Origin: a virus | Lineage: Duplodnaviria > Heunggongvirae > Uroviricota > Caudoviricetes | IMG/VR virus record: IMGVR_UViG_3300014204_000107 | Span: 107,468-171,467 of that record | DNA: 64,000 nt | Reading direction: 5' to 3' (one strand) | In this document: piece after piece, positions 1 to 64,000 of the stretch | Numbering within the stretch: position 1 is the first letter of the stretch | Layout of the letters: the number at the start of each line of letters is the position of its first letter | Translations under genes and position numbers: made by a program | The notes under the pieces: model-generated | The model's database searches: none | What the model saw: the letters and a program-made list of their open reading frames with translations, nothing else | What the model was told of the DNA's origin: nothing

Positions 1-103
1 GTTCTACAGCACTGATAAAAAATTAGAAGAGCAAGCACCCTGGCTTATTGCATTATTTGTAGTTACTATTGTTGTAATAATATTATTCAATATCTTTTAA
101 ATA

Positions 104-415
104 ATGGAACATAAATTTAGAATATTTAAGATATACCGCCAGTCTGATGGGTTATTCTCACCGGGCGGCCGAACTGCAGATAGTCCATATACAAATTGGA
201 CTAAGAGCGGCAAAACTTGGTCTTCTTTTAATGCATTTAAGAACCATTTGAGGCAGTACTGCAATAATACATTTGAAATAGCAAATCAATCTCCGCGTAA
301 GTACATATATGAGAATAAAATACCCTGGGATTGGATGGTATTGGAAATAACCAATGAAGGGCAGAAAGAATGGGCGGCCCATATAGCATATCCAGAAACA
401 TTTGTTGCATCATAG
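104..415 (+). CDS. hypothetical protein
   Basis: 103-aa ORF with A-rich leader; no recognised family. Confidence 0.6.
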   Translation: MEHKFRIFKIYRQSDGLFSPGGRTADSPYTNWTKSGKTWSSFNAFKNHLRQYCNNTFEIANQSPRKYIYENKIPWDWMVLEITNEGQKEWAAHIAYPETFVAS

Positions 416-600
416 CATGGACCCAGATACATTGAAGCAATACCAGCATAACACATACCAACTTACTATAAATTGCAATCGAGCAGCTATAATAAATATT
501 TTGCATACAACCCAACCAACTCAGACCACTACCAACCTAATGCATATGGAATTCTACACCACTGGCACCAATAACCTAATGCATACAACATACAGTCGCT

Positions 601-717
601 TTGGCGGGCGTTAGCCCGCGGGAACTATGGGCGTAAGCCCGCGGCGTGAGAAAGGCGGAGGCGGGCGGCGGCGTAACCGCGGAACAGGGCATTTTGTGGC
701 ACGCCGCCAATTTTTTT
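601..717. repeat. GC-rich island with three GGCGT(T/A)AG/ACCGCGG-type repeats closed by an inverted repeat
   Basis: ggcgttagcccgcgg (607-621), ggcgtaagcccgcgg (630-644), ggcgtaaccgcgg (670-682); ttggcgg (601) pairs with ccgccaa (704-710), then a T-run. Confidence 0.7.
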
Positions 718-832
718 GCTAATCCAAACATTGCATTTAAACGCAGTTAATAGTATTAATCAGGCCATGGCGGGCCGCTAATTTTTTATGAAACTAAAAC
801 TTGCTGCTAAACAGCATTTAAAATAATAACTT

Positions 833-1003
833 ATGGATAATGTATATAAATTTTTAATTTGGGCTTTAGTAGCTGCTACAATTGTAGTAATTGGAGCATT
901 TATAGGCCATACCACTATTAGTAGTAATGGTATTCACATGGAAAGACCACTTACTTTTATAGCTTTTATTATTACCTGCATACTTGCTATATTGGGAAAA
1001 TAA
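833..1003 (+). CDS. small two-TM membrane protein (56 aa; not in ORF track)
   Basis: MDNVYKFLIWALVAATIVVIGAFIG...PLTFIAFIITCILAILGK. Confidence 0.55.
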   Translation: MDNVYKFLIWALVAATIVVIGAFIGHTTISSNGIHMERPLTFIAFIITCILAILGK

Positions 1004-1252
1004 TTAGTTAGAATCGGTATTGCGGGTTTGCTCAGCATCGAGATATATAGTGTTTGTTATGTAATGCTATATTAAGGTAAGAGCAAAGTCGAATAAAAAA
1101 TTGGGGCATAGGTCGTGTTCGTGTCTAATATTGACTATTATTGCTAATAGTTTGCTTATCAGTTTGTTAGTATATGCTATATTATTGGTAATGGTAATTA
1201 AATTTGGAATGTTAAAATATTATCATTATATTTACAATAAATAAATTAAAAT

Positions 1253-1513
1253 ATGAAAGTTACAAGTCCAAAGGATAAAGCTAATGATTTAGCTAAGTTG
1301 CAAGAAGCAATTGATAAATTTGAGGCTGAATTTGCACAAGAAGAAGGTGGCGAATCATATTACCATATAGTAATATGGGGAGAATATAACAGAGCAGTTT
1401 GTAATGAAGTTGAAAGACTATATGCAGAAGCAGGTTGGTTATTGGTACAATGTAAAACATCATCAGAAAACGGAGAACGTGGTGGTTTAACTGGTTTAGA
1501 ATTGCGTAGCTAA
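1253..1513 (+). CDS. hypothetical protein
   Basis: 86-aa ORF after TATATTTA promoter-like box and A-rich leader. Confidence 0.7.
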   Translation: MKVTSPKDKANDLAKLQEAIDKFEAEFAQEEGGESYYHIVIWGEYNRAVCNEVERLYAEAGWLLVQCKTSSENGERGGLTGLELRS

Positions 1514-1761
1514 TGGAAAAGTTAGATATTTTAAAAGATAGGCTTGCAAAGCTTGGCATAGATATTAAATATGGTTTAAATTACCCGTGGGTATATATCG
1601 ACTATATTAATGGCGTGCGAATTTCTAAAGAAGACTATTTTTATGGTAATCATGGTTTTACCGTTATGTTTGCTCCGATTAGGGAAGGGCAAATTGCTAA
1701 ATTCACTTGTATTAGTGAGATATTTAAATTGATCCGCAAATATACCAATAAACAAAAATAG
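1513..1761 (+). CDS. hypothetical protein
   Basis: TAATG-coupled 82-aa ORF. Confidence 0.7.
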   Translation: MEKLDILKDRLAKLGIDIKYGLNYPWVYIDYINGVRISKEDYFYGNHGFTVMFAPIREGQIAKFTCISEIFKLIRKYTNKQK

Positions 1762-1762
1762 T

Positions 1763-1891
1763 ATGGTTAGATTATTTAAATGCACTAAATGCAACGGATC
1801 TTTTACATTTAAAGAGCTATTTGCTGATATAAGGGAGGGAATGGGATATGGATTTAGTACAGCACTGCATGGGTTTGTAAAAAATGCTTAA
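1763..1891 (+). CDS. small CxxC peptide (42 aa)
   Basis: MVRLFKCTKCNGSFTF..., fills the gap in the operon. Confidence 0.35.
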   Translation: MVRLFKCTKCNGSFTFKELFADIREGMGYGFSTALHGFVKNA

Positions 1892-1914
1892 CTATTAAAT
1901 AAAAAATTATTATC

Positions 1915-2262
1915 ATGTGTTTCGATATAAGTAATAAGCATCCTAATGCTAAAATAGCAAAACGAGATATCATATGTTTTAAAGTTCTGCAAGTGTGGGG
2001 AAAAGAATTAAGAAGTCCTACCAGACATTGTCTATATAGATATGATGAAATAATGCCACAAAGGCAATTAATACCTAGCCCTTACTATGAATATATTAAT
2101 TGTGGATATCATTCATATTCCAATAAGAAGAAAAGTGATTACCGTGGTTGGGGCAATGGCACAGGAGGTAAAATATTAGTGCAGTGCATTATTCCTGCTG
2201 GTTCAACTTATTATTATAATGAGCGGGACCTACAATATATCCAGCTCTATTATTGCAATTAA
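1915..2262 (+). CDS. phage hypothetical protein (C-terminus possibly frameshifted near 2235)
   Basis: CF...KIAKRDIICFKV, GYHSY and CIIPAGSTYY motifs seen in Bacteroidota-phage hypotheticals. Confidence 0.6.
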   Translation: MCFDISNKHPNAKIAKRDIICFKVLQVWGKELRSPTRHCLYRYDEIMPQRQLIPSPYYEYINCGYHSYSNKKKSDYRGWGNGTGGKILVQCIIPAGSTYYYNERDLQYIQLYYCN

Positions 2263-2290
2263 ACAAATTAAAACTATTAAATATTAAAAT

Positions 2291-3100
2291 ATGAAAGATA
2301 AATTTGAAGTTGGTAGTAAAGTATGTGTGCCGACGCAAAAAACCATTAATAACATTAATTGTTTTTATACACTTGATGATTTGAAAGAGCGGTGTTCCGA
2401 AGCATTTAAACTAAAATATTGGACAATTTCTAAAATTGATGATGGTTGGAACACCGCTTCTTTTTTGGAAACCAACGGTTATAATTGGATGTTTTGCGAT
2501 TTGAAATTATTTAAAGATACACGACCGTTTAAAAGGGGTGACAAAGTATATGTGCCAATCACTAAATCTGAAACGAATTATTCTGTGGAACCATTTAAAA
2601 GGGTAAAAATGCATTATCCCGATAAATTTAATTTAAAATATTGGACAATTGATTGCCTTACCGGCGGTGACAGCCACGCAGTTTTTGGGGAATGTCCTGA
2701 ATATGTGTTCCCATTTGAGGATCTCATTCATTATGAAGAAGATTCATGTTGCAATACAATTGAAATGGGGGAAAATGCCAGCGTTTCTGTTGCATTTATA
2801 AAAGAAGCGCATGCAGCAGCCTGCCCGGATTGGAAAGATAAAATAGAAAAACAGTTTCCTGGCTTATTTCCTGTTATAACACATAAAGTCGGCAACCAAT
2901 ATGACAAGGATGGTAATATTTATTTGCTTGCACGAGTTGGAGTTGGAGATAATAAAGTTGCCCTCATTTACATAAAAAATGGAAATTTATGGACTTATAG
3001 TGTTGATGTCCGCCGTACAGATGCAATAACTGAAGAAGAATTTGATAGGATTGCAAATTACGAGCAATCAAAATTTAAATTACTTAATAGTCTGGAATAA
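2291..3100 (+). CDS. hypothetical protein with two internal repeats
   Basis: FEVGSKVCVP...FKLKYWTI is repeated as FKRGDKVYVP...FNLKYWTI. Confidence 0.7.
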   Translation: MKDKFEVGSKVCVPTQKTINNINCFYTLDDLKERCSEAFKLKYWTISKIDDGWNTASFLETNGYNWMFCDLKLFKDTRPFKRGDKVYVPITKSETNYSVEPFKRVKMHYPDKFNLKYWTIDCLTGGDSHAVFGECPEYVFPFEDLIHYEEDSCCNTIEMGENASVSVAFIKEAHAAACPDWKDKIEKQFPGLFPVITHKVGNQYDKDGNIYLLARVGVGDNKVALIYIKNGNLWTYSVDVRRTDAITEEEFDRIANYEQSKFKLLNSLE

Positions 3101-3101
3101 T

Positions 3102-3311
3102 ATGAAAATTAGTAAAATAATTGATGCCACTTATACTGGTATGGCAGACAAAGATTTTAAACCGGGACAAACTTATAGATTGGAAATATTTGAAGTTGAT
3201 TACACTACGCTTATTTTCATAAAAAAAGAAAAAAGTGCCGATGAACCGCGGCAGTATAAAGGTATAATTAGAATTTTAAATGATTGGACAAATATAACTG
3301 TCATACAATAA
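3102..3311 (+). CDS. hypothetical protein
   Basis: ATG at 3102; resembles the C-terminal part of 4656-5303 (ends LNDWTNITV / LNNWDNITV). Confidence 0.6.
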   Translation: MKISKIIDATYTGMADKDFKPGQTYRLEIFEVDYTTLIFIKKEKSADEPRQYKGIIRILNDWTNITVIQ

Positions 3312-3312
3312 T

Positions 3313-3534
3313 ATGAAATCAGCAAGTTGCAGTATTAAACTATTAGAGAATGCCTATGTTGGCGTGGGTGTGCGAATGACTGGTGATAAGTCTACAGTTC
3401 CATTTAAGAATGTGCCAATGAAAGGCGTAACAATTACTAACTATGATATACATGGTTTTGAACTTACCCACCCAGCATTGCCAAGAGTAATATGGGTAGA
3501 TTTCGACCAATTGCCATTAACCAAACTTAATTAA
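3313..3534 (+). CDS. hypothetical protein
   Basis: 73-aa operonic ORF. Confidence 0.6.
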   Translation: MKSASCSIKLLENAYVGVGVRMTGDKSTVPFKNVPMKGVTITNYDIHGFELTHPALPRVIWVDFDQLPLTKLN

Positions 3535-3630
3535 TGATAGCAGCAAAAAATAAGAAACCACCTAGCATGCACGTAGAACCGCCATATGGTGGAGCAAAAT
3601 TTGCTGCAATTTTAATTTATAAATAATATT

Positions 3631-4146
3631 ATGACAACATTAGTAATACACCCGCAAGACCCAACAACAGATTTCTTGACAGATATATACACTGGCAAGG
3701 AATGGCTTGTCATACGCAATAATGTTTCTAAAAGGTATTTACTTGAACAAATTACTGCGCATGACAGAATTATCATGCTTGGTCATGGGTCTTCTGACGG
3801 GTTATTTGGTGCTGGCAGATTACTAATTAATTCAAAGTTAGTATATTTGCTGCGGGATAAGTATTGTGTTTGTATTTGGTGCAATGCAGATATGTTTGTT
3901 AAAAAATATGGTTTGCACGGATTATATACGGGAATGATTATATCTGATACAGATGAGGCAGAATCATATTGCTTATATCCTTGCTCAAACGCCAATATTC
4001 AGATTTCCAATACTTTGCTTGCCAAATCAATCGCAAATGCTATTGACAGCAAAGATCCAGTCGCGGTCATTAAAAAACAATATATTAGCAATGGCAATGC
4101 AGTTATACAATTTAATAAAGATAACATATATATAAAAGATAAATAA
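3631..4146 (+). CDS. hypothetical protein, possible clan CD (caspase-like) protease fold
   Basis: IIMLGHGS...CVCIWCNA gives His-Gly and Cys motifs after hydrophobic strands. Confidence 0.45.
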   Translation: MTTLVIHPQDPTTDFLTDIYTGKEWLVIRNNVSKRYLLEQITAHDRIIMLGHGSSDGLFGAGRLLINSKLVYLLRDKYCVCIWCNADMFVKKYGLHGLYTGMIISDTDEAESYCLYPCSNANIQISNTLLAKSIANAIDSKDPVAVIKKQYISNGNAVIQFNKDNIYIKDK

Positions 4147-4147
4147 A

Positions 4148-4654
4148 ATGATAACAAAAGAAAAAATTGAAGAATTAAAGCAAGTTCGTATTGCCGAAAT
4201 ATTAGATGATACAACTATATCTAGCTTGAAAAAGCTTGAATTGCTAACAGAAGAAGAGTTATTTGGTTACGCTGAATATGTACAAGACGAATTTCCTGAA
4301 TGGGAGAAAGAAGCAATTGAATTGGAAAGGATAGAAGCCCAAAAATTATTTGATAATGGCAAAGAAACTTGGTTTTTTCAATCTAAAATGGTTGATACAA
4401 TATGGGCATGCGATGGTTATACTGTAGATAGGTATATTGATATTACATATGCGGAATTATTAGGGTGGGTGTCAGATAATTATTGTGATGAAACCGACAA
4501 CGATGCTGATATCGAGAAGGAAAACCCAATGATTACAATTATGACAACGCGGAGACCATGCATAGAATTAAAGAAACCATTTAATGAAATAGTTGATAAG
4601 ATATTCGATTTCTGCATAGCAAACAAAATTATTGGTTTTAAAAACGATTGGTAA
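4148..4654 (+). CDS. hypothetical protein
   Basis: 168-aa acidic ORF. Confidence 0.7.
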   Translation: MITKEKIEELKQVRIAEILDDTTISSLKKLELLTEEELFGYAEYVQDEFPEWEKEAIELERIEAQKLFDNGKETWFFQSKMVDTIWACDGYTVDRYIDITYAELLGWVSDNYCDETDNDADIEKENPMITIMTTRRPCIELKKPFNEIVDKIFDFCIANKIIGFKNDW

Positions 4655-4655
4655 A

Positions 4656-5303
4656 ATGAGAAAAGATGTTAAGGTAGGCAATCTAAAGATTGCTAAATTT
4701 ATGGGTTACACGGATTATTTAGAAAATGTTTATAAATTTTATGGTGGTCCGATAACCGGCGGCATTGAACGTATTGGTAATATAGTATTAACAACTAAAC
4801 CTGATTATTATTATTCTTGTGAAGGAATGCTTTGCATAAGAAATAGTGATGATGATTATGAAATAGTTTATGATGACTGGTATGATAATTCTATGGATTG
4901 CCTTTTACCAGTTGTTGAAAAGATTGAATCAATGGGATACCGTGTCCATATTGTTGAAGATTATTGTAAAATATTTCCAAAAACAAATAGTTCTTTACCA
5001 ATACATAAGGTTTGCTGTAGTTCTAAAATTAAATCAACGTGGTATGCGTGTATTGAATTCATTGATGCATTAAATAATAAAAAAAATAATAAAATGGTTA
5101 TAAAAATTAAAGCAACTTTCAAAGGGCAGGATGGTTCCTGTGGGTATAAAACAAATGAAACTTATAATCTTTATATCACGCATAATCAAAATGAAAATAT
5201 TTGCATAGAAACTGATGGAAGGATTCATCGTGGAATTTGTGAATATCAATCTATGGTAACATTCTTAAATAATTGGGATAATATTACAGTATGCAAACAG
5301 TAA
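4656..5303 (+). CDS. hypothetical protein (possibly two fused ORFs)
   Basis: ATG at 4656; A-rich junction near 5075-5095 precedes an internal MVIKIKATF domain. Confidence 0.6.
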   Translation: MRKDVKVGNLKIAKFMGYTDYLENVYKFYGGPITGGIERIGNIVLTTKPDYYYSCEGMLCIRNSDDDYEIVYDDWYDNSMDCLLPVVEKIESMGYRVHIVEDYCKIFPKTNSSLPIHKVCCSSKIKSTWYACIEFIDALNNKKNNKMVIKIKATFKGQDGSCGYKTNETYNLYITHNQNENICIETDGRIHRGICEYQSMVTFLNNWDNITVCKQ

Positions 5304-5491
5304 AGCAAATATGTAATACTTGCAATTTTTATAGTAATAATAAAAGCAAGAAAAGCAAAAAAGATGTAGTATCAAAAAATACATGCCTTAAACCAGGTGC
5401 AGAACGGTTTTGTTTTGAAACGGATTGCGAATTTACGTGCAAACATTGGGCAAAAATAATAATTGAGAATCTGGTAGACAAAAAGACATAA
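5291..5491 (+). CDS. small Cys-rich hypothetical protein
   Basis: CNTC...C...C..C..C..W. Confidence 0.55.
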   Translation: MQTVKQICNTCNFYSNNKSKKSKKDVVSKNTCLKPGAERFCFETDCEFTCKHWAKIIIENLVDKKT

Positions 5492-5690
5492 TCAGACTGT
5501 ATGCTCAAATGGTATTGCATTGGTGATGTTATTTGAATATGTGAGTTTTTTTCGTTATATTTATATCATCAAAACATATTAATATAATGCATTAAAATTT
5601 AATTTCTGCACTATATATTAATAATACAAACAAAATAAAATCAACTGCACATAGTGTGCATAATTAATAACAAATAAATAGAGAATTAAA

Positions 5691-5891
5691 ATGAAAAGTG
5701 GAAAAGTAAAGTTTTTTGATACCGCAAAAGGGTATGGATTTATTAAAGAAAATGTAAGCGGTGTTGAATACTTCGTACATATATCTGGCATTAGTGACCA
5801 GTCATTAAAAATGGATGCTGGTGAAGCAGTATCTTTTGATGTTACCCAAGGTAAAAAAGGAGAAATTGCAGTTAACGTAGAACGTGACTAA
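5691..5891 (+). CDS. csp: cold-shock domain protein
   Basis: GKVKFFDTAKGYGFI (RNP1) and YFVHIS (RNP2). Confidence 0.95.
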   Translation: MKSGKVKFFDTAKGYGFIKENVSGVEYFVHISGISDQSLKMDAGEAVSFDVTQGKKGEIAVNVERD

Positions 5892-6429
5892 CATTCTAAA
5901 TACAGAACAAGCACACCGAGACGATATTTTACTGTATCTGGCTAATAATTTAGCTAAGAGCAGTAAAATATTGGATTTGGGTTGTGGTAATGGTGAAGAC
6001 TCCATCCGTTTAATGGAACTTGGATTTGATGTTTATAGTCTAGATTCAACAGAAATTAATATGGGCAATTTCAAACACATTGGGCCGCGGTGTTTACATT
6101 AGATTGATAGTGATATACGAAATCCGTTGTCATTTGAAGATGGCATGTTTGATTTGGTATATGCAAGATTATCCCTACATTATAACCCCGTTGAAGAATT
6201 AAATAGCATATTTAAAGAAATAAAGCGAATATTAGTGCCTGAGGGCATATTTTGGTATGCTGCAAAAACAAGATACGATTCACTTAAAACTGATAAAACT
6301 ATATTGAGTGCGAGTATTTGGAAAGATTTATCTACTAAATACTTTAAAATAATTAGTTTTAATGAATTAAATGGCATATTATATGATACTGCCGCGACTT
6401 AGGTTGAGGCAGAACTAAAGAATTGCTAA
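5884..6429 (+). pseudogene. class I SAM-dependent methyltransferase interrupted by two in-frame TAG codons
   Basis: ILDLGCGNG motif I, FDLVYARLSLHY motif; one frame runs 5884-6429 with TAG at 6100-6102 and 6400-6402 and TAA at 6427-6429. Confidence 0.8.
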
Positions 6430-6430
6430 T

Positions 6431-6904
6431 ATGAAATTGACAATTGAATTGGTTCCAATGGACACTTGGAAATCTAATCTTCGTAGTTTATTAACTGCAA
6501 AAGGATGGGATTTGGTAAGGCATAAATGTTATAACCTTGCTAATAACAAGTGTGAACTTTGTGGTGCTAACCTCCGTGTTGAATGCCATGAAATATGGGA
6601 ATATAGTGAGCCAACGAAGACGCAAACCTTAACCGGTGTTATTGCGTTATGTCCTGAATGCCATATGGTAAAACATGCAGGAAGAACTATTTCCGAAGGC
6701 AAGTATATGGTTGTTATTAAGCAATTAATAAAGGTAAATAAAATTACTGAGTCTGCTGCTTGCAAATACATTGAAGAACAGTTTGTAATTTGGAGAAGGC
6801 GTGGCAGTGGGTGGACTGTTGATATTTCATATCTTAAAGAATATATAGCAGATATAGCAGATTTTAAATTAAAATATATTAAAAGTGAAAGTAATATTTC
6901 TTGA
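6431..6904 (+). CDS. HNH-endonuclease-like protein
   Basis: CELCG...ECHEIW...ALCPECHMVKH. Confidence 0.75.
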   Translation: MKLTIELVPMDTWKSNLRSLLTAKGWDLVRHKCYNLANNKCELCGANLRVECHEIWEYSEPTKTQTLTGVIALCPECHMVKHAGRTISEGKYMVVIKQLIKVNKITESAACKYIEEQFVIWRRRGSGWTVDISYLKEYIADIADFKLKYIKSESNIS

Positions 6905-7367
6905 TATAGACGGCGTTGTTAATGTCATTCCCCAAGGATTTGATAAATATGGTGGTATATGGCATCCGCATTTAGTGGATAATTTGCGCTATATAATTGA
7001 ACAAACCGGGGCTAAAATTGTTATTAGTAGCAGTTGGCGACTTAATGGGTTGCAATCAATAAAGAATATGTGGAAAGACCGCAATCTTCCTGGTGAAGTT
7101 ATTGATGTTACTCCCATTTATTATAGTTATAACGATTTATCATTTGCCGAACGTGCAGAAAGAGGACATGAAATTAGTATGTGGATGAATGAATTTCCGG
7201 TTGACGCATATGTTATATTAGATGATGATAGGGATGTGCTACCCGAGCAGGAGGAACATTTTATTATTACATCAGGCAATAAAACACACCCAGATGCAAT
7301 TGATATTGGATATGGATTAACAAGAATATGTGCTGAAAAAGCAATTCAAATATTAAATAAAAAATGA
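6885..7367 (+). CDS. HAD-superfamily phosphatase (RNA-repair-associated 'Swiss Army Knife' type)
   Basis: VIFLDIDGV, KIVISSSWR, ERGHEI, YVILDD. Confidence 0.85.
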   Translation: MKVIFLDIDGVVNVIPQGFDKYGGIWHPHLVDNLRYIIEQTGAKIVISSSWRLNGLQSIKNMWKDRNLPGEVIDVTPIYYSYNDLSFAERAERGHEISMWMNEFPVDAYVILDDDRDVLPEQEEHFIITSGNKTHPDAIDIGYGLTRICAEKAIQILNKK

Positions 7368-7555
7368 AATATACTTTGCATTTCGTTATACAAATTATAA
7401 TACTTTGCTTATTCTTTGGAGCAATATATTTGATAATAATTAATGTGTTAAGCAAGAATTATAGTGCAGTTGCTGGTTGGGGTTTAAGCCTTATTTTAGT
7501 TTGCTTCCTATGGGCAAGGCACAGTAAAATAGTTGAAAAAATATTAAAGAATTAA
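7364..7555 (+). CDS. small membrane protein
   Basis: two hydrophobic segments. Confidence 0.6.
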   Translation: MKYTLHFVIQIIILCLFFGAIYLIIINVLSKNYSAVAGWGLSLILVCFLWARHSKIVEKILKN

Positions 7556-7558
7556 TAT

Positions 7559-7825
7559 ATGGCATTCTTACGTCGAATAAGTGATAGTGCTGGTGATGCT
7601 GGTGCTGTATCAAATGCAATCAAATGGAACGATGACGGAAAAAGCTATAAAGTAGTTGGTCATCGACCAATAGTTGGTTGTGCAATGTATGTTGGTTCTG
7701 TTACTGCACGATCTTATAGTGACCAAGATTATTGGCTAACGACTGAAGTTACAGAAATTCTTGAAGATACCGGCAATTATGTAAAGTTCCGGACTGGCAA
7801 TTCACTATATGAATGGTGGACATAG
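7559..7825 (+). CDS. hypothetical protein
   Basis: 88-aa ORF. Confidence 0.7.
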   Translation: MAFLRRISDSAGDAGAVSNAIKWNDDGKSYKVVGHRPIVGCAMYVGSVTARSYSDQDYWLTTEVTEILEDTGNYVKFRTGNSLYEWWT

Positions 7826-7875
7826 CATCAAATTTTTTATTTGATATATCGATATTTTTTTCTTAATTTCATATT

Positions 7876-8265
7876 ATGAATAAAATAGACACGGAACATA
7901 TTAAATTGGGAAGGTGTGCGGATACATTCACTTATGTATTATGCCCTGATTCTGCATGTGATCTTTTCTTCTCATCCGCAAATCCAATACCGTGCAAGCG
8001 TAATCAATTTGCTGTTGTGCAATGTCCCCATTTAGATGATGTGCTATTTATGTTATATTGTAGCAACTGTGGTGAAGAAATGGTATATAAAAATGGAAGA
8101 AGTGATTGGCGGCGCATAGATCATAAATGTGGTGGTTCAGAGCTTGGTAAACAATGCGCTGGAAAATACAGGTTGGTTAGGGTTAATGATCCTCCTAATA
8201 CAACTGCCAATCCATTTGAAAATATATTAGAAATAATGCAAGACCCAAATAAAAAAATATTATGA
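7876..8265 (+). CDS. Cys-rich hypothetical protein
   Basis: multiple CxxC-like pairs. Confidence 0.6.
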   Translation: MNKIDTEHIKLGRCADTFTYVLCPDSACDLFFSSANPIPCKRNQFAVVQCPHLDDVLFMLYCSNCGEEMVYKNGRSDWRRIDHKCGGSELGKQCAGKYRLVRVNDPPNTTANPFENILEIMQDPNKKIL

Positions 8266-8747
8266 AAAAATTAATTTTAGCAGTTTTATTATCATTTGCA
8301 TTCACTGCTGCAAACTCACAAAATTATGTTGCATGTAATGAAGATACTATAAGGGCGAATTATGCAAAATATGTAGATGTATTATATTCATCTACAGTAA
8401 AAACCGTAAGTGATTCATCAAAAATTGATATAATTTATGTATTTAAAAATCAAAAGAGGTTTTATTCAATGGCAAAATATGATGGTAAGTATTGGTGCTA
8501 CCAATATAAAATTTTAGATTTTAATGGTGATGACGGATACAAAGACTTATTAAAATCATTATACGATAATTTACAATATGTTGTTGGTACGAAGAATGAC
8601 AATTATAAGAAGGGTGGCAACATCGTAGAATCCTGGTTATATGCGGATGAATTTAATCAACCATTTGGCAAAGAATTTTATTTTCGTTGGTTGCTTTATA
8701 AGTATAATGATATGTCTATTGTGATAGTTGATTTTTTAAAATATTAA
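8262..8747 (+). CDS. secreted protein with signal peptide
   Basis: MKKLILAVLLSFAFTAANS-Q (Bacteroidota Q-rule-like cleavage). Confidence 0.7.
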   Translation: MKKLILAVLLSFAFTAANSQNYVACNEDTIRANYAKYVDVLYSSTVKTVSDSSKIDIIYVFKNQKRFYSMAKYDGKYWCYQYKILDFNGDDGYKDLLKSLYDNLQYVVGTKNDNYKKGGNIVESWLYADEFNQPFGKEFYFRWLLYKYNDMSIVIVDFLKY

Positions 8748-8754
8748 TTCAAAT

Positions 8755-9204
8755 ATGGCACTTTTAGAAAGAATAAAGAAGGATAATCAAGCAGCAATGC
8801 TTGCTAAAGATAAGAATAAACAAGATGCATTAAAGAATGTTATTACATCTTTGACTGCACTTTCTAAGCAAGAAGATGCAGTAGAAATTACCCCGTCTAT
8901 TGAAACTGCACTTTTACAAAAGATGGTAAAAAGTCGCAGGGATGTAGCCGAAATATATGTTCAACAAAATCGCAAAGATCTTGCTGATATTGAATTGTAC
9001 CAAGCAAGCATTATAGAACAATATTTACCCAAACAATTATCAGAATCGGGAATAAATACTGTTATAGACCATATATTGCTAACCATACCAAATCCAACTA
9101 TAAAAGATATGGGCAACATCATGAATCAGGCCAAATTAGTTATGTCCGGCACTGCTGATAGTAGCATTATAGCTAAAGTAATTAAAGAAAAACTTAATAA
9201 ATAA
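8755..9204 (+). CDS. GatB/YqeY domain protein
   Basis: KMVKSRRDVAEIY..QNRKDLA..E...IIEQYLPKQLSE...DMGNIM. Confidence 0.9.
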   Translation: MALLERIKKDNQAAMLAKDKNKQDALKNVITSLTALSKQEDAVEITPSIETALLQKMVKSRRDVAEIYVQQNRKDLADIELYQASIIEQYLPKQLSESGINTVIDHILLTIPNPTIKDMGNIMNQAKLVMSGTADSSIIAKVIKEKLNK

Positions 9205-9208
9205 TATT

Positions 9209-9415
9209 ATGCAAAAAGAAGTAATGTTACATGAAAAAAACCCATTGACAGGTGATTGGTTGTGTTGGATTCCTGACACACCGCACGCTTATTATTGTTC
9301 AACAAAAAAGAATGCCAAAAAATTTTGTGACACGATTAATAAATCATTTGAATTTGGTGAACTTAAATTTGATGAAGAAGGTAAATTGGTTAAAGTAAAT
9401 ATTGCCGTCGTATAA
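9209..9415 (+). CDS. hypothetical protein
   Basis: 68-aa ORF. Confidence 0.55.
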   Translation: MQKEVMLHEKNPLTGDWLCWIPDTPHAYYCSTKKNAKKFCDTINKSFEFGELKFDEEGKLVKVNIAVV

Positions 9416-9540
9416 TTTGTAGATTCAGAAAATTATTTCTAATGCATTGTACCAGTTGTGAAGGAATTAACCCATTCCCAATTGCTTAATAAGCATTTAT
9501 ATAAGCAAAAAAAGAATAATTAAAAAACTATTTATATTAT

Positions 9541-9820
9541 ATGATCACATTGCCGGTATCTAAAACTAATTTACGGCATGCAATTAACTACTGTGATAAC
9601 CATAATATAATAGTAGAAAAGACGCAAGAATTGTCCGATGGCAAACATTTTTATTTAGTTGTATCGGGCAGAGAAAAAGCATCGAGATGATTTTAACCGC
9701 ACTGCAAAATATGTTGGTAATGGTATTTATGCTATTGCTGGCGTGCAATCTACTGATACAAGAGAATTATTTCTAATGTATTGTGCAATTTGTGAAGGAA
9801 TTAAGTTTAAAATTGATTAA
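9541..9820 (+). pseudogene. hypothetical ORF split by a frameshift in an A5 run (9674-9678)
   Basis: MITLPVSK...SGREK continues in the +1 frame as HRDDFNRTAKYVG...CAICEGIKFKID*. Confidence 0.45.
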
Positions 9821-9823
9821 TAA

Positions 9824-11083
9824 TTGGCTATGGCAAAAGCAATTAAATTAATAATGGTTGAAACAGATGGCACTGCCAAAGTCCGTGGTAATAATAAATA
9901 TTACAATATGGAAGACTTGGGCAATGGCCAATTTATAGCCAAATATGGCCGCGTTGGTAATGGCGAAAGCACTGCCCAATATCCGATACACCAATGGGAT
10001 ACCAAATACAGAGAAAAAATTAGAAAAGGGTATAAAGACGTAACGCATTTGTTTCTTGAAGAAGCAGTAGACACAAATACTCCCACAAAAGACAAACAAA
10101 CCATTTCTTCTAAATGGAATCAAATGGTAAGGGACGTGGTTTCGATTTTGCAGTCGTATGCTCGAGGATCTGTTACGAAGAACTATAATGTATCATCTGC
10201 CAATGTAACTCAACGGCAAGTCGACGAGGCTCAGTCAAAATTGAATAGCCTTATTAGCATGGGTCCGTCAAGTAGCAGTATTGTTGACTTAAATCGCCTT
10301 TTACTCGAATTTTACATGATAATTCCGCGGAAAATGGACAATGTACATGCCCATGTACTGCCAAAAGATGCGGATATTAATGTGCTTGATACTAAATTAA
10401 AGAATATACTGTCGGAAGAACAGATGACTCTTGACGTTATGGCAGGGCAGGTTAAGTTAAAAGACGTGTCTAATGCAGTAGATGTTGATGAAGAAACTGA
10501 TATTTTAACTGTTTCAGGCCTTATGCTTGAACCAGTCAATGCACAAGAAGAACAAATGCTTCGTAAAATGATGGGATCAGATGCTGGACGTTACCACCGT
10601 GCATTTAGGGTTACTAATTTTAAGACAAAAAAGGCATTAGACGAATATAAAGCCATCATTCCTGTTAAAAATATGGACATGCTATGGCACGGTTCAAGAA
10701 ATGAAAATTGGTGGTCCATTATGACAAGCGGTTTACTTATTCGGCCATCCAACGCAATCCATACGGGAAGCATGCTGGGCGATGGCGTTTATTTTGCAAA
10801 TAAAATGGCAAAATCAGCAGGATATACTTCACTGCGGGGTTCGTATTGGGCATCCGGATCTGATAATCGCGGATTTTTAGCAATCTATAATGTTCTTGTT
10901 GGTAATCCGTATCATATCCACCAACACACTTCAGATTGCTATAATTTATGCAAAAAGAAATTACAATTGCTTGGTAATTATGATAGTGTGCATGCTCATG
11001 CAGGGATCAGTTTGCGCAATGATGAAATTGTCATTTATGATTCCAATCAATCAACAATTGAATATTTAATAGAATGCCGCTAA
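9824..11083 (+). CDS. WGR-domain PARP-like ADP-ribosyltransferase
   Basis: N-terminal NNKYY...AKYGRVG (WGR-like), FYMIIPR regulatory-domain motif, catalytic LWHGS, GDGVYFA..KSAGY, RNDE (H-Y-E triad). Confidence 0.9.
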   Translation: MAMAKAIKLIMVETDGTAKVRGNNKYYNMEDLGNGQFIAKYGRVGNGESTAQYPIHQWDTKYREKIRKGYKDVTHLFLEEAVDTNTPTKDKQTISSKWNQMVRDVVSILQSYARGSVTKNYNVSSANVTQRQVDEAQSKLNSLISMGPSSSSIVDLNRLLLEFYMIIPRKMDNVHAHVLPKDADINVLDTKLKNILSEEQMTLDVMAGQVKLKDVSNAVDVDEETDILTVSGLMLEPVNAQEEQMLRKMMGSDAGRYHRAFRVTNFKTKKALDEYKAIIPVKNMDMLWHGSRNENWWSIMTSGLLIRPSNAIHTGSMLGDGVYFANKMAKSAGYTSLRGSYWASGSDNRGFLAIYNVLVGNPYHIHQHTSDCYNLCKKKLQLLGNYDSVHAHAGISLRNDEIVIYDSNQSTIEYLIECR

Positions 11084-11988
11084 TGTTTTATTTTAAATTT
11101 GTAATTTTTGTGATTTGACCATATATTATTAGATACTTTTTTTATGGAGCTAAAATCAAACTTGATGTTTAATAATTCATATAATTGATCTACAATTTCT
11201 TTGCCGTGTCCGAATAGTTCATATAATAAATTATCATTAATATCTAATACTTGCACATGCGTTCTTAATTTTTCTAATTGTTTTTGTCGGTTTTGTTGAT
11301 TTATTTGTTTCCTTTCTTCCAGTTGCTCTTTCGTTCTTTTATTCATAGTTTGTTTATATGTAGTTCGTCTTTTTTCAATATGCTCCATAGATTGAGTGGT
11401 ACCAGTAAATGTCTTTTTTGCAGTAGCTGCTATTTTTTTCTTGGTTTCATCTGTGTGGGTTTTCCCTTTAAATGGATTATTTTCTATCATAAACTTAGAT
11501 TGTTTTTTAGACAGTTCGTTCCATTTTAATTCCGCATCTTCTTTTGACATCCCATTCTTAACCCACATATCAACAACTGAAATGCCAGTACCAATTAAAT
11601 TACTACGAAATCCAGTCGCATACAATGCTTTTCTAGAGTCAGATAGTTTCTTTCTCCATTCATCAGCAAATTTAGGTTTGTGACCCAACCCTCCGCCTCC
11701 GCCGTCTGTTAAATTGCATAACTTTATACCATTCTCTTTATAGTGTCTTATATGATAAATTTCTTGCTCATCTGCTTGTTCTTTAGATAAATTAGTAATT
11801 AAAATATTATAAGTAAGTTGATAATTAAATTCACGTTGCAATTTTCTTACTTTTTTATGTAAATGGTTTTTACCAATATCAATTTCTTTTTTATGCTCTT
11901 GCATGCGACGCTTAATATTACAAGTTTGTCCAATATAGATTGGAACATTGTTATTATCAATAATTTCATAAATTAAAAACTTCTTCAT
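11080..11988 (-). CDS. GIY-YIG homing endonuclease with NUMOD3-like motifs
   Basis: LIYEI...YIGQT..IKRRM.EH; LCNLTDGG; NPFKGKTHTDETKKKI. Confidence 0.85.
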   Translation of the reverse strand: MKKFLIYEIIDNNNVPIYIGQTCNIKRRMQEHKKEIDIGKNHLHKKVRKLQREFNYQLTYNILITNLSKEQADEQEIYHIRHYKENGIKLCNLTDGGGGGLGHKPKFADEWRKKLSDSRKALYATGFRSNLIGTGISVVDMWVKNGMSKEDAELKWNELSKKQSKFMIENNPFKGKTHTDETKKKIAATAKKTFTGTTQSMEHIEKRRTTYKQTMNKRTKEQLEERKQINQQNRQKQLEKLRTHVQVLDINDNLLYELFGHGKEIVDQLYELLNIKFDFSSIKKVSNNIWSNHKNYKFKIKH

Positions 11989-12124
11989 AATTGCATCCTC
12001 TAAATTTATTTGGTGATGTTATATACTTTGCTAATAAATAGTATTAAATTATAATAAAAATGATTTTTTTGTTTGGGTTATTGAAAAATATTTTGTATAT
12101 TTATGTGTAATAATATTAATGTAA

Positions 12125-12543
12125 ATGATACCAAATATAGACGGTTACGAATTGGCAGAAGATGAATATCTTCTTAAAATACGTCCGAAAGGTTTGCTGA
12201 CTAACTACGATGCTGGGTTTCTTACTAAATTTACAAAAAAGGGAAAATACCAGTTGAGTTTGCTAATTGGGGAAATTCCTATGTTTGGGTATCAATGCAA
12301 TCGCAGGTTCTTGATGGTTCTTTACCAACATATGTCTTTAAAGAAACGACAAGAGAAGGGTGGAAATTAATTAGTTGGCGGTTTGGTCAAAGCCAAAATT
12401 GGGCAATACTGCTGCACCCGGAAAGGTTTACAGTTGAGATATATTTAAATCAATTTTTAGAAATAATGCAAAATAATACAATTATAAATGGCGAAATAAT
12501 TGGCAAATTTTATTGGAAAGACCATACATTAATAAGCAAATAA
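12125..12543 (+). CDS. hypothetical protein spanning a -1 frameshift at A_AAA_AAG (12235-12241)
   Basis: the -1 frame is open from the heptamer (KGKIPVEFANWGNSYVWVSMQSQ...) to 12543. Confidence 0.6.
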
Positions 12544-12544
12544 G

Positions 12545-12745
12545 ATGTCAGAAGAAATTAAAAATAGAATAGATAGCATGGCATATGCAGAAATGTTATA
12601 TAAATGGAGATTTTCTGTATGAGGAGATTCGCTATTTCAAGGAGAAATTGGTGATTATTTTGCTAAATCCATGGAAGAAAAGAAAGATAAATTAGAGGAT
12701 GGTGAAGCATCGCAAATTTCCAAAGATATTGGGTGGGAAAAATAA
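12545..12745 (+). pseudogene. small phage protein with in-frame TGA at 12620-12622
   Basis: MSEEIKNRIDSMAYAEMLYKWRFSV*GDSLFQGEIGDYF...ISKDIGWEK; codon-like sequence on both sides of the stop. Confidence 0.7.
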
Positions 12746-12770
12746 TTAATAAACAAATAAAATAAACAAA

Positions 12771-13001
12771 ATGAAAGTAAAAATTGGTAACACGGCTAAC
12801 ATAGATAGTGATTCACAAATGAAAGTTGGACAAATAGCAGAAATATTAGGCACATCATACAACGGGGGAATCGTTCTTAGAATATATGATGGATATGTAT
12901 TGCTGGGAAATCCAAAGGTTACATGGGGGAGAAGTGACATCTGCTTTGATGTAGTTATATTTCCAACCGGCACTGAAGTTGCTTTAACAACAGAAATATA
13001 A
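12771..13001 (+). CDS. hypothetical protein
   Basis: 76-aa ORF, A-rich leader. Confidence 0.65.
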   Translation: MKVKIGNTANIDSDSQMKVGQIAEILGTSYNGGIVLRIYDGYVLLGNPKVTWGRSDICFDVVIFPTGTEVALTTEI

Positions 13002-13044
13002 ATAATGCAATTTTGTATTTTATATCTAAATAAAAATTTATATT

Positions 13045-13581
13045 ATGAAACAATTCACAGATGACGTCGTTCGTCGAATCGCAGAAGATTTAATGAACAA
13101 AAATGGCTCAACAACTAACCTTGATATTAAAATGGCACTCCGCGCCAATGGCTTTTGGGCTATGCAAGTTGACGTTGCAAATGCAATGAATAGGGTGGTG
13201 CCAAACCAATATATTTGGCAAACTTCTAACAACGGCAGATTTAATACTTATACAATTAACGCAAGTTCGTGTATAGGATATCAAGCTGGGAATGTTATTC
13301 CTATAAGCTCATACGCACCAACTAAACGTAAAAAATATACAAGAGTTGATATTAGCAATATTACATTTTTTGATGTAAGCTATACGCCCGGCTTAGCCAA
13401 TACTGCATTAGATAACAATGATTGGGTGGTATATTTTCCATCCTTACAAAAGGCGTATGTTATTGATGGTAAGCCAACTCTTACAAGAGACCAAGCAAGG
13501 TGCATGGGTCGTAAATATATGGGTATTGCAGATATATCCGATGTTCTTGCTTGCCGAGTACAAAGGTGGGTTGGATTTTAA
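13045..13581 (+). CDS. hypothetical protein
   Basis: 178-aa ORF. Confidence 0.7.
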   Translation: MKQFTDDVVRRIAEDLMNKNGSTTNLDIKMALRANGFWAMQVDVANAMNRVVPNQYIWQTSNNGRFNTYTINASSCIGYQAGNVIPISSYAPTKRKKYTRVDISNITFFDVSYTPGLANTALDNNDWVVYFPSLQKAYVIDGKPTLTRDQARCMGRKYMGIADISDVLACRVQRWVGF

Positions 13582-13634
13582 TTTTTGAATTTTTAAATCC
13601 TGCCATATATATATTTGTACCAACTTATAACTAT

Positions 13635-14096
13635 ATGGCAGGATTTTACGCTTTTGATAACCTTATAGAAAAATGCCCACCACAGCTTAAAACAGATATA
13701 TTTCGGTTAAAGCTCGTGCAGCAAAGGCCGGACAAACACCCGGAAGGCAATGGATTTATACATACCCAGCAGGTAGTAGATAGGCTTGCAGTATATAAAG
13801 ATATTACTCTTTCTTTGGCGGGCATCTTTCATGACTTGGGTAAGTTTGATACACAAACATATAACCAAGAAAAGAAGTTCCACCAGCAACCCGGGCATGA
13901 AAAAGAATCTATCAAATATGTTGAGCGATTCAAAAAATGGATTATAAATATGGGTGCAGATTATGATATAGTATATGGTATTGTTGCACAACATATGCGT
14001 TTAAAGGTTATAGATAATATGAAGCAAGCCAAACAAGATGAATTGATGCAACTTCATTATTTTGATCTACTTAGAAAGTTCAGTGAATGTGATTAG
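13635..14096 (+). CDS. HD-domain protein (resembles HD module of tRNA nucleotidyltransferase/poly(A) polymerase family)
   Basis: KHPEG..FIHT..V, AGIFHDLGK, GHE..S, HM. Confidence 0.75.
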   Translation: MAGFYAFDNLIEKCPPQLKTDIFRLKLVQQRPDKHPEGNGFIHTQQVVDRLAVYKDITLSLAGIFHDLGKFDTQTYNQEKKFHQQPGHEKESIKYVERFKKWIINMGADYDIVYGIVAQHMRLKVIDNMKQAKQDELMQLHYFDLLRKFSECD

Positions 14097-14339
14097 TTAT
14101 AAAAATTTAAAATGAAAGCACGCATTATTAAAAATAAAGCAGCAGTTATTGTTGGCTTTATTTATATTTTGGTTATAGGAGGATTACTATACTTGCTTGG
14201 TTAATAATTAATATTATTTTGTATATTTTTATATTGCTTTCTTAGCAAGTTAAACCTATCTTTAAAAATATTTTAAAGAATATTTGGTGGTTTGAAAAAT
14301 TCTTCTTAACTTTACTTTAACATTAAATAACAAATAGTT

Positions 14340-14504
14340 ATGTACAAATCATTAAGTGCAATAGTAAGTGGGTTAGCAACGGGGGCATTAATTCCGGTCA
14401 TCGGTAGTGGAAAACCTATTCCAATATTTGCTTTGGCTGCACTAATAGGTGTAGCAGTGTATTTTGGATATATTGCTTTTTTTAGCAAAACAAAGAAATC
14501 ATAA
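14340..14504 (+). CDS. small membrane protein (54 aa; not in ORF track)
   Basis: hydrophobic Gly/Ala-rich ORF after a promoter-like box. Confidence 0.5.
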   Translation: MYKSLSAIVSGLATGALIPVIGSGKPIPIFALAALIGVAVYFGYIAFFSKTKKS

Positions 14505-14509
14505 TCAAA

Positions 14510-14728
14510 ATGCCGCTATTACGTGAACTAACCATTAGCAGGTTGAATGAAATTCGCCAACATGAGCAGGGGTTTCAACCAACTACAATGAAATGGAATA
14601 TAACATTTGCAAACCATACGGGATGCAATAATATTTCCACGCTAGATTTTAATAGTTTGACAGACGATGAGCTTGCTAAATTATTTGAAACTATTGTCAA
14701 ACACTATTACGAACAAATGTATTTATGA
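14510..14728 (+). CDS. hypothetical protein
   Basis: operonic ORF. Confidence 0.6.
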   Translation: MPLLRELTISRLNEIRQHEQGFQPTTMKWNITFANHTGCNNISTLDFNSLTDDELAKLFETIVKHYYEQMYL

Positions 14729-14967
14729 GTATTAAATTTAAGTGGATTACCCGAAATAATATTATTGCTATAGAAAAAGCAGAGAATAATAAAGGAGCAT
14801 CATATTGTATAGCAGAAGATATGATATCTAACTGTACCAATAAATATCAATTTGAAACAATTGAAAAATATGTTAATCAATTTGGCATTATATATGGTTA
14901 TAGTGGACTCTATAGTATGCTATTGGCAGAATTAAATAGCTTAAGAACCTTAATTTCAGTAGAATGA
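14725..14967 (+). CDS. hypothetical protein
   Basis: ATGA overlap. Confidence 0.6.
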   Translation: MSIKFKWITRNNIIAIEKAENNKGASYCIAEDMISNCTNKYQFETIEKYVNQFGIIYGYSGLYSMLLAELNSLRTLISVE

Positions 14968-15164
14968 TATATAAAATAAATGTTCCAGACGACGCTACTA
15001 ATCCAAATTTAGATTGGGCAGCAACACATAAATTAATCGATCATCTTCGATTTGAATCCGCGGATGATGCACTTGTAGCAGAAGTCATAGCTAAAATTGT
15101 CAAAACAATTGATGAATTTGACATAAAATACGCGCAAATAATTAAAATTTTAAAGACTAAATAA
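14964..15164 (+). CDS. hypothetical protein
   Basis: ATGA overlap. Confidence 0.6.
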   Translation: MIYKINVPDDATNPNLDWAATHKLIDHLRFESADDALVAEVIAKIVKTIDEFDIKYAQIIKILKTK

Positions 15165-15167
15165 ATT

Positions 15168-15437
15168 ATGGAAAACAAGTTGATGATTGGTAAAAACGTG
15201 AGATTACTCCGCGATATAGTTACCGAAGGGGAAAATCCTGTTACATTTTCTAGACATTCTCTTTGCAGAGTACAAAAAGATTTAAGCTTTTATTGCATTA
15301 CCGGCAAGACTCAAGGTATTGTTATGAAGACTATTGATGAAAGTGCTGTTGACCGCAAAACGGGTATCATAAAAGAACCTAAGGGTGAAGTTAACATGCA
15401 ATTAGAAAGGGATATTGATTATAAATTATGCTTATAA
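15168..15437 (+). CDS. hypothetical protein
   Basis: operonic ORF. Confidence 0.6.
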   Translation: MENKLMIGKNVRLLRDIVTEGENPVTFSRHSLCRVQKDLSFYCITGKTQGIVMKTIDESAVDRKTGIIKEPKGEVNMQLERDIDYKLCL

Positions 15438-15447
15438 TACAACTACC

Positions 15448-15792
15448 ATGACGGATAAACAAATTGAATTAGTAAAATTTATAGAATTATCTTTGCATTT
15501 TAACCCAAATGAATGGAAATTCGGATATACCTGTAAAGGCTTTCCTGAAATTAAACATATCAAAACAGGGGCACATATCGTAAAGTTTATAAACAGGTCT
15601 AAGAATGTAATTTCTATATTTGGTCCATTTCCACATTGGATCGATGTCACAGATTATGATATGGAGAATACGTTGTTAAATATTATGAATGGGTTCGAAG
15701 ACAAGTGGAAGGATGAATATAATATGAATGCCGAAAAAAAGATGCAAGAGTTGATTGATGCATTTAAATGTGCAACTAATGAAAATATATAA
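15448..15792 (+). CDS. hypothetical protein
   Basis: likely start MTDKQ at 15448. Confidence 0.6.
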   Translation: MTDKQIELVKFIELSLHFNPNEWKFGYTCKGFPEIKHIKTGAHIVKFINRSKNVISIFGPFPHWIDVTDYDMENTLLNIMNGFEDKWKDEYNMNAEKKMQELIDAFKCATNENI

Positions 15793-15800
15793 GAAGAAAA

Positions 15801-16844
15801 ATGAGAAATTTAGCAACTATACAACGAATTATAGATATCAAACCTATTCCAAATGCTGATGCTATTGAAGTAGCTCAAATACTTGGGTGGCACGTGGTTA
15901 TTAAACGCAATGAATTTAAAGTCAACGACTTATGTGTCTATGTAGAAATTGATTCATTGCTGCCGCATTGGCCGGAATTTGAATTTCTTGCTTCTTCAAA
16001 TTATAGAATTCGAACAGTAAGGCTGCGTGGCCAGGTGAGCCAAGGTATTTGTTTTCCGCTATCAATATTAGAAGGAAAGAAATTTAAAGATGATACACGC
16101 GAAAATCCTAAATATGAATTATATGAAGGGTATGATGTTACTGGTTTGCTACAAATAGAAAAATACGAACCAGCAATACCTGCTTGTTTAAGTGGACTTG
16201 CTATTGGATATTTTCCGTCTTTCATTCCAACTACTGATGAAACTCGCATTCAAAGCATGCCTGAAATATTAACTAAATATAAATGGCAACGGTTCTATGT
16301 TACGGAAAAATGTGACGGTAGCTCATGTACAATCTTTATTAAAGATAATAATTTTGGTGTGTGTTCTAGCGGATTACAATTAGCTGAAGATGATAAAAAT
16401 TCATTTTGGAAAGTAGTAAAGCAAAATAATATTGAGGAAAAAATTCGTTCTTTGGATATGAATATTGCATTGCAAGGAGAATTAGTTGGGGAAGGAATAC
16501 GGGGCAATAAATTAGGTATTAAGGGGCATGATATTTATTTCTTTACTGCATTCGACATTGATGAATATAAATTTATGGACGGCCCCGATTTATTATCTAT
16601 GTTAATGACATTAGGACTTAAAATGGTTCCTATTATAGATGCAAACTATAAATTACCATTAACAGTTGATGAATTAGTAGCATTCGTACAGCGCAAATCA
16701 GAAATTAATCCTAATGTTTGGATTGAAGGTGGCGTATTTCGTCCTCATATTGAGATAATTGATACTGAAATTAAATTATTACATGCAAATAGATTGTCGT
16801 TCAAATGTATAAATCCAAATTTCTTGCTTAAATACAACGAATAA
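15801..16844 (+). CDS. ATP-dependent RNA ligase (DRB0094/Rnl5-like with N-terminal OB fold)
   Basis: [18 protein letters not shown], motif [35 protein letters not shown]. Confidence 0.9.
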
Positions 16845-17923
16845 TGCGAAAAGACTATTATAATATACTCGGCATTACTAAAGAAGCTACTAAAGCTGAA
16901 ATTAAAAAAACTTACCGCAAGCTTGCAAAGCAATATCACCCAGATACACATCCAGAGGACCCAGTAGCTGCGGAGGAGAAATTTAAGGAAATTGCTGAAG
17001 CATATGAAGTATTAAGTGATGACGCTAAGCGTCAACGATATGATAGCGGCGAAGAAATAACTGGCCCAAATATGTCTGGCTTTGGTTTCAATATAAACGA
17101 TATCATAGCTAGACATTTTGCTAACGACCCATTTTTCAGACGGCATAATCCTCAACAGCAATCGGTTGCCCGCGGTAGAGATTTAAGAATAATGCTAACC
17201 CTATCATTAGAAGAAGCCTACAATAGGAAGCCACGCACAGTAAAATATACCAGACAAGTTACTTGTACCAAATGTAATGGTACTGCATCAGAAGATGGCA
17301 CTACTACTGCATGTGAGACGTGTGGTGGAACAGGGCAACTTGTTCAACAATTTCAAATGCCAAATGGTATAGCACAAAATATTAGTACCTGCTATGATTG
17401 CAATGGGACGGGAATCAAGATAGTAAATCTATGCAAAGAATGTAGTGGTACTGGCTTGGTTCCTAAGGAAGAAGAATTGGAAATAGAAATTCCATACGGT
17501 GTACTGCAAAATAACCACATTGTATATACCCATATGGGTGACTGTGCACCTCTCATAACGTATAAATCACAGCAGCCAGGTAATTTATTAGTTTCATTTA
17601 ATGTACAATTAGATGACAAGTATGATGCAATATCTGTAGCAGACTTACTGACTAAAATAACCATCACCCCGATTGATGCATGTCTGGGAATAGATGACTT
17701 ATCTCTTGATACTATCAGTGGTAAAGCATTTAAAGTAAAGGTTCCTGCAGGAACTGAACACGGCAATATGTTAAGATTAAAAGGACAAGGTATGCCTATT
17801 AGCGATAATGCATTTGGTAATTTGCTCGTTCAAGTCGAAATCAAAGTTCCCGCAGAAATAACACAGGAAGAACGAATTCTTCTTGAACAATTACGGGAAA
17901 TGCCAAGTTTTAAACAGAAATAA
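16844..17923 (+). CDS. dnaJ: DnaJ chaperone (class A)
   Basis: J-domain with HPD, G/F region, four CxxCxGxG repeats, C-terminal domain. Confidence 0.95.
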
Positions 17924-18103
17924 CATTTAATGCATTTACGTTGAATATTTGTTTATAACGTAATTAGGTAAGTTCTGGTGATAGTTAACGGCTAGGTGAT
18001 ACCTGGTACTACTTTAAAAAGATCGTCTATTAGATCTAACCATATTACGTCATTTTATGTTTGATCTATACCTTGTTTCTATGTCTTTACTGTTTTATCC
18101 AAA

Positions 18104-19183
18104 TTAAGTTGGAATATAACTTCCATTGACATCCCCATAACAAAGGCCCCGTACAAGAATCATTTTATCGGAAATAAGCTTAAAACTTGCATCTTCAAAT
18201 ATCCAGTCCCCTGCAGGGAAGGAATTTATAACTTGGGTAAATCGCTGGGCTACTAATAATGCATCAGCTGCATTTACAGTACCACTACCATTCACGTCTG
18301 CTGCTAAAAGCCTTAAACCAGTTAATGGTGTTAATCCAATAAAGTGCCGTTCTATTAATAACGCATCAGTAGAATTTACACCACCCCATGGTTTATGGCA
18401 TACTACATTGATAGTATAGTTGTTTTCTGGTATGTTGTTAAATGCAAAGTTTCCATGCGCATCTGTTTCTGTTTGCCAATAACGATCATCGTCGTCAAAT
18501 AATAAAACCGAAACATCAGATAATGGTGTGCTAATAGTGTTATCGTACATTACGCTTCCTGATATATTATGATTAAATGGAATATAAACTGCAATTGCAT
18601 TAGAGTTTGCGCTTAGCCCAGATGAATTCCATGCACGAATTCTATAATAATATGTTGAATTCCAATTAGGTGGCGCAGAAGAAGGTTGTAAATTTTTTAC
18701 TTCATAATAAGTTGCTACGCATGTGGTAAAGTTTGTATATCCAGGTACACCATAAATAAATTGCTCGTCATACGCAACGTCCATAAAATATCTATTAACA
18801 TACATAGACTTGCCCCAAGTAGCAATAAATGAACTGGTTGTTACATTAATTGCTGGATATGCTACTGGTGGGTCGGGGATTGGACGCGGAGTTATCACGC
18901 TAATCACATTTGAATAATCTGACCATACACTATTGTCATATGCCATTACTCTATAATATAATGTTAATGATGGTAATGCACCAATAATACTATAGCTCGT
19001 TTCTGTTCCAATGTTTATATCATAATAATTAAAAATATTTGTAAATTCAGTATCATATGCTACTTGTAGATGATAATGCGTTACAGTTGACCCTGAAACT
19101 TCTCCATTTTGCCAATTTGCAGTGAATGATGTTGGTGCTACATTGGTTGCAGCTAATGCTATAGGTGCCGGTAAGGTGTACAT
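18104..19183 (-). CDS. two FN3 domains + carboxypeptidase-regulatory-like Ig domain + type I dockerin
   Basis: TSFTANW...YYRVMA..SDYSN and TSSFIATW...YYRIRAWNSSG..ANSN; WGGVNSTDALL...ADVNGSGTVNAADAL...GDVNGS. Confidence 0.8.
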   Translation of the reverse strand: MYTLPAPIALAATNVAPTSFTANWQNGEVSGSTVTHYHLQVAYDTEFTNIFNYYDINIGTETSYSIIGALPSLTLYYRVMAYDNSVWSDYSNVISVITPRPIPDPPVAYPAINVTTSSFIATWGKSMYVNRYFMDVAYDEQFIYGVPGYTNFTTCVATYYEVKNLQPSSAPPNWNSTYYYRIRAWNSSGLSANSNAIAVYIPFNHNISGSVMYDNTISTPLSDVSVLLFDDDDRYWQTETDAHGNFAFNNIPENNYTINVVCHKPWGGVNSTDALLIERHFIGLTPLTGLRLLAADVNGSGTVNAADALLVAQRFTQVINSFPAGDWIFEDASFKLISDKMILVRGLCYGDVNGSYIPT

Positions 19184-19300
19184 TGGTTCTCCTTTTTATT
19201 ATAAATATAAAAAATATTTTGAAATGTCAATTATTTTTCTTATGTATGCTATATAAATAAATATGCAATGGAAACGGAAAATGTGAACTGTGCACTCCCT

Positions 19301-19837
19301 TTAAATTGTGCATCTTTCTTGCTTACTAATTTCAGCAAGTACATCAGCCGATATTGCTAATGGCCTATTCACAGAGGCAATGTGTTGTTGCTCCCAACGC
19401 TTTAAAATGTTGATTGCAGAGTTTAAATCTCTATCTATAAACACATTTTCATTTAATTTAACAGTTCTATCTTGCAATTCTACTTTATCTTTAAATAATT
19501 TGCCAGTCAAGCAATTTAATTGAGTAGTATTATGTTCATCTATTTTGATAACATCTGTACCAGTTGCTTGACATTTATATTTAAGAAACTGAAGAAACAT
19601 CGTAATATTGCTTTTATTAAAAGACTTTCTTACATTTTTCTTTTTAGCATTAACGCCATCAGTAGACATCAATTTTTTAACTGTTAAATCTCCAATTACA
19701 ATCGTATTGTAATTCATATTCGCTAATTTCTTGCTCTGAATATGTAGAGTTTGTTTTATTTGTGCATTCTTTTTATTGTAACATTTATTTAAAGTTGCCG
19801 TTAACGCTTTATTTCTTATTTTTGTTTTATTAATCAT
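19301..19837 (-). mobile_element. tnpB: N-terminally truncated IS200/IS605 TnpB-like protein
   Basis: HIQSKKL, IVIGDL (RuvC-II), FLQFLKYK, TTQLNC..G, IDRDLNSAINI (RuvC-III); RuvC-I absent; putative right end TTCAC at 19287-19283. Confidence 0.75.
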
Positions 19838-19843
19838 AGAACA

Positions 19844-20116
19844 ATGGAAAAAACAAATGTAGTATTTCAAAAAATTGAGAATTGCCTTGATTGTAATTTT
19901 CATAAATTAATCCCTGACCCCGACCCTAATGATTGGTTTTGTGATGATGACGAATCCGTTGTCTGCACCAAAACACTAAATCCAGATAGAAATGACCATT
20001 CAGAATATGCGTCAGACAGAAATGTAAATCGATCAATTACCTGTTCTAGCAGGCCATACCAAACCAGAAGAGATTGTGCCGTACCAGATTGGTGTCCACT
20101 TTTAGGAAAAAAATAA
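19844..20116 (+). CDS. Cys-rich hypothetical protein
   Basis: CLDC...WFCDDD...C...C...VPDWCPL. Confidence 0.7.
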   Translation: MEKTNVVFQKIENCLDCNFHKLIPDPDPNDWFCDDDESVVCTKTLNPDRNDHSEYASDRNVNRSITCSSRPYQTRRDCAVPDWCPLLGKK

Positions 20117-20199
20117 AATTTGATGCTATACTAATAAATTATAATATAGAAATTGAAATTATTTGGTTAGCTGAAAAGTTTTTCATATATTTATCATAG

Positions 20200-20630
20200 T
20201 ATCCAATCAGGACACTAAATCATGAAAGTAGCAAATGGATTGCTTGCATTGTTAAACCCACAGGGGAATTTTTTATCAGATCAGTGCAATGTAATCATGA
20301 AGTTTGTGAAATCAACCTTTAATTCAACGCGGGGGTTAACAGAAGCTAAATACTTTTGACAAGCGTTGCAAGTGTTATGATAAGCTAAGTTGTTATAACA
20401 TGGTTACTGCAGTTCACCCAGTAAGTCCTTCACGCAACTATGATTGAAGGAAGGGTTCGTGGACCTTAGCGCATGTTTAAGGAGATGGTTGCTATGTTAG
20501 TACTCTTCTGCTAATACCTTAAATATTACATATGTCCGAATACTAGATTCTGCCGTAGTGTTAGATAACTAACATTACATAAAAAAGCAACAAGCAAACG
20601 GCTGCTGGTGAAGAAGTTGCTTTTTTTATT
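20200..20630 (+). ncRNA. candidate large structured ncRNA of unknown class
   Basis: ~430-nt gap with many stems (ttactg/cagtaa, tccttca/tgaagga, cctta/taagg, gtagtgttag/ctaacattac) and a terminal U-tailed hairpin; promoter-like box upstream. Confidence 0.5.
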
Positions 20631-20659
20631 TGAAATTTTAAACCAAATTTATATAACAA

Positions 20660-20938
20660 ATGCTTAAAGTTAAACAGGGTGATGTTACATTTAAAGTAAA
20701 ATGGCATTACGGTACAGAATCTATTAGTGATACTAACTGTGTTATCTATATTTTCGATGAAAAAACGGGAAAAGAAGAAGAAAAATCCACCGGTATTGCA
20801 TTTTGTGCATGGAACGACCAATTTGAAAAAAATATTGGTAGAAAGATTTCTTTACAGCGTGCTTTACAAGCATTTGACAGACCAGACAGGCAACCTTTTT
20901 GGGATGCATACTACAAGATGCACGGAAACAGGTGGTAA
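20660..20938 (+). CDS. hypothetical protein
   Basis: GIAFC...DQFEKNIGRKISLQRAL motif. Confidence 0.7.
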   Translation: MLKVKQGDVTFKVKWHYGTESISDTNCVIYIFDEKTGKEEEKSTGIAFCAWNDQFEKNIGRKISLQRALQAFDRPDRQPFWDAYYKMHGNRW

Positions 20939-21008
20939 ACTACTTATTATTTAATGTGCAAAACCAAGGGGGCAACTGCTTTCTTGGTTTTTGTTTGGTT
21001 AGTATTAC

Positions 21009-21656
21009 ATGGAATATAACGAGTTAATAAAAGATTTTGGGCTTGACCCTTACTTTAAGGCACTGTTGCTTGATAATCCAGGTGAGAATAATCCATATCA
21101 CAACATTAATCACTCATTAACTGTTCTTAAGAATTGCCACAAAATATCAATTTCATTAAACGATTCTATTTTTAGCAAATTACCACCTACAAGGATGCTA
21201 TTAGAATTGAGAATGTTATATACTGCTGCATTGATGCATGATTATGCACATAGTGGTGGCGCAACTACTGATAATATGAACGTTACGATTGCAGTACAAT
21301 CGTTTAAAATTATAGCTCTTGAAAATAATGAAACGTTGGAATTTATTAATGGTGTATCTGATATCATTCGTGCTACTGAATATCCATATGTAATTGTATA
21401 TAATGATTTATCATTGTTGCAACATATCATACGGGATGCTGATTTATTGCAATGGGCAGAATATGATTGGGTGCAGACTATGCTAATTAATTTATTAAAT
21501 TGTGAAATGAAAAAACAAATTACAGCAGAAACGATAGATGGGTTTTTAAATTTTCATGGGCCAAGCCAATTTTACACTGATTACGCCCATTCAATCGCAG
21601 CAAATGCGTGGCCAAGAGTTAAAAGAGATATTGAATTTATTAAAACCTTACTATGA
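21009..21656 (+). CDS. HD-domain phosphohydrolase
   Basis: PYHNINHS, AALMHDYAHSG, IIRDADL. Confidence 0.85.
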   Translation: MEYNELIKDFGLDPYFKALLLDNPGENNPYHNINHSLTVLKNCHKISISLNDSIFSKLPPTRMLLELRMLYTAALMHDYAHSGGATTDNMNVTIAVQSFKIIALENNETLEFINGVSDIIRATEYPYVIVYNDLSLLQHIIRDADLLQWAEYDWVQTMLINLLNCEMKKQITAETIDGFLNFHGPSQFYTDYAHSIAANAWPRVKRDIEFIKTLL

Positions 21657-22105
21657 GGCAGGCAAAATTTTATTTAGATGCCGATGGAACTATGTATCGT
21701 CTTGATGTAAGAAAGCACCCAGTTATTATGCGTTTTCTTGCGAATAAATGGGATGAAATCATTAAATCATATAATGAAATGAAAGAAAAGCATCCTGGTG
21801 GCCTTACGGTGGGCTATACTGATTACCCATATTACACAATGAATGCGGATAATTGGGCAAAAATCGAAAAACAAATAGGTAAAAAAATCAAATGGGATTA
21901 TGTGGTTGTATGTTATGAAGCATCAAATAGACCAGTTGTTCTTTTAAAGCGTGAAAATACATTCGCAGATAAATTACAAGAAGCAGGGTTGCTCGATAAT
22001 GTCGTACAAGATGAAGTAGTATCGCAAATAATGGAAGAAATTCAAAACGGCGATGAAATTGAAATAATTCAAAAAGAATTAGATGCTCCACTAATCAAAA
22101 AATGA
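21653..22105 (+). CDS. hypothetical protein
   Basis: ATGA-coupled ORF. Confidence 0.65.
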   Translation: MRQAKFYLDADGTMYRLDVRKHPVIMRFLANKWDEIIKSYNEMKEKHPGGLTVGYTDYPYYTMNADNWAKIEKQIGKKIKWDYVVVCYEASNRPVVLLKRENTFADKLQEAGLLDNVVQDEVVSQIMEEIQNGDEIEIIQKELDAPLIKK

Positions 22106-22404
22106 AAAAACTTATAATATTATTTGCGTTATTATTGGTTTCTATATGTTCTTTTTCACAGAAGATGTATGTGACGAAGAATAAATTTGAAGCTGATTAT
22201 AAAGTATATGTAACTTCCAACAAATTCGAAGCAAACCAATTAGTTTATATAACTGATAACCAATTTGAAGTTAAAAAATGCATATGGTATTATGTAAATA
22301 ATAAATATCGTGCAGACTATACTATATGGTTTACTAAAAATAAATTTGAATCCAATCTTATTGTCTATTTCGTTGATAGCAAGTTTAAGACAAAATTGAA
22401 TTAA
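22102..22404 (+). CDS. secreted protein with short V(Y/F)VTxNKFEAD repeats (DUF6150-like)
   Basis: signal peptide ending SFS-Q; about five imperfect repeats. Confidence 0.75.
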   Translation: MKKLIILFALLLVSICSFSQKMYVTKNKFEADYKVYVTSNKFEANQLVYITDNQFEVKKCIWYYVNNKYRADYTIWFTKNKFESNLIVYFVDSKFKTKLN

Positions 22405-22469
22405 TTTACTTTCTTCTTTGATATTTGATAGAATTTTAGTATCTTACTATATATCATAAAATAAACAAC

Positions 22470-22826
22470 ATGGTTGATATTAAGAATCTTAAAATTAAAA
22501 GCTTTTTCCCGCCGTTTCTTTTTACTACTGAGACCAGAAAATATATTGTAGTGCCAATGTCGAATGAATATCCAGATGATATTGAAATTCCATTAAATTC
22601 TACGCTTACATTAGAAGAGCTTCGCACTAAACATTGGGAGCAAATTTCAAATGTTGGCGATAGTACTACATCTAAAGATATTGTCGAAAAAGTAAAATCT
22701 GCAAGAACAGGGGAAATATATACAGTATCATGTATTAATGGACAATGGAATTGCACTTGCCCTGGATTTGGATTCAGACATATTTGCAAGCATATTGATC
22801 ATGTCAAGCAAAAGCAAACAAAATAA
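22470..22826 (+). CDS. SWIM zinc-finger protein
   Basis: WNCTCPGFGFRHICKHI. Confidence 0.8.
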   Translation: MVDIKNLKIKSFFPPFLFTTETRKYIVVPMSNEYPDDIEIPLNSTLTLEELRTKHWEQISNVGDSTTSKDIVEKVKSARTGEIYTVSCINGQWNCTCPGFGFRHICKHIDHVKQKQTK

Positions 22827-23525
22827 TTATGCTGGTTTGAGAGAAAATGCAAAGGCACTGCCATCATTACTCTTACTATAAACCCATATGCTACCACCCA
22901 TAAGCTCAACATATGCCTTTGTTATCATAAGGCCAACACCAACAGTTTGTTCCATATAGCTTACTGGTTCTGCAAAAACTTTTTTAAGTTTTTCACAATC
23001 CATTCCTATTCCGCTATCTATAACTTTTATTTTAATGTATGGTCCTGAAATATCTGTTTTTACTAATTCAGTAGTAATATTTATTTCAGTATTAGTGCGA
23101 CTGTAATTAATTGCATTGACTATTAAATTTCTAAAAATAATGCCAAGCAATTTCCAGTCAGCCGCTACCATTGAGCTATGCTGACCAATGCTACTAATAA
23201 TTTTTATGGACTTCCTTTCTGCTCTATCTTCTAAATCTTTTATCATATTATTAATGAAGAAGTTTAAGTTTATTTTCTCCAAATTTAATTCAATAGTATT
23301 AGTCTGTATAGTTGCCCAGCTTAATAAATTTTCAATGGTGTCATATGCATCATTAACGGTATCGAGCATAATGTAATGTATTTCTTTTTGTTTATTAATA
23401 TCATATTTTTCTGATGTGTTTATTAACTGCTTAGTCATAACAATTAAAGGTTGAAATTGACTTTTAATAATGTTATTAAATTTGCTAAAAATTAAATTAT
23501 TTGTTGATTGCATTTTAGTCTCCAT
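22827..23525 (-). CDS. histidine-kinase-like ATPase protein lacking the canonical phospho-His
   Basis: N box RNLIVNAINYS, G1 DSGIGM, G2 GVGLMIT; H-box position reads KFNNIIKSQF. Confidence 0.8.
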   Translation of the reverse strand: METKMQSTNNLIFSKFNNIIKSQFQPLIVMTKQLINTSEKYDINKQKEIHYIMLDTVNDAYDTIENLLSWATIQTNTIELNLEKINLNFFINNMIKDLEDRAERKSIKIISSIGQHSSMVAADWKLLGIIFRNLIVNAINYSRTNTEINITTELVKTDISGPYIKIKVIDSGIGMDCEKLKKVFAEPVSYMEQTVGVGLMITKAYVELMGGSIWVYSKSNDGSAFAFSLKPA

Positions 23526-23621
23526 TAGTTTCCAATATGTAGTTTTTATTTTTGAAAAAAATTGATTTTGATAATTCCTATAATATACTTATATTTACTA
23601 TTAATTAAATAAAAAATTATT

Positions 23622-24125
23622 ATGAAATATTATTTTTGGTGTATTTGTAGATTGCAGTTTAGAAAATTATTTCATGCAGCGTATTACGATTTTATTTATG
23701 GTATTAGGAATTTAGTGCATTGGTTACCAATTATTTGGCGGGATAGGCAATGGGATGATTCATTTTATTATAAAATATTGCTTGGTAAAATACGGCAACA
23801 CAAAAAATATTTAGATCGGGGTGCAGACCAACCATATTTTTTGGAAAAAAAACATCTTAAACAATTAAGATTATGTGAAAAAATTCTTGATGAATTAATT
23901 ACTGAACGCTTTGCTTCAAAGTTATATGATGCATATTATCCAAAGCACGGGCATAAATTGGAGGATGTACCAGGAAGGCCTGGTTTAAAGAAAATAGCTG
24001 ATAACACTGATGAAGAAAGAGAACTTATTAGGTTTGCAATACGGCAAGAATCTATTTACTATAACAAATACAGAAAGCTTCTTTTTAAAATAATTGAAGA
24101 AAATATCAGTAATTGGGGCGATTAA
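23622..24125 (+). CDS. hypothetical protein
   Basis: WLPIIWRDRQWD motif. Confidence 0.7.
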   Translation: MKYYFWCICRLQFRKLFHAAYYDFIYGIRNLVHWLPIIWRDRQWDDSFYYKILLGKIRQHKKYLDRGADQPYFLEKKHLKQLRLCEKILDELITERFASKLYDAYYPKHGHKLEDVPGRPGLKKIADNTDEERELIRFAIRQESIYYNKYRKLLFKIIEENISNWGD

Positions 24126-24137
24126 TTTAAAACAAAA

Positions 24138-24521
24138 ATGAAAAATTTATTTGTACCGTACAATACAGCAAAAGTATTGATTAAAGAAAAGGGGTTTGAC
24201 GCACAATGCTTATATTATTGGAGTGTCGGATTAAATGATATAACAACATTGGTGTGCACTGAAAAATATTGTAAATTTGATAGTATTGGTGCACCATTAT
24301 ATCAACAAGTAATTGATTGGCTTAGAGAAAAGCATAAGTTGCACATTTTAATTGAAGGTGATAATATTACAAGTCGCACTAAATATGAAGGATATGTATC
24401 ATTTGTAATTAAAACTGAATGGGATATAAAAGAAGATGAAATTATTCTTTTTGAATCTGAATTGAGTGATTATTATGTTGCATTAACTGATGCAATTAAT
24501 GCAGCTATTAAATTAATATAA
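24138..24521 (+). CDS. hypothetical protein
   Basis: APLYQQVIDWLREKH motif common in Bacteroidota phages. Confidence 0.7.
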   Translation: MKNLFVPYNTAKVLIKEKGFDAQCLYYWSVGLNDITTLVCTEKYCKFDSIGAPLYQQVIDWLREKHKLHILIEGDNITSRTKYEGYVSFVIKTEWDIKEDEIILFESELSDYYVALTDAINAAIKLI

Positions 24522-24946
24522 TGATAACATTTCTGCCATATTCCAATTTTATTCGTTCCGTTGAAAAACTTGATAATAAAAGACTTGGAAAGCAGCGGGT
24601 TGAAGCGATGCAAATTGTAAAAACTCTTACGGAAGGCTCGAAATGGAAAAACCATCCTGCAGTAAAAATGTGGGAAGGCCATATTGAAGCACTTAAATAT
24701 TACCACAATTGCTGTATCAACGAGTGGATTAAAAGAGGATTCAACAATACTATGCAACTATACAATGTTACAAAGTATGATTACCCGTGGTGGGTTGGTG
24801 ATGAAGACTTTCACAGGGCAATGCGTGCAAGATTAATTGAAAAAGATGAACAATATTATCTACCTAAATTTCCTGGTGATAAAGGATTTAATGGTGGTAA
24901 GTATTTATGGCCAGTAATGGAAAATAAAACATTTAGAATTATATAA
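24521..24946 (+). CDS. pyrimidine-dimer DNA glycosylase-like protein (MSMEG_6728 family)
   Basis: TFLPY.NF..S...LDNKRLGKQRVEA.QI, W.NHPAV.MW. Confidence 0.85.
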   Translation: MITFLPYSNFIRSVEKLDNKRLGKQRVEAMQIVKTLTEGSKWKNHPAVKMWEGHIEALKYYHNCCINEWIKRGFNNTMQLYNVTKYDYPWWVGDEDFHRAMRARLIEKDEQYYLPKFPGDKGFNGGKYLWPVMENKTFRII

Positions 24947-24949
24947 TAA

Positions 24950-25231
24950 ATGACAAACGAATTTGATTATTATACTGAAATTGAAGAGCTAAAAGCCCAA
25001 ATTGAATTGCTTGAAAACTCTAATCGAGCATTAACAATAATGTCACAAGATAATTTAAAGGAAATTCAAGGTATTATTGAACTTATTGACAGTGGTATAG
25101 ATAATACATATAAAACCATTAAAAATCCAAATGGGTCTATAAATTATACATTTAATTTGGGTTGGCTTGAAGCTTTTAACTACATTAGAGATTATATGGA
25201 ACTCGAATTAAACATAAAGAAACCGAAATAA
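24950..25231 (+). CDS. hypothetical protein
   Basis: coiled-coil N-terminus. Confidence 0.55.
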   Translation: MTNEFDYYTEIEELKAQIELLENSNRALTIMSQDNLKEIQGIIELIDSGIDNTYKTIKNPNGSINYTFNLGWLEAFNYIRDYMELELNIKKPK

Positions 25232-25554
25232 TGAATAAAGAATATATTATATGTGCAGCTATTTGGTATAGAGAATTACCAACTCAGCATTTCTTGCCAG
25301 TAAATATTACTGAAGGAATTGTGATATGTGGGCATAGGCACGGTCATTGCATAGATTTATTAAAAACTATGTGTAATCTAAGAACTACTAAATTAGGTCC
25401 TGATTCAGTTGGCACAACAGTGCAAGGGTTTTTAACTAATACGAATAGATTTGTTTCTAGAAAAAACGCGTTGCAAATTGCAAAGGATGCCAATCAATTG
25501 ATTAATCCTTCTTATATTACTGGTAATGAGTTGTATAGTGAAGATATTTATTAG
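25231..25554 (+). CDS. conserved phage hypothetical protein
   Basis: ICAAIW...ICGHRHGHC...QGFLTNTNRFVSR...LYSEDIY. Confidence 0.75.
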   Translation: MNKEYIICAAIWYRELPTQHFLPVNITEGIVICGHRHGHCIDLLKTMCNLRTTKLGPDSVGTTVQGFLTNTNRFVSRKNALQIAKDANQLINPSYITGNELYSEDIY

Positions 25555-25566
25555 GAACGTAACTGA

Positions 25567-26895
25567 ATGAAAGAGCAATATTTAATATTTATACCAACTG
25601 CGTATGTTCCCACTTTACAAGAATATATAATTGATAGAGAATTTATTTATAGTGTTTCAGTCATTACATTAGAGTCGTTAGACCATACGGACTTAGCACA
25701 AAGCATTAAGAATGCTATAGATAGTGCAAATCCTGATTATGTTCTTCTTATTAATGTGCTGGTATTATATGAAACCATTCCAATTCCACCTTATTCAGGC
25801 ATCATACCATCTGATAGACTTTATCATAATAAGTGTGGCCGCATAGTGATTAAAAATGAAACGGAATTATTAAACTGTTTGCACAAATTTATAAATTTTA
25901 TACCTGGGCAACGGCTATTATTAGTTGGTGATAATCTCGATACTAAGACAGATGGTTGCAAATACAATGAAAATATAATTTTGGAAGATGCCACTCGCAC
26001 TGCCCTTTGCAAAACATTTACGGTGTATGATGTTATTAGAGAATTTGAAGATAACGATCTTGTTTCAATAATTACTCATTCTGGTGCCGGTGGGTTTGGT
26101 AAAATATTTACTAATGAAGTGCCATGGTTTACTAATACTATATACCCAATTGTATATTGCATGGGATGTTATGCTGGTGATTTTACCAAAGATTATTCTT
26201 TGGCGGTTGCTGGTCTTGTATCCGGACATTGTTGGTCAACTATTATTGCTGGCAGCGTATATCAATTTTATGCTGTTGGTGCTGTTGGTGGACCAAGCTT
26301 AACGCTTGATAAATTATTTTGGCAAAATTATGACTATAGCAAAACAATAGGCGAAGCTTTATATAAAGCAAAGCAAGCAATGCCACCTACAAATCCAGAC
26401 GATTTTAGACAATGGACATTGGCGTCTGTTAATATTATAGGTGACCCAACATTACCGCTTATTGCTAATTTTGAATTAAAAGGCAATATTAATGCATATG
26501 ATGGTGATGTGCTAACATTAATTAATAGAGATAATGGAAACATATATAGCACAGTATGCAATAATGGTAGTTATTATTTTAATAACTTAGAACCAGGCAT
26601 ATTTAATATATCCGTAAATTCCAGATCTAATGCAGCATCCATCGATGCCTTATATATTGCCCAATATTTTACAGGCACACGACAATTTACAGACATTCAA
26701 AAGAAATTAGCCGATGTAAATGGTGATGGTACAATTAATTCTACTGATTCAATGATGGTACAACAGCATTTTGTTGGTATGATAAATACCTATCCAGTAG
26801 GTGAAACGTTAATACTTGATACAGTTGAAATCAATAAATTGCATACCACTAAAGATATAACCATATACTTTTATGGCGAAGTGAGCAAGCAATAA
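25567..26895 (+). CDS. peptidase C25 (gingipain)-like domain + Ig domain + type I dockerin
   Basis: ITHSGA and PIVYCMGCYAGDF (His/Cys dyad), NIIGDPTL; ADVNGDGTINSTDSMMVQQHFVG. Confidence 0.75.
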   Translation: MKEQYLIFIPTAYVPTLQEYIIDREFIYSVSVITLESLDHTDLAQSIKNAIDSANPDYVLLINVLVLYETIPIPPYSGIIPSDRLYHNKCGRIVIKNETELLNCLHKFINFIPGQRLLLVGDNLDTKTDGCKYNENIILEDATRTALCKTFTVYDVIREFEDNDLVSIITHSGAGGFGKIFTNEVPWFTNTIYPIVYCMGCYAGDFTKDYSLAVAGLVSGHCWSTIIAGSVYQFYAVGAVGGPSLTLDKLFWQNYDYSKTIGEALYKAKQAMPPTNPDDFRQWTLASVNIIGDPTLPLIANFELKGNINAYDGDVLTLINRDNGNIYSTVCNNGSYYFNNLEPGIFNISVNSRSNAASIDALYIAQYFTGTRQFTDIQKKLADVNGDGTINSTDSMMVQQHFVGMINTYPVGETLILDTVEINKLHTTKDITIYFYGEVSKQ

Positions 26896-26955
26896 TAAAA
26901 ATTTGGATTTTTCAACTATTTTTCTTACCTTTACTTTATAAACACAAACAAAACT

Positions 26956-28269
26956 ATGCTCCAAGATTTCGGAACTTTAAAACAAATGGTTGATGAACTC
27001 AATGCTGATAATTCGTCAACAGCAAAATTAATGGTGCTTAAACGGTACAAGAAAAACGAATTTATTCGTGAAGTATTGCATTATACTTATACCACATTTA
27101 AACAGTATTATGTAACTCCAGATAATCTTAGAAAAAACGAAGATTTGGTTGAATACGGTTACACAAACTTGTTTAAATTGCTTGATGACTTAGCAGCAAG
27201 AAAGATATCCGGCCATGATGCGTTAGCAAATGTTAATGGATTCATTGAAAAGAATAAGAAATACGCTGAATTAATATTGAATATTTTTGAGCGTAACTTG
27301 AAAGTGCGGTTAGATTCAAAAAGTATAAATAAAGTCTTTAAAGACTGCATTCCAACATTTGATGTGGCACTTGCAAACAAATATGAAGGCAAAGTTATTG
27401 CCAAGGTTAATTTTAAAAAAGATACATATTTTGTCAGTCGTAAATTAGACGGCTGTAGATGCATTGTTTTTTGTAATGGTGATGATGTAAAACTTATTAG
27501 TCGCCAAGGTAAAGAGTTTAAAACGCTTGATGTATTGAAAGAAGAATTTAGAAAGCTTAAAGTGTTTGGGTTAGTATTTGATGGCGAAGTTTGTATAGTG
27601 GATGATAACGGCAATGAGCATTTTGATCAAGTTCAAAGGCAAATATTACGCAAAAATTATACAATTGAAAAACCAAAATATAATGCATTTGATTGTTTAA
27701 CACAAGAAGAATTCGATGCTCAAACGTCAAAACGCATTTTAAGTGAAAGATTAAAACAGCTTAACTATATTATACGTTCAGCAGTTAAATCACATACTAT
27801 TAGTCGCAAGCGAATTGAAGTTCTCGAGCAAACTGTTGTTAAAAGCAATGCTGATTTAGAAGAATATTCAAACTATGCAACACAGCATGGTTGGGAAGGA
27901 TTGATCATTCGTAAAGATTGTGAATATAAAGGCAAACGCAGTGATGACATGCTTAAATTAAAAAAGTTTCACGACGACGAATATACGGTGAAAGACATTG
28001 AAACTGGTCCGTTTAGAGTAGTTGTGGATAATGTAGAAGTAGTTGAACAGACATTGACAAATGTAATCATAGAGCACAAAGGAAATCCTGTAAGCGTTGG
28101 TAGTGGATTTTCACTTGAAGAACGGCGTGCATTTTACAATAATCCTAAAGAAATTATTGGTAAGGTAATCACTGTGAAATATTTTGAGACGTGTAAAGAT
28201 AAAAATGGAAAAGAATCATTGAGATTTCCTACATTGAAAGCAATTCATGGACGAATTAGACAGACGTAG
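26956..28269 (+). CDS. lig: ATP-dependent DNA ligase
   Basis: SRKLDGCR, FDGEV, GWEGLIIR, MLKLK, VGSGFS, LRFP. Confidence 0.95.
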   Translation: MLQDFGTLKQMVDELNADNSSTAKLMVLKRYKKNEFIREVLHYTYTTFKQYYVTPDNLRKNEDLVEYGYTNLFKLLDDLAARKISGHDALANVNGFIEKNKKYAELILNIFERNLKVRLDSKSINKVFKDCIPTFDVALANKYEGKVIAKVNFKKDTYFVSRKLDGCRCIVFCNGDDVKLISRQGKEFKTLDVLKEEFRKLKVFGLVFDGEVCIVDDNGNEHFDQVQRQILRKNYTIEKPKYNAFDCLTQEEFDAQTSKRILSERLKQLNYIIRSAVKSHTISRKRIEVLEQTVVKSNADLEEYSNYATQHGWEGLIIRKDCEYKGKRSDDMLKLKKFHDDEYTVKDIETGPFRVVVDNVEVVEQTLTNVIIEHKGNPVSVGSGFSLEERRAFYNNPKEIIGKVITVKYFETCKDKNGKESLRFPTLKAIHGRIRQT

Positions 28270-28963
28270 AAGCTTTCTTTTTGTAGTATGATTTGCGAGC
28301 TTCACTCATTTTCTTAATAGTTTTAGATTTGTGTTTTTTCCCTTTGAAACTTCCTGGTTTACCAAATGCTGGGTTTTTGTCTCCCATTCTAGTTTCGCTT
28401 TTTGTTCTAATATGAATATTGTTATCAGTTAATATTTGCCTCATTTTTTTCTTACCCATTTTAAACTTTGCATATAACATATTAAATGAATATTCTTCTA
28501 TTTCATATAAGCGGCAGATTTCATCTATGAGTTCTTGATCACAATCTTTAAAGTTAAAATGTTTACTAAAATCAAGTTGCAATAATTGTTGCCGAATGGG
28601 TTCGGAAAATCTTAAATTAAAATGCTCTAACCCAGCAGATCTATTGACTAATATACCGTCTTTATCAATTTGGGTTCGACCATATTTTGCTATAGTTTCA
28701 AATTCTAATACATATGCATCAATACAATCTAAATTATCATATAATTTAATTCGTATGGGCTCTTGTTTAGCATTTAATAGTTTTTTAATAATATTGGTTA
28801 AATATTTATTGTGTGTATTGCGGTCATGACTTACTCGATATAAGTGATTATCAATTCGTTTGTCTTGTCCTTTACCAATATAAAATGGTTTATGTGTTAA
28901 TAACTCATCGTTAATAATTTCAGTTGGATAACAATATGCATATACATAAAAATCTTTCATCAT
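28256..28963 (-). CDS. GIY-YIG (LEM-3-like) homing endonuclease with NUMOD3 tail
   Basis: FYVYAY...PFYIGKG...R..H; LVNRSAG; NPAFGK..FKGKKHKSKTIKKMS. Confidence 0.8.
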   Translation of the reverse strand: MMKDFYVYAYCYPTEIINDELLTHKPFYIGKGQDKRIDNHLYRVSHDRNTHNKYLTNIIKKLLNAKQEPIRIKLYDNLDCIDAYVLEFETIAKYGRTQIDKDGILVNRSAGLEHFNLRFSEPIRQQLLQLDFSKHFNFKDCDQELIDEICRLYEIEEYSFNMLYAKFKMGKKKMRQILTDNNIHIRTKSETRMGDKNPAFGKPGSFKGKKHKSKTIKKMSEARKSYYKKKASTSV

Positions 28964-29060
28964 GCTCCTTTTAATATAATTATGCTCGATTTAAATTTAA
29001 TCAATATTTTGAAGACTTTTTATTAAAAATAATTATCGATAATATTATGTATTTAATGAT

Positions 29061-29156
29061 TGTGAAGTATTTTGAGGAATGTAAAGATAAAAATGGCAAA
29101 TTAAGCTTAAGGTTTCCAACCTTAAAAGCTATACACGGCAGAAAACGGTTAACTTA
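29061..29156 (+). pseudogene. displaced duplicate of the DNA ligase 3' end
   Basis: VKYFEECKDKNGKLSLRFPTLKAIHGRKRLT* versus ligase VKYFETCKDKNGKESLRFPTLKAIHGRIRQT*. Confidence 0.85.
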
Positions 29157-29168
29157 ATAACATCAATT

Positions 29169-29390
29169 ATGTGTAGTTATAATTTAGAATTATTGACAGA
29201 ACAAACTATTGCATATCAGTGCCCTTATTGCTATAATACTATTCTGGGGGGTAATATTATTGCTGAAACTATATATGATGTTGTTAGAATTGGTCACAAT
29301 ATAGGTGGTATTGCTATTGTTATGCAATGCAATCATTGCAGCAGGAAATCTTTTATTCACAAAGAAAGTTTAATATGGAAAATATTATAG
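29169..29390 (+). CDS. small zinc-ribbon protein
   Basis: CPYC...CNHC. Confidence 0.6.
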   Translation: MCSYNLELLTEQTIAYQCPYCYNTILGGNIIAETIYDVVRIGHNIGGIAIVMQCNHCSRKSFIHKESLIWKIL

Positions 29391-29599
29391 AATATAATGG
29401 TAAAGAATTAAAATGGAATTATGATATATGCCCATGTTTGATATGCCCATTATATGAAGCAAGTAAACAGTTTCATGCAGCAAACGACCCAGACGCACGA
29501 CATGATAAATGTTATACATCTAGATGCACTTATAATGCAAAAAATGCAAGTGACATTGCTTGGGGAATTTACTACATAATGCATCCAAATGAATTTTAA
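29375..29599 (+). CDS. small Cys-rich protein
   Basis: likely start MENII at 29375; CPCLICP...C...C. Confidence 0.55.
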   Translation: MENIIEYNGKELKWNYDICPCLICPLYEASKQFHAANDPDARHDKCYTSRCTYNAKNASDIAWGIYYIMHPNEF

Positions 29600-29630
29600 T
29601 TAAAAAATAAAATTAAACAGGACTAATAAA

Positions 29631-29891
29631 ATGATAGAAATAAAAGGAAGATACGCTAATGCTGCTATAATGACAAACGACATAGAAGAATCAGCATTGA
29701 CCCAAGTACATAATATTATTAATAATCTTATAGCTACTGGTACTATTGTTTTACAACCAGATGTTCACGCCGGGGCTGCTGGACCCATTGGCTTAACGAT
29801 GGAATTATCAGAAAAAGTAGTGCCGCAAATTAAGCTTAAGGTTTCCAACTTTAAAAGCTATACACGGCAGAAAACGGTTAACATAAAATGA
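29631..29891 (+). pseudogene. rtcB: RtcB tRNA-splicing ligase N-terminal fragment
   Basis: IEESALTQV..., QPDVHAG..GPIGLT...KVVP, broken just before the VGVDIGCG motif by the 58-bp repeat. Confidence 0.8.
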
Positions 29892-30652
29892 AAAAAGTAT
29901 ATGTTCAAATAAAAAATGGATTTCCAATCAATGCTGATATACAGTCTGCGGTTGATGGATTTGAATATTTAGGATTTGATGCAATTGGATTCAGAATAGA
30001 AGAAATATTGGCAGGCAAATTTGATAATATAGCAAAATTAAATCCATTTGTTGGTTCAATTGACTGCATGACTGCGTTATTTAAACGTATTAATGTGTAT
30101 CCAATTCCTATTGATTTTCCAAAAGAAATACTTGATAGCGGATTAATTAGCAGAAAGATACAAATTTTAAATATTGATGACGCAATTGCCAATTTTAAAA
30201 GAACTTTAATACCAGTATTCATAAAACCAGTTCAAACAAAGTTGTTTGATGGCATTTTAGTAGAGGATATAAAATATTTAAACTACTTTAAAGGATTTGA
30301 GGGCACTGATGTAATAGTATCTAATAAACTTGATATTTTAAGTGAATACCGAGTATATATTCATAATGGTAAAATGGTATATTCAGCTAATTATGCTGGT
30401 GATTTTGAGTTAATACCAAACTATGATTATGTGCGGCAAGTTATTGCATCATATGCCAGTGCTCCTATTGCATACACAGTAGATGTTGCTGTTGTTAAAG
30501 ATAAAGATTACATATATAACGATATAATTGAAGTGAATGACTTTTGGGCAATTGGAAATTACGGATTAAAATGCTGGGATTATGCACAAATGTTATTAGA
30601 CCGATATTTTGAAATAATTAATTATACTTTTGATAGTGGAAATCATCAATAA
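29888..30652 (+). CDS. ATP-grasp protein (DUF4343/R2K-like)
   Basis: VFIKP..KLFDG, SEYRVYI, AYTVDVAV, IIEVNDFWAIG.YG. Confidence 0.8.
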   Translation: MKKVYVQIKNGFPINADIQSAVDGFEYLGFDAIGFRIEEILAGKFDNIAKLNPFVGSIDCMTALFKRINVYPIPIDFPKEILDSGLISRKIQILNIDDAIANFKRTLIPVFIKPVQTKLFDGILVEDIKYLNYFKGFEGTDVIVSNKLDILSEYRVYIHNGKMVYSANYAGDFELIPNYDYVRQVIASYASAPIAYTVDVAVVKDKDYIYNDIIEVNDFWAIGNYGLKCWDYAQMLLDRYFEIINYTFDSGNHQ

Positions 30653-30692
30653 TATTTTTGGTTATACTATTTATATTAAAAGGAGATAGTAT

Positions 30693-31583
30693 ATGATAAA
30701 ATGTGAAATTTGTAATCGTGAATATGAAACTCGAAAATCTTTTTCCTATCATTTGCGTAATCATAACATAACAATTAAACAATACAATGAGTTATATCAA
30801 TTGGATGTACAATCTTATTGCAAAAAATGTGGTAAGTTATTAACAAAGAAAAATAGAAAGACCGATTATTGTACAACTCACAGGGATCGCACAGGTGCTA
30901 ATAATCCATTTTTTGGTAAGACACACACAAAGGAAACAATAGAATCTAATAAAATAAAAGCAAGTAAAAAAATTAAAACTCGATGGAAAGACCCGGTATA
31001 TCGGAAAAAGGTAATTGATGGAATATCAAAACCCAGAAGTATTGCGGCTAAGATTAATATATCAAATGGTGTCAAGCAATCCTATAAAAATGATCCTCAA
31101 TTAAAACAAAAAAGAAGTCAAGTAATGCTTGATAGAATCAAAAATGGATTTGATCCATTACATGGCAGAAGTTTGCAAGGAGAGGGTTGGGGAGAAACTG
31201 GCATATTTAATGATATATATTATGTTTCAAAACTCGAGAAGAAACGATTAATTTTTTTATGTAATAATAACATTGCAGTTAAAGGATATCTAAGATCTGA
31301 ATTCAATGATTCAATTTGTTATCGTGATACAATAAATAATATAGATAGAACGTATTTCCCGGATTTTATATTACCAGATAATAAATGTGTTGAAGAAATT
31401 AAATATCGAAATAGTTGCTTTGATATTCAAGTTTTATCAAAATATCAAGCAGCATTTTTATTTTTTAAAAGAATAAATTATAGATATTATATAGTCACTG
31501 AACGCGATTTTGAATCTACTCCAGACGAGATTTATAATAATACATTAAATAAGCAAATTAGATCACAATTAAATCAATATTAA
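30693..31583 (+). CDS. Zn-finger/NUMOD3/PD-(D/E)xK endonuclease
   Basis: CEIC..H..H; NPFFGKTHTKET; YFPDF...EEIK. Confidence 0.7.
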   Translation: MIKCEICNREYETRKSFSYHLRNHNITIKQYNELYQLDVQSYCKKCGKLLTKKNRKTDYCTTHRDRTGANNPFFGKTHTKETIESNKIKASKKIKTRWKDPVYRKKVIDGISKPRSIAAKINISNGVKQSYKNDPQLKQKRSQVMLDRIKNGFDPLHGRSLQGEGWGETGIFNDIYYVSKLEKKRLIFLCNNNIAVKGYLRSEFNDSICYRDTINNIDRTYFPDFILPDNKCVEEIKYRNSCFDIQVLSKYQAAFLFFKRINYRYYIVTERDFESTPDEIYNNTLNKQIRSQLNQY

Positions 31584-31595
31584 ACACGCGAGAGC

Positions 31596-32033
31596 ATGTA
31601 CAAAAATAATATGAATAAAACATTTAACGAAGGAGATAAAATTTATTATGAATTTACTCCGCATACAGTAACAAGAATTGAAAATGGTGAAGTAACCCAA
31701 GTAACAGATGATTGCATTCACCGTTCGGGGTTATCCTTGACAGATGGTTGTTTTCACATTACAGATGATATAATTAAAATTAGCCATGCATTTATTGGAT
31801 TTGAAGAAGTGATTAGAAATGCAGCAAAAGAACCATTTAGTTTAAATTGGCCGCAAATTCAAAATAAACTTGTTGAATATTGGGAAGCTGCGTGTAATGC
31901 TGCAAATGGAGTTGATTCATATTTTGTTGTCTACTATGTTGAACGCGCAGACCATTTCACAGCTGAATTAGTTGCAAGAATTAATGAAATAAGAAATATG
32001 ACTATCGAAGAAATATATATTATGAGGGGGTAA
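31596..32033 (+). CDS. hypothetical protein
   Basis: 145-aa ORF. Confidence 0.65.
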   Translation: MYKNNMNKTFNEGDKIYYEFTPHTVTRIENGEVTQVTDDCIHRSGLSLTDGCFHITDDIIKISHAFIGFEEVIRNAAKEPFSLNWPQIQNKLVEYWEAACNAANGVDSYFVVYYVERADHFTAELVARINEIRNMTIEEIYIMRG

Positions 32034-32049
32034 AATAAGAATAAAAAAT

Positions 32050-32337
32050 AAACTTGTTCGACTATATGCGTTTGTATTTATACAGACGAGGAAACTCCGA
32101 ACACCACCGCTAGACATGGGAGACATATTAAAAAGGGTTAACAATAAGAGCACTAAACCAGTAACCCCGAAAGACACAGGTACAGAAATGTATGCTAGCT
32201 GTTAGAGTGCTTATGTCGTTAACACCATGGAGGGTGCAAACCATACAGGATTAGAGGGAAAGCGGCTCTATAATATCCGGGTTGGTGCATTAGTTAGATA
32301 TATAGATAGAACAGAATTCGGGTTACGGGGCAAGTTT
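32050..32337 (+). ncRNA. rnpB: RNase P RNA
   Basis: P1 aaacttgttc/gggcaagttt; CR-I GAGGAAACUCCGAA (32088) pairs with CR-V ACAGAAUUCGGGUUAC (32311) as P4; ACAGAAA and GGUGCAAAC in the expected order; terminator follows. Confidence 0.85.
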
Positions 32338-32344
32338 TAAAAAG

Positions 32345-32370
32345 ATAGCGGTTTAGGCCGCTATTTTTTT
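32345..32370 (+). terminator. intrinsic terminator after rnpB
   Basis: atagcggt-ttag-gccgctat plus T run. Confidence 0.85.
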
Positions 32371-32418
32371 CTTTGTTCACTATTTATTTATGATGAACTA
32401 TATTTTGGAGAAACCACA

Positions 32419-33177
32419 GTGGAAAATATTCAAGAAAAATCGATTTTCGTAGACGACAATCTATGTTCTGACTTTTGGGATACTGGTAATAAGCTCAAGA
32501 AAGAAATTCGAGCACATCTACTTAAAATCGCTTTAGACTTTTATAGTGGAGTTAAGTTCACCCATGGCAAAAAGGTCATTAAAGATATTTATTTTACTGG
32601 ATCATTGGCCGGTTATAATTATCATGAACAGTCAGATGTCGACATTCATATTGTATTAGATTATTCAATGTTAGATGATAACGAAGAATTGCTCGATAAT
32701 TATTTTAAATTTGCTAAATCCGAATGGAATGGTAAACACGATATTACTATCAAAGGCAGAGTGGTTGAGATAGGAATAGATAATGTTATTAATAACAATC
32801 ACCATGACGGCGTTTATTCATTAATACATGATAAGTGGGTTAAAGAACCCACTAAACAAGCAGAGGATGCAGTGGATGGTGAAGAAATAGATAGGTATGC
32901 TAAGAAAATAATGGGTAAAATCGATACTTTAATGCAAGATTATGCTTTAAGTGATGCGGAAGATGCCGCCTCTGTTGCGTATGATAAAGCAAAAGAACTG
33001 AAACACAAGATAAAAGAAATGCGGCAAAAGGCCCTGGATTCGAAGAAAGAGTTATATTCAGTAGGGAATTTGGTGTTTAAATCGCTAAGAAATAGTGGAT
33101 ATATGGAAAAATTATCAGATTTTATGCATGAAATGTATGATAAAATGTATATAATTGAACATAATATGGAGAACTAA
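32419..33177 (+). CDS. Pol-beta-like nucleotidyltransferase domain protein
   Basis: YFTGSLAGYNY...SDVDIH; GNLVFK.LR. Confidence 0.75.
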   Translation: MENIQEKSIFVDDNLCSDFWDTGNKLKKEIRAHLLKIALDFYSGVKFTHGKKVIKDIYFTGSLAGYNYHEQSDVDIHIVLDYSMLDDNEELLDNYFKFAKSEWNGKHDITIKGRVVEIGIDNVINNNHHDGVYSLIHDKWVKEPTKQAEDAVDGEEIDRYAKKIMGKIDTLMQDYALSDAEDAASVAYDKAKELKHKIKEMRQKALDSKKELYSVGNLVFKSLRNSGYMEKLSDFMHEMYDKMYIIEHNMEN

Positions 33178-33282
33178 TGTGCCAAAAAAACTAACCAAAA
33201 AACAGCAGAAAAAGTCAAGCGCTGCAAAGAAAAAAAGCACATCGAGAAAAATAACGCAGGATCCACCAAAGAAAAATAAAAA

Positions 33283-35127
33283 ATGAAGCAATACTCAATC
33301 GAAGATTTCTTTAAAAATCCTGAAATAGTTGATATACAAATAAGTCCAGATGGCAAATATTATTCATACTTGACACCGCATGAAAGGGTTATGAATATTG
33401 CTATTAAAGAAATCAGCACAGGTATTGAAACATTATTAACGTCATTTACTGATGATGATGTTGAAGAATATTTTTGGAAAGGCAATGATTATGTAGTATT
33501 TTTAAAAGATAAAGATGGTAGTGAAGATAGTGTAATGTATAGTATCAATCTGCAATCAAAAGAAATAAGAACGCATACTAATTTTGATAAAGTAAAAACC
33601 ATTATTGTTGATACTTTGCATTATGTTAATGATAATAAAGTTATAATCGGCCTCAATAAACGAAATCCAGAAATATTTGATTTGTATGAATATGATTTTA
33701 AGCAAGAGCTGCTTACTTTAATATTTACAAATGATCTTAAGTTAAATGGTGATAATCCCCACGCAATAGATTGGTTATTTGACCATAATGGTAAGTTAAG
33801 AATAATTACGGTTAGCGACGATATAGAAAGAATATATTATTATCGTGCAGCTGATGCTAAATTATTTAAACAATTTTTACACATTAATTTCGATGAAAGC
33901 TTTGTTCCTTTATTTTTTGATTATGATAACGCATTTATTTATTGCTTATCAAATATTGGAAGGGATAAAGTCGCAGCTATAAAGTATGATCCGATTACCA
34001 AAAAAGAAATAGAAATATTATATGAAGATGAAGAATATGATGTTGGCGCTATTTGTTATTCAGAAAAAGAAAAATCGCCAACTTCCATTTATTGGTATGG
34101 CTGTAAAGAAGAGCATAAAATATTAAGTAGCAAAATACAAAAGATATATGATACATTTGTAAGAGAAATTAATGGTAAAATAGGTTATGACTATGAGTTT
34201 AGCATTGTTGACCATTGTGATGAAGAAGTTTTATATATTGTCACTGCATCTTGCGATATAGACCCGGGAACATATTATTTATACGATGCCAATGCCGATA
34301 AAATAACAAAAATAGCAGATGTAATGCCTTGGATAACACCAACAGACATGGCATCCACTACGCCAATTAAATATAAGACAAATGATGGTATTACTGAGCA
34401 TGGCTATTTAACATTGCCTAAAAATATAAATGGCAAAATTCCATTAATTGTAAATCCACATGGTGGGCCTTGGCATAGAGATACTTGGGGATTTGACCCA
34501 GAGTTGCAATTTTTAGCCAATAGAGGTTATGCGGTATTACAAATGAATTTTAGAGGTTCGACTGGGTATGGTAGAGAATTTTGGAAGAAATCCTTTAAAC
34601 AATGGGGATTACTGATGCAGGATGATATCAGAGACGCCGTATATGCTGCGCTCAAACAAGGTATATTTGACGAAAAGAAAATAGCAATATATGGTGGCAG
34701 TTATGGTGGATATGCTACGTTAATGGGATTAATAAAAACGCCGGATTTATATTGTTGTGGTATTGATTATGTTGGAGTTAGCAATTTATTTACATTTATG
34801 GAAACCATACCACCTTATTGGAAAGCAGAAATAAAAGAAATGTATGCCATGGTGGGTGATCCTAAAGAAGACGAAGAACAATTCAAGCAAACCTCACCGG
34901 TATTTAATGTAGACAAAATAAAAGTTCCTGTAATGATTGCACAAGGGCAAAATGACCCAAGAGTAAATGTGAATGAATCAGAACAAATGGTAAAAGCACT
35001 AAAGGAAAAAGGAATAAAAGTCCTATATATGTTGAAGGAAGATGAAGGACATGGATTTACTAAAGAATCAAATTCAATTGAATTTTATACTGCACTTGAA
35101 CAATTTCTAAATAAAAATATAAAATGA
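33283..35127 (+). CDS. S9 family prolyl oligopeptidase/acylaminoacyl peptidase
   Basis: beta-propeller N-terminus, HGGPW, GGSYGG (Ser), DPRV (Asp), DEGHGF (His). Confidence 0.95.
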   Translation: MKQYSIEDFFKNPEIVDIQISPDGKYYSYLTPHERVMNIAIKEISTGIETLLTSFTDDDVEEYFWKGNDYVVFLKDKDGSEDSVMYSINLQSKEIRTHTNFDKVKTIIVDTLHYVNDNKVIIGLNKRNPEIFDLYEYDFKQELLTLIFTNDLKLNGDNPHAIDWLFDHNGKLRIITVSDDIERIYYYRAADAKLFKQFLHINFDESFVPLFFDYDNAFIYCLSNIGRDKVAAIKYDPITKKEIEILYEDEEYDVGAICYSEKEKSPTSIYWYGCKEEHKILSSKIQKIYDTFVREINGKIGYDYEFSIVDHCDEEVLYIVTASCDIDPGTYYLYDANADKITKIADVMPWITPTDMASTTPIKYKTNDGITEHGYLTLPKNINGKIPLIVNPHGGPWHRDTWGFDPELQFLANRGYAVLQMNFRGSTGYGREFWKKSFKQWGLLMQDDIRDAVYAALKQGIFDEKKIAIYGGSYGGYATLMGLIKTPDLYCCGIDYVGVSNLFTFMETIPPYWKAEIKEMYAMVGDPKEDEEQFKQTSPVFNVDKIKVPVMIAQGQNDPRVNVNESEQMVKALKEKGIKVLYMLKEDEGHGFTKESNSIEFYTALEQFLNKNIK

Positions 35128-35645
35128 AAAAAGAAGAATTAAAGCAATTAATTAGAGAAGCTGTTAGAGAAGAATTTTATTACCATATGAACAATAATTG
35201 GTTTGCACACGATGAAGATACCGATGCGTTTGAGTTGAGATTACTTATTAATGAAATGAAGTTTAATATGAAAGATACATATGATATTAAACTTGCACAG
35301 AAACATGCTATTGAGTTTGTAGATGAATATAATATCACGCATATTACTAAGATAACTCCAAATGCTGGATATATGGAAGTAAAATTATATTGGTTGGACC
35401 CAAATAATAATTTAAAACCATCAATGTCTGAACCACCAAAAAGTGGAACGAAAACCTTAAATACGCATATTAACAATCTAATTAATATTTTTTTGCCAAA
35501 ATATGATAAATTTTTAATACGGCCCAATGATCCAATACGATATAGATTATTTCAATTAATATTACATAAATTCATCGATAAGAATGTCTGGGATATACAA
35601 GAATTTCAAGGTTCTATGCTAATTACAAAAAGGAGAAGTAAATGA
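35124..35645 (+). CDS. hypothetical protein with ELKQLIxE N-terminal motif
   Basis: MKKEELKQLIREAVREE. Confidence 0.75.
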   Translation: MKKEELKQLIREAVREEFYYHMNNNWFAHDEDTDAFELRLLINEMKFNMKDTYDIKLAQKHAIEFVDEYNITHITKITPNAGYMEVKLYWLDPNNNLKPSMSEPPKSGTKTLNTHINNLINIFLPKYDKFLIRPNDPIRYRLFQLILHKFIDKNVWDIQEFQGSMLITKRRSK

Positions 35646-36022
35646 ATAAAGTTGAATTAAAGCAAATGATTAAACAAATTATATTAGAAGATGTAAATAA
35701 GCAGTCTACTCCGCAAAAATTTGTTGAAGAATGTGATATATTATTAAAACAAGCAGAAATACAACTTGGCAAACTTGATGATATATTATATGAATTAGGC
35801 AATGCAGCATCCTATGGGAAACAGATGTTTGAAGGTAGATTTGCAAATAATGAATATGGTATAACAAAAAATATGGTAGTCAGTGAATTATTTGATAGAT
35901 TATCAGGTAATACAAAGGGAAATGCTAGATATTCGTTGCGTGATACTAAAAAATATCTTGGTTGGGTTAAAAATAATATGGAAGAAATTAAATCCTCTAA
36001 TTTAAGCGGAGAACAAAAATGA
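35642..36022 (+). CDS. hypothetical protein with ELKQLIxE N-terminal motif
   Basis: MNKVELKQMIKQIILE. Confidence 0.75.
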   Translation: MNKVELKQMIKQIILEDVNKQSTPQKFVEECDILLKQAEIQLGKLDDILYELGNAASYGKQMFEGRFANNEYGITKNMVVSELFDRLSGNTKGNARYSLRDTKKYLGWVKNNMEEIKSSNLSGEQK

Positions 36023-36423
36023 AACTAAAAGAATTAAAGCAATTGATTAAAGAATGTATCAATGAAGAAATGCATTCAAGCAAATACCATGAACTTCCTC
36101 CAATGATTACATTAGATATTCCAAATGAATTAACTAACCTTAGCGAATTTGTAAAGTTATTAAGAGAATTTGTTGCAGATAATAATACAGATGCATTTAA
36201 GTTAGTATTGGAAATCTTTAATAAAGAATATGATACACCATATGTTAATTCCGGCGTTGAGAAAATGCATAGTGCATTGAAACAAGGATATTTTGTTCAA
36301 ACCATTCAAACAAATACTGCATGGAACAAATACCATAAAAAGTTTAAAGTAATTGTACAATTAACACCAATTGCAACACAAAAACAAACTGATTTAGTAA
36401 GAAGCATGGGACCATTAGATTAA
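36019..36423 (+). CDS. hypothetical protein with ELKQLIxE N-terminal motif
   Basis: MKLKELKQLIKECINEE. Confidence 0.75.
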   Translation: MKLKELKQLIKECINEEMHSSKYHELPPMITLDIPNELTNLSEFVKLLREFVADNNTDAFKLVLEIFNKEYDTPYVNSGVEKMHSALKQGYFVQTIQTNTAWNKYHKKFKVIVQLTPIATQKQTDLVRSMGPLD

Positions 36424-36437
36424 TAAGGAGAAATAAA

Positions 36438-36875
36438 ATGAATAAAGCAAATTTAAAGAAATTAATTAAAGAAGAAGTACTCGCAGAACTTAAAAATAAA
36501 AGCAAACTTACTGAAACAGTAGATGACCAATCGGCAACTGCACTATTTGGAAAAATAAAAACACAAATAGCAATGCTAAATAGAGCCATTACTAAACCTA
36601 AAGAATTAGCATTTCTTATGGCTGGCTTGATTAAGGCAGTAGCAGCAAATGAATCATTTGGACCAGCGCTAGCAAATAACATGAACTATAAATATGCTCT
36701 TAATTATTTAAATAAATTAGCCGGTGATTTAGCAAAAGACCAAGGAGACCAGCCAGACCAGCAAAAAGGACAGCCTCCTCAACAACCACCACAAGGACAA
36801 CCACAACAACAGCAGCAACAAGTACCACCTGCACCTAAACAACCAACAATGCAACAGCAAGGGCCAACTAAATAA
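36438..36875 (+). CDS. hypothetical protein with ELKQLIxE-like motif and Q/P-rich tail
   Basis: MNKANLKKLIKEEV; C-terminal QQKGQPPQQPPQGQPQQQQQQ. Confidence 0.75.
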   Translation: MNKANLKKLIKEEVLAELKNKSKLTETVDDQSATALFGKIKTQIAMLNRAITKPKELAFLMAGLIKAVAANESFGPALANNMNYKYALNYLNKLAGDLAKDQGDQPDQQKGQPPQQPPQGQPQQQQQQVPPAPKQPTMQQQGPTK

Positions 36876-36879
36876 TATT

Positions 36880-37368
36880 ATGACACGAGCAGAACTAAAG
36901 CAATTAATCAAAGAAGAAGTTAGACTGGCAATCAAAGAAGTAGATACTCGGGGCAATCCAGAAACCTTTGGTGAGTTGGCAGAAATAATAACCAGCATCG
37001 TTAAACAACAATATAAGCAAGCAGTTAAAAAAGGAGCATTATCAGCATTAATTGACCAAGTCGCAAGCTTAATTCCAGGTGCTACTAATGTTAAATCAGC
37101 ACTTGAATTCTTTAAAACTGTTTATAACGCAAGGGATGATAAGAAAACAAATAGTTGGTTAGATAGATTAAATGTAGACGATGACTTTTCTGCTATAGTA
37201 GATGATTCAATAGAGAACCAATTTATAAAAGATTTAGTAGAATGGATATCCAAACAACCACAAGATGCAAGATTGCCTGAAGACTTTGATATAAATGAAA
37301 AATTAACAGCTTACTTGGCAAACAAATATAACCAAAGAACATTGACGGGCAACCAGCCGCAAAAATAA
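36880..37368 (+). CDS. hypothetical protein with ELKQLIxE N-terminal motif
   Basis: MTRAELKQLIKEEV. Confidence 0.75.
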   Translation: MTRAELKQLIKEEVRLAIKEVDTRGNPETFGELAEIITSIVKQQYKQAVKKGALSALIDQVASLIPGATNVKSALEFFKTVYNARDDKKTNSWLDRLNVDDDFSAIVDDSIENQFIKDLVEWISKQPQDARLPEDFDINEKLTAYLANKYNQRTLTGNQPQK

Positions 37369-37710
37369 GATAAATATGAATGAATTTTATTATTCAAATA
37401 TGTTTGATACTAAAGCAATTGAGTATGTTATTATAATTATATTTTTATTATTGTTAATACCCTTTTCAACTTATCTTAATAAACCTAGAAAAAAACATAA
37501 TTAATATGCTATTAAAGCATTAATATCATTTAGATTTGGATAATAGAAAATTTTTACTTACATTTACAACAGATTTTTAGATAAACAACAAAAATAAACG
37601 ATTTATTGCTTAAAAAGCACAAACAAAAAAAATGTTAAAAAAAGTTTGGAAATTATCATTTTTTTTCATACTTTTACATAGTTATTACAAACCAACAAAA
37701 TAAAATTGAA

Positions 37711-37876
37711 ATGAGAACAGTGAATACATATAATACCAAGAACATTTGCGCCAGCATTAATTATGATGCATGGACAGGTAAAGGAGTACGTTTGAAAACA
37801 AGCTAGGTATTTAGTATTCCCATTATCATAAAAATATAAATTATGAAGAAACCTAGCCCAACCAGCTAGGTTTTTT
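37711..37876 (+). promoter_or_regulatory. leader-peptide attenuator of the + strand tRNA array
   Basis: 31-aa leader 37711-37806 ending AGC TAG; gctaggt (37802-37808) can pair with acctagc of terminator aaacctagc-ccaacca-gctaggttt-ttt (37849-37876). Confidence 0.7.
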
Positions 37877-37908
37877 CGTTTCGGTTCTTTCTAATATTGT
37901 AATTAAAT

Positions 37909-37979
37909 GCCTCTGTAGCTTAACGGTGAAGCAATTGGCATAATTTGGGTAGGTAGCTTAATTGGCAAAGCGCAGATAT
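37909..37979 (+). pseudogene. two tandem tRNA 5'-half remnants
   Basis: gcctctg-ta-gctt-aacggtg-aagc and gggtagg-ta-gctt-aattggca-aagc; no anticodon or T arms. Confidence 0.6.
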
Positions 37980-38050
37980 TGGTCTATGGTGAAAAGGTAT
38001 CACGGGAAACTGTTAATTTTCGATTCTTGGTTCGATCCCAAGTAGGCCAG
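37980..38050 (+). tRNA. tRNA-Asn(GTT)
   Basis: acceptor tggtcta/taggcca, loop ctGTTaa, T loop ttcgatc. Confidence 0.85.
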
Positions 38051-38121
38051 CTAAAAAATAATTTTTAAGACCGCTATAATTTTCAGCTTTATACTATTTA
38101 TAATAAAACAGGAGAATTATT

Positions 38122-38787
38122 ATGTCGTATGTATGTAAAAAATGTGGAAAAATATTTGAAAAACAAAGAGCACTAATGGGTCATTGTGTAACTCATTCAA
38201 TTAAAGTACAAGTCAAAAAAATAAAAACACAAGAAAAAAATAAAATTAAATCAAATAAAAAGCATATATGCAAATACTGTAATTTAGAATTTGAAACGGG
38301 GCCATCATTAGGAACACATACAAGAAATTGTATAAGTAATCCTAAAAGAGAAGATATGATAAAGCGGGGACACATTAATCGTTCAATATCAACAAATAAT
38401 GATGAATATCGGGCTAAATTAAGTGCAGCCGTTACTGCTGGTATAATGAAAAGAGTTAAAGCTGGTACTTGGCATACAAGCTTTAAAAAAACAAGAACAT
38501 ATGATTATAAAGGTGAAAGACTTCATGGTAAATGGGAATTGGAATATGCAAAATGGTTAGATAACAATAATATAAAATGGAAACGACCAAAAGATAGATT
38601 TCATTATATATTTGAAGAAAAAGATCATTATTATACACCAGATTTTTATTTAGTTGATACTAATGAATACGTTGAAATAAAGGGATATGAAACAGATAAA
38701 GATAGAGCCAAATGGAAATATTTTAAATTAAAATTAATAATACTAAAAGGTAAAGATTTGCGAGCCATGGGAATTAATGTTTGGTAA
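38122..38787 (+). CDS. C2H2 zinc-finger PD-(D/E)xK endonuclease
   Basis: CKKC..H..H, CKYC..H..C, YTPDFYL...VEIKGY. Confidence 0.8.
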   Translation: MSYVCKKCGKIFEKQRALMGHCVTHSIKVQVKKIKTQEKNKIKSNKKHICKYCNLEFETGPSLGTHTRNCISNPKREDMIKRGHINRSISTNNDEYRAKLSAAVTAGIMKRVKAGTWHTSFKKTRTYDYKGERLHGKWELEYAKWLDNNNIKWKRPKDRFHYIFEEKDHYYTPDFYLVDTNEYVEIKGYETDKDRAKWKYFKLKLIILKGKDLRAMGINVW

Positions 38788-38844
38788 TATTTAAATCCGG
38801 CCTTGCCCCAATAAATTGTTCTTTAAAATATTTTTTAATAAATT

Positions 38845-38912
38845 GCCGGTGATCCAGGGAGAAGACAGGTCTGTAAAACCTCAGCTAGAAGGCTCGCGTC
38901 CTTCCACCGGCA
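38845..38912 (+). tRNA. atypical short tRNA-like gene, anticodon GTA
   Basis: gccggtg/caccggc, aggt-ctGTAaa-acct, no long variable arm, T loop ctcgcgt. Confidence 0.55.
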
Positions 38913-38933
38913 CAATTAGTTCTTTAAAATAAT

Positions 38934-39028
38934 GCCGCAAGTAACATCAGTGGACTGTACACCCATTCTGCGTAACAAATAGATGTAAGGTACTTCGCAG
39001 TAAATAGGTTCGAATCCTATCAGCGGCA
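38934..39028 (+). ncRNA. tRNA-like RNA whose anticodon arm is replaced by an insert containing GGTACTTCG (degenerate Y-RNA-like)
   Basis: gccgc/gcggc ends, intact T arm atagg-ttcgaat-cctat, no recognisable anticodon loop. Confidence 0.4.
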
Positions 39029-39037
39029 CAAAATATC

Positions 39038-39107
39038 GATCCGGACGTATAACGGTTGTATACCGCGTTGTCTGCGCGAGAGGAGGGGTTCGAATCCCAC
39101 CGGGTCG
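39038..39107 (+). tRNA. tRNA-Asp(GTC), degenerate
   Basis: gatccgg/ccgggtc, cgcg-ttGTCtg-cgcg, weak T stem. Confidence 0.55.
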
Positions 39108-39112
39108 GCGAT

Positions 39113-39258
39113 AATTGATAGTGACTAAAAGAGTTACTTCGTATTCCAAACGAGAAATGCAGTGTTCGAATCCTGCCGGCCGTGCTAATAATTTAATACC
39201 ATACGGCTGTGGTCTAATGGCAAGACGCTAAAAATACTCTTTTAAATTTTCTTCAATT
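39113..39258 (+). ncRNA. YrlA-like Y RNA
   Basis: terminal stem aattga/tcaatt and taaaagagt/actctttta with TTACTTCG; inside, T arm, then acceptor-like stem closed by a loop (cggccgt/acggctg), then D arm. Confidence 0.7.
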
Positions 39259-39264
39259 ATACTT

Positions 39265-39338
39265 ATTCTCGTATATCAATTGGTGAGATTATCTGCCTGA
39301 TAAGCAGAAGGTTATGGGTTCAAATCCCGTCGAGAATA
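39265..39338 (+). tRNA. tRNA-Ile(GAT)
   Basis: attctcg/cgagaat, tctgc-ctGATaa-gcaga. Confidence 0.9.
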
Positions 39339-39340
39339 CA

Positions 39341-39448
39341 AAGTTGTGGCAACAGTAAAAGCTACTTCGTGCGAATAGTTCGCAATTTGTCTTCTAAACA
39401 AACCATCCGGTGCAATCCCGGCTGTTCTCTTACAAACTTTCCCAACTT
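39341..39448 (+). ncRNA. second Y-RNA-like gene (reduced)
   Basis: aagttg/caactt ends, GCTACTTCG motif, internal anticodon-like (cttctaa) and T-like arms. Confidence 0.5.
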
Positions 39449-39452
39449 AAAT

Positions 39453-39527
39453 GGTCTATTTGGCCTCATGGTGAGGAACCAGACTGTCACTCTGGTAAAA
39501 TCTACGGATCAAAACCGTGATAGATCG
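39453..39527 (+). tRNA. tRNA-Asp(GTC)
   Basis: ggtctat/atagatc, ccaga-ctGTCac-tctgg. Confidence 0.75.
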
Positions 39528-39536
39528 CAAATAAAT

Positions 39537-39609
39537 GGGTTGCCATGTTCCAAGGCTGGCGAAGGACGCCTGCAACGTCTTTGGTGGGGTTCGATTCCCC
39601 AGCGATCCA
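39537..39609 (+). tRNA. tRNA-Ala(TGC)-like (alternative register GCA/Cys)
   Basis: gggttgc/gcgatcc with G3:U70 and A73; loop cctgcaa. Confidence 0.55.
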
Positions 39610-39621
39610 CGCATAAAATAT

Positions 39622-39719
39622 GCAACTGGTCCAATCAAAGGGATTGCAGATTTCAATAAAATCTATAACAGGATCATGTTAAAGCTAAACATGATTGGGT
39701 TCGAATCCCGCCCGTTGCT
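39622..39719 (+). tRNA. tRNA-Sec/allo-tRNA-like gene with TCA in a distorted anticodon loop
   Basis: 8-bp acceptor gcaactgg/cccgttgc, long D stem caatc/gattg, 9-bp extra arm gatcatgtt/aacatgatt, agat-ttcaataaa-atct. Confidence 0.45.
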
Positions 39720-39762
39720 CAATTTAATGGTTCATTGACATCTTGGATAATTTTGTAATATT

Positions 39763-39833
39763 GTCCGCAAGCCTGATGATGAGGGATTCTGTCTGCAAAA
39801 CAGAAGATGTTGGCTTAAACCCAACTGCGGACT
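39763..39833 (+). tRNA. tRNA-Cys(GCA)
   Basis: gtccgca/tgcggac, U73, ctGCAaa. Confidence 0.8.
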
Positions 39834-40076
39834 CTTTGAAATATTGCAAGGGCAGCCATATGTGGTGTATGGTGTTAAACATTTCTAACCCTTGCAATCT
39901 TATTAATAATGCATGAATAACTAACAATTATTCTCAGCATTACTGCAAAGACAAGTAATTGCCTTTGCAACGAATTCGACGGTGGATCGTACGTCCAAAA
40001 TGCGTAAGCATTAATTGTAGGTGAAGCCGTCCCATCAGGATGTTTCGTACGTTCATCTCGGGAAAAACGTACACAC

Positions 40077-40150
40077 GCGGGATTCGCATAGTTGATTAGT
40101 GCGTCTGACTTCCAATCAGAATTTCGCGGGTTTGAGTCCCGCATCCCGCA
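40077..40150 (+). tRNA. tRNA-Gly(TCC)
   Basis: tctga-ctTCCaa-tcaga. Confidence 0.85.
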
Positions 40151-40154
40151 CAAT

Positions 40155-40227
40155 GCCTTTGAAACATTTAATGGATGATGCCCCGCCTTGTAAGCGGGAG
40201 AATGCGGCTCGATTCCGCACGAAGGCT
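40155..40227 (+). tRNA. tRNA-Thr(TGT)
   Basis: ccgc-ctTGTaa-gcgg. Confidence 0.85.
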
Positions 40228-40238
40228 CAATAATATAT

Positions 40239-40309
40239 GCACTATTCGTATAACGGTAGTATGCTGCGTTGCCAGCGCAGAGATGTCAATTCAACTTTGA
40301 TATAGTGCT
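40239..40309 (+). tRNA. tRNA-Gly(GCC)
   Basis: ctgcg-ttGCCag-cgcag, U73. Confidence 0.85.
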
Positions 40310-40316
40310 CAAATAT

Positions 40317-40389
40317 AGTAACATAGCTCAATTGGTGGAGCGTTTGCCTGATACGCAAAAGGATGTGTGTTCGATTCACATTGTCACTA
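40317..40389 (+). tRNA. tRNA-Ile(GAT)
   Basis: ttgc-ctGATac-gcaa. Confidence 0.8.
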
Positions 40390-40400
40390 CAAAATAAACT

Positions 40401-40474
40401 GCTCCTATGGTGTAATTTGGAAGCATTTTTGCCTTACATGCAAACGGCTATTGGTTCGAATCCAATTGGGAGCA
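40401..40474 (+). tRNA. tRNA-Val(TAC)
   Basis: tttgc-ctTACat-gcaaa. Confidence 0.9.
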
Positions 40475-40479
40475 CAAAT

Positions 40480-40566
40480 GTAGTCGTGGCCGAAATAGGA
40501 TTGAGGCTCCAGCCTTTTAAGCTGGGATCCGTAAGGTGTATGTGGGTTCGAGCCCCACCGACTACA
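40480..40566 (+). tRNA. tRNA with Lys(TTT) anticodon and Leu-like long variable arm
   Basis: ccagc-ctTTTaa-gctgg; 3-bp D stem, ~16-nt extra arm, A73. Confidence 0.75.
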
Positions 40567-40572
40567 CAATTT

Positions 40573-40645
40573 GCCGAGGTGGTACAAAAGATTAAAACGC
40601 ATCGTTGGTATCGATGAGATTCCGGTTTGACTCCGGACCACGGCT
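40573..40645 (+). tRNA. tRNA-Thr(GGT)
   Basis: catcg-ttGGTat-cgatg. Confidence 0.8.
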
Positions 40646-40650
40646 CAAAT

Positions 40651-40723
40651 GACTCGCTAACTCAATTGGTAGAGTACCACCCTTTTAAGGTGGGAGTTCC
40701 GGAATCATGCTCCGGGCGGGTCA
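40651..40723 (+). tRNA. tRNA-Lys(TTT)
   Basis: ccacc-ctTTTaa-ggtgg. Confidence 0.85.
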
Positions 40724-40734
40724 CAAAGTAACAT

Positions 40735-40820
40735 GCATTCGTATCCGTAGCGGCGAACGGTTCAGACTCTTAATCTGATGATGTAACAATCCACCGTGGG
40801 TTCGATTCCCACCGAATGCA
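40735..40820 (+). tRNA. tRNA with Lys(CTT) anticodon and long variable arm
   Basis: tcaga-ctCTTaa-tctga; ~17-nt extra region, A73. Confidence 0.75.
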
Positions 40821-40832
40821 CAATAAAAATAA

Positions 40833-40905
40833 ATGGGAGAGAAGTTTAAAAACAAAACTTTCTTACTTTTCTCAATTAAATGTAGCGATTAGAGAGTTAC
40901 TTCGG
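40833..40905 (+). ncRNA. degenerate Y-RNA-like remnant (3' motif then 5' motif)
   Basis: ttacttttctcaatt followed by aatgtagcgattagagagttacttcg. Confidence 0.45.
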
Positions 40906-41012
40906 TAAAACAACAATCTGTAAAATTGTACATTGTATTTAAACTTTATGTTTAATATTTTATTAATTATTTTTTATTATTGAACTATATATTATAAACA
41001 AGGAGATTTATA

Positions 41013-41777
41013 ATGTATTATTTGGTATATAAAATAACAAACAAATTAAATAATAAAATCTATATTGGTTGCCACATAACTGAAAAATTTAATGACAAAT
41101 ATATGGGTAGTGGTAGATTAATTAGAAAAGCAATTAAAAAGTATGGGTTAGAAAATTTTACTAAAGCAGTCTTATATAATTTTGATAACCAACTTGATAT
41201 GTTGAAGAAAGAAGCGGAGTTGGTTAATAAAGAGTTTATTAAACGCAAAGACACATATAATATTACCGAAGGTGGTACGTTTAATACTAAAGGAATTGCA
41301 GTAGTTAAAGATGCTAATGGTAATGTATTATTTGTTCCTGCAAAAGATAAAAGAATTAAAGATAGAATATTGGTTGGAATGACAACGGGACTTGTTCCTG
41401 TTAAAGATATCAATGGCAATATATTTAGCATTGGCACGAATGATCCAAAATACTTGTCAGGAGAATTTGTTCATATATCTAAAGGTCTTGTTACAGCAAA
41501 AGATAAAGATAGCAATTATTATAATGTTTCAATTGATGATGAAAGAATTAAGTCCGGTGAATTAGTTGGTACAATGAAAGGATTAAAACACACGGATGAA
41601 GCAAAAAAGAAAATTGGAATGGCTAACAAAATACATCAAATGGGCAGTGGGAATAATCAATATGGAACTTGTTGGATTTATAATGTTAAGCTAAAAGAAA
41701 ATAAGAAAATAAAAACTGAAGATCTTGCGTCTTATTTAATAGACGGGTGGATTAAAGGTAGAAAAATGAAATTTTAA
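41013..41777 (+). CDS. Seg-like GIY-YIG homing endonuclease (copy 1)
   Basis: YLVYKITN..NNKIYIG.H...YMGSG; repeated VKDxxGNxFxVxxxDxRxxSGELV units. Confidence 0.85.
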   Translation: MYYLVYKITNKLNNKIYIGCHITEKFNDKYMGSGRLIRKAIKKYGLENFTKAVLYNFDNQLDMLKKEAELVNKEFIKRKDTYNITEGGTFNTKGIAVVKDANGNVLFVPAKDKRIKDRILVGMTTGLVPVKDINGNIFSIGTNDPKYLSGEFVHISKGLVTAKDKDSNYYNVSIDDERIKSGELVGTMKGLKHTDEAKKKIGMANKIHQMGSGNNQYGTCWIYNVKLKENKKIKTEDLASYLIDGWIKGRKMKF

Positions 41778-41782
41778 TATAC

Positions 41783-41877
41783 GGGGAATAAGCATTCGGT
41801 GCTATTACTTTCCTAATTTTCTCAGTTAATGTAGTGACTGGAGAGTTACTTCGGAGGTTCAATCCCTCTGTTCCCCT
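41783..41877 (+). ncRNA. circularly permuted Y RNA (tRNA-order) candidate
   Basis: acceptor ggggaat/gttcccc, D arm gcat/gtgc, T arm ggagg-ttcaatc-cctct; anticodon arm replaced by Y-stem 3' strand plus 5' strand (actttcc/ggagagt, TTACTTCG). Confidence 0.65.
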
Positions 41878-41882
41878 CAAAT

Positions 41883-41954
41883 GCGTCTGTAGTGTAATGC
41901 GTAGCACAAGGGCTTCCAAACCCCTTCGTAAGAGTTCGAATCTTTTCAGGCGCG
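41883..41954 (+). tRNA. tRNA-Trp(CCA)
   Basis: loop ttCCAaa, G73. Confidence 0.8.
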
Positions 41955-42186
41955 CAAGGCAATATCATAGCAAGAATGTATTTTATTATTAGCATTTTTG
42001 TTAGGATATAATATGATGTATGAGATTTCATACATTAAGTCGAAATTAGGGATGTAATGTATGATATTTCATACAAATCTATTAGGTTTGATTTGCTCGA
42101 CTTTTATATTAGGATGATGTAGGATATTACCCAATATAAAACGTCTAACCTAACTTACCTAATCGATGCAGAATTGAAAATACTAT

Positions 42187-42258
42187 GCCGGTATATTTTA
42201 ACAGGTAGAATAAATCACTCGTAATGATTAGATACGGACTCAGCTTCTGTTGCCGGCT
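42187..42258 (+). tRNA. tRNA-Thr(CGT)
   Basis: aatca-ctCGTaa-tgatt; atypical T loop ctcagct. Confidence 0.7.
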
Positions 42259-42269
42259 CAACAAAATTT

Positions 42270-42341
42270 GCTCCTATGGTGTAATGGATAGCATTAGAAT
42301 CCCCTAAATTTTAAGTATAGGTTCGAGCCCTATTAGGAGTG
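42270..42341 (+). tRNA. tRNA-Arg(CCT)
   Basis: agaat-ccCCTaa-atttt. Confidence 0.75.
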
Positions 42342-42450
42342 CAAACATAATTAAATTTATAAAAAAGCAATTATAGCATTTAAGAAAAATTTTTGTTTTT
42401 TTATTTTTTTTCTTATATTTATTGAAAACCAAGGAAAGTACAAAAACATT

Positions 42451-42753
42451 ATGGTTGGTGACATTTACAAGTTGTCGGGTGCTAATAGCAATATTTCGCA
42501 AAAAATAGGAGCCATAGGTATCGTTGTGCAAGAGTTAGCCGATTTATACTTTCTTTGCGGCCAATCTAAACTTGTTCTATTTGCTAATGGAGACTATGAA
42601 GAATTTAATACACATGAGCAAGAATATTTCCTTAATAAAGTTGGCCATTCATCGGAACATGAGCATTATAAATTTACCAATGCTATGCAACTAAATAAAG
42701 ACTACGAGCATGGGTTATGGTACAATGTATTCATAAGAAATTCTACTAAATAA
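42451..42753 (+). CDS. hypothetical protein
   Basis: 100-aa ORF with its own promoter-like box. Confidence 0.65.
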   Translation: MVGDIYKLSGANSNISQKIGAIGIVVQELADLYFLCGQSKLVLFANGDYEEFNTHEQEYFLNKVGHSSEHEHYKFTNAMQLNKDYEHGLWYNVFIRNSTK

Positions 42754-42756
42754 TAT

Positions 42757-42829
42757 GCCACCTTCGTATAACGGATAGTACAACGTGCTTCTACCGCGTT
42801 CGGTGTGGGTTCGAATCCCATGGGTGGTA
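42757..42829 (+). tRNA. tRNA-Arg(TCT)
   Basis: aacgtg-ctTCTac-cgcgtt. Confidence 0.85.
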
Positions 42830-42855
42830 CAATAAACAACAATTTAAAATTAAAA

Positions 42856-43377
42856 ATGGGCAAAACCAATTACAGAATTAACCAAGAAATAAAAGACGAT
42901 AAAGTTAAAGTTATATTTGATAGCGGAGACCAAAAAATTCTTCAAACTTATATAGCTATTAATATAGCAAATAAAGAAGGATTAGATTTAGTTGAAGTAG
43001 GGAAGAATGGCGAATTTCCAATATGTAAAATTCTTGATTACAGGAAGTTTATATATGACCGTGAAAAAAAGGAAAAAGAAAACAAGAAAAAGCAAGTAAA
43101 AATTGAAACAAAGGAAATAAGATTTACTCCTAATACGGGTAAGCATGATTTAGAATTTAAAAAACAACATATAATTGCCTTTTTAAAGGGTGGCAATAAA
43201 GTAAAAATATCAGTTTTCTTCAAAGGGCGTGAAAAAGAAAAGCCAGAACGGGGAGAACTTATATTATACCAACTAATGCAAGAACTAATTGAAGTTAGTA
43301 AAGTTGAAAAATTGCCGAAATTAGAAGGCAATTATCTGTCAACAACACTAACTCCAAAAACAAATGGAAAAATTTAA
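42856..43377 (+). CDS. infC: translation initiation factor IF-3
   Basis: RINQEI, GLDLVEV..PICKILDY.KF.Y, KEIRFTPN.G.HD...K, G.KVKISVFFKGRE. Confidence 0.95.
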   Translation: MGKTNYRINQEIKDDKVKVIFDSGDQKILQTYIAINIANKEGLDLVEVGKNGEFPICKILDYRKFIYDREKKEKENKKKQVKIETKEIRFTPNTGKHDLEFKKQHIIAFLKGGNKVKISVFFKGREKEKPERGELILYQLMQELIEVSKVEKLPKLEGNYLSTTLTPKTNGKI

Positions 43378-43843
43378 AGCATACAATACAGGAATACTTG
43401 AAGGTGGAACAATTGAATACATCAAGAACTACCTTGAAACGCATGACAATGTTACTGTTTATGTTGGAACCGACTCGGTTAACAACAAAACAAGAACAGT
43501 ATTTGCGTCTGTTATCCTTATGTACCGCAAAGGAAAGGGTGGACATTACATCTATGATGTGAAGTTCATGCCAAAAATTCGCGATATGCATTTAAGACTT
43601 TCTAAAGAAATTGAATATTCTCGCACAATTGCAAAGGAATTGCAAGATGCTGGTTTAACTGTTGCTATTGACTTAGATATCAACCCAAGTGATAACCATG
43701 CATCACACGCATTAAAGTACTGGATTGGTAGTTTAATATATGAAGGATTTGATGTTCGCATTAAACCGGTATCTTGGGCTGCTAGCCGAGCTGCAGACTT
43801 TGTACTTGGCAAATATAAGAAAAGAAAGGAAAAGAAGAAATAA
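43364..43843 (+). CDS. RNase H-like YkuK (DUF458) family protein
   Basis: VYVGTDS, RL..E..YS, DLDINP, KP.SWAAS.AAD. Confidence 0.85.
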   Translation: MEKFKAYNTGILEGGTIEYIKNYLETHDNVTVYVGTDSVNNKTRTVFASVILMYRKGKGGHYIYDVKFMPKIRDMHLRLSKEIEYSRTIAKELQDAGLTVAIDLDINPSDNHASHALKYWIGSLIYEGFDVRIKPVSWAASRAADFVLGKYKKRKEKKK

Positions 43844-43925
43844 CACTATTAAGTTTATGCTATACAGGTATCGAAAGAAAATTCCACGTTGTGCATAATG
43901 GTGCAAGTAGCATAAACTTTTTTAC

Positions 43926-44303
43926 GGGCCATACAGGCTTTGATTGCAATGACGATGAAATGTAAGCAAGCATCACCTTATCTAATATGTGATTCATAAA
44001 TTATTAGGTAAACAACTAAACGGCAACGCACAAATAAATGCAGAGGATATAATGTCATATCCTACTATTGTAACAGTTACTAAACCTGTTGCAAGGGTTG
44101 AGCACTTCGAAGAAGTGCTAGCATAAACAGCAAAATTAGTAAGCACGTTTTCTTGCGTGTAAAACACAGGATACAGTTTTTTCTGCTTGTTCTCGAAATA
44201 ATAATAAAAGCAGATATTTTGTTCGCTAAGAAAAACGAAATAAGCTTGTAGAAAATATTTATAAACATTGTAAGACTCGAGTTCGAATCTCGAATGGTCC
44301 ACC
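43926..44303 (+). ncRNA. ssrA: tmRNA
   Basis: acceptor gggccat/atggtcc with G3:U70 and A73, T arm ctcgag-ttcgaat-ctcga, P2 ttgcaatg/cattgtaa, pk1-like atcac/gtgat plus ctaata/tattag, tag frame 44022-44126. Confidence 0.9.
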
Positions 44304-44350
44304 GTGTTGGGTAGAAGACACCAACTAATGTGCCACACACGATGAGAAAT

Positions 44351-44511
44351 GGGCTGTTCACCCATAGTGGAACGTAGAAAGTATAGGGAAAACTTTCGGG
44401 AGTGCCTACCTTCTCTGCGCAGGGAGAACAAGTTTAATTCTAACCAAACCAATGTGCGGCCGTGCATTGGAAGTAGCAAATTGGAAACCTCATATGCTTT
44501 TGGGACAGCCT
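44351..44511 (+). ncRNA. unassigned ~160-nt structured RNA candidate
   Basis: ggctgttc/ggacagcc closing stem; hairpins at 44411-44428 and 44449-44470. Confidence 0.45.
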
Positions 44512-44785
44512 GGTGCTTGCAAGTTGAATAGATTAGAGCATCAATTTTTTGAAGGAGTCTATACTTATTTAGGTATTAGACTTTTTTTGGAGGCGCAAAA
44601 TGGAATCGGAGCTACTAAAGCATATTATAAAGCTATTAAAGTTATAAATAGCTGCAATACATCTGACCAATTATTTTCTTCTGTACAATATTATAAACTA
44701 TATAAAACACTATATCCAGATGAGGTGACTAATATTGCAATGCTAAAAGTTATTTTTACTAAAAAATTTAGAAATTTAAAACATA

Positions 44786-46681
44786 CTAAATCTTAATCAC
44801 TCCTGCTATTTTAACATACAGTTCTTCAAATGAAAATGGTTTGCTGATATATTCGTCAAAGCCATTTTGAAGTGCTTTATCTTTTTCATTATCCATAGTA
44901 ATTGCTGTTACCGCAATTAATTTTATATTACTGTCATATGCTTTTGCTTCTTTTACTATTTGATAGCCATCTTTATATGGTAGATGAATATCACACAAAA
45001 TTAAATCAACTCTATAATTTTTTAATACATTTAAAATATTCTTACCAGTATATGAACTTATAATATTTGCATTAGTTTCCTTTAGTAATAGTTTTAATAA
45101 TTCATATGAATCTTTATCGTCGTCTATAATTAGCACAGTTTTATTAGTTAAATTTGGTATGCATTCACTTAAAGAATTAGTTATAGTTGAATTATCTTCA
45201 ATATCTCCATCAACAGCCATATATTTAACATCGAAATAGAACTTAGACCCGGACCCAAGATTTGAATTTATTTTTATAGTTGAAAAATTAAGAATATTAG
45301 CAAGCTTTTTTGCAATTGATAATCCAAGTCCAACGCCTCTATATTTCTTTCCTGATGCAATTTGTTTAAATGGGCTAAATAAATATAATTGATCCTTTTT
45401 AGATATACCTCTGCCGGTATCTTTAACATAAATGGTTAATTCATCATTGTTGATAATATCATATCCAAATTCAATAACACCTTCATCTGTAAATTTAAGT
45501 GCGTTATCAAGTAAATTATTTAATATTTGTTTTAATCTATCACCATCAGTATTAATGATTATATCTTTATCTTTGATAATATTAAGTTTTATAAACAAAT
45601 TTTCTTTATTTAGTTTTGTTTTTTCTTGCTCATATACAATAAATAAATCAAATAATAATTTATTTAATTTAACTGGCCCTATGTCAAGACTAAGTTGATC
45701 AGATTCTAACTTGGAAAAATCAAGTATATCATCTATAAGTCGCAATAATTTGTTACCATTATTATTGATAATATTAACATAATCAATTTTATCTGACGTG
45801 GGCAAGTCTTTCTGCAACAATAAATTAGAAAATCCTATTATCGCATTCATTGGTGAACGTATTTCATGACTCATGCTGGCCAGGAAGATTGATTTTAATT
45901 TGAATGCATTTTCTGCATCTTCCTTGGCCTTCTTAATATCAGAAGTTAATGTGATATGTTCCGTAATATCATTAATTATTGATATTATATATTTATAACC
46001 ACCAATTTGTATTATTTCTGCATTAAAAAGTGTATTCTTTTTAATACCATCCCTATCTTTAAATATAACAGGCAAATTTTTGATTTTATTATTTTTTGAT
46101 AACAATAACCTAATATTATAAAAATCGGCCTCATCTGAATATAAATTTAGTTCCAATGCGGACTTTCCTATGACATCATTTTTTTTATATTTTGAAATAT
46201 TAACAAACGCGGTATTAATATCTGTGATTTTGTTTGTTTTAATATTTGTAATCAGTATTGGCAATGGTGTTGCATTAAATATAACTTTGAAATTCTTTTC
46301 AAATGTGGTTTCACTATAAGTTGATGAGCCAATACCAATTAATATTTCTTCATTTTTAATAATTCCTTTTATTATTCTTATGCTTATTGGAATTAATTTA
46401 CCAGAAGATGATACCCACGGTATTTTGCATGATACAACACTGTCATCTATCATTTTCTTAAATGTAGATTGGACACATTTTCTTTTATCTAGGTGGTGGA
46501 GGTCAAATATTTGTAATGATAGTAATTCTTTTTTACTATATTCTAATATTTCTTGCGCCGTTTTATTTGAATATAAAATATTTCCGCTATAATTTACAAT
46601 TATCACGCAATCCGATAGATTGTCTATTAAACTAATTATATTTTTACAATAACCACTATCAAAAATATCTTTATCGTTCAT
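44786..46681 (-). CDS. hybrid sensor histidine kinase (2 PAS-HisKA-HATPase-REC)
   Basis: SMSHEIRSPMNAIIGF, QILNNLLDNALKFT, DTGRGI, GLGLSI; REC IIDDD..CDIHLP..SKP. Confidence 0.95.
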   Translation of the reverse strand: MNDKDIFDSGYCKNIISLIDNLSDCVIIVNYSGNILYSNKTAQEILEYSKKELLSLQIFDLHHLDKRKCVQSTFKKMIDDSVVSCKIPWVSSSGKLIPISIRIIKGIIKNEEILIGIGSSTYSETTFEKNFKVIFNATPLPILITNIKTNKITDINTAFVNISKYKKNDVIGKSALELNLYSDEADFYNIRLLLSKNNKIKNLPVIFKDRDGIKKNTLFNAEIIQIGGYKYIISIINDITEHITLTSDIKKAKEDAENAFKLKSIFLASMSHEIRSPMNAIIGFSNLLLQKDLPTSDKIDYVNIINNNGNKLLRLIDDILDFSKLESDQLSLDIGPVKLNKLLFDLFIVYEQEKTKLNKENLFIKLNIIKDKDIIINTDGDRLKQILNNLLDNALKFTDEGVIEFGYDIINNDELTIYVKDTGRGISKKDQLYLFSPFKQIASGKKYRGVGLGLSIAKKLANILNFSTIKINSNLGSGSKFYFDVKYMAVDGDIEDNSTITNSLSECIPNLTNKTVLIIDDDKDSYELLKLLLKETNANIISSYTGKNILNVLKNYRVDLILCDIHLPYKDGYQIVKEAKAYDSNIKLIAVTAITMDNEKDKALQNGFDEYISKPFSFEELYVKIAGVIKI

Positions 46682-46818
46682 GGGGTGGAATCAAGATGCT
46701 AATGCTAATTATATATATACCACATAGAATTTAAAATGTCAATATTATAATTAATTTTTTATTGCATTAGTTAGGTGGGAAAATAATGGCTTATAAAAAT
46801 TATTATATGCTATTTGTG

Positions 46819-46906
46819 CGGAGGGAACAGGATTCGAACCTGCAACTCAATTGCTTGAGACTTGTTTTCCAAACAAGAACGGTCAACCATTACGTCTTAC
46901 CCCTCC
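46819..46906 (-). tRNA. tRNA-Ser(GGA)
   Basis: cttgt-ttGGAaa-acaag, long arm, G73. Confidence 0.85.
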
Positions 46907-46913
46907 ATATTTG

Positions 46914-47000
46914 CGGTAAACATAGGAATCGAACCTAATTCAATTGCTTGAACGCATTGTTTTCGAGACAAGCATGCTAACACATAGCATTTTATTTACC
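46914..47000 (-). tRNA. tRNA-Ser(CGA)
   Basis: loop ctCGAaa, long arm. Confidence 0.8.
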
Positions 47001-47012
47001 AAATATTAGTTG

Positions 47013-47102
47013 CGGAAGAAATTGGAATCGAACCAAAGCCGGCTCTGCACCGACCACACCGTTTTCAAGACGGGTCCGCTAACACATAGCGGTTTATCTT
47101 CC
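47013..47102 (-). tRNA. tRNA-Ser(TGA)
   Basis: loop ctTGAaa, long arm. Confidence 0.8.
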
Positions 47103-47112
47103 ATTTTATTTG

Positions 47113-47199
47113 CGGAGAACAACGGAGTCGAACCGTATCCAGTTTCCCGAACGCATTGCTTAGCAGGCAAGCCCCATTACACAAATGGGTTTATTCTCC
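47113..47199 (-). tRNA. tRNA-Ser(GCT)
   Basis: loop ctGCTaa, long arm. Confidence 0.8.
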
Positions 47200-47203
47200 A
47201 TAT

Positions 47204-47288
47204 TGGTGACCTTGGTGGAAGTCGAATCCACAACCCTGCCGGGTACGGTTTCTTAGACCGTTGCGTTTACCAGTTTCGCCACAAAGCC
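47204..47288 (-). tRNA. tRNA-Leu(AAG)
   Basis: acggt-ctAAGaa-accgt, long arm, encoded ACCA. Confidence 0.85.
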
Positions 47289-47295
47289 ATTTTAG

Positions 47296-47366
47296 TAGTT
47301 CTAATAGGACTCGAACCTATACTCATTGCTTCAGAGGCAATGTTGCTACATTACAATCATAGAACT
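47296..47366 (-). tRNA. tRNA-Gln(CTG)
   Basis: attgc-ctCTGaa-gcaat. Confidence 0.75.
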
Positions 47367-47448
47367 ATTATTACATATTAGGTAAACAGTTCCAGCTGAG
47401 CCCTAAGACCAGCACTACCGACCTGTAAGTAGTTCATAATATGTAATG

Positions 47449-47523
47449 TGCTCCTGCTCAGATTCGAACTGAGATATTTACGCTTTTAAGACGTTTGCCA
47501 GCGGCCGATTGGGCTACAGGAGC
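47449..47523 (-). tRNA. tRNA-Leu(TAA), short variable loop
   Basis: acgt-ctTAAaa-gcgt; 5-nt variable region. Confidence 0.75.
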
Positions 47524-47531
47524 ATTATTTG

Positions 47532-47602
47532 TTGTCCATAATAGGGTCGAACTATTATCAAGAGATCCAAGGTCTCCTATGCTGCCATTGCACCAATGGA
47601 CA
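47532..47602 (-). tRNA. tRNA-Gln(TTG)
   Basis: ggaga-ccTTGga-tctct. Confidence 0.75.
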
Positions 47603-47641
47603 ATTATTCAAAATATTATTCAAATTTCTAATAAAAATAAG

Positions 47642-47730
47642 TGCTAATACTCAGATTCGAACTGAGACTGTCTCTAAAGTGTTGCCATGATTTCTAAGAC
47701 CATCGAGTTTGCCAATTTCTCTATATTAGC
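47642..47730 (-). tRNA. tRNA-Leu(TAG)
   Basis: atggt-ctTAGaa-atcat, long arm. Confidence 0.85.
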
Positions 47731-47737
47731 AATATAG

Positions 47738-47811
47738 TACCCCAGCAGGAATTCGAATCCTGAATCTTTTGAGTTTGAATCAAACGCAATTGCCAATTAT
47801 GCTACTGAGGC
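47738..47811 (-). tRNA. tRNA-Leu(CAA), short variable loop
   Basis: tttga-ttCAAac-tcaaa; 5-nt variable region. Confidence 0.8.
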
Positions 47812-47817
47812 ATTTTG

Positions 47818-47904
47818 GGTGTCGGACCAGATTCGAACTGGCAATACTCTAGCGAGTTTCTGGGGCCACAACCCAGTCGGATTCCATTTACCGGCTACAG
47901 ACAC
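47818..47904 (-). tRNA. tRNA-His(GTG) with extra arm
   Basis: ctggg-ttGTGgc-cccag, C73, extra hairpin actc-gcta-gagt. Confidence 0.75.
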
Positions 47905-47915
47905 AATCTTCAATG

Positions 47916-47988
47916 TAGAGAATGTGAGATTTGAACTCCTCCTCTGCGCCCCAAACGCAGAATGCAACCTGGTTACAACTCATTCTCT
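47916..47988 (-). tRNA. tRNA-Pro(TGG)
   Basis: ctgcg-ttTGGgg-cgcag. Confidence 0.8.
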
Positions 47989-48748
47989 ATTTTAATCTCC
48001 TTCCTACAATCCACCCACTATTTAAGTAGCATTGCAAGTCATTGACTTTAATTTTTTTATTTTCTTTTAGTTCAACATTATAAATCCAGCAAGTACCATA
48101 TTGAGAATTTTTATTTCCTTTTTGGTGTATGCTGTTTGCTTTACCTATTTTCTTTTTTGTTTCTTCTGTGTGTTTAATTCCAGTCATCGTACCAACTAAT
48201 TCGCCAGATTTAATTCTTAAATCATCACTTGGTACACAAAAATAATTACCGTTTTTGTCTTTTGCAACAGTTGTACCTTTTCGTACGTGCACAAGATCCC
48301 CAGACATATATTTTGTATCTGATATTGGGATGCAAAAATAATTATCATCTTTATCTTTTACTGTTACAAATCCTTTAGATGTTGCTACTAATTCACCAGA
48401 CAAATATCGTTGATCATTTACACTTACACTAAAAGTATTGCCAGTTTTATCTTTGACGGCAACAAATCCTTTCGTGTTTATTACTCCACCCTCAATTATA
48501 TTATATGTATCTTTGCGTTTAATGAATTCTTTATTAACGAGTTCTGATTCTTTCTTCAACATATCAAGCTTATTATCAAAATTATATAGAATTGCTTTAG
48601 TAAAGTTTTCTAAACCATATTTTTTAATAGACATCCACAAATATTTGCCCGACCCCATATATCCATCATTAATATTTTTAGTAACATGACACCCAATATA
48701 GATTTTACCATTAATTGTGTTCGTTATTTTATATACCAAATAATACAT
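47987..48748 (-). CDS. Seg-like GIY-YIG homing endonuclease (copy 2)
   Basis: close paralog of 41013-41777 with a near-identical upstream leader; its TAG overlaps the tRNA-Pro 5' end. Confidence 0.85.
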   Translation of the reverse strand: MYYLVYKITNTINGKIYIGCHVTKNINDGYMGSGKYLWMSIKKYGLENFTKAILYNFDNKLDMLKKESELVNKEFIKRKDTYNIIEGGVINTKGFVAVKDKTGNTFSVSVNDQRYLSGELVATSKGFVTVKDKDDNYFCIPISDTKYMSGDLVHVRKGTTVAKDKNGNYFCVPSDDLRIKSGELVGTMTGIKHTEETKKKIGKANSIHQKGNKNSQYGTCWIYNVELKENKKIKVNDLQCYLNSGWIVGRRLK

Positions 48749-48834
48749 TATAAATCTCCTTGTTTATAATATATAGTTCGATATTTAAAATAATCGAAAA
48801 TAATATTGAACTATTTCAAAGAACTTTAATTGAG

Positions 48835-48907
48835 TGAACACAATGGAATTCGAATCCATATCGTAGGCTCCGCAAACCTACATTCTATCCAGTTGAACTA
48901 TGCGTCC
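48835..48907 (-). tRNA. tRNA-Arg(GCG)
   Basis: taggt-ttGCGga-gccta. Confidence 0.85.
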
Positions 48908-48914
48908 ATTTTAG

Positions 48915-48987
48915 TACCCCACAAGGGAGTCAAACCCTTATCGTATGATCCGAAGTCAAACATTCTATTCAGTTGAACTAGCGGGGC
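48915..48987 (-). tRNA. tRNA-Arg(TCG)
   Basis: tttga-ctTCGga-tcata. Confidence 0.85.
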
Positions 48988-49001
48988 ATATTACACATCA
49001 T

Positions 49002-49145
49002 AAAAAAACCCGGCAGTGGTTGCTGTCGGGCTTTTCGAAGAGGAGTATTATATGTTTAAATATATTACATCAATAGCTAGCCCGACTGTCCGTTATGTAA
49101 CGGGAGTTGTGATGGTAGACTGGATTGACGCAATAATGTTTTCAT
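49002..49145 (-). promoter_or_regulatory. leader-peptide attenuator of the - strand tRNA array
   Basis: 22-aa leader 49145-49077 ending GGC TAG; gtcgggct can pair with agcccgac of terminator cccgacag-caacca-ctgccggg-T7 (49030-49002). Confidence 0.7.
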
Positions 49146-49337
49146 GACAATTTTTGTTTTTATCTTGTTTTAAATAACTATGTAAAAGTAATAAAAAAAT
49201 ATGAAAAATCCAAGAAAAATTTAAAATATTTCATCTTTATGCTTTTTATGCATAAAAACTTGAACAGTTGATTTTTTCATTACTTGATACTTATTATAGG
49301 AAAATATAGTCAATAATCCAAATAAATTCTGAGAAAT

Positions 49338-49757
49338 ATGGTTAAATCAGCTGGCTTAGCAATAATTTACAATAAAATGATTCTCTTAACGCATCCAACT
49401 GGCGCATTATGGTGGTCATCATATGGCATTCCTAAAGGTTGGGTAGAACAAGGTGAAGATATTTATAGCACTGCTATTCGTGAAACTAAAGAAGAAGTTG
49501 GCATACAAATTCCATCTGAATTAATAGATAGCCAGCTGCATTCATTTTATTATATGAAAGATAATCAAGCATATAAGCAAATTTTTTATTATGTTGCACG
49601 AATAAATACGCTGGATAATATAAAATTATCTGGCTTAGTAGTACCCAAAAGCCAATTACAGCTGGAAGAAGTGGATTGGGCTGGCTTTTTAAATTATGAT
49701 GATGCAATCAAACGTATATTACCATTACAAAATCAATTATTAAATCTTATAAAATGA
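49338..49757 (+). CDS. NUDIX hydrolase
   Basis: GIPKGWVEQGEDIYSTAIRETKEEVG. Confidence 0.9.
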   Translation: MVKSAGLAIIYNKMILLTHPTGALWWSSYGIPKGWVEQGEDIYSTAIRETKEEVGIQIPSELIDSQLHSFYYMKDNQAYKQIFYYVARINTLDNIKLSGLVVPKSQLQLEEVDWAGFLNYDDAIKRILPLQNQLLNLIK

Positions 49758-49966
49758 AAGTTATATTTGATAGTAAATGCAATAGCATTATAATTGAATA
49801 CAAATTTATTAATATTCCTATTCAATATATTTATAATAAAGCGGTTAGTAGTCAATTTATGATCAATATATTTAATAAGAAATATAAAATATCACGTAAA
49901 AAGCATAAAAGATTATTTAAACTTTTTGTTAATACGCCGTGCAATAAATTTATAGTAATTAAATAG
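49754..49966 (+). CDS. hypothetical basic protein
   Basis: ATGA overlap. Confidence 0.45.
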   Translation: MKVIFDSKCNSIIIEYKFINIPIQYIYNKAVSSQFMINIFNKKYKISRKKHKRLFKLFVNTPCNKFIVIK

Positions 49967-49998
49967 GTTATACTATTTATAGTAAATGGAGAAATACA

Positions 49999-50382
49999 AT
50001 GAAAAATAAAATTCCAAGCATTTTAATTATTGATGATCAAGTTGATTTTTTATTAATGTTGAAACATATGCTTGATAATATTGGATTTACTAATATACAG
50101 TATCAAAAAAATGCATATCAGGCCCTTAAAGAATATGAGTTGTTTGATATAATATTTTTAGATTTAAAAATGCCGGGGATGTCGGGATTAGAGTTTTTAA
50201 AAAATATTAAGTCAACGCATAATATTAATAAATTTTTACCTAAAATTATAATAATAACATCTGATTCAGACCCAGTTACTAAATATGAATGCTTGCAAAA
50301 TGGCGCTGACGAATATATAATTAAACCAGCAAATAAAGATGCTATTATTAATGGTTTAAAAAAAATAAATGCTATTATATAG
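49999..50382 (+). CDS. single-domain response regulator (CheY-like)
   Basis: ILIIDD, FLDLKMPGMSG, IIITS, YIIKP. Confidence 0.9.
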   Translation: MKNKIPSILIIDDQVDFLLMLKHMLDNIGFTNIQYQKNAYQALKEYELFDIIFLDLKMPGMSGLEFLKNIKSTHNINKFLPKIIIITSDSDPVTKYECLQNGADEYIIKPANKDAIINGLKKINAII

Positions 50383-50611
50383 AATGAAATGTAAATATCA
50401 TACACCATGTGATGATTCATTAATCAAAAAATACTATTTATATGCTGATAATCATATATTTATCGTCACCACGCGTGCGCGCGTAATAAGCAATATAAGC
50501 TTATAATATTTTAAGCTATTCTTTATAAAAGAATAAAGCTTCATTGCATTACGCTTTATTCTCTTCATTAAAGCTTCGCTTTAATTCAGTTAATAAATTA
50601 TAATTATAATA

Positions 50612-51280
50612 ATGGATATTAAGATAGCAGTTAAAATAAATGAATTATATAATAATGACACATTCTGGAAGAAGGACGTTGCAACTTTGATACGGGAAAA
50701 TGTATCAAAACAATTATCTGACAAGATGGCAGATTATGCAAAACTGTGGGATGTATTAGATGCAGAAATTAAGTCAAACTATTTCTTTAAAGACTCAGCA
50801 ATTTTTAAAAATTGGCTGGGGTTGCTTGCAGAAACAAAATATGCAAAAGTTAAGGTGGCTATATTAAAAAATAAATTTGTTCTTGATTTAGAGTCGGCGG
50901 AATATAAGAAGACATTGAGTATGCTTGAAATGGATACTGCCCCGCAAGACCAAATTAAAAACAATATTTCTTTTGATAAAAAAGAAAATATTAAGGTGAC
51001 TGCTAAAGACTTTAATTTTTCACTTATCATAGACACTGCACTCAATAAAGTTAAAGATGAGGGTTATTCACTCATAAGAATACACAATATGATATTATAT
51101 TGTGTTAAAAATAATGCAATGGACGACAATATGCAAATAATTAACACAATGTTGCATAAATTAGGAGAAGAACTTAATCCAGTCAGTGCATATACTTTCT
51201 TTTATCAAGATAGTGAAGTGGGCTATATAACGCTGTATGTTTTTGAGTATGATAATTTAGCATCACCGGAAATTAAATAA
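50612..51280 (+). CDS. hypothetical protein
   Basis: 222-aa ORF. Confidence 0.65.
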   Translation: MDIKIAVKINELYNNDTFWKKDVATLIRENVSKQLSDKMADYAKLWDVLDAEIKSNYFFKDSAIFKNWLGLLAETKYAKVKVAILKNKFVLDLESAEYKKTLSMLEMDTAPQDQIKNNISFDKKENIKVTAKDFNFSLIIDTALNKVKDEGYSLIRIHNMILYCVKNNAMDDNMQIINTMLHKLGEELNPVSAYTFFYQDSEVGYITLYVFEYDNLASPEIK

Positions 51281-51327
51281 ATAAAAAGATTACTATATAT
51301 TTGTAAAACCAATTAAATAAAAAAGTT

Positions 51328-51504
51328 ATGAAGTACAAAGCACAAATCATGCCTCACGTTGAAAAATTAGAGCAAGCAGTTAGTACTGCTAAAGAAATTA
51401 TTGATACAAAAAGAGGCACACCAGCGCAGGCATCGCATTATTTAGAAGTTGCGTTAAAGCATTTAGAAAAAATAAATGAATTACTTGAAATAGAATCTGA
51501 CTAA
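51328..51504 (+). CDS. small hypothetical protein (58 aa; not in ORF track)
   Basis: MKYKAQIMPHVEKLEQAV... Confidence 0.55.
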   Translation: MKYKAQIMPHVEKLEQAVSTAKEIIDTKRGTPAQASHYLEVALKHLEKINELLEIESD

Positions 51505-51522
51505 ATATTATAGGAGAAATTA

Positions 51523-52419
51523 ATGGCAAAACGAACAATATTTTTTATATTGCTAATATTGGCATCCTTTGTCATAGCTATTTTTGCAGCATATAGTTCT
51601 GTAATGGGATTGGCTGCAGTTTTTAGTGGTGCTAAAACAGAAATAATGCTACTGGCGGGAGGACTTGAGTTTGCAAAAATAGTGGTTGTTTCATTATTAG
51701 TACAATTCTGGGGGTCATTACAAAAAATTCTTAGAACATTTCTTATTACGCTTGTTGTATTTGTAATGATATTAGCATCTGGTGGTATATATGGATTTTT
51801 ATCAAACGCATACCAAAAAAATGCAACTACTATTGAACAAATTGACAAGTCTGTTGAATTAATAAATAATAAAAAAACATTATTCATACAACAGAAGCAA
51901 ATGTTTGAAACACAAATCAGCTCGAAAAATAATAGAGTAGATAAATTAACAAATTTGCGTGAACAGCAGGAAAATAGAATTGATAATTTAATCAGTAAAG
52001 AAAAAGATTATCAATCACAATCTACTCAAAAATTCATACAGCAAGCAGATAAAGACATTCTCCAACTAAATACTGAAATTACAACCTTATCAATTAGTGT
52101 TAATTCGATTAATGATTCTATAGCAAAATATGAAACAAAATCACTTGAAATTTCAAATAGTGGAGTATCCGTAGAAGTTTGGGCATTAAAATATTTAGCA
52201 AAACTTACAGGTAAATCAATTGACGCTGTAGCTAATTGGTACCTTTTAATTTGTATGTTTGTTATAGATCCATTTGCCATACTATTGTTAGTAGTAGCCA
52301 ATATGTTAATAGGCAATTTACGCAAAAAAGATTCGAATAATACAAATTATCAGACGATAACAGATGCCCCAATAGCGGCAAAATCTAAATATAGGGATAT
52401 TCATTTCAAAAATAGCTAA
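51523..52419 (+). CDS. membrane protein with long coiled coil
   Basis: three N-terminal TM helices, heptad region, C-terminal TM with FVIDPFAI. Confidence 0.75.
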   Translation: MAKRTIFFILLILASFVIAIFAAYSSVMGLAAVFSGAKTEIMLLAGGLEFAKIVVVSLLVQFWGSLQKILRTFLITLVVFVMILASGGIYGFLSNAYQKNATTIEQIDKSVELINNKKTLFIQQKQMFETQISSKNNRVDKLTNLREQQENRIDNLISKEKDYQSQSTQKFIQQADKDILQLNTEITTLSISVNSINDSIAKYETKSLEISNSGVSVEVWALKYLAKLTGKSIDAVANWYLLICMFVIDPFAILLLVVANMLIGNLRKKDSNNTNYQTITDAPIAAKSKYRDIHFKNS

Positions 52420-52470
52420 AAAATTAGGAATATTGATAAAAAAATACTATAATTATACAAAACAAATTTC

Positions 52471-52932
52471 ATGGAAAAAACAATTAGAAATAAAACATTT
52501 ACGAGTGCTGATGAAGTACGTGAATTAGCAAAAAAAACCATTATTAATGAAAAATTAGACTTGATGGGTGCGCAAGTTGAGTATTTATTTGTCTCACCGG
52601 CAATAAACAAAACAACAGTAGGACGATGTATCAGAACGGGTCCCGAATTAAACTTTTTTAGCGGTGCGGATTATGTTATTGAAATAAGTCAAGACGTATG
52701 GGATGAGTTAGATGATGATGTAAAATATATTTTGCTCCACCACGAATTGTTGCATATATATCCTGTATCAAATGATAAAAAAGGCACTATTGAATATAAA
52801 TTACGTGATCACGATATTCAGGATTTCGATTTAATTATTAAAAAATACGGCACAGATTGGTTTAAAAAACTTAAAACAGTAATGTCAGATACATTAGGTG
52901 CTGATTATTTAAATGATATTATATCGATATAG
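52471..52932 (+). CDS. putative phage metallopeptidase
   Basis: LLHHELLHI...DHDIQDF..IIKKYG. Confidence 0.8.
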   Translation: MEKTIRNKTFTSADEVRELAKKTIINEKLDLMGAQVEYLFVSPAINKTTVGRCIRTGPELNFFSGADYVIEISQDVWDELDDDVKYILLHHELLHIYPVSNDKKGTIEYKLRDHDIQDFDLIIKKYGTDWFKKLKTVMSDTLGADYLNDIISI

Positions 52933-52933
52933 T

Positions 52934-53593
52934 ATGATAAATGACTATAATTTTATATATGACACAAACCAATTAGAGAATAAAATATCAGATACTGTTG
53001 AAAAGTACGAAGCTGAAAAAATTATTGACTTATTAGCAGCATTTTTAATAAAACAGCAGACTTCTCCGGCAATATGTGCCCCACAAATTGGTTTATTTAA
53101 GCAAGTATTATTGGTTCATTATGATACGGGATTGTTCTTTTTAGTAAATCCGGTTATAATTGAACAAAAATACCCAATTCCCTATTTAGAAGCATGTATA
53201 ACATATCCTAACGAACTTATTGAAACAATGAGATATGCATCCATACGCGTTAAATCAGATAATTTTAAGGAACCAATTAAAATTGGTATTAATGGTAAAT
53301 TTGATAATACAGATGATAGATTAAAGCATCCAGCAGTTTCATTAGCAGCTTATATACAACAAGGTATAGATTTTTTTAATGGTGTCCTTCCAAAGCAAAG
53401 ATTGTTTGATAGCATGATGAAAGCTATGCAGCCTAACATTACTCCTACGAACATAATAGATGGTGAAACATATAGAAGGAATGAAGTTGTTGAATTAGAA
53501 AAAAATGGACTTACCATTTCCATTAAATTTAAGAAAATTAAACAATACATTGACGACGGGTGGCAAGTTATTAAAAAACAATCTAATGGATAA
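52934..53593 (+). CDS. peptide-deformylase-like protein with degenerate active site
   Basis: AICAPQIG, VNPVI, EACITYP; HExDH replaced by QGIDF. Confidence 0.75.
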   Translation: MINDYNFIYDTNQLENKISDTVEKYEAEKIIDLLAAFLIKQQTSPAICAPQIGLFKQVLLVHYDTGLFFLVNPVIIEQKYPIPYLEACITYPNELIETMRYASIRVKSDNFKEPIKIGINGKFDNTDDRLKHPAVSLAAYIQQGIDFFNGVLPKQRLFDSMMKAMQPNITPTNIIDGETYRRNEVVELEKNGLTISIKFKKIKQYIDDGWQVIKKQSNG

Positions 53594-54251
53594 CAATAAT
53601 AATATTGAAAATATAATATATAAACCATTAGATAACTTACGACAATTAGACTATAGATTTGATGCTGAACATGCTAAAATTTATATTACATCTTTTATAG
53701 ATGAAGGTTTAATTGAGTTATTAATGATGCGGGTTGATTATATCATTAATACATGGGCTAGAATGGGTATGCGGGATGATTTAAAATCTATTGATATAAT
53801 TTTAAGCTCATATGGCGGAGACATTTATGAATCTTTGGCAGTAATAGACTATTTTGAACATTTGCTTTATAGTGAAAAAATTAGAATTAATGTTGATTGC
53901 TATGGCAAAGCAATGTCATCAGCTATAATATTATTATCCGCTGCAACTGGTAAACGTAGAATGTCAAAAAGAGCGTTCATATTGTTTGATGAATTTAAAA
54001 ATACTGCTCCAATAAATAAAAATGCTGGAGTTGGGTTTAAAACGACATCAAAAACAAATGGAAAGGGCAATTCGGAATATGATGAAAAAATTGATAATCA
54101 TATGGATGAATTAAATGGGTATATGATAAAAATATTAGTTGATTCAACTAATAGGGACGAGTCGTTTTGGGTAGATATACAAAAGAAAGATGTATATTTG
54201 CCTGCAGAAAAGTGTTTAGAATATAATTTAATAGATGAAATAATAACTTAA
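53586..54251 (+). CDS. ClpP-like protease (catalytic His apparently replaced)
   Basis: LSSYGGDIY, CYGKAMSSA, KRRMSKRAFILFD, YLPAEKCLEYNLIDEI. Confidence 0.8.
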   Translation: MDNNNNIENIIYKPLDNLRQLDYRFDAEHAKIYITSFIDEGLIELLMMRVDYIINTWARMGMRDDLKSIDIILSSYGGDIYESLAVIDYFEHLLYSEKIRINVDCYGKAMSSAIILLSAATGKRRMSKRAFILFDEFKNTAPINKNAGVGFKTTSKTNGKGNSEYDEKIDNHMDELNGYMIKILVDSTNRDESFWVDIQKKDVYLPAEKCLEYNLIDEIIT

Positions 54252-54263
54252 AAAATAATAATT

Positions 54264-55013
54264 ATGAAATTAACAGCAGAACAATTAGGAGAAAATTATC
54301 AAAAACTTATTGACATTATCAATGAATATATTGCACCTGGCCCACGACAAGATGCACTATTAAAATTGTATGATGATTTAGCTAATAGAATAGCATTAGC
54401 ACCAGCATCTACCAAAATGTCATTTCACAATGCATTTCCAGGTGGATATGTACTGCATGTATTAAATGTGGTTAGTTGTGCATTAAAGCAGCACAAATTA
54501 TGGGAATACTGCGGTGCAGATATGGTTGGATATACCAAAGAAGAACTCGTATTTGCAGCACTAAATCATGATTTAGGTAAAATTGGAGATTTGGAGAATG
54601 ACCAATACATACCTCAGGACAATCAATGGTATGTAACAAATCGGGGAGAGATATACAAATATAATCCAGAAATTGATAATATGCCACATCAATATAGGGC
54701 AATTTATTTATTACAGCATTATGGTGTAAAAATGACCGTACAAGAAATGATTGCGATAGAAGCACATGAAGGCTTATTCGAGGATGGAAATAAAACGTAT
54801 TATATCCAATATGATGAAGACAAAAAGTTCAAAACTAATTTGCCCATAATTATACATTTTGCTGATTATATGGCTGCTAGAATTGAGTTTGAAGCGTATA
54901 TGAAAACAAAGAAAGGTAAAAACATTAATTCAGATAATTATTTGGAACAAAAATCACAAAAAACATTGAGTGCCAAGCAAGAAATAAGCACAATGTTTGA
55001 TAAGGAGAAATAA
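54264..55013 (+). CDS. HD-domain phosphohydrolase
   Basis: FHNAFPGGYVLHV, ALNHDLGKIG, HFAD. Confidence 0.85.
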   Translation: MKLTAEQLGENYQKLIDIINEYIAPGPRQDALLKLYDDLANRIALAPASTKMSFHNAFPGGYVLHVLNVVSCALKQHKLWEYCGADMVGYTKEELVFAALNHDLGKIGDLENDQYIPQDNQWYVTNRGEIYKYNPEIDNMPHQYRAIYLLQHYGVKMTVQEMIAIEAHEGLFEDGNKTYYIQYDEDKKFKTNLPIIIHFADYMAARIEFEAYMKTKKGKNINSDNYLEQKSQKTLSAKQEISTMFDKEK

Positions 55014-55014
55014 C

Positions 55015-55464
55015 ATGGCAACTTCTTTAATTATTATATCAATAGCACTCTTTTTATCCGCTACTGCCGCGGCAATATTAGTTTATTATTATCGTAAACA
55101 TACTGGTATTATCGGGCAACTGTCGATTGATAACAAAAGAATTATTGATCAGAATGCATATTATGAGAAGTGTTTGTCGACATCACTTGAAAAAATTCAG
55201 TATTATGAAACTGATTTTGAAAAAACATCCGCAGAAATAAAGGAAATTACAAATGAAAATTATTTATTGATTACTTGGTTTAATGAATTTATAACACGAA
55301 TTAAATTTGTTGAATCAAAAATACAATCGATTGATGTACTTGGTTCATTTGAAGCGGATGATGAGACTGGTGCAATATATAAAGAAATTAAAGAAATGGC
55401 AGTTTTATTAGTAGAAATGAGAAAATTAATAGAGTTACAAACAGAAGAGAAAGAAAAAGAATAA
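55015..55464 (+). CDS. membrane-anchored coiled-coil protein
   Basis: N-terminal TM; GSFEADDETG motif. Confidence 0.7.
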   Translation: MATSLIIISIALFLSATAAAILVYYYRKHTGIIGQLSIDNKRIIDQNAYYEKCLSTSLEKIQYYETDFEKTSAEIKEITNENYLLITWFNEFITRIKFVESKIQSIDVLGSFEADDETGAIYKEIKEMAVLLVEMRKLIELQTEEKEKE

Positions 55465-55465
55465 T

Positions 55466-56182
55466 ATGTCAAAGAAACCTTATTTTGATATAAATACTGA
55501 AAAAGCTATTATTGCATATAATAAATCAACTGACCTGGCGGAGCGTGAAATTTTATTTAGAAAGTTTATATACCAATCTTTTAATAAACTCGCTGAAAAT
55601 TTAATTAATACTAAAAAAGCATACTATATGTCTGACAGTGTTGAAGAAAGTAAGTATGAGGTGGTGACTTATTTATTGGAAAAGCTTAAAAAATATGATG
55701 AAACTAAAGGAAAAGCGTTTTCATATTTTACCGTAGTTGCAGGAAACTATATTATTATACAAAATAAAATTGCGTATAATGATAGGAAAACAAAAATGAG
55801 CATTGAGACTGCGGAGATGGATATAGATATGGACGAAAGTTTATTTACATATCATGAGTACGACATGCCAGAAAATGTGACCACTTCGTTTTATAATATA
55901 TACGTTGAATATTTAGATAGACAATTAGATAATTTATTTCCAAAATCCCGCGACAATAAAATAGCAAATGCTGTATTATTAATTATGAAAAATAGGGATC
56001 ACGCAGATAATAATAAAAAGATTTTATATGCTATAATAAGAGAAATAGTCCCAGACGCAAAGACCCAACAAATAACAAGACTTATTAATAAAATGAAGAG
56101 TTTATACGATATTATATTTGATATATATACGAGTGGTGGAAAAATAGACTATAATACTAATTATACCTATATGGCAGACTAA
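55466..56182 (+). CDS. phage sigma-factor-like (late transcription) protein
   Basis: region-2-like LKKYDETKGKAFSYFTVVAGNYI. Confidence 0.7.
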   Translation: MSKKPYFDINTEKAIIAYNKSTDLAEREILFRKFIYQSFNKLAENLINTKKAYYMSDSVEESKYEVVTYLLEKLKKYDETKGKAFSYFTVVAGNYIIIQNKIAYNDRKTKMSIETAEMDIDMDESLFTYHEYDMPENVTTSFYNIYVEYLDRQLDNLFPKSRDNKIANAVLLIMKNRDHADNNKKILYAIIREIVPDAKTQQITRLINKMKSLYDIIFDIYTSGGKIDYNTNYTYMAD

Positions 56183-56192
56183 TGGGGATATC

Positions 56193-56597
56193 ATGGCAAA
56201 TTTAACTGATGAAATTTTTGAAGGCAAAACATTTGCAGAATTATTATCCGATATTTATAATAATGCAAAGGAAAAGGATAAAATTATTAACAATTTAATG
56301 ATTATTATTAATGGTGTGCTAGAAAAGCAGAAAGATAATATGAGGTTAACTGATTTAACAGTAATGATGCCTATGATTAATGAATTAAATAGTACAAGCA
56401 TTAAAAATAATGATATTTTAGTTAAATTGGCTGCGGTAGTGCAAAGAAGTTTGCAAAAAGATTCTACTACATCTGCATTAGATGATTTGCTTATTTCAAA
56501 AGAAGAAATGTTAGAAATTCAAGAGTCTACAAGTAATGATAAACCCATAAAAATACAACAATTGGTTGATAAAGTTACTGCGTTGGAGAAAAAATAA
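56193..56597 (+). CDS. conserved phage hypothetical protein
   Basis: IFEGKTF..LL.DIY.N...NDIL.KLA.VVQR. Confidence 0.7.
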   Translation: MANLTDEIFEGKTFAELLSDIYNNAKEKDKIINNLMIIINGVLEKQKDNMRLTDLTVMMPMINELNSTSIKNNDILVKLAAVVQRSLQKDSTTSALDDLLISKEEMLEIQESTSNDKPIKIQQLVDKVTALEKK

Positions 56598-57898
56598 TGT
56601 TCAAAACAAACCCAGTTTGGAATACTTTTTATGCTGATGCATTAAATAAAACCCATCGTACACTAACTAAAGAGGTTGGTGAAGTACAATGGCTATTTGA
56701 ATCTGCTGAAGTGGTTGATATTATACTTGATAATAAGCATCCGTTATATAAAGATGATAGAGATATTGGGTGTATTGTTATTAAATTAGTTAATACAAGC
56801 GTAGAAACCAATAGTAGTAAAAATATTACAGTTGCAAAACCTGCAAGCCCGTATATAAAAAAATATCCGCTTAAGCATGAAATTGTTACAGTATTTAAAT
56901 CTTCCAATACTGATGCGGGAGAAATTCATAAATCTGTTTCTTATTATTATTTGGATGTTGTCAATATATGGGGGATGGCCAATCACAACGTGCTCCCCGG
57001 CGTATCATACATTCCCGACCCAGAAAATAAAACCCAAAATTATATACAATTTACTGGTAATGCAGTTAATCCAACAGTTACAGAACCTGATGTTGGCGAT
57101 ACATTTCAAAAAAATGAAAATGTTCCAGATTTACAGCCATATGAAGGTGATATTATATTTTTGGGTAGGTGGGGCCAATCAATTAGATTTGGTAGCACAG
57201 TTAGAATGACCAATGTTGCAAATACTTGGTCATCAAAAGGCAATAATGGGGACCCAATTATAATAATTCAAGCTACAAAAGCAGTAAAAGGTTCTTTTTA
57301 CAAAGTTGAAGATGTAAATAGTGATAGTAGTTCTATTTATATATGTGATGGGCAAGCAATTGGCATAGAATTGCCATCAACCGAATCAAATTCGTTTAGA
57401 CTCGGTGGCACTAAACCTAAAGCCACCAAAGAATATGTAGGCAGGCATATTACAATTAGTTCAGATAGACTTTTATTATCTGCTAAAAACGAGTCAATAA
57501 TACTTAATTCTAAAAAAACAATATGGTTATCTGCGGATAATTCTGTAAATATAGATAGTGCAAATAATTTACTAATTAATTCAGGCGGACCAATAAAATT
57601 CTCATCGTCTAAAATATTTGATATAACATCAAATAGCGGATTTAATTTGAAAGCAAATACAAAATGTGTATTTGATGCACCCCAAATATTTATTGGAGCG
57701 AACGCAACAGAAATGGCAGTATTAGGCAATCAGTTGTTAGCAATATTGACAGAATTATTAACAACCATTACTGCAGATGCAGCCACCCCCAGAGCAGTAT
57801 CCGGTACTGTGACGGTTCCATCGACATATTTAGGACAATATTCACAGATATTGTCCAAACTACAGCAAATATTAAGTAAGAAAGTATTTATAGAATAG
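56597..57898 (+). CDS. baseplate hub/spike (gp5-like) protein
   Basis: OB-fold-like N-terminus (YPL..E.V), EGD.IF.GRWGQSIRFGS, SDRLLLSAK, beta-rich C-terminus. Confidence 0.65.
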   Translation: MFKTNPVWNTFYADALNKTHRTLTKEVGEVQWLFESAEVVDIILDNKHPLYKDDRDIGCIVIKLVNTSVETNSSKNITVAKPASPYIKKYPLKHEIVTVFKSSNTDAGEIHKSVSYYYLDVVNIWGMANHNVLPGVSYIPDPENKTQNYIQFTGNAVNPTVTEPDVGDTFQKNENVPDLQPYEGDIIFLGRWGQSIRFGSTVRMTNVANTWSSKGNNGDPIIIIQATKAVKGSFYKVEDVNSDSSSIYICDGQAIGIELPSTESNSFRLGGTKPKATKEYVGRHITISSDRLLLSAKNESIILNSKKTIWLSADNSVNIDSANNLLINSGGPIKFSSSKIFDITSNSGFNLKANTKCVFDAPQIFIGANATEMAVLGNQLLAILTELLTTITADAATPRAVSGTVTVPSTYLGQYSQILSKLQQILSKKVFIE

Positions 57899-57995
57899 CA
57901 ACTGCTACTAATGAGGGGAATTGAATTCCCCTTTTTTGTTGAAAAATTTCTACAATCTATATTTATATTAGACAAAAAGTATTTAAGGGGGTTTT

Positions 57996-58568
57996 ATGAC
58001 TATTAATTTTAAGCAATTGGTTACACTTTTAAGAGAAGCAGTGCGTGAAGAAGTAAAAATTGCTATACGAGAAGAGTTTGCAAAGCTTGATAAAACTATG
58101 ATTGTTGAACGCAAGCAAGTACGGCCGCAGGAATCTGTGGTTAAAAAGCAAACAACAACTAAACAAAAAGAAATAATATCGGAAGAGCAAATTGCAGGCA
58201 ACCCAATGTTATCAATGATTGCATTGACAGCAAAAGAAATGCAGGAAGATGGTAGTATTAATACGTTTGGCAAGGACGGTGATGGCGGGTTTATGGGCCG
58301 GTCAATACTTGATTTTAAAGATGAAATGAAAGCCGGAAGCAAGCCGCAACAAACAGAAGATGGTTGGGAAGTATTAGGCAATAAAGTGCTTTCAACAAAT
58401 GATGTTGCATCTACTGCGCCAATAGTACCGGATATGGATTCAAATAGTTATGCTGAAGCAGAGGAGTATGACAACCCAATATTAAATAATATAATGTCTG
58501 GTAAAATGGCTAAAATATTACAAAGCTCTTATCAGCACGATGGTTCACACGCACCAACCGGAGGATAA
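57996..58568 (+). CDS. hypothetical protein with LLREAVREEV N-terminal motif
   Basis: motif similar to the 35-37 kb family. Confidence 0.7.
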   Translation: MTINFKQLVTLLREAVREEVKIAIREEFAKLDKTMIVERKQVRPQESVVKKQTTTKQKEIISEEQIAGNPMLSMIALTAKEMQEDGSINTFGKDGDGGFMGRSILDFKDEMKAGSKPQQTEDGWEVLGNKVLSTNDVASTAPIVPDMDSNSYAEAEEYDNPILNNIMSGKMAKILQSSYQHDGSHAPTGG

Positions 58569-58573
58569 TATTA

Positions 58574-58993
58574 ATGGAAAAAAAAATTAATCCATTAGAT
58601 TTTGATAATAATGCATTTATTGGCTTAAAGCTACCACTATTTTATTCCGATAATCAATCGTTTAATATGAATATGGTTACCGTAGATCACGTTAAAACAA
58701 AATTAAAAAATTTAATATTTACTCAAGAAGGCGAACGAGTAATGAATCCAACATTTGGGTGTGATTTTAATAAAGTATTATTTGAGCAAGAAACGGGCGA
58801 TAATATGGTATTTTATATAGAGTCGCACATCAAAGATAAAATAAAAACGTGGATACCGGAAGTAGAAGTACAAGAAGTTAAAATTAATGTCGATTTATAT
58901 ACTCAACATGCAATAAATGTTTTAATAATATATAAAATTATATACGAACCGGATACAAAAGAAAACTTATCCTTTACAATTAATATGAATTAA
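58574..58993 (+). CDS. baseplate wedge protein, GPW/gp25 family
   Basis: LKNLIFTQEGERVMNPTFGC...LFEQ...WIPEV. Confidence 0.9.
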   Translation: MEKKINPLDFDNNAFIGLKLPLFYSDNQSFNMNMVTVDHVKTKLKNLIFTQEGERVMNPTFGCDFNKVLFEQETGDNMVFYIESHIKDKIKTWIPEVEVQEVKINVDLYTQHAINVLIIYKIIYEPDTKENLSFTINMN

Positions 58994-59010
58994 TCATTGG
59001 GTTAACAACT

Positions 59011-60885
59011 ATGGCTGACAATGTTACAAAAGAAATACGATATTTAAATAAGGATTTTTCTTCATTTAGAAAAAACTTAATTAACTACGCTAAAATATAT
59101 TTTAGTAATATATTTAATGACTATAGCGACACTGATCCATCAATAATGTTTATTGAAATGGCAGCATATGTTGGTGATGTTCTTTCGTATTATATGGATA
59201 ACCAATTTAAAGAGTCGTTATTAGCGTATGCAGAAGAAAAAAGAAATGTGTATGCTATTTCACAAGCATTAGGATATAAACCAAGAATAATAGTTCCAGC
59301 TGCCACAACGTTAGATGTATATCAAATAGTACCAGCAACAGGCACTAATGGAGAAACACCTGATTATAATTATACATTGCGTATAGATAAAAATATGCAA
59401 GTAGCATCTGCAACGAACCGTTCTATTATATTTAAAACAAGGGATCCTATTAATTTTGGGTTTTCAAATAATGCAAGTCCATTAGAAATATCTATTTATA
59501 GAACAGACGGGGCTGGCAAACCAACCCATTATCTATTAAAAAAACAAGCATTAGCGGAAGCTGGGATATTAAAGAATACTGCAATAACGGTCACAGATCC
59601 ACAAAAATATTTTAAATTCACAATACCAGAAAGTAATATAATATCAATAGATAGAATATATGATGCGGATGGGAATGATTGGTATGAAGTACCTTATTTG
59701 GCGCAGGATACAATATTTTATGATGTTCTTAATGAAATATCTAATGACCCAACATTAGCACAATATAATGATAGTGTACCGTATATTTTAAAACAAAAGA
59801 AAGTTCCTCGCAGATTTGTCACAAGATATACAAGTGAAGGGGCGGTAGAAGTTCAGTTTGGTGCAGGAATAAGTGCAAATCCGGATGAAGAAATATTGCC
59901 AACGCCAGATAATATTGGATTAATGACACCTACAAATGTAGAAAAATTAAATTATAATTGGGACTTATCTAATTTTCTTTATAGTACTGCATATGGGCAA
60001 GTGCCCCATAATACTACTTTAACAGTAGAATATACGGTTGGCGGTGGAATTTCATCAAATGTATTAGCAAATAATCTTACAATATTATATGATGTAACTG
60101 CTGTAGTTAAAGCAGGATCTGACGCATCAACATCAGATTATGTTAAAAATTCACTTGCAGTAAACAACCCAGACCCAGCAACAGGCGGAAGAGATGGTGA
60201 AACTGCTGATGAAATACGACTAAATGCTATGGCAAGCTTTCAATCGCAAGGAAGAGCAGTCACAAAAGAAGATTATATATTGCGTGCATTATCAATGCCT
60301 CCTAAATTTGGCAGTATTTCTAAAGTATATATTGTGCAGGATGACCAATTAAATTTTATTGATTATCGCAATAGACTTAGAAATCCATTATCTATGAATA
60401 TGTATGTTTTGAGTTTTAATGCAGACAAACAATTAACTGTTGCAAATCAAGCCATAAAAACAAACTTGAGAACATATATTGATAAATATAGAATGATGAC
60501 CGATGCAATTAACATTAAAGACGCATATATTGTTAATATTGGTGTCAAATTCGAAATTATGATATTAAATAATTATGCGAGCCAAGAGGTATTGGTTGAA
60601 TGTATTAAGGTTCTTAAAGATTATTTTAATATTGATAGGTGGCAAATCAACCAACCAATATACATTAATGATATATATAGTAAGTTATTAGCGGTTCGTG
60701 GTGTACAAAACATATTATCAATTAAGATAGAAAATTTATTTGATGAAACATTGGGATATCAAACAAACGTATATGACATAAATGTTGCTACTATTAATAA
60801 TATCATATATCCATCAATGGACCCATGCATATTCGAATGCAGATTTCCTGACAATGATATTTCGGGACGATGCATAACCTATTAG
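59011..60885 (+). CDS. baseplate wedge protein (T4 gp6/baseplate J-like)
   Basis: YLNKDFSSFR, FIEMAAYVGDVLSYY, VQFGAG, GGRDGET.DEIR, Q.RAVT.EDY. Confidence 0.9.
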   Translation: MADNVTKEIRYLNKDFSSFRKNLINYAKIYFSNIFNDYSDTDPSIMFIEMAAYVGDVLSYYMDNQFKESLLAYAEEKRNVYAISQALGYKPRIIVPAATTLDVYQIVPATGTNGETPDYNYTLRIDKNMQVASATNRSIIFKTRDPINFGFSNNASPLEISIYRTDGAGKPTHYLLKKQALAEAGILKNTAITVTDPQKYFKFTIPESNIISIDRIYDADGNDWYEVPYLAQDTIFYDVLNEISNDPTLAQYNDSVPYILKQKKVPRRFVTRYTSEGAVEVQFGAGISANPDEEILPTPDNIGLMTPTNVEKLNYNWDLSNFLYSTAYGQVPHNTTLTVEYTVGGGISSNVLANNLTILYDVTAVVKAGSDASTSDYVKNSLAVNNPDPATGGRDGETADEIRLNAMASFQSQGRAVTKEDYILRALSMPPKFGSISKVYIVQDDQLNFIDYRNRLRNPLSMNMYVLSFNADKQLTVANQAIKTNLRTYIDKYRMMTDAINIKDAYIVNIGVKFEIMILNNYASQEVLVECIKVLKDYFNIDRWQINQPIYINDIYSKLLAVRGVQNILSIKIENLFDETLGYQTNVYDINVATINNIIYPSMDPCIFECRFPDNDISGRCITY

Positions 60886-60892
60886 GAGTATT

Positions 60893-61936
60893 ATGATTAT
60901 ATATAAAGTATTGAATAAAATTAATGGTAAATCGTATATAGGCCAGACAAAAAATAAATTATCTGACAGACAATATCAGCATATTAATTCTGCCCTTATA
61001 AAAGATAGTGATATGGTATTTCATAGAGCATTAAAAAAATATGGAATTAATAATTTTGAATGGAATATAATATGCGAATGTAATACATTAGAAGAATTAA
61101 ATGAAAAAGAAATATTTTTTATAGATAAATTTAAAACATTAGTTCCAACTGGGTATAATATATCTATTGGTGGAAGTAATTTGAATTATTGGTTATATAT
61201 AGACGAAAATAGACGAAAATTAATATCAGCAAAAATAAGCAATGCAAATAAGGGTCGAATACAAACGGAGGAAGAAAAAAGAAAACGGTCAGAGTCATGC
61301 AAAAAATCATGCAAAGGAAAGCCATTATCTGAAGAATCTAAACAAAAGTTGAGAGATGCAAATATTGGGAAAATAATATCGGAAGAAACACGACGAAAAA
61401 TTAGTGCTGCAAATACGGGGCGCAAAAGATTACCAATATCAGCTGAAACTCGATTAAAATTAAGTATATCACATATGGGAAAATCATCAATTAAAAAAGG
61501 AAGCACACTCACATCTGAACATAAAAAGAAAATAAGTAATGCATTGACAGGAAGGAAATTAACAGCGGAACACATAGAACATTCCAGGTTAGGTAATATT
61601 GGAAAAAAACGGACTGATGAAACTAAGCAAAAAATAAGTGAATCTAATAAAGGAAACAGGAATGCATTGGGATGCATACGCACACCGGAGACGAAGAAAA
61701 AGATGAGTATTGCTAGAAAAAAGTCTATGCGTGACGAAGTAATAATAACTTGCCAACAATGTGGAAATATATTTAAAGTGCCGTACGGCAAAAGAGCACG
61801 AAAATATTGCAATAATCGATGTGCTGCCGATGCTCGCACAGGAAATAACAACCCATCGAAGCGTTTTGACGTGCGACAAAAAATCAGCAATACTAAAAAA
61901 GGTAAACCCTGTTTTATTGGGAGAAAATATAAATGA
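60893..61936 (+). CDS. GIY-YIG homing endonuclease with multiple NUMOD3 repeats
   Basis: IIYKV.NKINGKSYIGQT...R..H, GYNISIGG; repeated (S/T)EET(R/K)xKIS..xG. Confidence 0.9.
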   Translation: MIIYKVLNKINGKSYIGQTKNKLSDRQYQHINSALIKDSDMVFHRALKKYGINNFEWNIICECNTLEELNEKEIFFIDKFKTLVPTGYNISIGGSNLNYWLYIDENRRKLISAKISNANKGRIQTEEEKRKRSESCKKSCKGKPLSEESKQKLRDANIGKIISEETRRKISAANTGRKRLPISAETRLKLSISHMGKSSIKKGSTLTSEHKKKISNALTGRKLTAEHIEHSRLGNIGKKRTDETKQKISESNKGNRNALGCIRTPETKKKMSIARKKSMRDEVIITCQQCGNIFKVPYGKRARKYCNNRCAADARTGNNNPSKRFDVRQKISNTKKGKPCFIGRKYK

Positions 61937-63558
61937 TAATACCTATATATCCAACTAAAGATAATACAATTTACGAAAAGTATCCGTTGAAAAATACGGG
62001 GCTGGATAGTATATTGGAAATAAATAAGGAAACAATAGATTCCGCCAGCATATGTGCATCTCGTATATTAATGCAATTTGATTCGGATGAAATTAATGAT
62101 ATTAAATCAACATATATTAATGGTGCAAGTTGCTCTTATTATTTAAGATTATTTATTAGTGATATTAAAGAGATACCAGAAGATTTAACAATAGATATAT
62201 ACCCAATATCGCAATCCTGGGATATGGGTGTTGGAAAATATTATGATACTCCGCAGCCTGTATCCGGTAGTTCGTGGACATATAAAACAGGATACTATGG
62301 TACACAATGGACAACTGCATCATATGCATCATCCACAACAGGTAGTTATCTAACCAATCCAGGTGGTGGTACATGGTATACAACACCAGCATGCACTGCA
62401 TCTTTTGCTAATAATGTAATAGAAGATATTAGAATAGATGTCACAAATATTGTAAATAAATGGGTAGTTACTGCAGACATTATAAATAATGGATTTATAT
62501 TAAAAGCACGAAGTGAATATGTTACTACTGTAAGTAATAGAGATTATTCGATTAAATTTTTCTCAAAAGATACGCACACTATATTTCAACCTAGATTGGA
62601 AGTTTGCTGGGATGACCAAGTATATGCGCCAATAACTATAACTAATACAACATATTTATATAGTGCAAGCAAAACTACATTTACACAAAGTGATTATCCA
62701 ATAATTACGACTACATTTGCTACGGGTGTGCATGATGTAATAACATCAAGTTCTATAACATACACGAGCACATCTGCTAATTATTATACTATGCAAACAT
62801 TATCATATAGTGGAAGCATATATACTGGTTCAGGTGAGTTTAATTATTTGGGCAATATTACTGGTTCTATAATTGGATATGCAGACTTAAAGGCAACAAG
62901 CAGCTATACTGCAAGCTTAAATGGTATATTAGATGATACTATAATTGTATCAGGCAGTTATAGTGGATCGTATAATAATAATACTTTTAAAGGATATTTT
63001 AGTGGCAGTATCAGTGGTTATGCAAATATGCTTCTTTCTGGTAGTTATGTAGCTATAGTAGATGGTACATTTACAGGAAATATATATACACAATCAATAT
63101 CAATTACAACACCTGCAGCTATACTTCAATATTTTTATACTGCATCGCAATATTATTATATTTCTTCATCCGCGGACAGGCACCCAATAAATAATTATGA
63201 TAGCATATTGTATTTACAAAACAATACAGGAAAATATAAATTAGATAGTTTTGTAAGATTTAATATTGGCGTAAGGGATAGGTATATTGATAAAACGTAT
63301 TCAACATCTTCAAATTATTTAGTAATTCAATATTTGCCAACTTCGTCTTATTATTCAATTATTGACGGGCCATCAAATACAACAATAGTGCCGTTCAGTG
63401 ATTTTACAAAAATAAGTGCAGACGCGAATATTAATTATATCAATTATCATATGGGTGGATTACAGCCAGAACGGCAATATAAAATGATTTTTAAGGTTAT
63501 ATCAGGCAGTATTGAACAATATTATGACAATAATTGCTATTTTAAAGTGGTTAAGTAA
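61933..63558 (+). CDS. virion structural protein with Ser/Thr/Gly/Tyr-rich insert
   Basis: KDNTIYE, NTGLDSILEI, SRILMQFD, SQSWDMGVG, NNGFILK, FFSKDTHTIFQPRLEV.WDD. Confidence 0.7.
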   Translation: MIIPIYPTKDNTIYEKYPLKNTGLDSILEINKETIDSASICASRILMQFDSDEINDIKSTYINGASCSYYLRLFISDIKEIPEDLTIDIYPISQSWDMGVGKYYDTPQPVSGSSWTYKTGYYGTQWTTASYASSTTGSYLTNPGGGTWYTTPACTASFANNVIEDIRIDVTNIVNKWVVTADIINNGFILKARSEYVTTVSNRDYSIKFFSKDTHTIFQPRLEVCWDDQVYAPITITNTTYLYSASKTTFTQSDYPIITTTFATGVHDVITSSSITYTSTSANYYTMQTLSYSGSIYTGSGEFNYLGNITGSIIGYADLKATSSYTASLNGILDDTIIVSGSYSGSYNNNTFKGYFSGSISGYANMLLSGSYVAIVDGTFTGNIYTQSISITTPAAILQYFYTASQYYYISSSADRHPINNYDSILYLQNNTGKYKLDSFVRFNIGVRDRYIDKTYSTSSNYLVIQYLPTSSYYSIIDGPSNTTIVPFSDFTKISADANINYINYHMGGLQPERQYKMIFKVISGSIEQYYDNNCYFKVVK

Positions 63559-63564
63559 ATAAGT

Positions 63565-64000
63565 ATGAAAGAGGAACTAATTAGAAAAAGCTATGTTACT
63601 GGTGAGTGGGAACATTTTGTACCAACTGGGCAAGGTGTGCTTGACCATTGGTCCCCGGGTATTGTTAATAACGACGTATTAATAAATCCAGATAGCTTCA
63701 CTGAAACTAATTATGATGCAAACGGTATTGCTATTTATTACCAAGATTATACAAATGCAATGCTTAAAATAGATGCAACTGTAAATTATTATTTAGCATC
63801 TGAATATAATAAAAAATATGATACCACAATAACTGAATTATATCAACCACCATCTAATGCAGAATCCGGTTCAGCAATACAAATTAATCCATATGCAAAC
63901 CTTAAAGAATTTGGCCGTAATTTGATTAAAAATTATGATATGGTTGAAGAATTAAAGAGCTGGGAAGTAGTATCAGGCAATCCAAAAGTAATAGGTGACT
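63565..64000 (+). CDS. probable structural protein (truncated by window end)
   Basis: open frame from ATG 63565 to the end. Confidence 0.55.
   Translation, partial: MKEELIRKSYVTGEWEHFVPTGQGVLDHWSPGIVNNDVLINPDSFTETNYDANGIAIYYQDYTNAMLKIDATVNYYLASEYNKKYDTTITELYQPPSNAESGSAIQINPYANLKEFGRNLIKNYDMVEELKSWEVVSGNPKVIGD

Follow-up and report, generated by a model that had tools for sequence, protein, structure and literature searches.

The trimming of new tRNAs is the task of RNase P RNA, which is, to our knowledge, regarded as a universal cellular ribozyme. A preliminary description of the DNA analysed here, a 64-kb stretch of a virus record referred to below as the window, claimed a phage-encoded RNase P RNA of about 290 nt. 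This claim raises the question of whether a phage carries an RNase P RNA of its own and, if so, whether that RNA is a working enzyme. The record came from a landfill metagenome, and contigs with an identical gene, hence with no natural variation in it, were found in a groundwater study. Among the sequencing runs listed for this DNA there was no RNA run. Its phage origin is borne out by the record itself, which is 299,351 bp long (GC 32%), has direct terminal repeats and is estimated to be complete. One RNase P-like locus is present in the genome, together with 38 tRNA or tmRNA genes (about 37 tRNAs plus the tmRNA) that lie in two regions.

A permissive cmscan of positions 31950–32450 gave a match to RF00010 (bacterial class A RNase P RNA) at 32050–32341 on the plus strand, with 56.1 bits and an E value of 1.4e-16. 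The match covered model positions 1–367, i.e. the full length, and at 292 nt it agrees with the size claimed. RF00010 was the best and the sole significant Rfam family match, and the best model within the clan was class A, not class B. The covariance-model check proposed in the preliminary description thus supported the claim, as the class A match is significant, with the qualification that its score falls below the curated gathering score of 100 bits for RF00010. At the Rfam gathering threshold no RNase P was detected in the 64-kb window, where the same run gave 23 tRNA matches, one tRNA-Sec and one tmRNA. The shortfall arises because the specificity domain is unaligned and P18 is missing; the alignment spans P1, P2, P3, CR-I, P5, P15 to P17, the joining strand before P2, and CR-V. 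A genome-wide RF00010 search of the 299-kb phage gave no match, as its first-look filter drops reduced RNAs, and genome-wide negatives obtained by that route are therefore unreliable for the phage RNase P family. The ORFs that overlap 32050–32341 are all spurious and shorter than 70 aa. These results support the assignment of 32050–32341 as a phage-borne, shortened class A RNase P RNA that scores under the Rfam cut-off. Its parts are listed in Table 1.

Table 1. Parts of the RNase P RNA gene and its terminator (positions in the window)
Feature	Position	Strand	Remarks
RNase P RNA gene, 292 nt, reduced type A	32050-32341	+	RF00010 full-length match
P1 5' strand AAACUUGUUC	32050-32059	+	pairs with 32328-32337, 10 pairs
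P2 5' strand CUAUAU	32062-32067	+	pairs with 32300-32305
P3 hairpin, 9 pairs, UU loop	32069-32088	+	
CR-I (GAGGAAACUCCGAAC), J3/4 and P4 5' strand, AGGAAAC[U]CCGAA	32089-32101	+	
P5 5' strand CACC	32102-32105	+	pairs with GGUG 32233-32236
P6 pseudoknot 5' strand CCGCU	32107-32111	+	pairs with AGCGG 32261-32265, P17 loop
P7, CAUGG 32115-32119 with CCAUG 32225-32229	32115-32229	+	encloses the 105-nt insert
Specificity-domain remnant, divergent, 105 nt	32120-32224	+	unaligned by the Rfam model
ACAGAAA motif resembling J11/12 (CR-II)	32183-32189	+	
J5/15 CAA	32237-32239	+	GCAA invariant in nine-member alignment
P15 ACCA/UGGU; P16-P17 hairpin 32248-32278; L15 3' strand GGGU 32279-32282	32240-32286	+	
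J18/2-equivalent joining strand, CR-IV-like, GCAUUAGUUAGAU	32287-32299	+	no P18 hairpin
P2 3' strand AUAUAG	32300-32305	+	
J2/4, CR-V (ACAGAAUUCGGGUUAC) and P4 3' strand, AUAGAACAGAA-UUCGGGUU	32306-32324	+	
P1 3' strand GGGCAAGUUU	32328-32337	+	pairs with 32050-32059
Intrinsic terminator: 14-pair stem, 4-nt loop, T-run	32339-32370	+	

The catalytic helices P1 to P5 occur in canonical order together with CR-I, CR-IV and CR-V. As had been noticed from the letters alone, P1 closes the molecule (10 pairs), and CR-I, the CR-IV-like strand and CR-V follow one another in the expected sequence. The P6 pseudoknot is a type A feature, and P15.1 and P5.1 are type B elements; the type A P6, formed between J5/7 and the P17 loop, is present in 32050–32341. 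Also present are P15, P16 and P17 with their internal loop L15, whose GGU is the binding site of the tRNA 3'-CCA. The motifs kept in the catalytic domain are the AAA run and bulged U in P4, GCAA in J5/15, GGU in L15, and ACAGAA in CR-V. The P18 hairpin, whose GNRA loop docks on P8, is absent: the model's P18 positions were deleted in the cmscan alignment, and the 13 nt between P15 and P2 (32287–32299) leave no P18, the joining strand equivalent to J18/2 keeping UAG-AGAU. The specificity domain (P8–P12, P13/P14 and CR-II/CR-III) is the part that reads the tRNA elbow, and no alignable P8–P14, CR-II or CR-III was found in 32050–32341. Compared with the bacterial type A RNAs (E. coli M1, Thermotoga maritima P RNA, RF00010), the phage RNA has the same helix order and catalytic core. 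It differs from them in that i) it is virus-encoded, ii) it has 292 nt, against a model of 367 positions, and no P18, iii) its specificity domain consists of P7 and a divergent 105-nt insert, iv) one P4 pair is C-G, not G-C, and v) no rnpA is present in the same genome.

The preliminary description had read P4 as carrying paired substitutions that preserve the helix, and we found the same. In P4, 5'-AAAC[U]CCGAA-3' (32093–32101) pairs with 5'-UUCGGGUU-3' (32317–32324), leaving U32096 bulged. The pair on the 5' side of the bulged U is C32095-G32322, where the canonical pair, described as universally conserved, is G-C, and the two distal pairs are A-U. The helix is thus kept, whereas the identity of the conserved base is not. 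In the numbering of T. maritima, G51 is the nucleotide that is swapped, beside the universal U52. In the bacterial enzyme, the catalytic metals are bound by phosphate oxygens at the equivalents of A50/G51 and by O4 of U52 (PMC4919922). Since the metals contact the backbone phosphates of this nucleotide and not its base, and the helix backbone is preserved, replacing G-C by C-G at this position would, by analogy, be expected to be catalytically neutral.

Fifteen further phage RNase P RNAs were collected, 8 with a swapped and 7 with a canonical P4. The swapped members were gathered by exact-pattern scans for both swapped P4 strands, and since this first set was collected by the swap itself, canonical-P4 short forms were scanned for as well. 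Five of the swapped members are on viral contigs (L010, L041, L043, L044 and L052; L049 is the same contig as L010) and three on metagenome contigs (L046, L047 and L048). Their RF00010 scores are 143.3 bits (L052), 134.2 (L043), 113.9 (L044), 76.2 (L048), 50.1 (L010), 43.8 (L047) and 43.0 (L041). L046 gave no RF00010 match at E ≤ 0.001, and its P1, P2, P3, P4 and P5 are clear by inspection. The canonical-P4 members, on seven viral contigs, score 52–171 bits. Six of the collected RNAs (L043, L044, L052, L102, L100 and L105) are above the gathering score, at 103–171 bits. The RNA at 32050–32341 shares the traits of this family, namely a viral contig, a type A catalytic domain, a reduced or replaced specificity domain and the usual lack of P18. 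Blastn, which is too insensitive for RNA of this kind for a negative to bear on its presence in cultured phages, gave no match of the phage RNA, L043 or L048 to 50,697 GenBank phage records. Three other metagenome loci picked up by the scans (L045, L050 and L051) are chance matches in GC-rich coding DNA, have neither an Rfam match nor core motifs, and served as negative controls. Together with the scores of up to 143 bits reached by relatives of the same layout, this speaks against a chance match at 32050–32341. At another locus, L042, the 3' motif alone matched, and there was no Rfam match.

In an RNAalifold analysis of nine members, P4 was predicted with its bulge, as were P1, P5 and the base of P3, and 21 of the 30 predicted pairs had double compensatory changes. 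The distal P4 pairs covary (AA/UU, GG/CC, CA/UG and GA/UC), as do those of P5 (CACC/GGUG, CUCC/GGAG, CAUC/GAUG, CACA/UGUG and CACU/AGUG). The strand pair of each RNA was also compared with strands from other members in 20000 permutations. None of these reached the cognate total for P1, P2 or P5, whereas 3 did so for P3, 3 for P7, 16 for the P6 pseudoknot and 29 for P15. Selection, which had been proposed from the paired changes in P4, therefore extends to cognate pairing in P1, P2, P3, P5, P6, P7 and P15. Thirty positions do not vary among the 15 other phage RNAs, and the RNA at 32050–32341 has the shared base at 29 of them. The lone deviation is A32300, the innermost base of the P2 3' strand, and it is compensated by its partner U32067 (C-G to U-A).

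These patterns bear on whether the locus is simply a decaying, functionless relic of a captured host rnpB, or mis-assembled host DNA. The low Rfam score (56 vs 100 bits), the missing P18 and the unrecognisable canonical specificity elements are what a relic might show. However, all of the catalytic-core motifs are intact, and the sole deviation from the invariant positions is compensated, which argues for a maintained RNA and not a relic. Moreover, the gene is followed by a terminator and has phage genes on either side, the genome around it is complete and has terminal repeats, a second study, of a different habitat, yielded the identical sequence, and the reduced design recurs in the 15 other contigs. 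We consider a relic or an assembly error highly improbable. Judged from covariation and conserved motifs, the catalytic half is intact and under structural selection across the phage family.

The swapped P4 is found outside phages as well. One genome per species, from about 186,000 prokaryotic species, was scanned for the swapped-P4 pattern at full-size spacing, yielding 46 loci against ~2 expected by chance. Eighteen of these loci were tested, and 15 proved to be RNase P RNAs that exceed the gathering score; L054, L082 and L095 are chance matches in coding DNA, with no Rfam match and no core motifs. The swapped C-G pair is thus seen in about 43 cellular RNase P RNAs (loci among L053–L098; examples are L060:5599-5933, L083:1323-1678, L063:1449-1782 and L096:1092-1460). 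They belong to Solirubrobacterales and WOR-3 in class A, to two Spiroplasma in class B and, among archaea, to many Desulfurococcales, Acidilobaceae, Pyrodictiaceae and others. Since the swap occurs in confirmed cellular RNase P RNAs, it is no bar to class A membership. By its distribution among these sequences, the swap is a change that arose repeatedly, that an essential enzyme can accommodate and that is no phage novelty.

The cellular swapped RNase P RNAs share with the phage RNA an identical P4 (GGAAACUCCG ... CGGGUU), and those of class A form their own group in the tree, apart from the phage RNAs. The RNAs of WOR-3 and Solirubrobacterales lack P18, like the phage RNA, but unlike it the cellular swapped RNAs are full-size (326–369 nt) sole copies scoring 145–225 bits. 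Nine of the 16 collected phage RNAs have the swap, a fraction biased by the design of the search, and it appears to be far more frequent in phage than in cellular RNase P RNAs. Resolution is poor in a maximum-likelihood tree of 20 RNAs, where swapped and canonical phage RNAs are interleaved; the most parsimonious history of the swap has 5 changes, and a single clade is not rejected (AU p = 0.09). In this tree the RNA at 32050–32341 falls among the small swapped forms (support 82/96) and is closest to L048, with 63% identity over 202 columns.

The locations of the family members point to tRNA biology. Thirteen of the 15 others are located in tRNA arrays, and at least 8 members adjoin the 5' or 3' end of a tRNA, within about 10 nt. 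In L041, for example, the element is between tRNA-Ile (ending at 7846) and tRNA-Val (starting at 8093). No tRNA was found in the 11.7 kb of L010 that were searched, and the contigs of L046 and L047 are too short to tell. As the pattern scans contained no tRNA condition, the linkage to arrays speaks independently for a part played in tRNA biology. Many of the ribozymes are wedged between tRNA genes with gaps of 0–10 nt (L041:7772-8165; L101:2179-2539; L104:425-776; L105:3489-3954; L052:2502-2948). With so short a gap to the downstream tRNA, an RNase P cut at the 5' end of that tRNA would make the 3' end of the ribozyme. The order tRNA-Asp, RNase P RNA, tRNA-Ser, tRNA-Ser, tRNA-Trp is common to L043:2696-4642 and L052:2177-2948. 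The viral contig of L103 carries, besides a large tRNA array and an RNase P RNA whose P4 is canonical, a sub-threshold tmRNA match on the minus strand (L103:11843-12227; 34 bits, E 5e-10), a set that mirrors that of the 299-kb phage.

The gene at 32050–32341 departs from this family pattern, its nearest tRNA gene being 5.6 kb away. It is set apart by being a stand-alone gene, in no array and bounded by its own terminator, and by its idiosyncratic 105-nt specificity insert. The terminator claimed earlier was recovered as a 14-pair stem followed by a T-run. No sigma-70-like site, as a dedicated promoter, was found upstream of 32050. The pattern TTTG...TAnnTTTG, a Bacteroidota-type consensus, is weakly enriched in the window (13 copies vs 7.2 expected), and the copy nearest to the ribozyme is at 30629–30660, just before the ORF at 30693–31583. 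Transcription may start at this copy and run to the gene's own terminator, and processing of the longer transcript may then make the 5' end of the RNA.

The flanking genes encode an R2K ATP-grasp protein, a NUMOD3/TnsA-like endonuclease, an acidic 145-aa ORF product, a Pol-beta-type nucleotidyltransferase and an S9 peptidase, and none of these genes is conserved beside the RNA in other family members. The endonuclease ORF (30693–31583, plus strand), two genes upstream of the ribozyme, has matches to NUMOD3 and to a TnsA-like endonuclease N-terminus and is homing-endonuclease-like. The nucleotidyltransferase (32419–33177, plus strand; 252 aa) starts 50 nt past the terminator and has weak Pfam matches to Polbeta, NTP_transf_2 and DUF7799. 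Two neighbours were considered as partner proteins and rejected: the upstream 145-aa ORF product (pI 4.9) has no Pfam match and no homolog beside other members, and the nucleotidyltransferase is not conserved at the other family loci.

Short contigs (295 and 439 nt) from the landfill and groundwater samples match just the conserved core, at 32071–32105 and 32245–32283, with 4–6 differences, and one of them was at about four times the depth of the phage. Their loose ends, GGUUGCAAC and AAUAGAUAAAUGAUGAUAUAAAAC, resemble J5/15 and J18/2. By these resemblances they look like further RNase P-like RNAs of other phages in the same samples.

The family varies widely in its specificity domain: in the nine swapped-P4 members, the interval between the P5 strands ranges from 41 to 127 nt. 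L043, L044 and L052 keep CR-II-like and CR-III-like motifs (CACAG(A/U)GAC and GUGAAA), and L043 also retains a GAAA-capped P18. The 105-nt insert at 32120–32224 alone folds no better than shuffled sequence (z -1.34). Such variation beside a fixed catalytic domain could mean that the RNA is a specialised ribozyme and not a general tRNA 5' maturase, with a specificity domain that redirects it to particular phage RNAs that the host enzyme handles poorly, such as tmRNA, tRNA look-alikes, Y-RNA-like genes, class II tRNA bodies with Lys anticodons, or mRNA sites. The tmRNA and unusual tRNA-like genes near the locus would fit this idea, as would the gene's own terminator and its location apart from arrays. 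However, most relatives are embedded among ordinary tRNA genes, and neither a guide that would pair with a substrate nor any other signal of specificity was found. Furthermore, the insert has no relatives among the collected RNAs and therefore offers no covariation evidence for any particular fold. For these reasons we regard a specialised substrate range as unlikely.

The absence of rnpA from the window, noted earlier, was confirmed and extends to the whole 299,351-bp genome, where no RnpA-family protein (PF00825) was found at E values up to 1; the same search found the protein in 10 bacteria used as a control. Without an RnpA of the phage, the RNA must compete with the host RNase P RNA for the protein, and it might thus be a decoy that binds host RnpA or pre-tRNAs unproductively and throttles the maturation of host tRNAs as the phage takes over. 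In bacterial holoenzymes, the parts of the RNA in contact with the protein belong to the catalytic domain, which is retained here (PMC4919922). A decoy, however, needs no active-site or substrate elements, yet the bulged U, the J5/15 A, the L15 GGU, ACAGAA and P6 are conserved in 16 phage RNAs, and the load of about 37 tRNA genes calls for additional RNase P activity, whereas a decoy would lower it. We think it very unlikely that the RNA acts in this way.

In our opinion, the RNA at 32050–32341 is probably a working, reduced type A ribozyme that processes precursor RNAs of the phage with the help of host RnpA, an assignment drawn from its sequence. As the complete phage genome has no RnpA, a hybrid with the host protein would be the likeliest mechanism. 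The complete catalytic domain (P1–P5, P6, P15–P17, CR-I, CR-IV and CR-V) would assemble with host RnpA, the hybrid enzyme would cut the 5' leaders of about 37 tRNAs, the tmRNA and several tRNA-like RNAs, and the remodelled specificity domain would alter recognition of the elbow. The window has 27 tRNA genes, all without an encoded CCA, and therefore the GGU of L15 would pair only after CCA addition, or may serve structure.

More tentatively, the family as a whole may represent a private RNase P ribozyme of large phages that takes over host RnpA and is tuned to phage tRNA arrays. This proposal, which we advance only as a possibility and as a joint statement with all of its parts, holds that i) the arrays are dense, CCA-less and partly non-canonical, and tuning to them would be achieved by a cut-down or swapped specificity domain, ii) in most members RNase P, by cutting at the next tRNA, would itself free the ribozyme from the array, and iii) in the present phage the gene would be an independent, terminator-bounded unit with a new 105-nt module that reads the substrate.

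Two known systems offer parallels for a ribozyme reduced in this manner. The catalytic domain of the E. coli RNA alone is active with or without protein, and a P6-like pairing matters for its activity whereas P18 does not (PMC5839562). The engineered E. coli 'CP RPR' of the same study cleaves without a specificity domain, and the phage family keeps the features that this construct needs and drops those that it can dispense with. 'CP RPR' is a product of laboratory deletions and works with reduced efficiency, whereas the phage RNAs occur naturally as conserved genes. The copy described here still has a sizeable, non-canonical specificity insert. The type T RNAs of Thermoproteaceae (Pyrobaculum; PMC3579882; Lai et al. 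2010) are natural, have lost most of the specificity domain and still act as tRNA 5' maturases. They have archaeal architecture and protein subunits and are cellular and essential, whereas the phage RNA is an accessory second copy in a virus.

No report of a virus-encoded RNase P RNA was found in a full-text literature search or in RNase P reviews (2016, 2024 and 2026), and no published description of the phage RNase P RNA family was found. The genes of such RNAs fall under the Rfam cut-off and hence are missed by standard annotation. If the private-ribozyme proposal is true, the family would include the first RNase P known to be encoded by a virus and would provide a natural series of minimal bacterial-type ribozymes. 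If the RNAs are active, the family would form a natural deletion series from near-canonical members (143 and 171 bits) down to about 205 nt, in which P18, P13/14 and most of the specificity domain would be dispensable and P4, P6, L15, J5/15, CR-IV and CR-V indispensable. The recurrent C-G swap at the metal-binding phosphate would then be a natural test of whether P4 acts via backbone geometry. Active RNAs would also mean that large phages supply part of the tRNA-maturation machinery, beyond the tRNAs themselves, which would bear on their big tRNA arrays and on escape from host shut-off or tRNA-directed defences.

Follow-up and report, generated by a model that had tools for sequence, protein, structure and literature searches.

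The tRNA arrays of this uncultured giant phage are each headed by a short open reading frame (ORF) and a hairpin, which raises the question of what a ribosome translating the frame would sense before the polymerase reaches the first tRNA. The window, i.e. the whole 64,000-nt stretch of DNA that was analysed, holds two such heads, that of arr2 on the plus strand and that of arr3 on the minus strand. Both leader ORFs described in an initial annotation of the window exist as written. From their codon content and from the pairing capacity of their 3' ends, we put the probability at about 75% that transcription of each tRNA array is gated by a ribosome-mediated (leader-peptide) attenuator, which would sense the supply of the tRNAs encoded in that same array.

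Layout of the array heads

Array heads that share their promoter type and layout occur three times in the 299-kb phage genome and are named arr1, arr2 and arr3. The heads of arr2 and arr3 had been recognized correctly, yet the count of two given for them falls one short. The third tRNA array, arr1, lies outside the window and had been overlooked, as had the boxA-like element.

Primary-sigma promoters of Bacteroidota have TTTG at -33 and TAnnTTTG at -7, with a spacing of approximately 19–21 bp. The promoter blocks of the three heads are nearly identical, with the pattern TTTG(G)-N20-TACTTTTA in 3/3 heads and a final base of A instead of G, while the promoters of a relative, G001, carry TACATTTG. 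As predicted promoters they fit the Bacteroidota -33/-7 pattern, the consensus being the one given above. The leader ORFs of arr2 and arr3 begin approximately 35–40 nt downstream of the conserved promoter (Table 1).

Hairpin-plus-U-tract terminators had been annotated ahead of both arrays and were found again, so that arr2 and arr3 both have the predicted intrinsic terminator that belongs to a leader-peptide attenuator. A generic terminator scan lists neither hairpin, presumably because it extends stems greedily and so lets the T-tract pair with the A-run upstream. Placement of the terminator just before the first tRNA holds for arr3 but not for arr2, where the first ARAGORN tRNA lies approximately 100 nt past the terminator. 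Likewise, the CAACCA motif is present in both terminator loops as had been noted, but it is absent from arr1 and from relatives and is therefore not a conserved feature.

The consensus of rrn-type boxA elements is GYTCTTTAANA (PMC5725501). Exact matches to it were found in arr1 (genome position 35392), in array G001-A of the relative and in a further locus, L040, and more exact or near copies at window position 38817 and at genome positions 37976, 38139 and 69616. The arr2 array is split by homing-endonuclease-like genes, and arr3 contains one such gene. The tRNAs of arr3 are those for Arg (two), Pro, His, Leu (four), Gln (two) and Ser (four); the array boundaries and some of the tRNA identities depend on relaxed ARAGORN thresholds or on cloverleaf reading by eye.

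Table 1 Features of the arr2 and arr3 units, in window coordinates
Feature	Array	Position	Strand	Description
Promoter block	arr2	37614–37686	+	Conserved; TTTG at 37645–37648, TACTTTTA at 37669–37676
Leader ORF	arr2	37711–37806	+	31 codons, then TAG
Antiterminator strand (region 2), candidate	arr2	37801–37809	+	AGCTAGGTA; spans the stop; copy of the terminator 3' arm
Predicted terminator	arr2	37850–37876	+	Hairpin 37850–37872, 8-bp stem, loop CCAACCA, T6 ending at 37876
boxA-like element	arr2	37883–37897	+	GTTCTTTCTAA; match to GYTCTTTAANA at 37884–37894 with 2 mismatches
tRNA array	arr2	37980–42830	+	ARAGORN: 16 tRNAs at default threshold, 19 relaxed
Endonuclease gene	arr2	38122–38787		
Second boxA-like element	arr2	38817–38830	+	TGTTCTTTAAAATA; the RNA block resumes here, past the endonuclease gene
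Tyr(gta) tRNA, extra	arr2	38845–38912	+	Cloverleaf read by eye
Cys(gca) tRNA, extra	arr2	39763–39833	+	Cloverleaf read by eye
Promoter block	arr3	49173–49245	-	Conserved; TTGG at 49213–49210, TACTTTTA at 49190–49183
Leader ORF	arr3	49077–49145	-	22 codons, then TAG
Antiterminator strand (region 2), candidate	arr3	49078–49087	-	AGTCGGGCTA; spans the stop; forms 8 perfect pairs to the 5' arm of the terminator
Predicted terminator	arr3	49002–49033	-	Hairpin 49033–49006, one A.C mismatch, loop CAACCA, T7 (49008–49002)
Degenerate boxA-like stretch	arr3	48988–49000	-	Weak match, by eye; directly 5' of the first tRNA
tRNA array	arr3	46818–48987	-	ARAGORN: 11 tRNAs at default threshold, 14 relaxed

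Codon content of the leaders

Sixteen of the 21 codons in the arr3 leader are cognate to tRNAs of that array, against 5.1 expected from phage codon usage, and 13 of the 14 tRNA species are sampled; neither the cognate count nor the species coverage was reached in 200,000 simulations (0/200,000 for either). Codons 4–17 (49136–49095) are cognate to arr3 tRNAs without exception, and using default ARAGORN calls only the count is 13/21 (p 1e-5). The arr2 leader has 25 cognate codons among the 30 after the ATG and samples 15/17 anticodon species of its own array, the figures ranging over the sets of tRNA calls from 22 to 25 of 30 (p 0.004–0.0007) and from 13 to 15 of 14–17 species. The match is weaker in the arr1 leader (7/15, p 0.06). 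When each of the two window leaders was scored against the other's array, only 4/30 and 5/21 codons were cognate, which is under expectation, and reading the leader bases in frames +1 and +2 gave only 5–9 cognate codons. The codon match of the arr2 and arr3 leaders is thus both frame-specific and array-specific.

Across the first six cases (the three arrays here, two in G001 and one in L040), 79 cognate codons were counted against 40.8 expected (z 7.2) and 50/55 tRNA species were covered against 27 expected (z 6.9), but the codon match had been spotted before it was tested on these six leaders, and only the independent set described next is unbiased in that respect. For this set, IMG/VR loci were selected solely by GGTTTTTT-N(1-14)-GTTCTTT with a tRNA downstream, and the leader ORF was chosen by an automatic rule, yielding 32 non-redundant leaders. 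In frame these contain 373 cognate codons where 246 are expected (Stouffer Z 11.5), with frames +1 and +2 giving Z values of -2.5 and -4.0, and shuffled pairings of leaders and arrays gave p<=1e-5. The leaders cover 217 of 262 tRNA species. An ATG ORF ending 8–53 nt before the hairpin is present in 40/42 independent loci.

The initial annotation had noted that the leaders are not enriched in any single amino acid and took this to suggest sensing of general translation failure. That interpretation finds no support in the in-frame enrichment for codons of the own array, which recurs in the 32 phage loci. Because the leaders are rich in the codons of their own array and not of the other, the sensed quantity would be the tRNA supply of that array.

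Alternative pairing and ribosome position

Bases overlapping the stop codon had been reported as complementary to the terminator 5' arm. This was confirmed on both strands and exceeds chance when compared with shuffled sequences: in arr2, AGCTAGGTA is complementary to the 5' arm AACCTAGC, and in arr3, AGTCGGGCTA (49087–49078) is complementary to AGCCCGAC within the hairpin. The E23 energy is -11.0 kcal/mol in arr2 and -17.0 kcal/mol in arr3, where the hairpin has -11.9 kcal/mol, and each E23 was reached by 0/1000 dinucleotide shuffles. As partners of their own terminator arm, the arr2 and arr3 leaders both come first among 37 natural leaders, and the mean duplex energy is -9.7 kcal/mol with the own leader versus -6.9 kcal/mol with other leaders (permutation p<=1e-5). 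Combined over leaders, the comparison of duplex energy with shuffles gives a Fisher value of 4e-7 for six and 1e-15 for 32. The arr1 antiterminator is not significant (p 0.29 versus shuffles, rank 19 of 37 leaders).

The sensor codons are most frequent 11–17 codons before the stop, where 0.57–0.73 of codons are cognate, and the fraction drops to 0.23 in the last six leader codons (Fisher p 2e-11). Region 2 has a median position of -21 to -13 nt from the stop in the 32-locus set, and the peak of sensor codons therefore sits upstream of the antiterminator strand. Sequence and statistics establish the ORFs themselves, a codon match specific to frame and to array, the alternative pairing, and this geometry.

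When leaders were folded with a ribosome mask, the arr2 5' arm was predicted to be sequestered with a probability of 0.5–0.6 for a ribosome in the early sensor codons, 0.05–0.4 at codons 12–24, and 0.05–0.14 once it has reached the final codons or the stop. The corresponding values in arr3 are approximately 0.75 for a ribosome stalled in the sensor codons versus 0.25–0.41 at the last codons or stop, and the equilibrium terminator probability goes from 0.58 to approximately 0 for stalls at codons 3–12. Sequestration is greater in the stalled than in the at-stop state in 27/32 independent leaders (Wilcoxon p 3e-6). In equilibrium folding arr2, arr1 and G001-A retain the terminator at every ribosome position, and for these three the modelled switch relies on a kinetic argument from the order of synthesis. 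A 1:2 hairpin, the pause or anti-antiterminator element of classical attenuators, is predicted in arr2 and G001-A, and neither in arr3 nor in most of the 32 loci. The pairing statistics and mask folding together strengthen the attenuator geometry recognized earlier, and the duplex tests and mask folding likewise support masking of the antiterminator strand by a ribosome at the ORF end.

Competing explanations

If the arrays were instead turned on by a general translation-failure switch, any loss of translation would free the antiterminator and leader codon content would be irrelevant. With no ribosome present, folding predicts sequestration of the arm in arr3 (0.79, truncated transcript) and on average in the 32 loci (0.70), and complete initiation failure would therefore derepress many units too. 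Such a switch nevertheless accounts neither for the frame- and array-specific codon match nor for the position of the sensor codons upstream of region 2, and in ribosome-free arr2 and G001-A the arm is free (sequestered 0.06–0.09), which predicts termination; we regard it as improbable. Much the same low standing is given to the idea that hairpin, U-run and boxA constitute a host-type Nus antitermination loading signal or a 5' stabiliser and no terminator, the ORF coupling ribosome to polymerase against Rho until boxA is made, so that stalling would lower array transcription in a positive feedback. Two chromosomal tRNA operons of Bacteroidota, of the order Thr-Tyr-Gly-Thr (L473, from Flavobacteriales, and L553), have the same module so close behind the promoter that no ORF would fit, and hairpin-less boxA copies restart RNA blocks inside arrays. 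Because of the ORF-less operons the hairpin might serve another function, either in place of termination or in addition to it. Yet a loading signal neither needs nor predicts that the ORF end should be specifically complementary to the hairpin 5' arm, the hairpins are built like canonical intrinsic terminators, with 6–10 U behind a GC stem, and it is hard to see what purpose a positive feedback on tRNA supply would serve.

Two further explanations dispense with decoding altogether. That the leaders are non-coding structured or small RNAs, and the ORFs chance open frames in AT-rich sequence, would agree with folding better than that of shuffles (z -3.0 to -4.5), with the pairing of the ATG region to bases directly after the U-tract in 3/3 minimum free energy folds, with the unrelated sequences and lengths of the peptides, and with some nucleotide motifs being kept regardless of frame. 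It is made very unlikely by a codon match confined to the ORF frame, by the ATG ORFs at nearly all independent loci, and by a cmscan of 35000–52000 against Rfam (E<=1), in which no T-box or other cis-regulatory family matched the leaders. Slightly less credible again are functional micro-proteins whose mRNA the terminator merely ends. Their A-rich upstream regions and ATG-AAA/AGA starts do resemble those of ordinary phage genes (by eye), but the peptides are not conserved among paralogues or relatives, and their composition follows the downstream tRNA set. Moreover, the first tRNA follows the terminator too closely (approximately 20 nt in arr3) to leave space for a promoter, and the tRNAs must therefore arise by read-through.

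Proposed mechanism and relation to known attenuators

Under attenuation by the array's own tRNA supply, transcription would initiate at the conserved Bacteroidota-type promoter, and the short ORF approximately 35–40 nt downstream would be translated. The middle of the ORF would act as a series of sensor codons, roughly one per downstream tRNA species, and its final codons and stop would overlap region 2, able to pair with the terminator 5' arm 40–50 nt further on. Were the sensor codons read quickly, the ribosome at the stop would cover region 2, the terminator would fold and the polymerase would halt before the first tRNA. Slow reading of any sensor codon, possibly where the host has too few or damaged tRNAs for that codon while the phage tRNA is still scarce, would stall the ribosome upstream, and region 2 would capture the terminator arm and permit read-through. 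Polymerase past the terminator would transcribe the boxA-like element, probably loading host Nus factors for termination resistance across the long untranslated array. The outcome would be negative feedback on tRNA supply. We infer that the ORF is translated, that transcription ends at the hairpin, that Nus factors bind, and which way the unit responds. Since the leaders are composed of their own arrays' codons and precede a predicted switchable terminator, the phage probably produces its tRNA set only when ribosomes decode those codons slowly.

Regulatory codons have been defined for multivalent leader-peptide attenuators in the amino-acid operons of enterobacteria (PMC1183508). Like the units proposed here, the ilvGMEDA and ilvBN leaders and thrL (Thr/Ile codons) have a short translated leader with regulatory codons for several amino acids, and mutually exclusive terminator and antiterminator structures in which the ribosome finishing the peptide masks the antiterminator strand. 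The phage-encoded units would differ in regulating tRNA genes rather than biosynthetic enzymes, so that the sensed molecules would be the products themselves, and in having boxA downstream; their leaders sample up to approximately 18 amino acids, often with one codon per tRNA species, whereas the known ones carry runs for one to three amino acids. With trpL, hisL, leuL and pheL they share the geometry (ORF, region 2 near the stop, U-tract terminator) and the proposed logic of slow decoding leading to read-through, but not the tandem runs of one codon. The 1:2 hairpin that terminates transcription when there is no translation is predicted only in some phage members (arr2, G001-A), and read-through is predicted in many others. 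The pheST attenuator with its pheM leader and the T-box riboswitches also place genes of the decoding apparatus under control of the matching tRNA state; however, pheM controls a synthetase whereas the phage leaders precede tRNA genes, and T-boxes, unlike these leaders, bind uncharged tRNA directly and free of ribosomes. Like rrn-type boxA, the phage element precedes stable-RNA genes and has a hairpin upstream, as in rrn leaders. It differs in lying downstream of a probably regulated terminator at the head of phage tRNA arrays, as a putative NusB/NusE site, near-consensus in arr2 and degenerate in arr3.

No published account of this attenuation for tRNA genes was found in the literature. A more speculative extension, which we hold possible though on balance doubtful, is that the units form a tRNA homeostat of large phages that doubles as a counter-defence sensor: loss of any sampled tRNA to an anticodon nuclease or another tRNA-depleting defence would stall the leader and turn the whole array on, and the array would go off once decoding was restored. 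If this is true, these would be the first tRNA genes whose own products are read by a ribosome-mediated attenuator controlling them.

Heads of the tRNA arrays

The phage genome in IMG/VR, of which the window covers bases 107,468–171,467, is 299,351 bp long and has terminal repeats. ARAGORN identified a tmRNA and two tRNA blocks in convergent orientation within the window. Among and around these blocks are genes for IF3, an RNase H-like protein, a hybrid histidine kinase and a NUDIX protein, along with homing-endonuclease-like genes, some of which interrupt the arrays (see table). Two tRNA-like half-molecules (GCCTCTGTAGCTTAA.. and GGGTAGGTAGCTTAATTGG..) are found at window positions 37905–37979 (+), between the boxA-like element of the plus-strand array and tRNA-Asn, and may be decayed tRNA genes. 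The phage sequence was also found in three DNA runs (landfill, groundwater) and in no listed RNA run; because their contigs are identical to the window wherever the alignment is clean, no natural leader variants could be obtained from them.

Short ORFs at the heads of the plus-strand and minus-strand arrays, 37711–37806 (+) and 49145–49077 (-), were confirmed at exactly the coordinates proposed in the initial annotation. The terminators claimed there are likewise present, each as a GC-rich hairpin followed by 6–7 T, 40–50 nt past the ORF. As also claimed, there is complementarity at the stop codon: the bases across each TAG are a copy of the 3' arm of the hairpin and could therefore pair with its 5' arm. 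Such leader bases are here called the partner strand (region 2, antiterminator). A generic terminator scan listed neither of the two hairpins. The CAACCA terminator loop, put forward as a common feature, is not conserved beyond these two arrays.

A whole-genome search with the plus-strand head as query revealed a block of ~75 nt present in three copies. It carries TTTG(G)-N20-TACTTTTA, the Bacteroidota -33/-7 promoter pattern. The third head (genome 35,150–35,480; L003:1455–1790, also in L035) belongs to an array outside the window that encodes tRNAs for Phe, Glu, Met and Ile(tat), among others. Its leader has 16 codons (MANIAIIRFMEVEFKT) and is followed by a hairpin with T5, an exact boxA (GTTCTTTAATA) and tRNA-Phe. 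As this head has the same promoter, likewise followed by a short ORF and a hairpin with a T-run, all three tRNA arrays of the phage begin alike.

In minimum free energy (MFE) folds of 3/3 heads (window 37690–37885 + and 48995–49165 -; L003:1525–1710) a closing stem joins the region of the start codon to the nucleotides immediately past the U-tract. In transcripts that read through, it would mask the ATG, or it may be mere A-rich/U-rich pairing. A motif, CTAT(T)GATGTAAT, is located just past or across the leader stop in the minus-strand array, the third array and G001-A, an array of the related contig G001, regardless of frame; the minus-strand copy pairs with ORF codons 3–7 in the MFE fold.

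Coordinates of features at the heads of and within the tRNA arrays (window positions unless stated otherwise)
Feature	Position	Strand	Remarks
Promoter block, plus-strand array	37614-37686		whole-genome search
Promoter block, minus-strand array	49245-49173		whole-genome search
Promoter block, third array	genome 35,150-35,220		whole-genome search; outside window
Partner strand, plus-strand array	37801-37809	+	AGCTAGGTA, across TAG stop
Partner strand, minus-strand array	49087-49078	-	AGTCGGGCTA, across TAG stop
CTAT(T)GATGTAAT motif, minus-strand array	49076-49064	-	
CTAT(T)GATGTAAT motif, third array	genome ~35,322		
CTAT(T)GATGTAAT motif, G001-A	L038 ~3725		
Tyr(gta)-like tRNA	38845-38912	+	scored as tRNA by Rfam; anticodon read from cloverleaf by eye; odd D arm, no long extra arm
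Cys(gca) tRNA	39763-39833	+	scored as tRNA by Rfam; anticodon read from cloverleaf by eye
Endonuclease-like gene interrupting plus-strand array	38122-38787	+	zinc-finger protein, weak phage endonuclease I match
Endonuclease-like gene interrupting plus-strand array	41013-41777	+	weak GIY-YIG (SegE-type) match
Endonuclease-like gene interrupting minus-strand array	47987-48748	-	weak GIY-YIG (SegE-type) match; T4-type SegD/SegH genes at ~70% DNA identity

Codon match between leaders and their own arrays

The minus-strand array encodes tRNAs for Arg (two), Pro, His, Leu (four), Gln (two) and Ser (four), and codons 4–17 of its leader (peptide segment LLRQSSLPSQLPLH) are all cognate, that is, read by a tRNA of the array downstream. 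Over its whole length the leader has 16/21 cognate codons, where phage codon usage predicts 5.1, and samples 13 of the 14 tRNA species; neither count was reached in 200,000 simulations. With default ARAGORN calls only, the values are 13/21 codons and 10/11 species (p ~1e-5). The plus-strand leader contains 22/30 cognate codons (p 0.004) and samples 13 of 14–15 species (p 0.002–0.006). Its Tyr and Cys codons exemplify how a leader peptide predicts downstream tRNAs: non-cognate by the ARAGORN calls, they fit two tRNAs, Tyr(gta)-like and Cys(gca), that ARAGORN missed at its default threshold, and inclusion of these brings the match to 25/30 codons and 15/17 species.

When each leader was compared with the swapped array, the match fell below expectation (4/30 and 5/21), and frames +1 and +2 of the same leader bases held only 5–9 cognate codons. 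A first reading, in which the leader was a non-coding structured RNA with paired 5' and 3' ends, was dropped because the codon match is frame-specific. The leader of the third array is a weak case, having 7/15 cognate codons and a non-significant antiterminator.

Since the codon match had first been spotted by eye, an independent set was built blind to the peptides. IMG/VR loci were picked solely by GGTTTTTT-N(1-14)-GTTCTTT with a tRNA <=250 nt downstream, and 40/42 of them contained an ATG ORF of 10–70 codons ending 8–53 nt before the hairpin. Taking the longest ORF per locus and removing near-duplicates left 32 leaders. In frame, these held 373 cognate codons versus 246 expected (Stouffer Z 11.5; 30/32 positive) and sampled 217/262 tRNA species; frames +1 and +2 gave Z values of -2.5 and -4.0, respectively. 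With leaders randomly re-paired with arrays, the observed mean was reached in 0 of 100,000 trials. Examples include a Pro/Pro/His/Gln array with the leader ..QQQPQQHPQ.., an Asn/His/Thr/Lys array with ..NIHINTNTHKHNTT.. and a Lys/Val/Tyr array with ..YYFKKSYKKY...

G001, an IMG/VR contig of 160,910 bp, was found through a protein of 263 aa encoded in the third array (68% identity). It was the one true relative recovered by that search, and an alignment of both proteins found no more. Two of its arrays start with a Bacteroidota promoter, a short ORF opening ATG-AAA, a hairpin with T6, GTTCTTTAACA or GTTCTTTGAAT, and the first tRNA. The leader of the Arg/Leu/Gln array has 8 Arg, 4 Leu and 4 Gln codons, covering every tRNA of the array, and that of the Ala/Glu/Leu/Ser/Cys array contains the peptide run CLEASSEALA. 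Upstream of the promoter of a G001 array designated C (L039:2800–3180) a unit of ~20 nt (..ATTCTGTAAGGAAATAA..) is repeated four times, and a fifth, diverged copy lies within the leader ORF.

The exact promoter of the window phage is absent from the contigs G001 and G002. No relatives of the IF3 protein were found in IMG/VR, Rfam has no family for tRNA-array leaders, and GenBank phages gave no match to the leaders, the SegD/SegH-like endonuclease gene alone being matched. A scan with the 17-nt promoter core returned unrelated chance matches only. Chance matches also swamped a pattern scan of genome contigs, in which a tRNA was located downstream in 5 of the 120 loci listed and a matched leader ORF in 0.

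Terminator pairing and boxA-like elements

The 5' arm of the terminator pairs better with its own leader than with dinucleotide shuffles (combined by Fisher's method, p is 4e-7 over the initial six leaders and 1e-15 over the independent 32). Mean duplex energy is -9.7 kcal/mol with the own leader versus -6.9 with other natural leaders (permutation p<=1e-5), and the own-leader pairing of the plus-strand and minus-strand arrays each ranks first of 37. The partner strand has a median position of -21..-13 nt from the stop, and lies across the stop itself in these two arrays. Cognate (sensor) codons peak 11–17 codons before the stop (0.57–0.73), compared with 0.23 over the final six (p 2e-11). Because the sensor codons are upstream of the partner strand, a ribosome stalled on them leaves that strand free, while a ribosome at the stop covers it. 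Slow reading of a sensor codon would thereby stall the ribosome, free the partner strand and allow read-through into the tRNA array, a direction of control suggested by the pairing geometry and by functional sense.

When nascent transcripts were folded with 27 nt masked by a ribosome, this stall-free/stop-covered behaviour was obtained in the plus-strand and minus-strand arrays, in G001-A, in L040 (another locus with such a leader) and in 27/32 independent leaders. At equilibrium, the terminator probability of the minus-strand array drops from 0.58 to ~0 with the ribosome at codons 3–12. The plus-strand terminator is never lost in the equilibrium model, so a switch there must be kinetic, as in trp.

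Right after the T-run is a boxA-like element, GTTCTTTAATA in the third array and GTTCTTTCTAA in the plus-strand array, the minus-strand version being degenerate. In rRNA operons boxA is the site for NusB/NusE, with the published consensus GYTCTTTAANA (PMC5725501). More copies occur inside the arrays where RNA genes restart past a protein (endonuclease) gene (window 38817–38830; genome 37976 and 38139), and another at genome 69616. Many unrelated viral contigs likewise have the motif ahead of a tmRNA or tRNA gene. In the IMG/VR contigs L105, L053 and L111, GTTCTTTAAAAATATGG is found immediately 5' of tmRNA genes, behind sigma-70-type promoters, so that a boxA seems to introduce the tmRNA genes of unrelated phages or prophages.

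In two chromosomal Thr-Tyr-Gly-Thr tRNA operons of Bacteroidota (L473, a Flavobacteriales MAG, and L553) the -7 promoter box leads directly into a GC hairpin of 7 bp, then T7–8, TGTTCTTTGA and the first tRNA. As hairpin, T-run and boxA occur there with no leader ORF, the hairpin may also serve the boxA signal, beside its putative role as terminator.

Proposed sensing of tRNA supply

The heads had been interpreted in the initial annotation as attenuators that sense general translation failure. The attenuator geometry is borne out; the sensed signal is not, as the codon match with the own array points to the supply of that array's tRNAs. Judged by their codons, the leaders would sense the supply of the tRNAs encoded downstream rather than a general failure of translation. 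Their mode of working would be like that of the multivalent leader-peptide attenuators of ilvGMEDA and thrL, whose sequence-level hallmarks are found in both the plus-strand and minus-strand arrays. Unlike in those systems, the regulated genes are tRNA genes, i.e. the sensed molecules themselves, many amino acids are sampled with roughly one codon per tRNA species, and a boxA-like element lies downstream of the terminator.

To our knowledge, the regulation of phage tRNA genes is essentially unknown. A full-text literature search, with coverage outside subscription journals, found no leader peptide or attenuator described ahead of tRNA genes.

The order of putative attenuator, boxA-like element and array would be an example of a regulated stop combined with a processive antitermination signal, and the module is a source of compact parts for sensors of specific codons. 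One sampled codon per downstream tRNA would directly link decoding speed to the transcription of tRNA genes. Such a device suggests how phage tRNA arrays may answer host codon mismatch and tRNA-cleaving defences.

What the first reader, a model, noticed from the sequence alone, without database searches (positions are those of the whole stretch)
41783..41877. Circularly permuted Y RNA in true tRNA order
Seen: an open acceptor stem (ggggaat/gttcccc), a D arm and a perfect T arm, but in place of the anticodon arm lie the 3' strand and then the 5' strand of the same stem motif (...actttcctaattttctcag / aatgtagtgactggagagTTACTTCG) that caps the element at 39113-39258. Established: bacterial YrlA RNAs have a Ro60/Rsr-binding terminal stem and a tRNA-mimic module ordered T arm, loop-closed acceptor-like stem, D arm. 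Inference: this is a permuted YrlA with free tRNA-like ends that RNase P and the CCA enzyme could process, giving a possibly chargeable tRNA-Y RNA chimera. It could have arisen from a tandem Y RNA pair that lost its outer halves.
Basis: partly seen in the sequence, partly recalled or inferred. Interest (0 to 1): 0.8.

Follow-up and report, generated by a model that had tools for sequence, protein, structure and literature searches.

The report
tRNA-shaped Y RNA in phage
A 299-kb phage carries, inside its tRNA gene cluster, a 95-base RNA gene with the ends and elbow of a tRNA, in which the anticodon arm is replaced by the hairpin that this phage's Ro60-type protein most likely binds; known bacterial Y RNAs (YrlA) have the same parts joined in the opposite order.

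Summary
Window 41783-41877 has a 7-bp open acceptor stem, a short D arm and a canonical T arm. In place of an anticodon arm it has a capped hairpin carrying both strands of the motif that closes the element at 39113-39258.

The Y-RNA reading is supported:
- The phage encodes a Ro60/TROVE protein outside the window, preceded by four tandem RNAs with the same bulged-helix motif.
- In IMG/VR, 27 of 48 motif-bearing records encode TROVE, against 0 of 46 control records (p = 8e-11).
- A covariance model built only from other phages finds exactly this hairpin and its sister at 40854-40904 in the window.
- About 15 tRNA-order chimeras occur beside TROVE genes in crAss-like and other phages, including cultured PhiCrAssBcn4.

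This copy is the shortest, and the only one I found with this connector that lacks an anticodon-like arm.

Not shown: expression, Ro60 binding, CCA addition or charging. I found no paper describing this layout. Earlier notes of this scan report the same layout on other DNA.

Verdict: a new topological variant of a known kind (Y RNA / YrlA).

The parts
41783..41789 (+). acceptor stem, 5' strand (GGGGAAU)
   Evidence: Pairs with 41870-41876 over 7 bp. This stem varies with compensatory changes across 14 tRNA-order chimeras, although complementarity was a selection criterion in my scan.
41792..41802 (+). short D arm (GCA-UUCGG-UGC) with GG in the loop
   Evidence: It is non-canonical: A at position 8 and a 3-4 bp stem.
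41807..41813 (+). Y-hairpin stem 2, 3'-type strand (ACUUUCC)
   Evidence: Pairs with 41840-41846. The stem covaries in the family.
41814..41822 (+). 3'-type half of the bulged-helix motif (UAAUUUUCU)
   Evidence: UUCU pairs with A, G, G and A of UAGUGAC, leaving U41835 bulged. It is conserved in all seven copies in this genome.
41823..41831 (+). cap of the hairpin (CA-GUUAA-UG), standing in for terminal stem 1 of open-form Y RNAs
41832..41839 (+). 5'-type half of the motif (UAGUGACU), the presumed Ro60 contact; compare GNCGAA of bacterial Y RNAs
   Evidence: Identical to 39119-39126. The published motif is in PMC4201824.
41840..41846 (+). Y-hairpin stem 2, 5'-type strand (GGAGAGU)
41847..41852 (+). 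conserved connector UACUUC(R), in the variable-loop position
   Evidence: Invariant in alignments A1 and A2. It is present in all copies, including those without any tRNA part.
41853..41869 (+). T arm (GGAGG-UUCAAUC-CCUCU)
41870..41877 (+). acceptor stem, 3' strand (GUUCCCC), plus discriminator U; no encoded CCA
   Evidence: tRNA-Trp starts 5 nt further on, at 41883.
39113..39258 (+). sister element in YrlA order: open Y stem, Gly-UCC-like anticodon hairpin, T arm, loop-closed acceptor, canonical D arm
40836..40950 (+). sister element with a capped Y hairpin (40854-40904), outer stem AAGUUUAAA/UUUAAACUU and a Tyr-like loop hairpin (ACAAU-CUGUAAA-AUUGU)

Best explanation
The element is a phage Y-type RNA built in tRNA order.

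Step 1 (inferred): It is transcribed with the tRNA array.

Step 2 (inferred): Its ends are made like those of a tRNA. RNase P would cut before G41783, the 3' end would be trimmed after U41877, and CCA would be added, since none is encoded.

Step 3 (shown at sequence level only): The acceptor/T minihelix and the D/T elbow give it a tRNA-like body.

Step 4 (inferred from the motif and its co-occurrence with TROVE genes): The capped hairpin in the anticodon-arm position presents the bulged helix 5'-UAG(U)GA-3' / 5'-UUCU-3' and the connector UACUUC to the phage's own Ro60 (TROVE + vWA) protein.

Step 5 (inferred by analogy): As with other Y RNAs, it would either gate Ro60 or tether it to a factor that recognises tRNA shape. 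The difference from YrlA is that it has a free acceptor end.
For: - The tRNA frame and hairpin are present, and the sequence folds better than shuffles.
- The same motif occurs seven times in the genome: four times in tandem directly upstream of a 482-aa TROVE + vWA_Ro60 ORF and three times in the tRNA array.
- The Ro60 ORF matches Pfam TROVE at 3e-19. Its best PDB match is 9L5Y/9KOP, phage phiRo60, at 1.5e-21.
- The structure of the module is supported by covariation:
  - In A1, 93% of cells are paired, against 34-56% when the partners are slid.
  - In A3, 23 distinct foreign sequences give 92.8% paired and a covariation score of 0.43, against 0.13 or less in controls.
- A model built only from other genomes (R2) hits 41804-41853 and 40854-40904 at 37.5 bits, E about 1e-5, and nothing else in the window.
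- 27 of 48 motif-bearing viral records encode TROVE, against 0 of 46 records found with the reversed pattern; Fisher p = 8e-11.
- In crAss-like phages, tRNA-order chimeras sit in Y-RNA arrays right after the TROVE gene, where ARAGORN calls no tRNA. This includes cultured PhiCrAssBcn4, where the region is unannotated.
- RNAalifold on 14 chimeras recovers the acceptor stem, Y stem and T arm, with compensatory changes at 20 of 24 pairs, and the window element fits all of them.
- The motif resembles the published Rsr site GNCGAAN0-1G and the CGAA motif (PMC4201824, PMC12135203).
- The phage has a CCA-adding-family gene.
Against: - There is no evidence here for transcription, end formation or Ro60 binding.
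- The MFE fold of this copy prefers a register-shifted hairpin by about 10 kcal/mol, and that fold would not present the bulged helix.
- The D region is non-canonical: A8 and a short stem.
- I found no orthologue with sequence differences, so this copy's own conservation is untested. The only other holder, a groundwater metagenome, is identical.
- It lies 78 kb from the Ro60 gene.
- The match to the published Ro60-binding motif is partial (RGYRAY against GNCGAA).
- R1 and R2 scores depend largely on sequence. A junction of two tandem open-form units scores as high as the true hairpins.
Confidence: 0.72

Rival explanations
1. It is a decaying remnant: a tRNA-order chimera that lost its anticodon-like arm, perhaps through rearrangement next to the mobile Seg-like endonuclease gene that ends 5 nt upstream. 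It would no longer have a function.
For: - It is the only chimera without an anticodon-like arm among about 15.
- The D arm is degenerate.
- It is directly adjacent to a homing endonuclease ORF at 41013-41777.
- A clearly degenerate look-alike lies at 38932-39030.
- There are no variant orthologues to show purifying selection.
Against: - The acceptor stem (7 bp) and the T arm are perfect, and both motif halves match the family consensus exactly.
- Stem 2 differs from the sister copy by compensatory changes, not random ones.
- Classic YrlA also lacks an anticodon loop (10.1101/312249), so the missing arm is normal for a Y RNA.
Confidence: 0.12
2. It is a tRNA-like RNA with a long hairpin that works without Ro60. 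It might fold as the register-shifted MFE hairpin and bind another factor, or act only as a processing signal that ends the endonuclease mRNA and releases tRNA-Trp.
For: - The MFE fold differs from the family fold.
- There is no terminator between the endonuclease ORF and tRNA-Trp.
- tRNA-like structures are known RNase P-dependent 3'-end makers, as cited in 10.1101/312249.
Against: - This does not explain why both motif halves and the connector are kept identical to the RNAs beside the Ro60 gene.
- It does not explain the motif's association with TROVE genes.
- The shifted pairing arises because UUUCU resembles ACUCU. It is not the fold supported by covariation.
Confidence: 0.1
3. It is a tRNA gene interrupted by an intron-like insertion, or a permuted or split tRNA gene, that is spliced to give a decoding tRNA.
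For: - In relatives the hairpin sits at tRNA position 26/27 of frames with intact anticodon loops: Lys UUU and Asn GUU.
- The phage has an Rnl2-family RNA ligase.
- Permuted tRNA genes exist in algae and archaea, as cited in 10.1101/312249.
Against: - Removing the hairpin from this element leaves no anticodon arm at all.
- The motif is not a bulge-helix-bulge.
- Many relatives have degenerate D arms or anticodon-like loops that are not 7 nt or lack U33.
- Copies without any tRNA part exist beside the Ro60 gene.
- RtcB is absent.
Confidence: 0.03

Closest known systems
YrlA (Y RNA-like A; Rfam RF02553; Chen et al. 2014 PMC4201824; structure in Wang et al. 2018, 10.1101/312249)
   Same: It is encoded in a genome with Ro60. 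It has a tRNA-like T arm, D arm and acceptor-like helix. The Ro60-binding stem takes the place of the anticodon stem, and there is no anticodon loop.
   Different: The order is circularly permuted. Here the acceptor is open, with free 5' and 3' ends, and the Y stem is a capped hairpin; in YrlA the Y stem is open and the acceptor is closed by a loop. RF02553 gives no hit. The motif is RGYRAY plus the connector UACUUCR, not GNCGAAN0-1G. The gene lies in a tRNA array 78 kb from the Ro60 gene.
Yrl1/Yrl2 with phiRo60 of Thermus phage phiLo (Hu et al. 2025, PMC12135203; PDB 9KOP, 9L5Y)
   Same: The closest solved relative of this phage's Ro60 (E = 1.5e-21). The Y-like RNAs are phage-encoded and carry a CGAA-type motif in a stem-bulge-stem.
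   Different: Yrl1 and Yrl2 are open-ended stems beside the gene. No tRNA frame is reported for them.
tRNA-order Y chimeras of crAss-like phages (unannotated; for example PhiCrAssBcn4 OQ221539.1, downstream of the TROVE CDS)
   Same: The same hairpin module, connector, open acceptor stem and T arm.
   Different: They are 122-143 nt long and keep an anticodon-like arm after the connector. They lie next to the TROVE gene. I found no publication on them.
Canonical tRNA, and tRNA mimics with free CCA ends (tmRNA, viral tRNA-like structures)
   Same: A 7-bp acceptor stem with a discriminator base, a canonical T loop, a position inside a tRNA array, and no encoded CCA, like its neighbours.
   Different: There is no anticodon arm. 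Neither ARAGORN nor the Rfam tRNA model calls it. Position 8 is A.

Membership tests
Y RNA (Ro60-associated ncRNA) | The genome encodes a Ro60/TROVE protein | tested here: met
   A 482-aa ORF at genome 70137-71585 matches Pfam TROVE at 3e-19, with weaker vWA_Ro60 and VWA_2 matches just below Pfam's cut-offs, and PDB 9L5Y at 1.5e-21.
Y RNA (Ro60-associated ncRNA) | Carries the conserved bulged-helix motif shared with the RNAs encoded beside the Ro60 gene | tested here: met
   The same U-R-G-Y-R-A-Y / WUUUCY helix and UACUUCR connector are found in the four RNAs upstream of the TROVE ORF. The foreign-only model R2 hits at E about 1e-5. Motif-TROVE association: p = 8e-11.
Y RNA (Ro60-associated ncRNA) | Matches the published Ro60/Rsr-binding sequence (GNCGAAN0-1G; GGUCCGA in vertebrates) | tested here: inconclusive
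   UAGUGAC aligns as R-G-Y(bulged)-R-A but differs at the last position. The comparison was by eye against PMC4201824.
Y RNA (Ro60-associated ncRNA) | The Ro60-binding stem is formed by the RNA's own 5' and 3' ends | tested here: not met
   Here the two strands are joined by a 9-nt cap (41823-41831), and the RNA's ends form the acceptor stem instead.
Y RNA (Ro60-associated ncRNA) | Physically bound by Ro60 | not testable with these tools
   No RNA-protein tool is available, and no RNA runs hold this phage.
YrlA (RF02553) | Scores at or above the Rfam gathering threshold | tested here: not met
   There is no hit at E <= 10 in 37500-44500. The best hit in the genome is 28 bits, elsewhere, against a gathering score of 69. 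The model also misses the YrlA-ordered sister, so this failure says little.
YrlA (RF02553) | Order: T arm, loop-closed acceptor-like stem, D arm, inside an open Y stem | tested here: not met
   The order here is acceptor 5' strand, D arm, capped Y hairpin, T arm, acceptor 3' strand.
YrlA (RF02553) | tRNA-like elbow (T loop plus D loop GG), with the Y stem in the anticodon-stem position and no anticodon loop | tested here: met
   The T loop is UUCAAUC, the D loop is UUCGG, and the hairpin lies between the D and T arms. The comparison is with 10.1101/312249.
tRNA | Cloverleaf with an anticodon arm, recognised by tRNA detectors | tested here: not met
   ARAGORN and Rfam RF00005 do not call it, even at E <= 10. 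No anticodon arm can be drawn.
tRNA gene with an intron, or a permuted tRNA gene | Removing the insert, or re-joining the parts, yields a complete tRNA | tested here: not met
   Removing 41807-41846 leaves the D arm joined to the T arm, with no anticodon arm.

The most novel reading that the evidence does not exclude
Phage Y RNAs in tRNA order would be matured like tRNAs and carry a free CCA end that can be extended, or even aminoacylated. Ro60 would then be tethered to the tRNA or translation machinery, or to tRNA-targeting host defence nucleases. In that case this minimal copy, which lacks an anticodon arm, offers only the acceptor/elbow half. The sister copies instead display Lys-, Asn-, Tyr-, Glu-, Thr- and Gly-type anticodon loops as baits. 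The phage's Rnl2 ligase and CCA enzyme would complete a tRNA-protection or tRNA-repair system.
Probability: 0.15. Interest if true: 0.85.

Novelty: new variant of a known kind. Interest (0 to 1): 0.62.

Why it matters
YrlA-type Y RNAs were defined as tRNA mimics that lack a free CCA end. That seemed to rule out the things real tRNAs do with their ends. Natural Y RNAs in true tRNA order, with an open acceptor stem, remove that limit. They make it possible to ask whether Ro60 particles are coupled to RNase P, the CCA enzyme, synthetases or EF-Tu.

The family is common in phages that encode Ro60, including cultured crAss-like phages of gut Bacteroides, where the region is unannotated and the TROVE gene is an early gene (PMC8375218). 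Experiments are therefore feasible.

The family also shows that current detectors (Rfam YrlA, ARAGORN) miss a whole layer of small RNAs in phage tRNA arrays.

Tried and rejected
- **Rfam at the gathering threshold and at E <= 10, and RF02553 on the whole genome.** No Y RNA or YrlA hit at any of the seven copies. This was rejected as a test, because the YrlA-ordered sister is missed too. None of the 14 control genomes reached the cut-off either.
- **blastn of the array against 50,697 phage records.** Only the Seg-like endonuclease ORF matched. No close relative of the array was found.
- **My first validity filter for motif hits.** It was too strict and not informative, so I replaced it.
- **Raw counts of motif hits in IMG/VR.** They are not above chance: the reversed pattern gives at least 119 hits, against 105 for the real motif. 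Only the association with TROVE carries weight.
- **Scan for a second tRNA-order element with the T arm directly after the connector.** None found. Nearly all 55 loci are YrlA-order units.
- **Public sequencing runs.** No RNA holder is listed.
- **Contigs laid on the array.** Contigs from a groundwater study are identical to the window over 41662-41820 and 41837-42383. They give no variants and no information on RNA ends.
- **Promoter and terminator scan.** Nothing above the shuffled background.
- **RtcB.** Absent from the genome.
- **R1 hit in jumbo phage G028.** It proved to be a junction of two tandem open-form units, not a true hairpin form.

Full report
**1. What is there**

The window is part of a complete 299,351-bp phage genome with direct terminal repeats (window = genome 107468-171467). 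Its GC content is 32%. It holds two converging tRNA arrays and a tmRNA.

The element at 41783-41877 is not called by ARAGORN, nor by Rfam's tRNA model even at E <= 10. Read directly, it consists of:

| Part | Sequence | Coordinates |
|---|---|---|
| Acceptor, 5' strand | GGGGAAU | 41783-41789 |
| Positions 8-9 | AA | 41790-41791 |
| D arm | GCA-UUCGG-UGC | 41792-41802 |
| Linker | UAUU | 41803-41806 |
| Hairpin | ACUUUCC-UAAUUUUCU-CAGUUAAUG-UAGUGACU-GGAGAGU | 41807-41846 |
| Connector | UACUUC | 41847-41852 |
| T arm | GGAGG-UUCAAUC-CCUCU | 41853-41869 |
| Acceptor, 3' strand | GUUCCCC | 41870-41876 |
| Discriminator | U | 41877 |

No CCA is encoded. tRNA-Trp starts 5 nt later, and a Seg-like GIY-YIG endonuclease ORF ends 5 nt upstream. 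The 95-mer folds better than shuffled sequence (z = -3.3).

The element at 39113-39258 has the same two strands as an open terminal stem. That stem encloses a Gly-UCC-like hairpin, a T arm, a loop-closed acceptor and a canonical D arm.

**2. The shared module**

A relaxed search finds seven clear copies in the genome. Four are tandem, open-ended units directly upstream of a 482-aa ORF at genome 70137-71585. Three are in the tRNA array, at window 39119, 40883 and 41832.

The ORF is a Ro60 homologue:
- Pfam TROVE at 3e-19, plus weaker vWA_Ro60 and VWA_2 matches just below Pfam's cut-offs.
- Best solved relative: phiRo60 of Thermus phage phiLo, E = 1.5e-21.
- D. radiodurans Rsr, E = 1.7e-6.

All copies share four features:
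- a variable stem 1;
- a helix in which 5'-R-G-(Y)-R-A pairs with 5'-U-U-C-Y, leaving one pyrimidine bulged;
- a 7-9 bp stem 2;
- the connector (W)UACUUCR.

The pair next to the bulge covaries: A-U in five copies and G-C in two. Stem 2 differs between copies by compensatory changes.

On ten hairpin-form modules, 93% of cells are paired, against 34-56% when partners are slid. On 23 distinct sequences from other phages the figures are 92.8% paired and a covariation score of 0.43, against 0.13 or less. That alignment was fitted to the model, which favours the structure.

The motif resembles the bacterial Rsr site GNCGAAN0-1G and vertebrate GGUCCGA, which lie on the 5' strand that Ro60 mainly contacts (PMC4201824). 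It also resembles the CGAA motif of phiLo Yrl1/Yrl2 (PMC12135203).

**3. Link to Ro60 beyond this genome**

- The pattern TAGYGAY-N5-9-GAGTTACTTC hits 105 IMG/VR stretches.
- The same pattern read backwards hits at least 119, so the raw counts mean nothing.
- However, 27 of 48 searchable records with the real motif encode a TROVE protein. None of 46 control records of comparable contig length, chosen by eye, does. Fisher's exact test gives p = 8e-11.
- Model R1 finds hairpin-form modules in 21 of 27 TROVE-positive records, and in 9 of 9 complete ones.
- Model R2 was built only from foreign sequences. It finds exactly 41804-41853 and 40854-40904 in the 64-kb window, at 37.5 bits and E about 1e-5.
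- One caveat: a junction between two tandem open-form units scores equally well. These scores therefore reflect sequence more than pairing.

**4. The tRNA-order layout recurs**

In roughly 100-kb phages the hairpin modules lie within about 1 kb of the TROVE gene, on the same strand.

In G025, a complete 104,772-bp genome, the TROVE stop codon is followed by five Y-type RNAs. Three are open-form and two have a full tRNA frame (GGGGAUA...UAUCCCC-A and GGGGGUG...CACCCCC-A). In the two framed RNAs the hairpin is inserted after the D arm. ARAGORN calls no tRNA there.

A scripted scan gave about 15 distinct chimeras of this kind, 122-143 nt long. RNAalifold on 14 of them, including the window element, predicts the acceptor stem, Y stem 2, part of the motif helix and the T arm. 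Compensatory changes occur at 20 of 24 pairs. Acceptor complementarity was a criterion of my scan, so that stem's covariation is partly built in.

These phages are crAss-like. The cultured Bacteroides phage PhiCrAssBcn4 (Kehishuvirus) has an annotated TROVE CDS followed by about 880 unannotated bases. That stretch holds open-form units and two tRNA-order chimeras.

Both permutations exist for the same kind of chimera. L047 is in tRNA order, while L074 is in Y order with a closed acceptor; both carry a Lys-UUU loop.

The window element differs from all of these in one respect: the T arm follows the connector directly, so there is no anticodon-like arm. A dedicated scan found no second case with this connector. 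This makes it the exact un-permuted counterpart of YrlA, which also lacks an anticodon loop (10.1101/312249).

**5. How it most likely works**

- Shown: the sequence architecture, family membership of the hairpin, co-occurrence with Ro60 genes, and the presence in this phage of a CCA-adding-family gene and an Rnl2-family RNA ligase.
- Inferred: co-transcription with the array, RNase P and 3' processing, CCA addition, Ro60 binding at the bulged helix, and a tethering or gating role as in other Y RNAs.
- Charging is possible in principle, because the acceptor end is free. There is no evidence for it.

**6. Uncertainties**

- The MFE fold of this copy is a register-shifted hairpin at -31.2 kcal/mol, against -21.6 for the family fold. 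The shift arises because UUUCU resembles ACUCU. Both folds keep the tRNA frame.
- The D region is degenerate.
- No diverged orthologue is available. The only other holder, a groundwater metagenome from another study, is identical.
- No RNA data exist for this phage.

**7. Rivals**

- The intron or permuted-gene reading fails, because excising the hairpin leaves no anticodon arm. Copies with no tRNA part also exist.
- A decaying remnant cannot be excluded. It fits poorly with the perfect stems and the exact consensus motif.
- A role independent of Ro60 does not explain the association with TROVE genes.

**8. Literature and earlier notes**

I found no paper describing Y RNAs in tRNA order.

- Chen 2014 and Wang 2018 describe YrlA as like a circularly permuted tRNA with a closed acceptor. 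They note that M. smegmatis YrlA can be cut by RNase P and then receive CCA.
- Work on crAss001 mentions only a TROVE early gene as a possible ribonucleoprotein component (PMC8375218 and PMC10136315).
- Iyer et al. list TROVE among the RNA-repair genes of jumbo phages (PMC7824862).

Earlier notes of this scan report the same layout on other DNA, in cyanobacteria, crAss-like phages and giant phages. They also report the four Y RNAs beside this phage's Ro60 gene. I reached the same reading independently and re-tested part of it.

**9. Verdict**

This is a real feature. It is best read as a Ro60-partner Y RNA wired in tRNA order, which is a new variant of a known kind. Function and expression are untested.

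Noticed in passing
window 39113-39258: A YrlA-order Y RNA that also carries an intact-looking anticodon arm (UUCGU-AUUCCAA-ACGAG, Gly UCC) before the T arm. In effect it is a circularly permuted tRNA-Gly-like body inside an open Y stem.
   Followed up: partly
window 40836-40950; genome 69927-70000 (unit YC, outside the window); L026, L047b, L311: Several Y units carry a hairpin with the loop CUGUAAA or a near variant (a Tyr-GUA-type anticodon loop). Across the family, the anticodon-like loops are of Lys UUU, Asn GUU, Tyr GUA, Glu UUC, Thr UGU and Gly UCC types. Several of these are classic targets of anticodon nucleases. This may be chance.
   Followed up: partly
window 40480-40567 and 40735-40821; also L116:1728-1997: 'tRNA-Lys' genes of 84-88 nt with a long variable arm and a Leu/Ser-type D region: class II bodies with UUU or CUU anticodons. 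They recur in another TROVE-positive phage (G035).
   Followed up: no
window 38932-39030 and 39341-39450: Two weaker members of the same family. The first has an outer stem UGCCGC/GCGGCA, a GUACUUCG connector and a T arm, with no anticodon arm. The second is an open-form unit with UGGCAAC...CUACUUCG. Neither folds better than shuffled sequence (z about -0.8).
   Followed up: partly
window 41013-41777: A Seg-like GIY-YIG homing endonuclease ORF (254 aa) is inserted in the tRNA array, ending 5 nt before the element. It is the only part of the array with matches in cultured T4-like and Vibrio phages.
   Followed up: partly
window 16290-16763 and 27424-27717: An Rnl2-family RNA ligase domain (PF09414, 2.7e-21) in a 353-aa frame, and a second, weak match (1.8e-4) in a 456-aa frame.
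   Followed up: no
outside the window: genome 178837-179058 and 180166-180288: The CCA-adding / poly(A) polymerase family domain (PF01743) is split between a 119-aa frame and a 340-aa frame about 1.1 kb apart. This suggests an intron, an intein or a mobile insertion in the gene.
   Followed up: no
L262, L273, L300 (viral contigs): In tandem arrays of YrlA-order units, the D arm and Y 3' strand of one unit abut the Y 5' strand and T arm of the next. Read in a shifted frame, or cut in the acceptor loops, such arrays would yield tRNA-order molecules. This is a plausible route to the permutation.
   Followed up: no
window 43926-44304: A phage-encoded tmRNA (Rfam 70 bits), with a tag peptide ending in ...EEVLA.
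   Followed up: no

Follow-up and report, generated by a model that had tools for sequence, protein, structure and literature searches.

The window (the whole stretch of 64,000 nucleotides that was analysed) comes from a complete virus record of 299,351 bp with direct terminal repeats and 32% G+C, and this genome carries a single tmRNA, located at 43926-44304 of the window. The identity of the RNA can be read directly. ARAGORN calls a one-piece tmRNA at 43926-44303 on the plus strand, where the original prediction had placed it, and the Rfam model RF00023 matches 43926-44304 over its whole length (1-374) with 70.1 bits, above the gathering score of 47 (E 3e-25). The features assigned within the gene are listed here, with the source of each assignment in parentheses.

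43926-44304, plus strand: tmRNA (ssrA) gene, one-piece, 379 nt (ARAGORN; RF00023)
43926-43932, plus strand: 5′ strand of the acceptor stem, GGGCCAU, with G3 at 43928 (pairs with 44294-44300)
43980-44009, plus strand: PK1 hairpin, AUCUAAU (43980-43986) with AUUAGGU (44003-44009) (Rfam alignment and sequence reading)
44010-44021, plus strand: single-stranded spacer AAACAACUAAAC, with U at -5 and A at -4 of the resume codon (sequence)
44022-44126, plus strand: tag reading frame, 34 codons and TAA, GNAQINAEDIMSYPTIVTVTKPVARVEHFEEVLA (translation)
44022-44024, plus strand: favoured resume codon, GGC (Gly) (Rfam consensus resume codon; PK1 spacing; relatives)
44040-44042, plus strand: alternative resume codon, GCA, in the same frame, giving a 28-aa tag (ARAGORN)
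44043-44066, plus strand: codons of the conserved core EDIMSYPT (core common to about 40 phage tmRNAs)
44068-44094, plus strand: 9-bp hairpin within the tag frame, aligned to helix 5 by Rfam (Rfam and fold)
44101-44119, plus strand: 8-bp hairpin AGCACUUC-GAA-GAAGUGCU over the last tag codons, with the stop codon 4 nt downstream (minimum-energy fold)
44277-44293, plus strand: T-arm, UCGAG, loop UUCGAAU, CUCGA (sequence and Rfam; the stem covaries among relatives)
44294-44304, plus strand: 3′ strand of the acceptor stem, AUGGUCC (44294-44300), discriminator A at 44301, then CC and G (sequence)

The tRNA-like domain has a 7-bp acceptor stem, G3:U70, a T-arm with a GUUCGAAUC-type loop and a discriminator A. 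The G3:U70 wobble (43928:44298) is the alanine identity pair and is invariant in all four sequences of the sub-clade to which the window belongs (the window and the IMG/VR loci L211, L184 and L200). In the alignment of these four sequences, compensatory changes are seen at acceptor positions 5-7, and both-sided, pairing-preserving changes occur in 25 of the 49 predicted pairs, located in the acceptor stem, helix 2 and the T-arm. Folding showed the tag region to be more structured than its shuffles (z = -3.7), and the hairpin that the original prediction had drawn over the last codons is indeed part of the minimum-energy fold. The gene ends in ACC-G, so that the last A of CCA, which is not encoded, would have to be added post-transcriptionally. 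The PK2-PK4 region was aligned by Rfam at low posterior probability, with the four-sequence consensus fold recovering only two helices there, and the total score of 70 bits compares with 117-186 bits for the bacterial tmRNAs of our Bacteroidota sample. A promoter and terminator scan found no consensus terminator for the tmRNA gene, and promoter-like sites near it were no more frequent than in shuffled sequence.

The phage encodes a T4-type major capsid protein (gp23, PF07068) and a large terminase. Its tmRNA lies within an island of about 28 tRNA genes, together with IF3 and an RNase H-like gene, and a peptide deformylase gene follows further on. A search for smpB was negative both in the complete genome of 299,351 bp and in five complete genomes that carry tmRNAs of the same family (defined below). 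As the phage lacks smpB, the SmpB and AlaRS of the host would have to serve this tmRNA. A CCA-adding-type nucleotidyltransferase domain (PF01743) is split over two ORFs (G000:C1 178837-179058 and 180166-180288) about 1.1 kb apart, and this gene may be interrupted by an intron or homing element. Paralogous GIY-YIG/NUMOD homing endonuclease-like genes, with weak Pfam matches, flank the tRNA/tmRNA island at 41013-41777 (plus strand) and 47987-48748 (minus strand), and their homologues (28-47% identity) lie near the tmRNA in five family loci (L183, L194, L200, L221 and L224). A gene for a cytoplasmic hybrid histidine kinase of PAS-PAS-HisKA-HATPase-REC architecture lies a short way downstream of the tmRNA, on the minus strand (44786-46681). 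A block of the translation island is syntenic with a distant family member, since a 20-kb contig with a main-family tmRNA (L219) carries homologues of eight window genes from 51523-60900, including the peptide deformylase.

The tag frame can also be read directly: it opens without a start codon after PK1, closes at TAA 44124-44126 and encodes a C-terminus of EEVLA. The frame from 44022 to 44126, with its VLA end, was reproduced exactly as first proposed. Two codons in this frame compete as the resume codon, and as they share it, the choice between them alters only the six N-terminal residues. The Rfam alignment puts the consensus resume codon on GGC 44022, as it also does on the GGC of L200 and L211, whereas ARAGORN selects GCA 44040. 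The 3′ strand of PK1 (AUUAGGU) ends at 44009, which leaves 12 nt before GGC 44022, compared with 12-14 nt in the main family and 30 nt for GCA 44040. Measured from the shared AGG, GGC 44022 lies 13 nt downstream and the main-family resume codon 15 nt.

The sub-clade relatives L211 (tag GNKINAEDIMSYPTSLTKNVVTESLVKDLVLA), L184 (GEINAEDIMSIPTSLTNKVLVPNVEEDLIAA) and L200 (GNTYNPEDIMSIPTSLNTAPVVALEEVELLAA) share with the window a GGGC 5′ end and a GUCCAC 3′ end. An in-frame GGC preceded by U(-5)A(-4) is present in all four members; in E. coli the equivalent positions, U85/A86, set the tag frame (PMC2481249). The stretch from GGC to the core differs in length within the sub-clade by 3-nt indels only. 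Over the 13 codons that can be aligned between the window and L211 (GN.INAEDIMSYPT), six substitutions are synonymous and none is non-synonymous, three of the six lying upstream of the core. Translation most likely resumes at GGC 44022, as originally predicted, judging from the Rfam alignment, the PK1 spacing and the three sub-clade relatives, and the tag would then be 34 aa long.

Resumption at GCA 44040 would instead give the 28-aa tag AEDIMSYPT...VLA and leave GGCAACGCACAAAUAAAU as an untranslated spacer. Besides being ARAGORN's choice, this codon is preceded by U(-5)A(-4), and its context (ACAAAUAAAU followed by GCA) is nearly identical to that in which the main family resumes, at GCA or GAC directly before EDIMS after AACAAUAAAU. 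Because of this match a 28-aa tag, or mixed use of the two codons, is possible. We nevertheless consider resumption at GCA alone unlikely, given the distance from PK1, the Rfam alignment and the pattern of substitutions and indels upstream of the core; the equivalent site is also CCG (Pro) in L200, every other resume codon called in this analysis beginning with G, and in L184 it has U in place of A at -4. Two other frames were rejected, the one from 44023 (ATHK, then stop) and one (...CNSY, then stop) whose stop codon, TAA 44081, falls within the loop of the hairpin that Rfam aligns to helix 5. Neither has a nonpolar end, and the substitutions among relatives are synonymous only in the 44022 frame. 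For annotation, this means that the resume codon given by ARAGORN can be off by several codons. The program made no call for the family loci L107 and L185 and reported only VEEDLIAA for L184, with Rfam still above threshold for L107 and L184; some family tmRNAs of phages thus escape ARAGORN altogether.

Bacterial tags are short, as the original prediction had it. In 28 of 29 sampled Bacteroidota genomes they are 9-10 aa long, the remaining one being 14 aa by ARAGORN (probably a miscall), and Gly is the first residue in eight of the 29. The known range of tmRNA tags is 8-35 aa (PMC8012679), and the 27-aa tag of M. pneumoniae has been described as unusually long (PMC8403727). For phages, we scanned IMG/VR with an anchor placed only on the tRNA-like domain, which makes the scan blind to the tag. 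It yielded 49 loci, 31 of them one-piece tmRNAs by ARAGORN, and 19 distinct tags with a median of 24 aa, 15 of which are at least 20 aa long, figures that carry the scan's own biases of T-loop and length window. Among T4-like relatives reached by way of the capsid gene, the tags are 10, 23 and 23 aa long, and the tag of the cultured mycobacteriophage Bxz1 is acidic and 25 aa long (ATDTDATVTDAEIEAFFAEEAAALV). Bxz1 has been on the tmRNA Website for a long time (PMC4131195), and databases have contained at least one long phage tag for years. A tag of 34 aa is thus unusual only in comparison with bacteria, where it is about three times the usual length; among phage tmRNAs it lies at the top of the normal range. 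Similarly, the acidic residues noted near the C-terminus are present (EEVLA) but are not special to this tag, acidic residues just before a nonpolar C-terminus being the rule in the scanned phage tags.

Other phage-only families with long tags occur among the IMG/VR loci L129-L177. For example, the tag GNTNFWSLVNESVNAPVTEELLAA was found at nine IMG/VR loci, four of them on contigs of about 270 kb, and further long phage tags include ..FTFEDAMSF..EVAIAA, GKNQAKANMAKVFSLINSSKEEVLMAA and GKDQVSANMQVVHNILNTKTSIKTEMLIAA. In most of these other long tags a nonpolar AA end follows an acidic residue at a distance of 5-6 positions.

The domain-anchored scan also recovered a locus (L143) whose tag, ANNSEDIMSIPTSHLIVGRSAFAEKTELAFAA, has EDIMS.PT in common with the window through synonymous codons. 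A search of IMG/VR with the core pattern found about 38 true members. As this search forces EDIMSxPT, claims on the core rest on the tag-blind scans, including a second one anchored on two helix-2 words, which gave 36 family loci with a bias of its own in the choice of words. Altogether the family comprises about 40 phage contigs. EDIMSxPT is read at 30 of the 36 tag-blind loci, and EDLMSIPT, EDIMSIQT, EDMMSFST or EDVMSLPT at the other six. The residues E, D, M, S and T are invariant at all 36, which defines the core as E-D-x-M-S-x-x-T (E-D-[ILVM]-M-S-[IYFL]-[PSQ]-T); the EDIMSYPT of the window fits it. The distance from the core E to the C-terminus is 26-28 residues in 31 of 31 distinct tags, and 27 in the window. 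A nonpolar C-terminus preceded by an acidic residue is likewise kept in all family members. The family with ...FTFEDAMSF...EVAIAA, mentioned above, shares ED.MS.

The main-family tag reads (A/D)EDIMSIPTSLT[RK]GxSVFxxxxELAxAA. The window tag is without the segment S-L-T-[RK]-G-x-x-V-F, having IVTVTKPVARV, and it ends in a single Ala (VLA) and not in AA; its C-terminal half, IVTVTKPVARVEHFEEVLA, is unrelated in sequence to that of the main family. With L211, L184 and L200 it forms a divergent sub-clade, recognisable by an N-terminal extension, resumption at Gly and the GGGC 5′ end. Codons 9-27 of the main-family tags lie outside the search pattern, and across 17 such tags they are variable at 9, 10 and 17 of 19 sites for codon positions 1, 2 and 3, respectively. 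Amino-acid identity is 0.74 in frame versus 0.49 and 0.52 out of frame, and Leu codons alternate between the CUN and UUR families. Judged by this mostly synonymous variation, the tag peptide is under selection.

Five of the family carriers are complete genomes (327-365 kb), and counting those with a gp23-type capsid gene as well brings the number to seven. In three of the complete relatives, of 349-365 kb, the capsid gene is gp23-type and shows about 46% identity to that of the window. The nearest capsid relatives (61-64% identity) lie on contigs of 228-318 kb in JGI or ENA, among them JGI Ga0378408_0000032 and Ga0373117_0129194 and ENA ERZ23491059 scaffold_5. When 185,579 bacterial and archaeal species genomes were scanned, two true family hits turned up, both on phage-like contigs in MAGs, and the family is restricted to phage contigs. 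One of the two (L275, JBAZIW010000001.1), submitted as a Candidatus Paceibacterota MAG, is a scaffold of 362,763 bp that matches a huge phage in IMG/VR (L228) in both length and tag. The other (L274, DAOOBP010000094.1) is a 7.3-kb contig with tRNAs and the phage tmRNA, binned into a Salinivirgaceae MAG that has a tmRNA of its own with the tag GENNFALAA. Both look like phage DNA mis-binned as bacterial.

BLASTN found no match to the tmRNA among 50,697 GenBank phage records, the exact 25-nt 3′-end pattern of the window tmRNA had no match in IMG/VR, and the neighbour genes for IF3 and the RNase H-like protein led to no relatives. The RNase H-like protein is a singleton in a set of 5.8 billion proteins. 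Phage tmRNAs as such have already been published (PMC4131195, PMC7162821, PMC12484599), and a full-text literature search found no published account of phage tag length or of the EDxMS core. The window tmRNA thus adds a new and divergent member to a phage variant, apparently not described before, of a known type of RNA.

A degenerate ClpP-like gene had also been pointed out at 53586, a hint that is not supported. The ORF (53505-54251, plus strand), which adjoins the peptide deformylase gene (52913-53593), is real but a weak match: PF00574 aligns over part of the model with E 3e-11, and the score falls well short of every NCBIfam cut-off. The alignment pairs the catalytic Ser of ClpP with the Ser of GKAMS and does not take in the region of the catalytic His, and the product is a remote member of the ClpP superfamily. 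Its occurrence does not follow the tmRNA family. The gene is absent from the five complete family genomes and has homologues in two T4-like phages without a tmRNA, and a link between the two genes was rejected for this reason. No ClpX-like ATPase was detected in the phage; the only AAA_2 match, considered as a ClpX candidate, was rejected as a MoxR/CobS-like AAA_5 ATPase. No candidate adaptor or SspB-like gene was identified either. A conserved neighbour as candidate adaptor was rejected, since no gene consistently adjoins the tmRNA across the family and only homing-endonuclease genes recur nearby.

Our preferred reading, to which we assign a probability of roughly 0.55, is that the locus encodes a working phage tmRNA that acts through host SmpB and adds an extended, probably two-part degradation tag. 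The tmRNA would be transcribed together with the phage island of tRNAs and translation factors, and its ends would be matured in a tRNA-like manner, with the last A of CCA added after transcription. Host AlaRS would charge it with alanine through G3:U70. Given that the phage has no smpB, host SmpB would deliver it to stalled ribosomes, where translation would resume, most likely at GGC 44022, so that Ala and 34 residues would be added to the stalled chain. The tmRNA may in this way keep ribosomes free during infection. The first part of the tag would be the nonpolar C-terminus after acidic residues (EEVLA), of the type that is read by AAA+ proteases; on tmRNA tags, nonpolar ssrA ends are read by ClpX, ClpA, Lon and other proteases (PMC8012679). 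The second part would be the internal core EDIMSYPT, which lies 27 residues from the C-terminus and may be recognised by an adaptor or by another protease. Because the generic nonpolar end preceded by acidic residues is kept, the tag is most simply a degradation signal, and the fixed distance of the core suggests, by analogy with known tags, a second determinant.

Long tags with an internal protease determinant have a precedent in the Mollicutes. In the 27-aa, Lon-read tags of Mycoplasma pneumoniae and Mesoplasma florum, residues far from the C-terminus aid protease recognition (PMC8403727), and these tags are the best functional analogy for that of the window. The sequences are unrelated by eye, and the Mollicutes gene is cellular, its tag having evolved in hosts lacking ClpXP; Lon as the reader of the phage tag would be an analogy only. 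The E. coli ssrA tag combines an upstream site for the adaptor SspB with a C-terminal protease site, both within 11 residues. The window tag would have the same two-determinant layout, with its determinants 27 residues apart.

The EDxMS core could, more tentatively, be a phage-specific element through which the fate of rescued proteins is re-routed or speeded, its reader being an adaptor (of phage or host), a second protease or a factor at the tunnel exit. The nascent chain held in the ribosome exit tunnel is about as long as the 26-28 residues between the core and the C-terminus. If this proposal is true, the phage would replace the host tag with an address label of its own.

The same core, conserved and at a fixed distance from the C-terminus, might also be taken to mean that the tag is not mainly a degron and that the core peptide protects, relocates or marks rescued proteins, or permits escape from host ClpXP/Lon. 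The restriction of the family to phage contigs and the window's VLA end, in place of LAA, would be consistent with such a role. This explanation seems to us distinctly unlikely, since all members keep a nonpolar, Ala-rich C-terminus of the ssrA-degron type after an acidic residue, protease recognition of such ends is known (PMC8012679) and no partner protein has been identified. The original prediction of a functional peptide or altered targeting gains indirect support from the core at its fixed distance; we do not favour its other suggestion, escape of the tag from Clp/Lon, as every relative retains the nonpolar end.

Part of the core conservation could be at the RNA level, because GAY-NNN-AUG-UC can form a conserved 4-bp hairpin. 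All four members of the sub-clade retain this hairpin, with changes from U:G to C:G, and the tag region is more structured than shuffled sequence. It is, on the other hand, quite improbable that the conservation reflects an RNA element of the mRNA-like domain, be it a small hairpin or a ligand site, and not selection on the peptide. The conservation reaches well past the hairpin (E, S-I-P-T-S-L-T), the variation is mostly at third positions, with the alternation of CUN and UUR codons for Leu, and the 4-bp stem is weak. Finally, the gene could be a defunct remnant, or could serve solely to sequester host SmpB, a decoy role proposed for the TLD-only tmRNA of mycobacteriophage DS6A (PMC4131195). 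Either would agree with the absence of smpB, the low Rfam score and the poorly aligned PK2-PK4 region, but is hardly tenable for an RNA with all parts at full length, compensatory changes in its helices and a tag frame that no relative interrupts and in which third positions vary in excess.

Compared with the bacterial one-piece tmRNA (RF00023; e.g., that of Bacteroidota with the tag GENNYALAA), the window RNA has the same G3:U70 tRNA-like domain, T-arm, long helix 2 and PK1, the same start-less frame after U(-5)A(-4) and a nonpolar C-terminus, and its Gly resume codon is as in some Bacteroidota. It differs in the 34-aa (or 28-aa) tag, the internal conserved core, the score of 70 bits and its location on a phage without smpB. 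The phage tmRNAs on record are those of the Bxz1 group and Bacillus phage G (tmRNA Website, PMC4131195; PMC12484599) and of huge phages (PMC7162821), which are likewise phage-borne one-piece tmRNAs in a tRNA cluster. The Bxz1 tag resembles that of the window in being long and acidic, and that of phage G is 13 aa; neither has sequence similarity to the window tag.

The tmRNA tag is the textbook case of a short degradation signal, and the tags of phage tmRNAs are, as a class, two to three times longer. The core peptide defined here can be used to find its reader, whether an adaptor or a protease. The long Mesoplasma tag has been the source of an orthogonal degradation tag, and the window tag may yield a new one. 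The fixed distance between core and C-terminus in a large family carried by big phage contigs (several of which are complete genomes of 300-365 kb) suggests a so far unstudied way in which phages control ribosome rescue and protein turnover.
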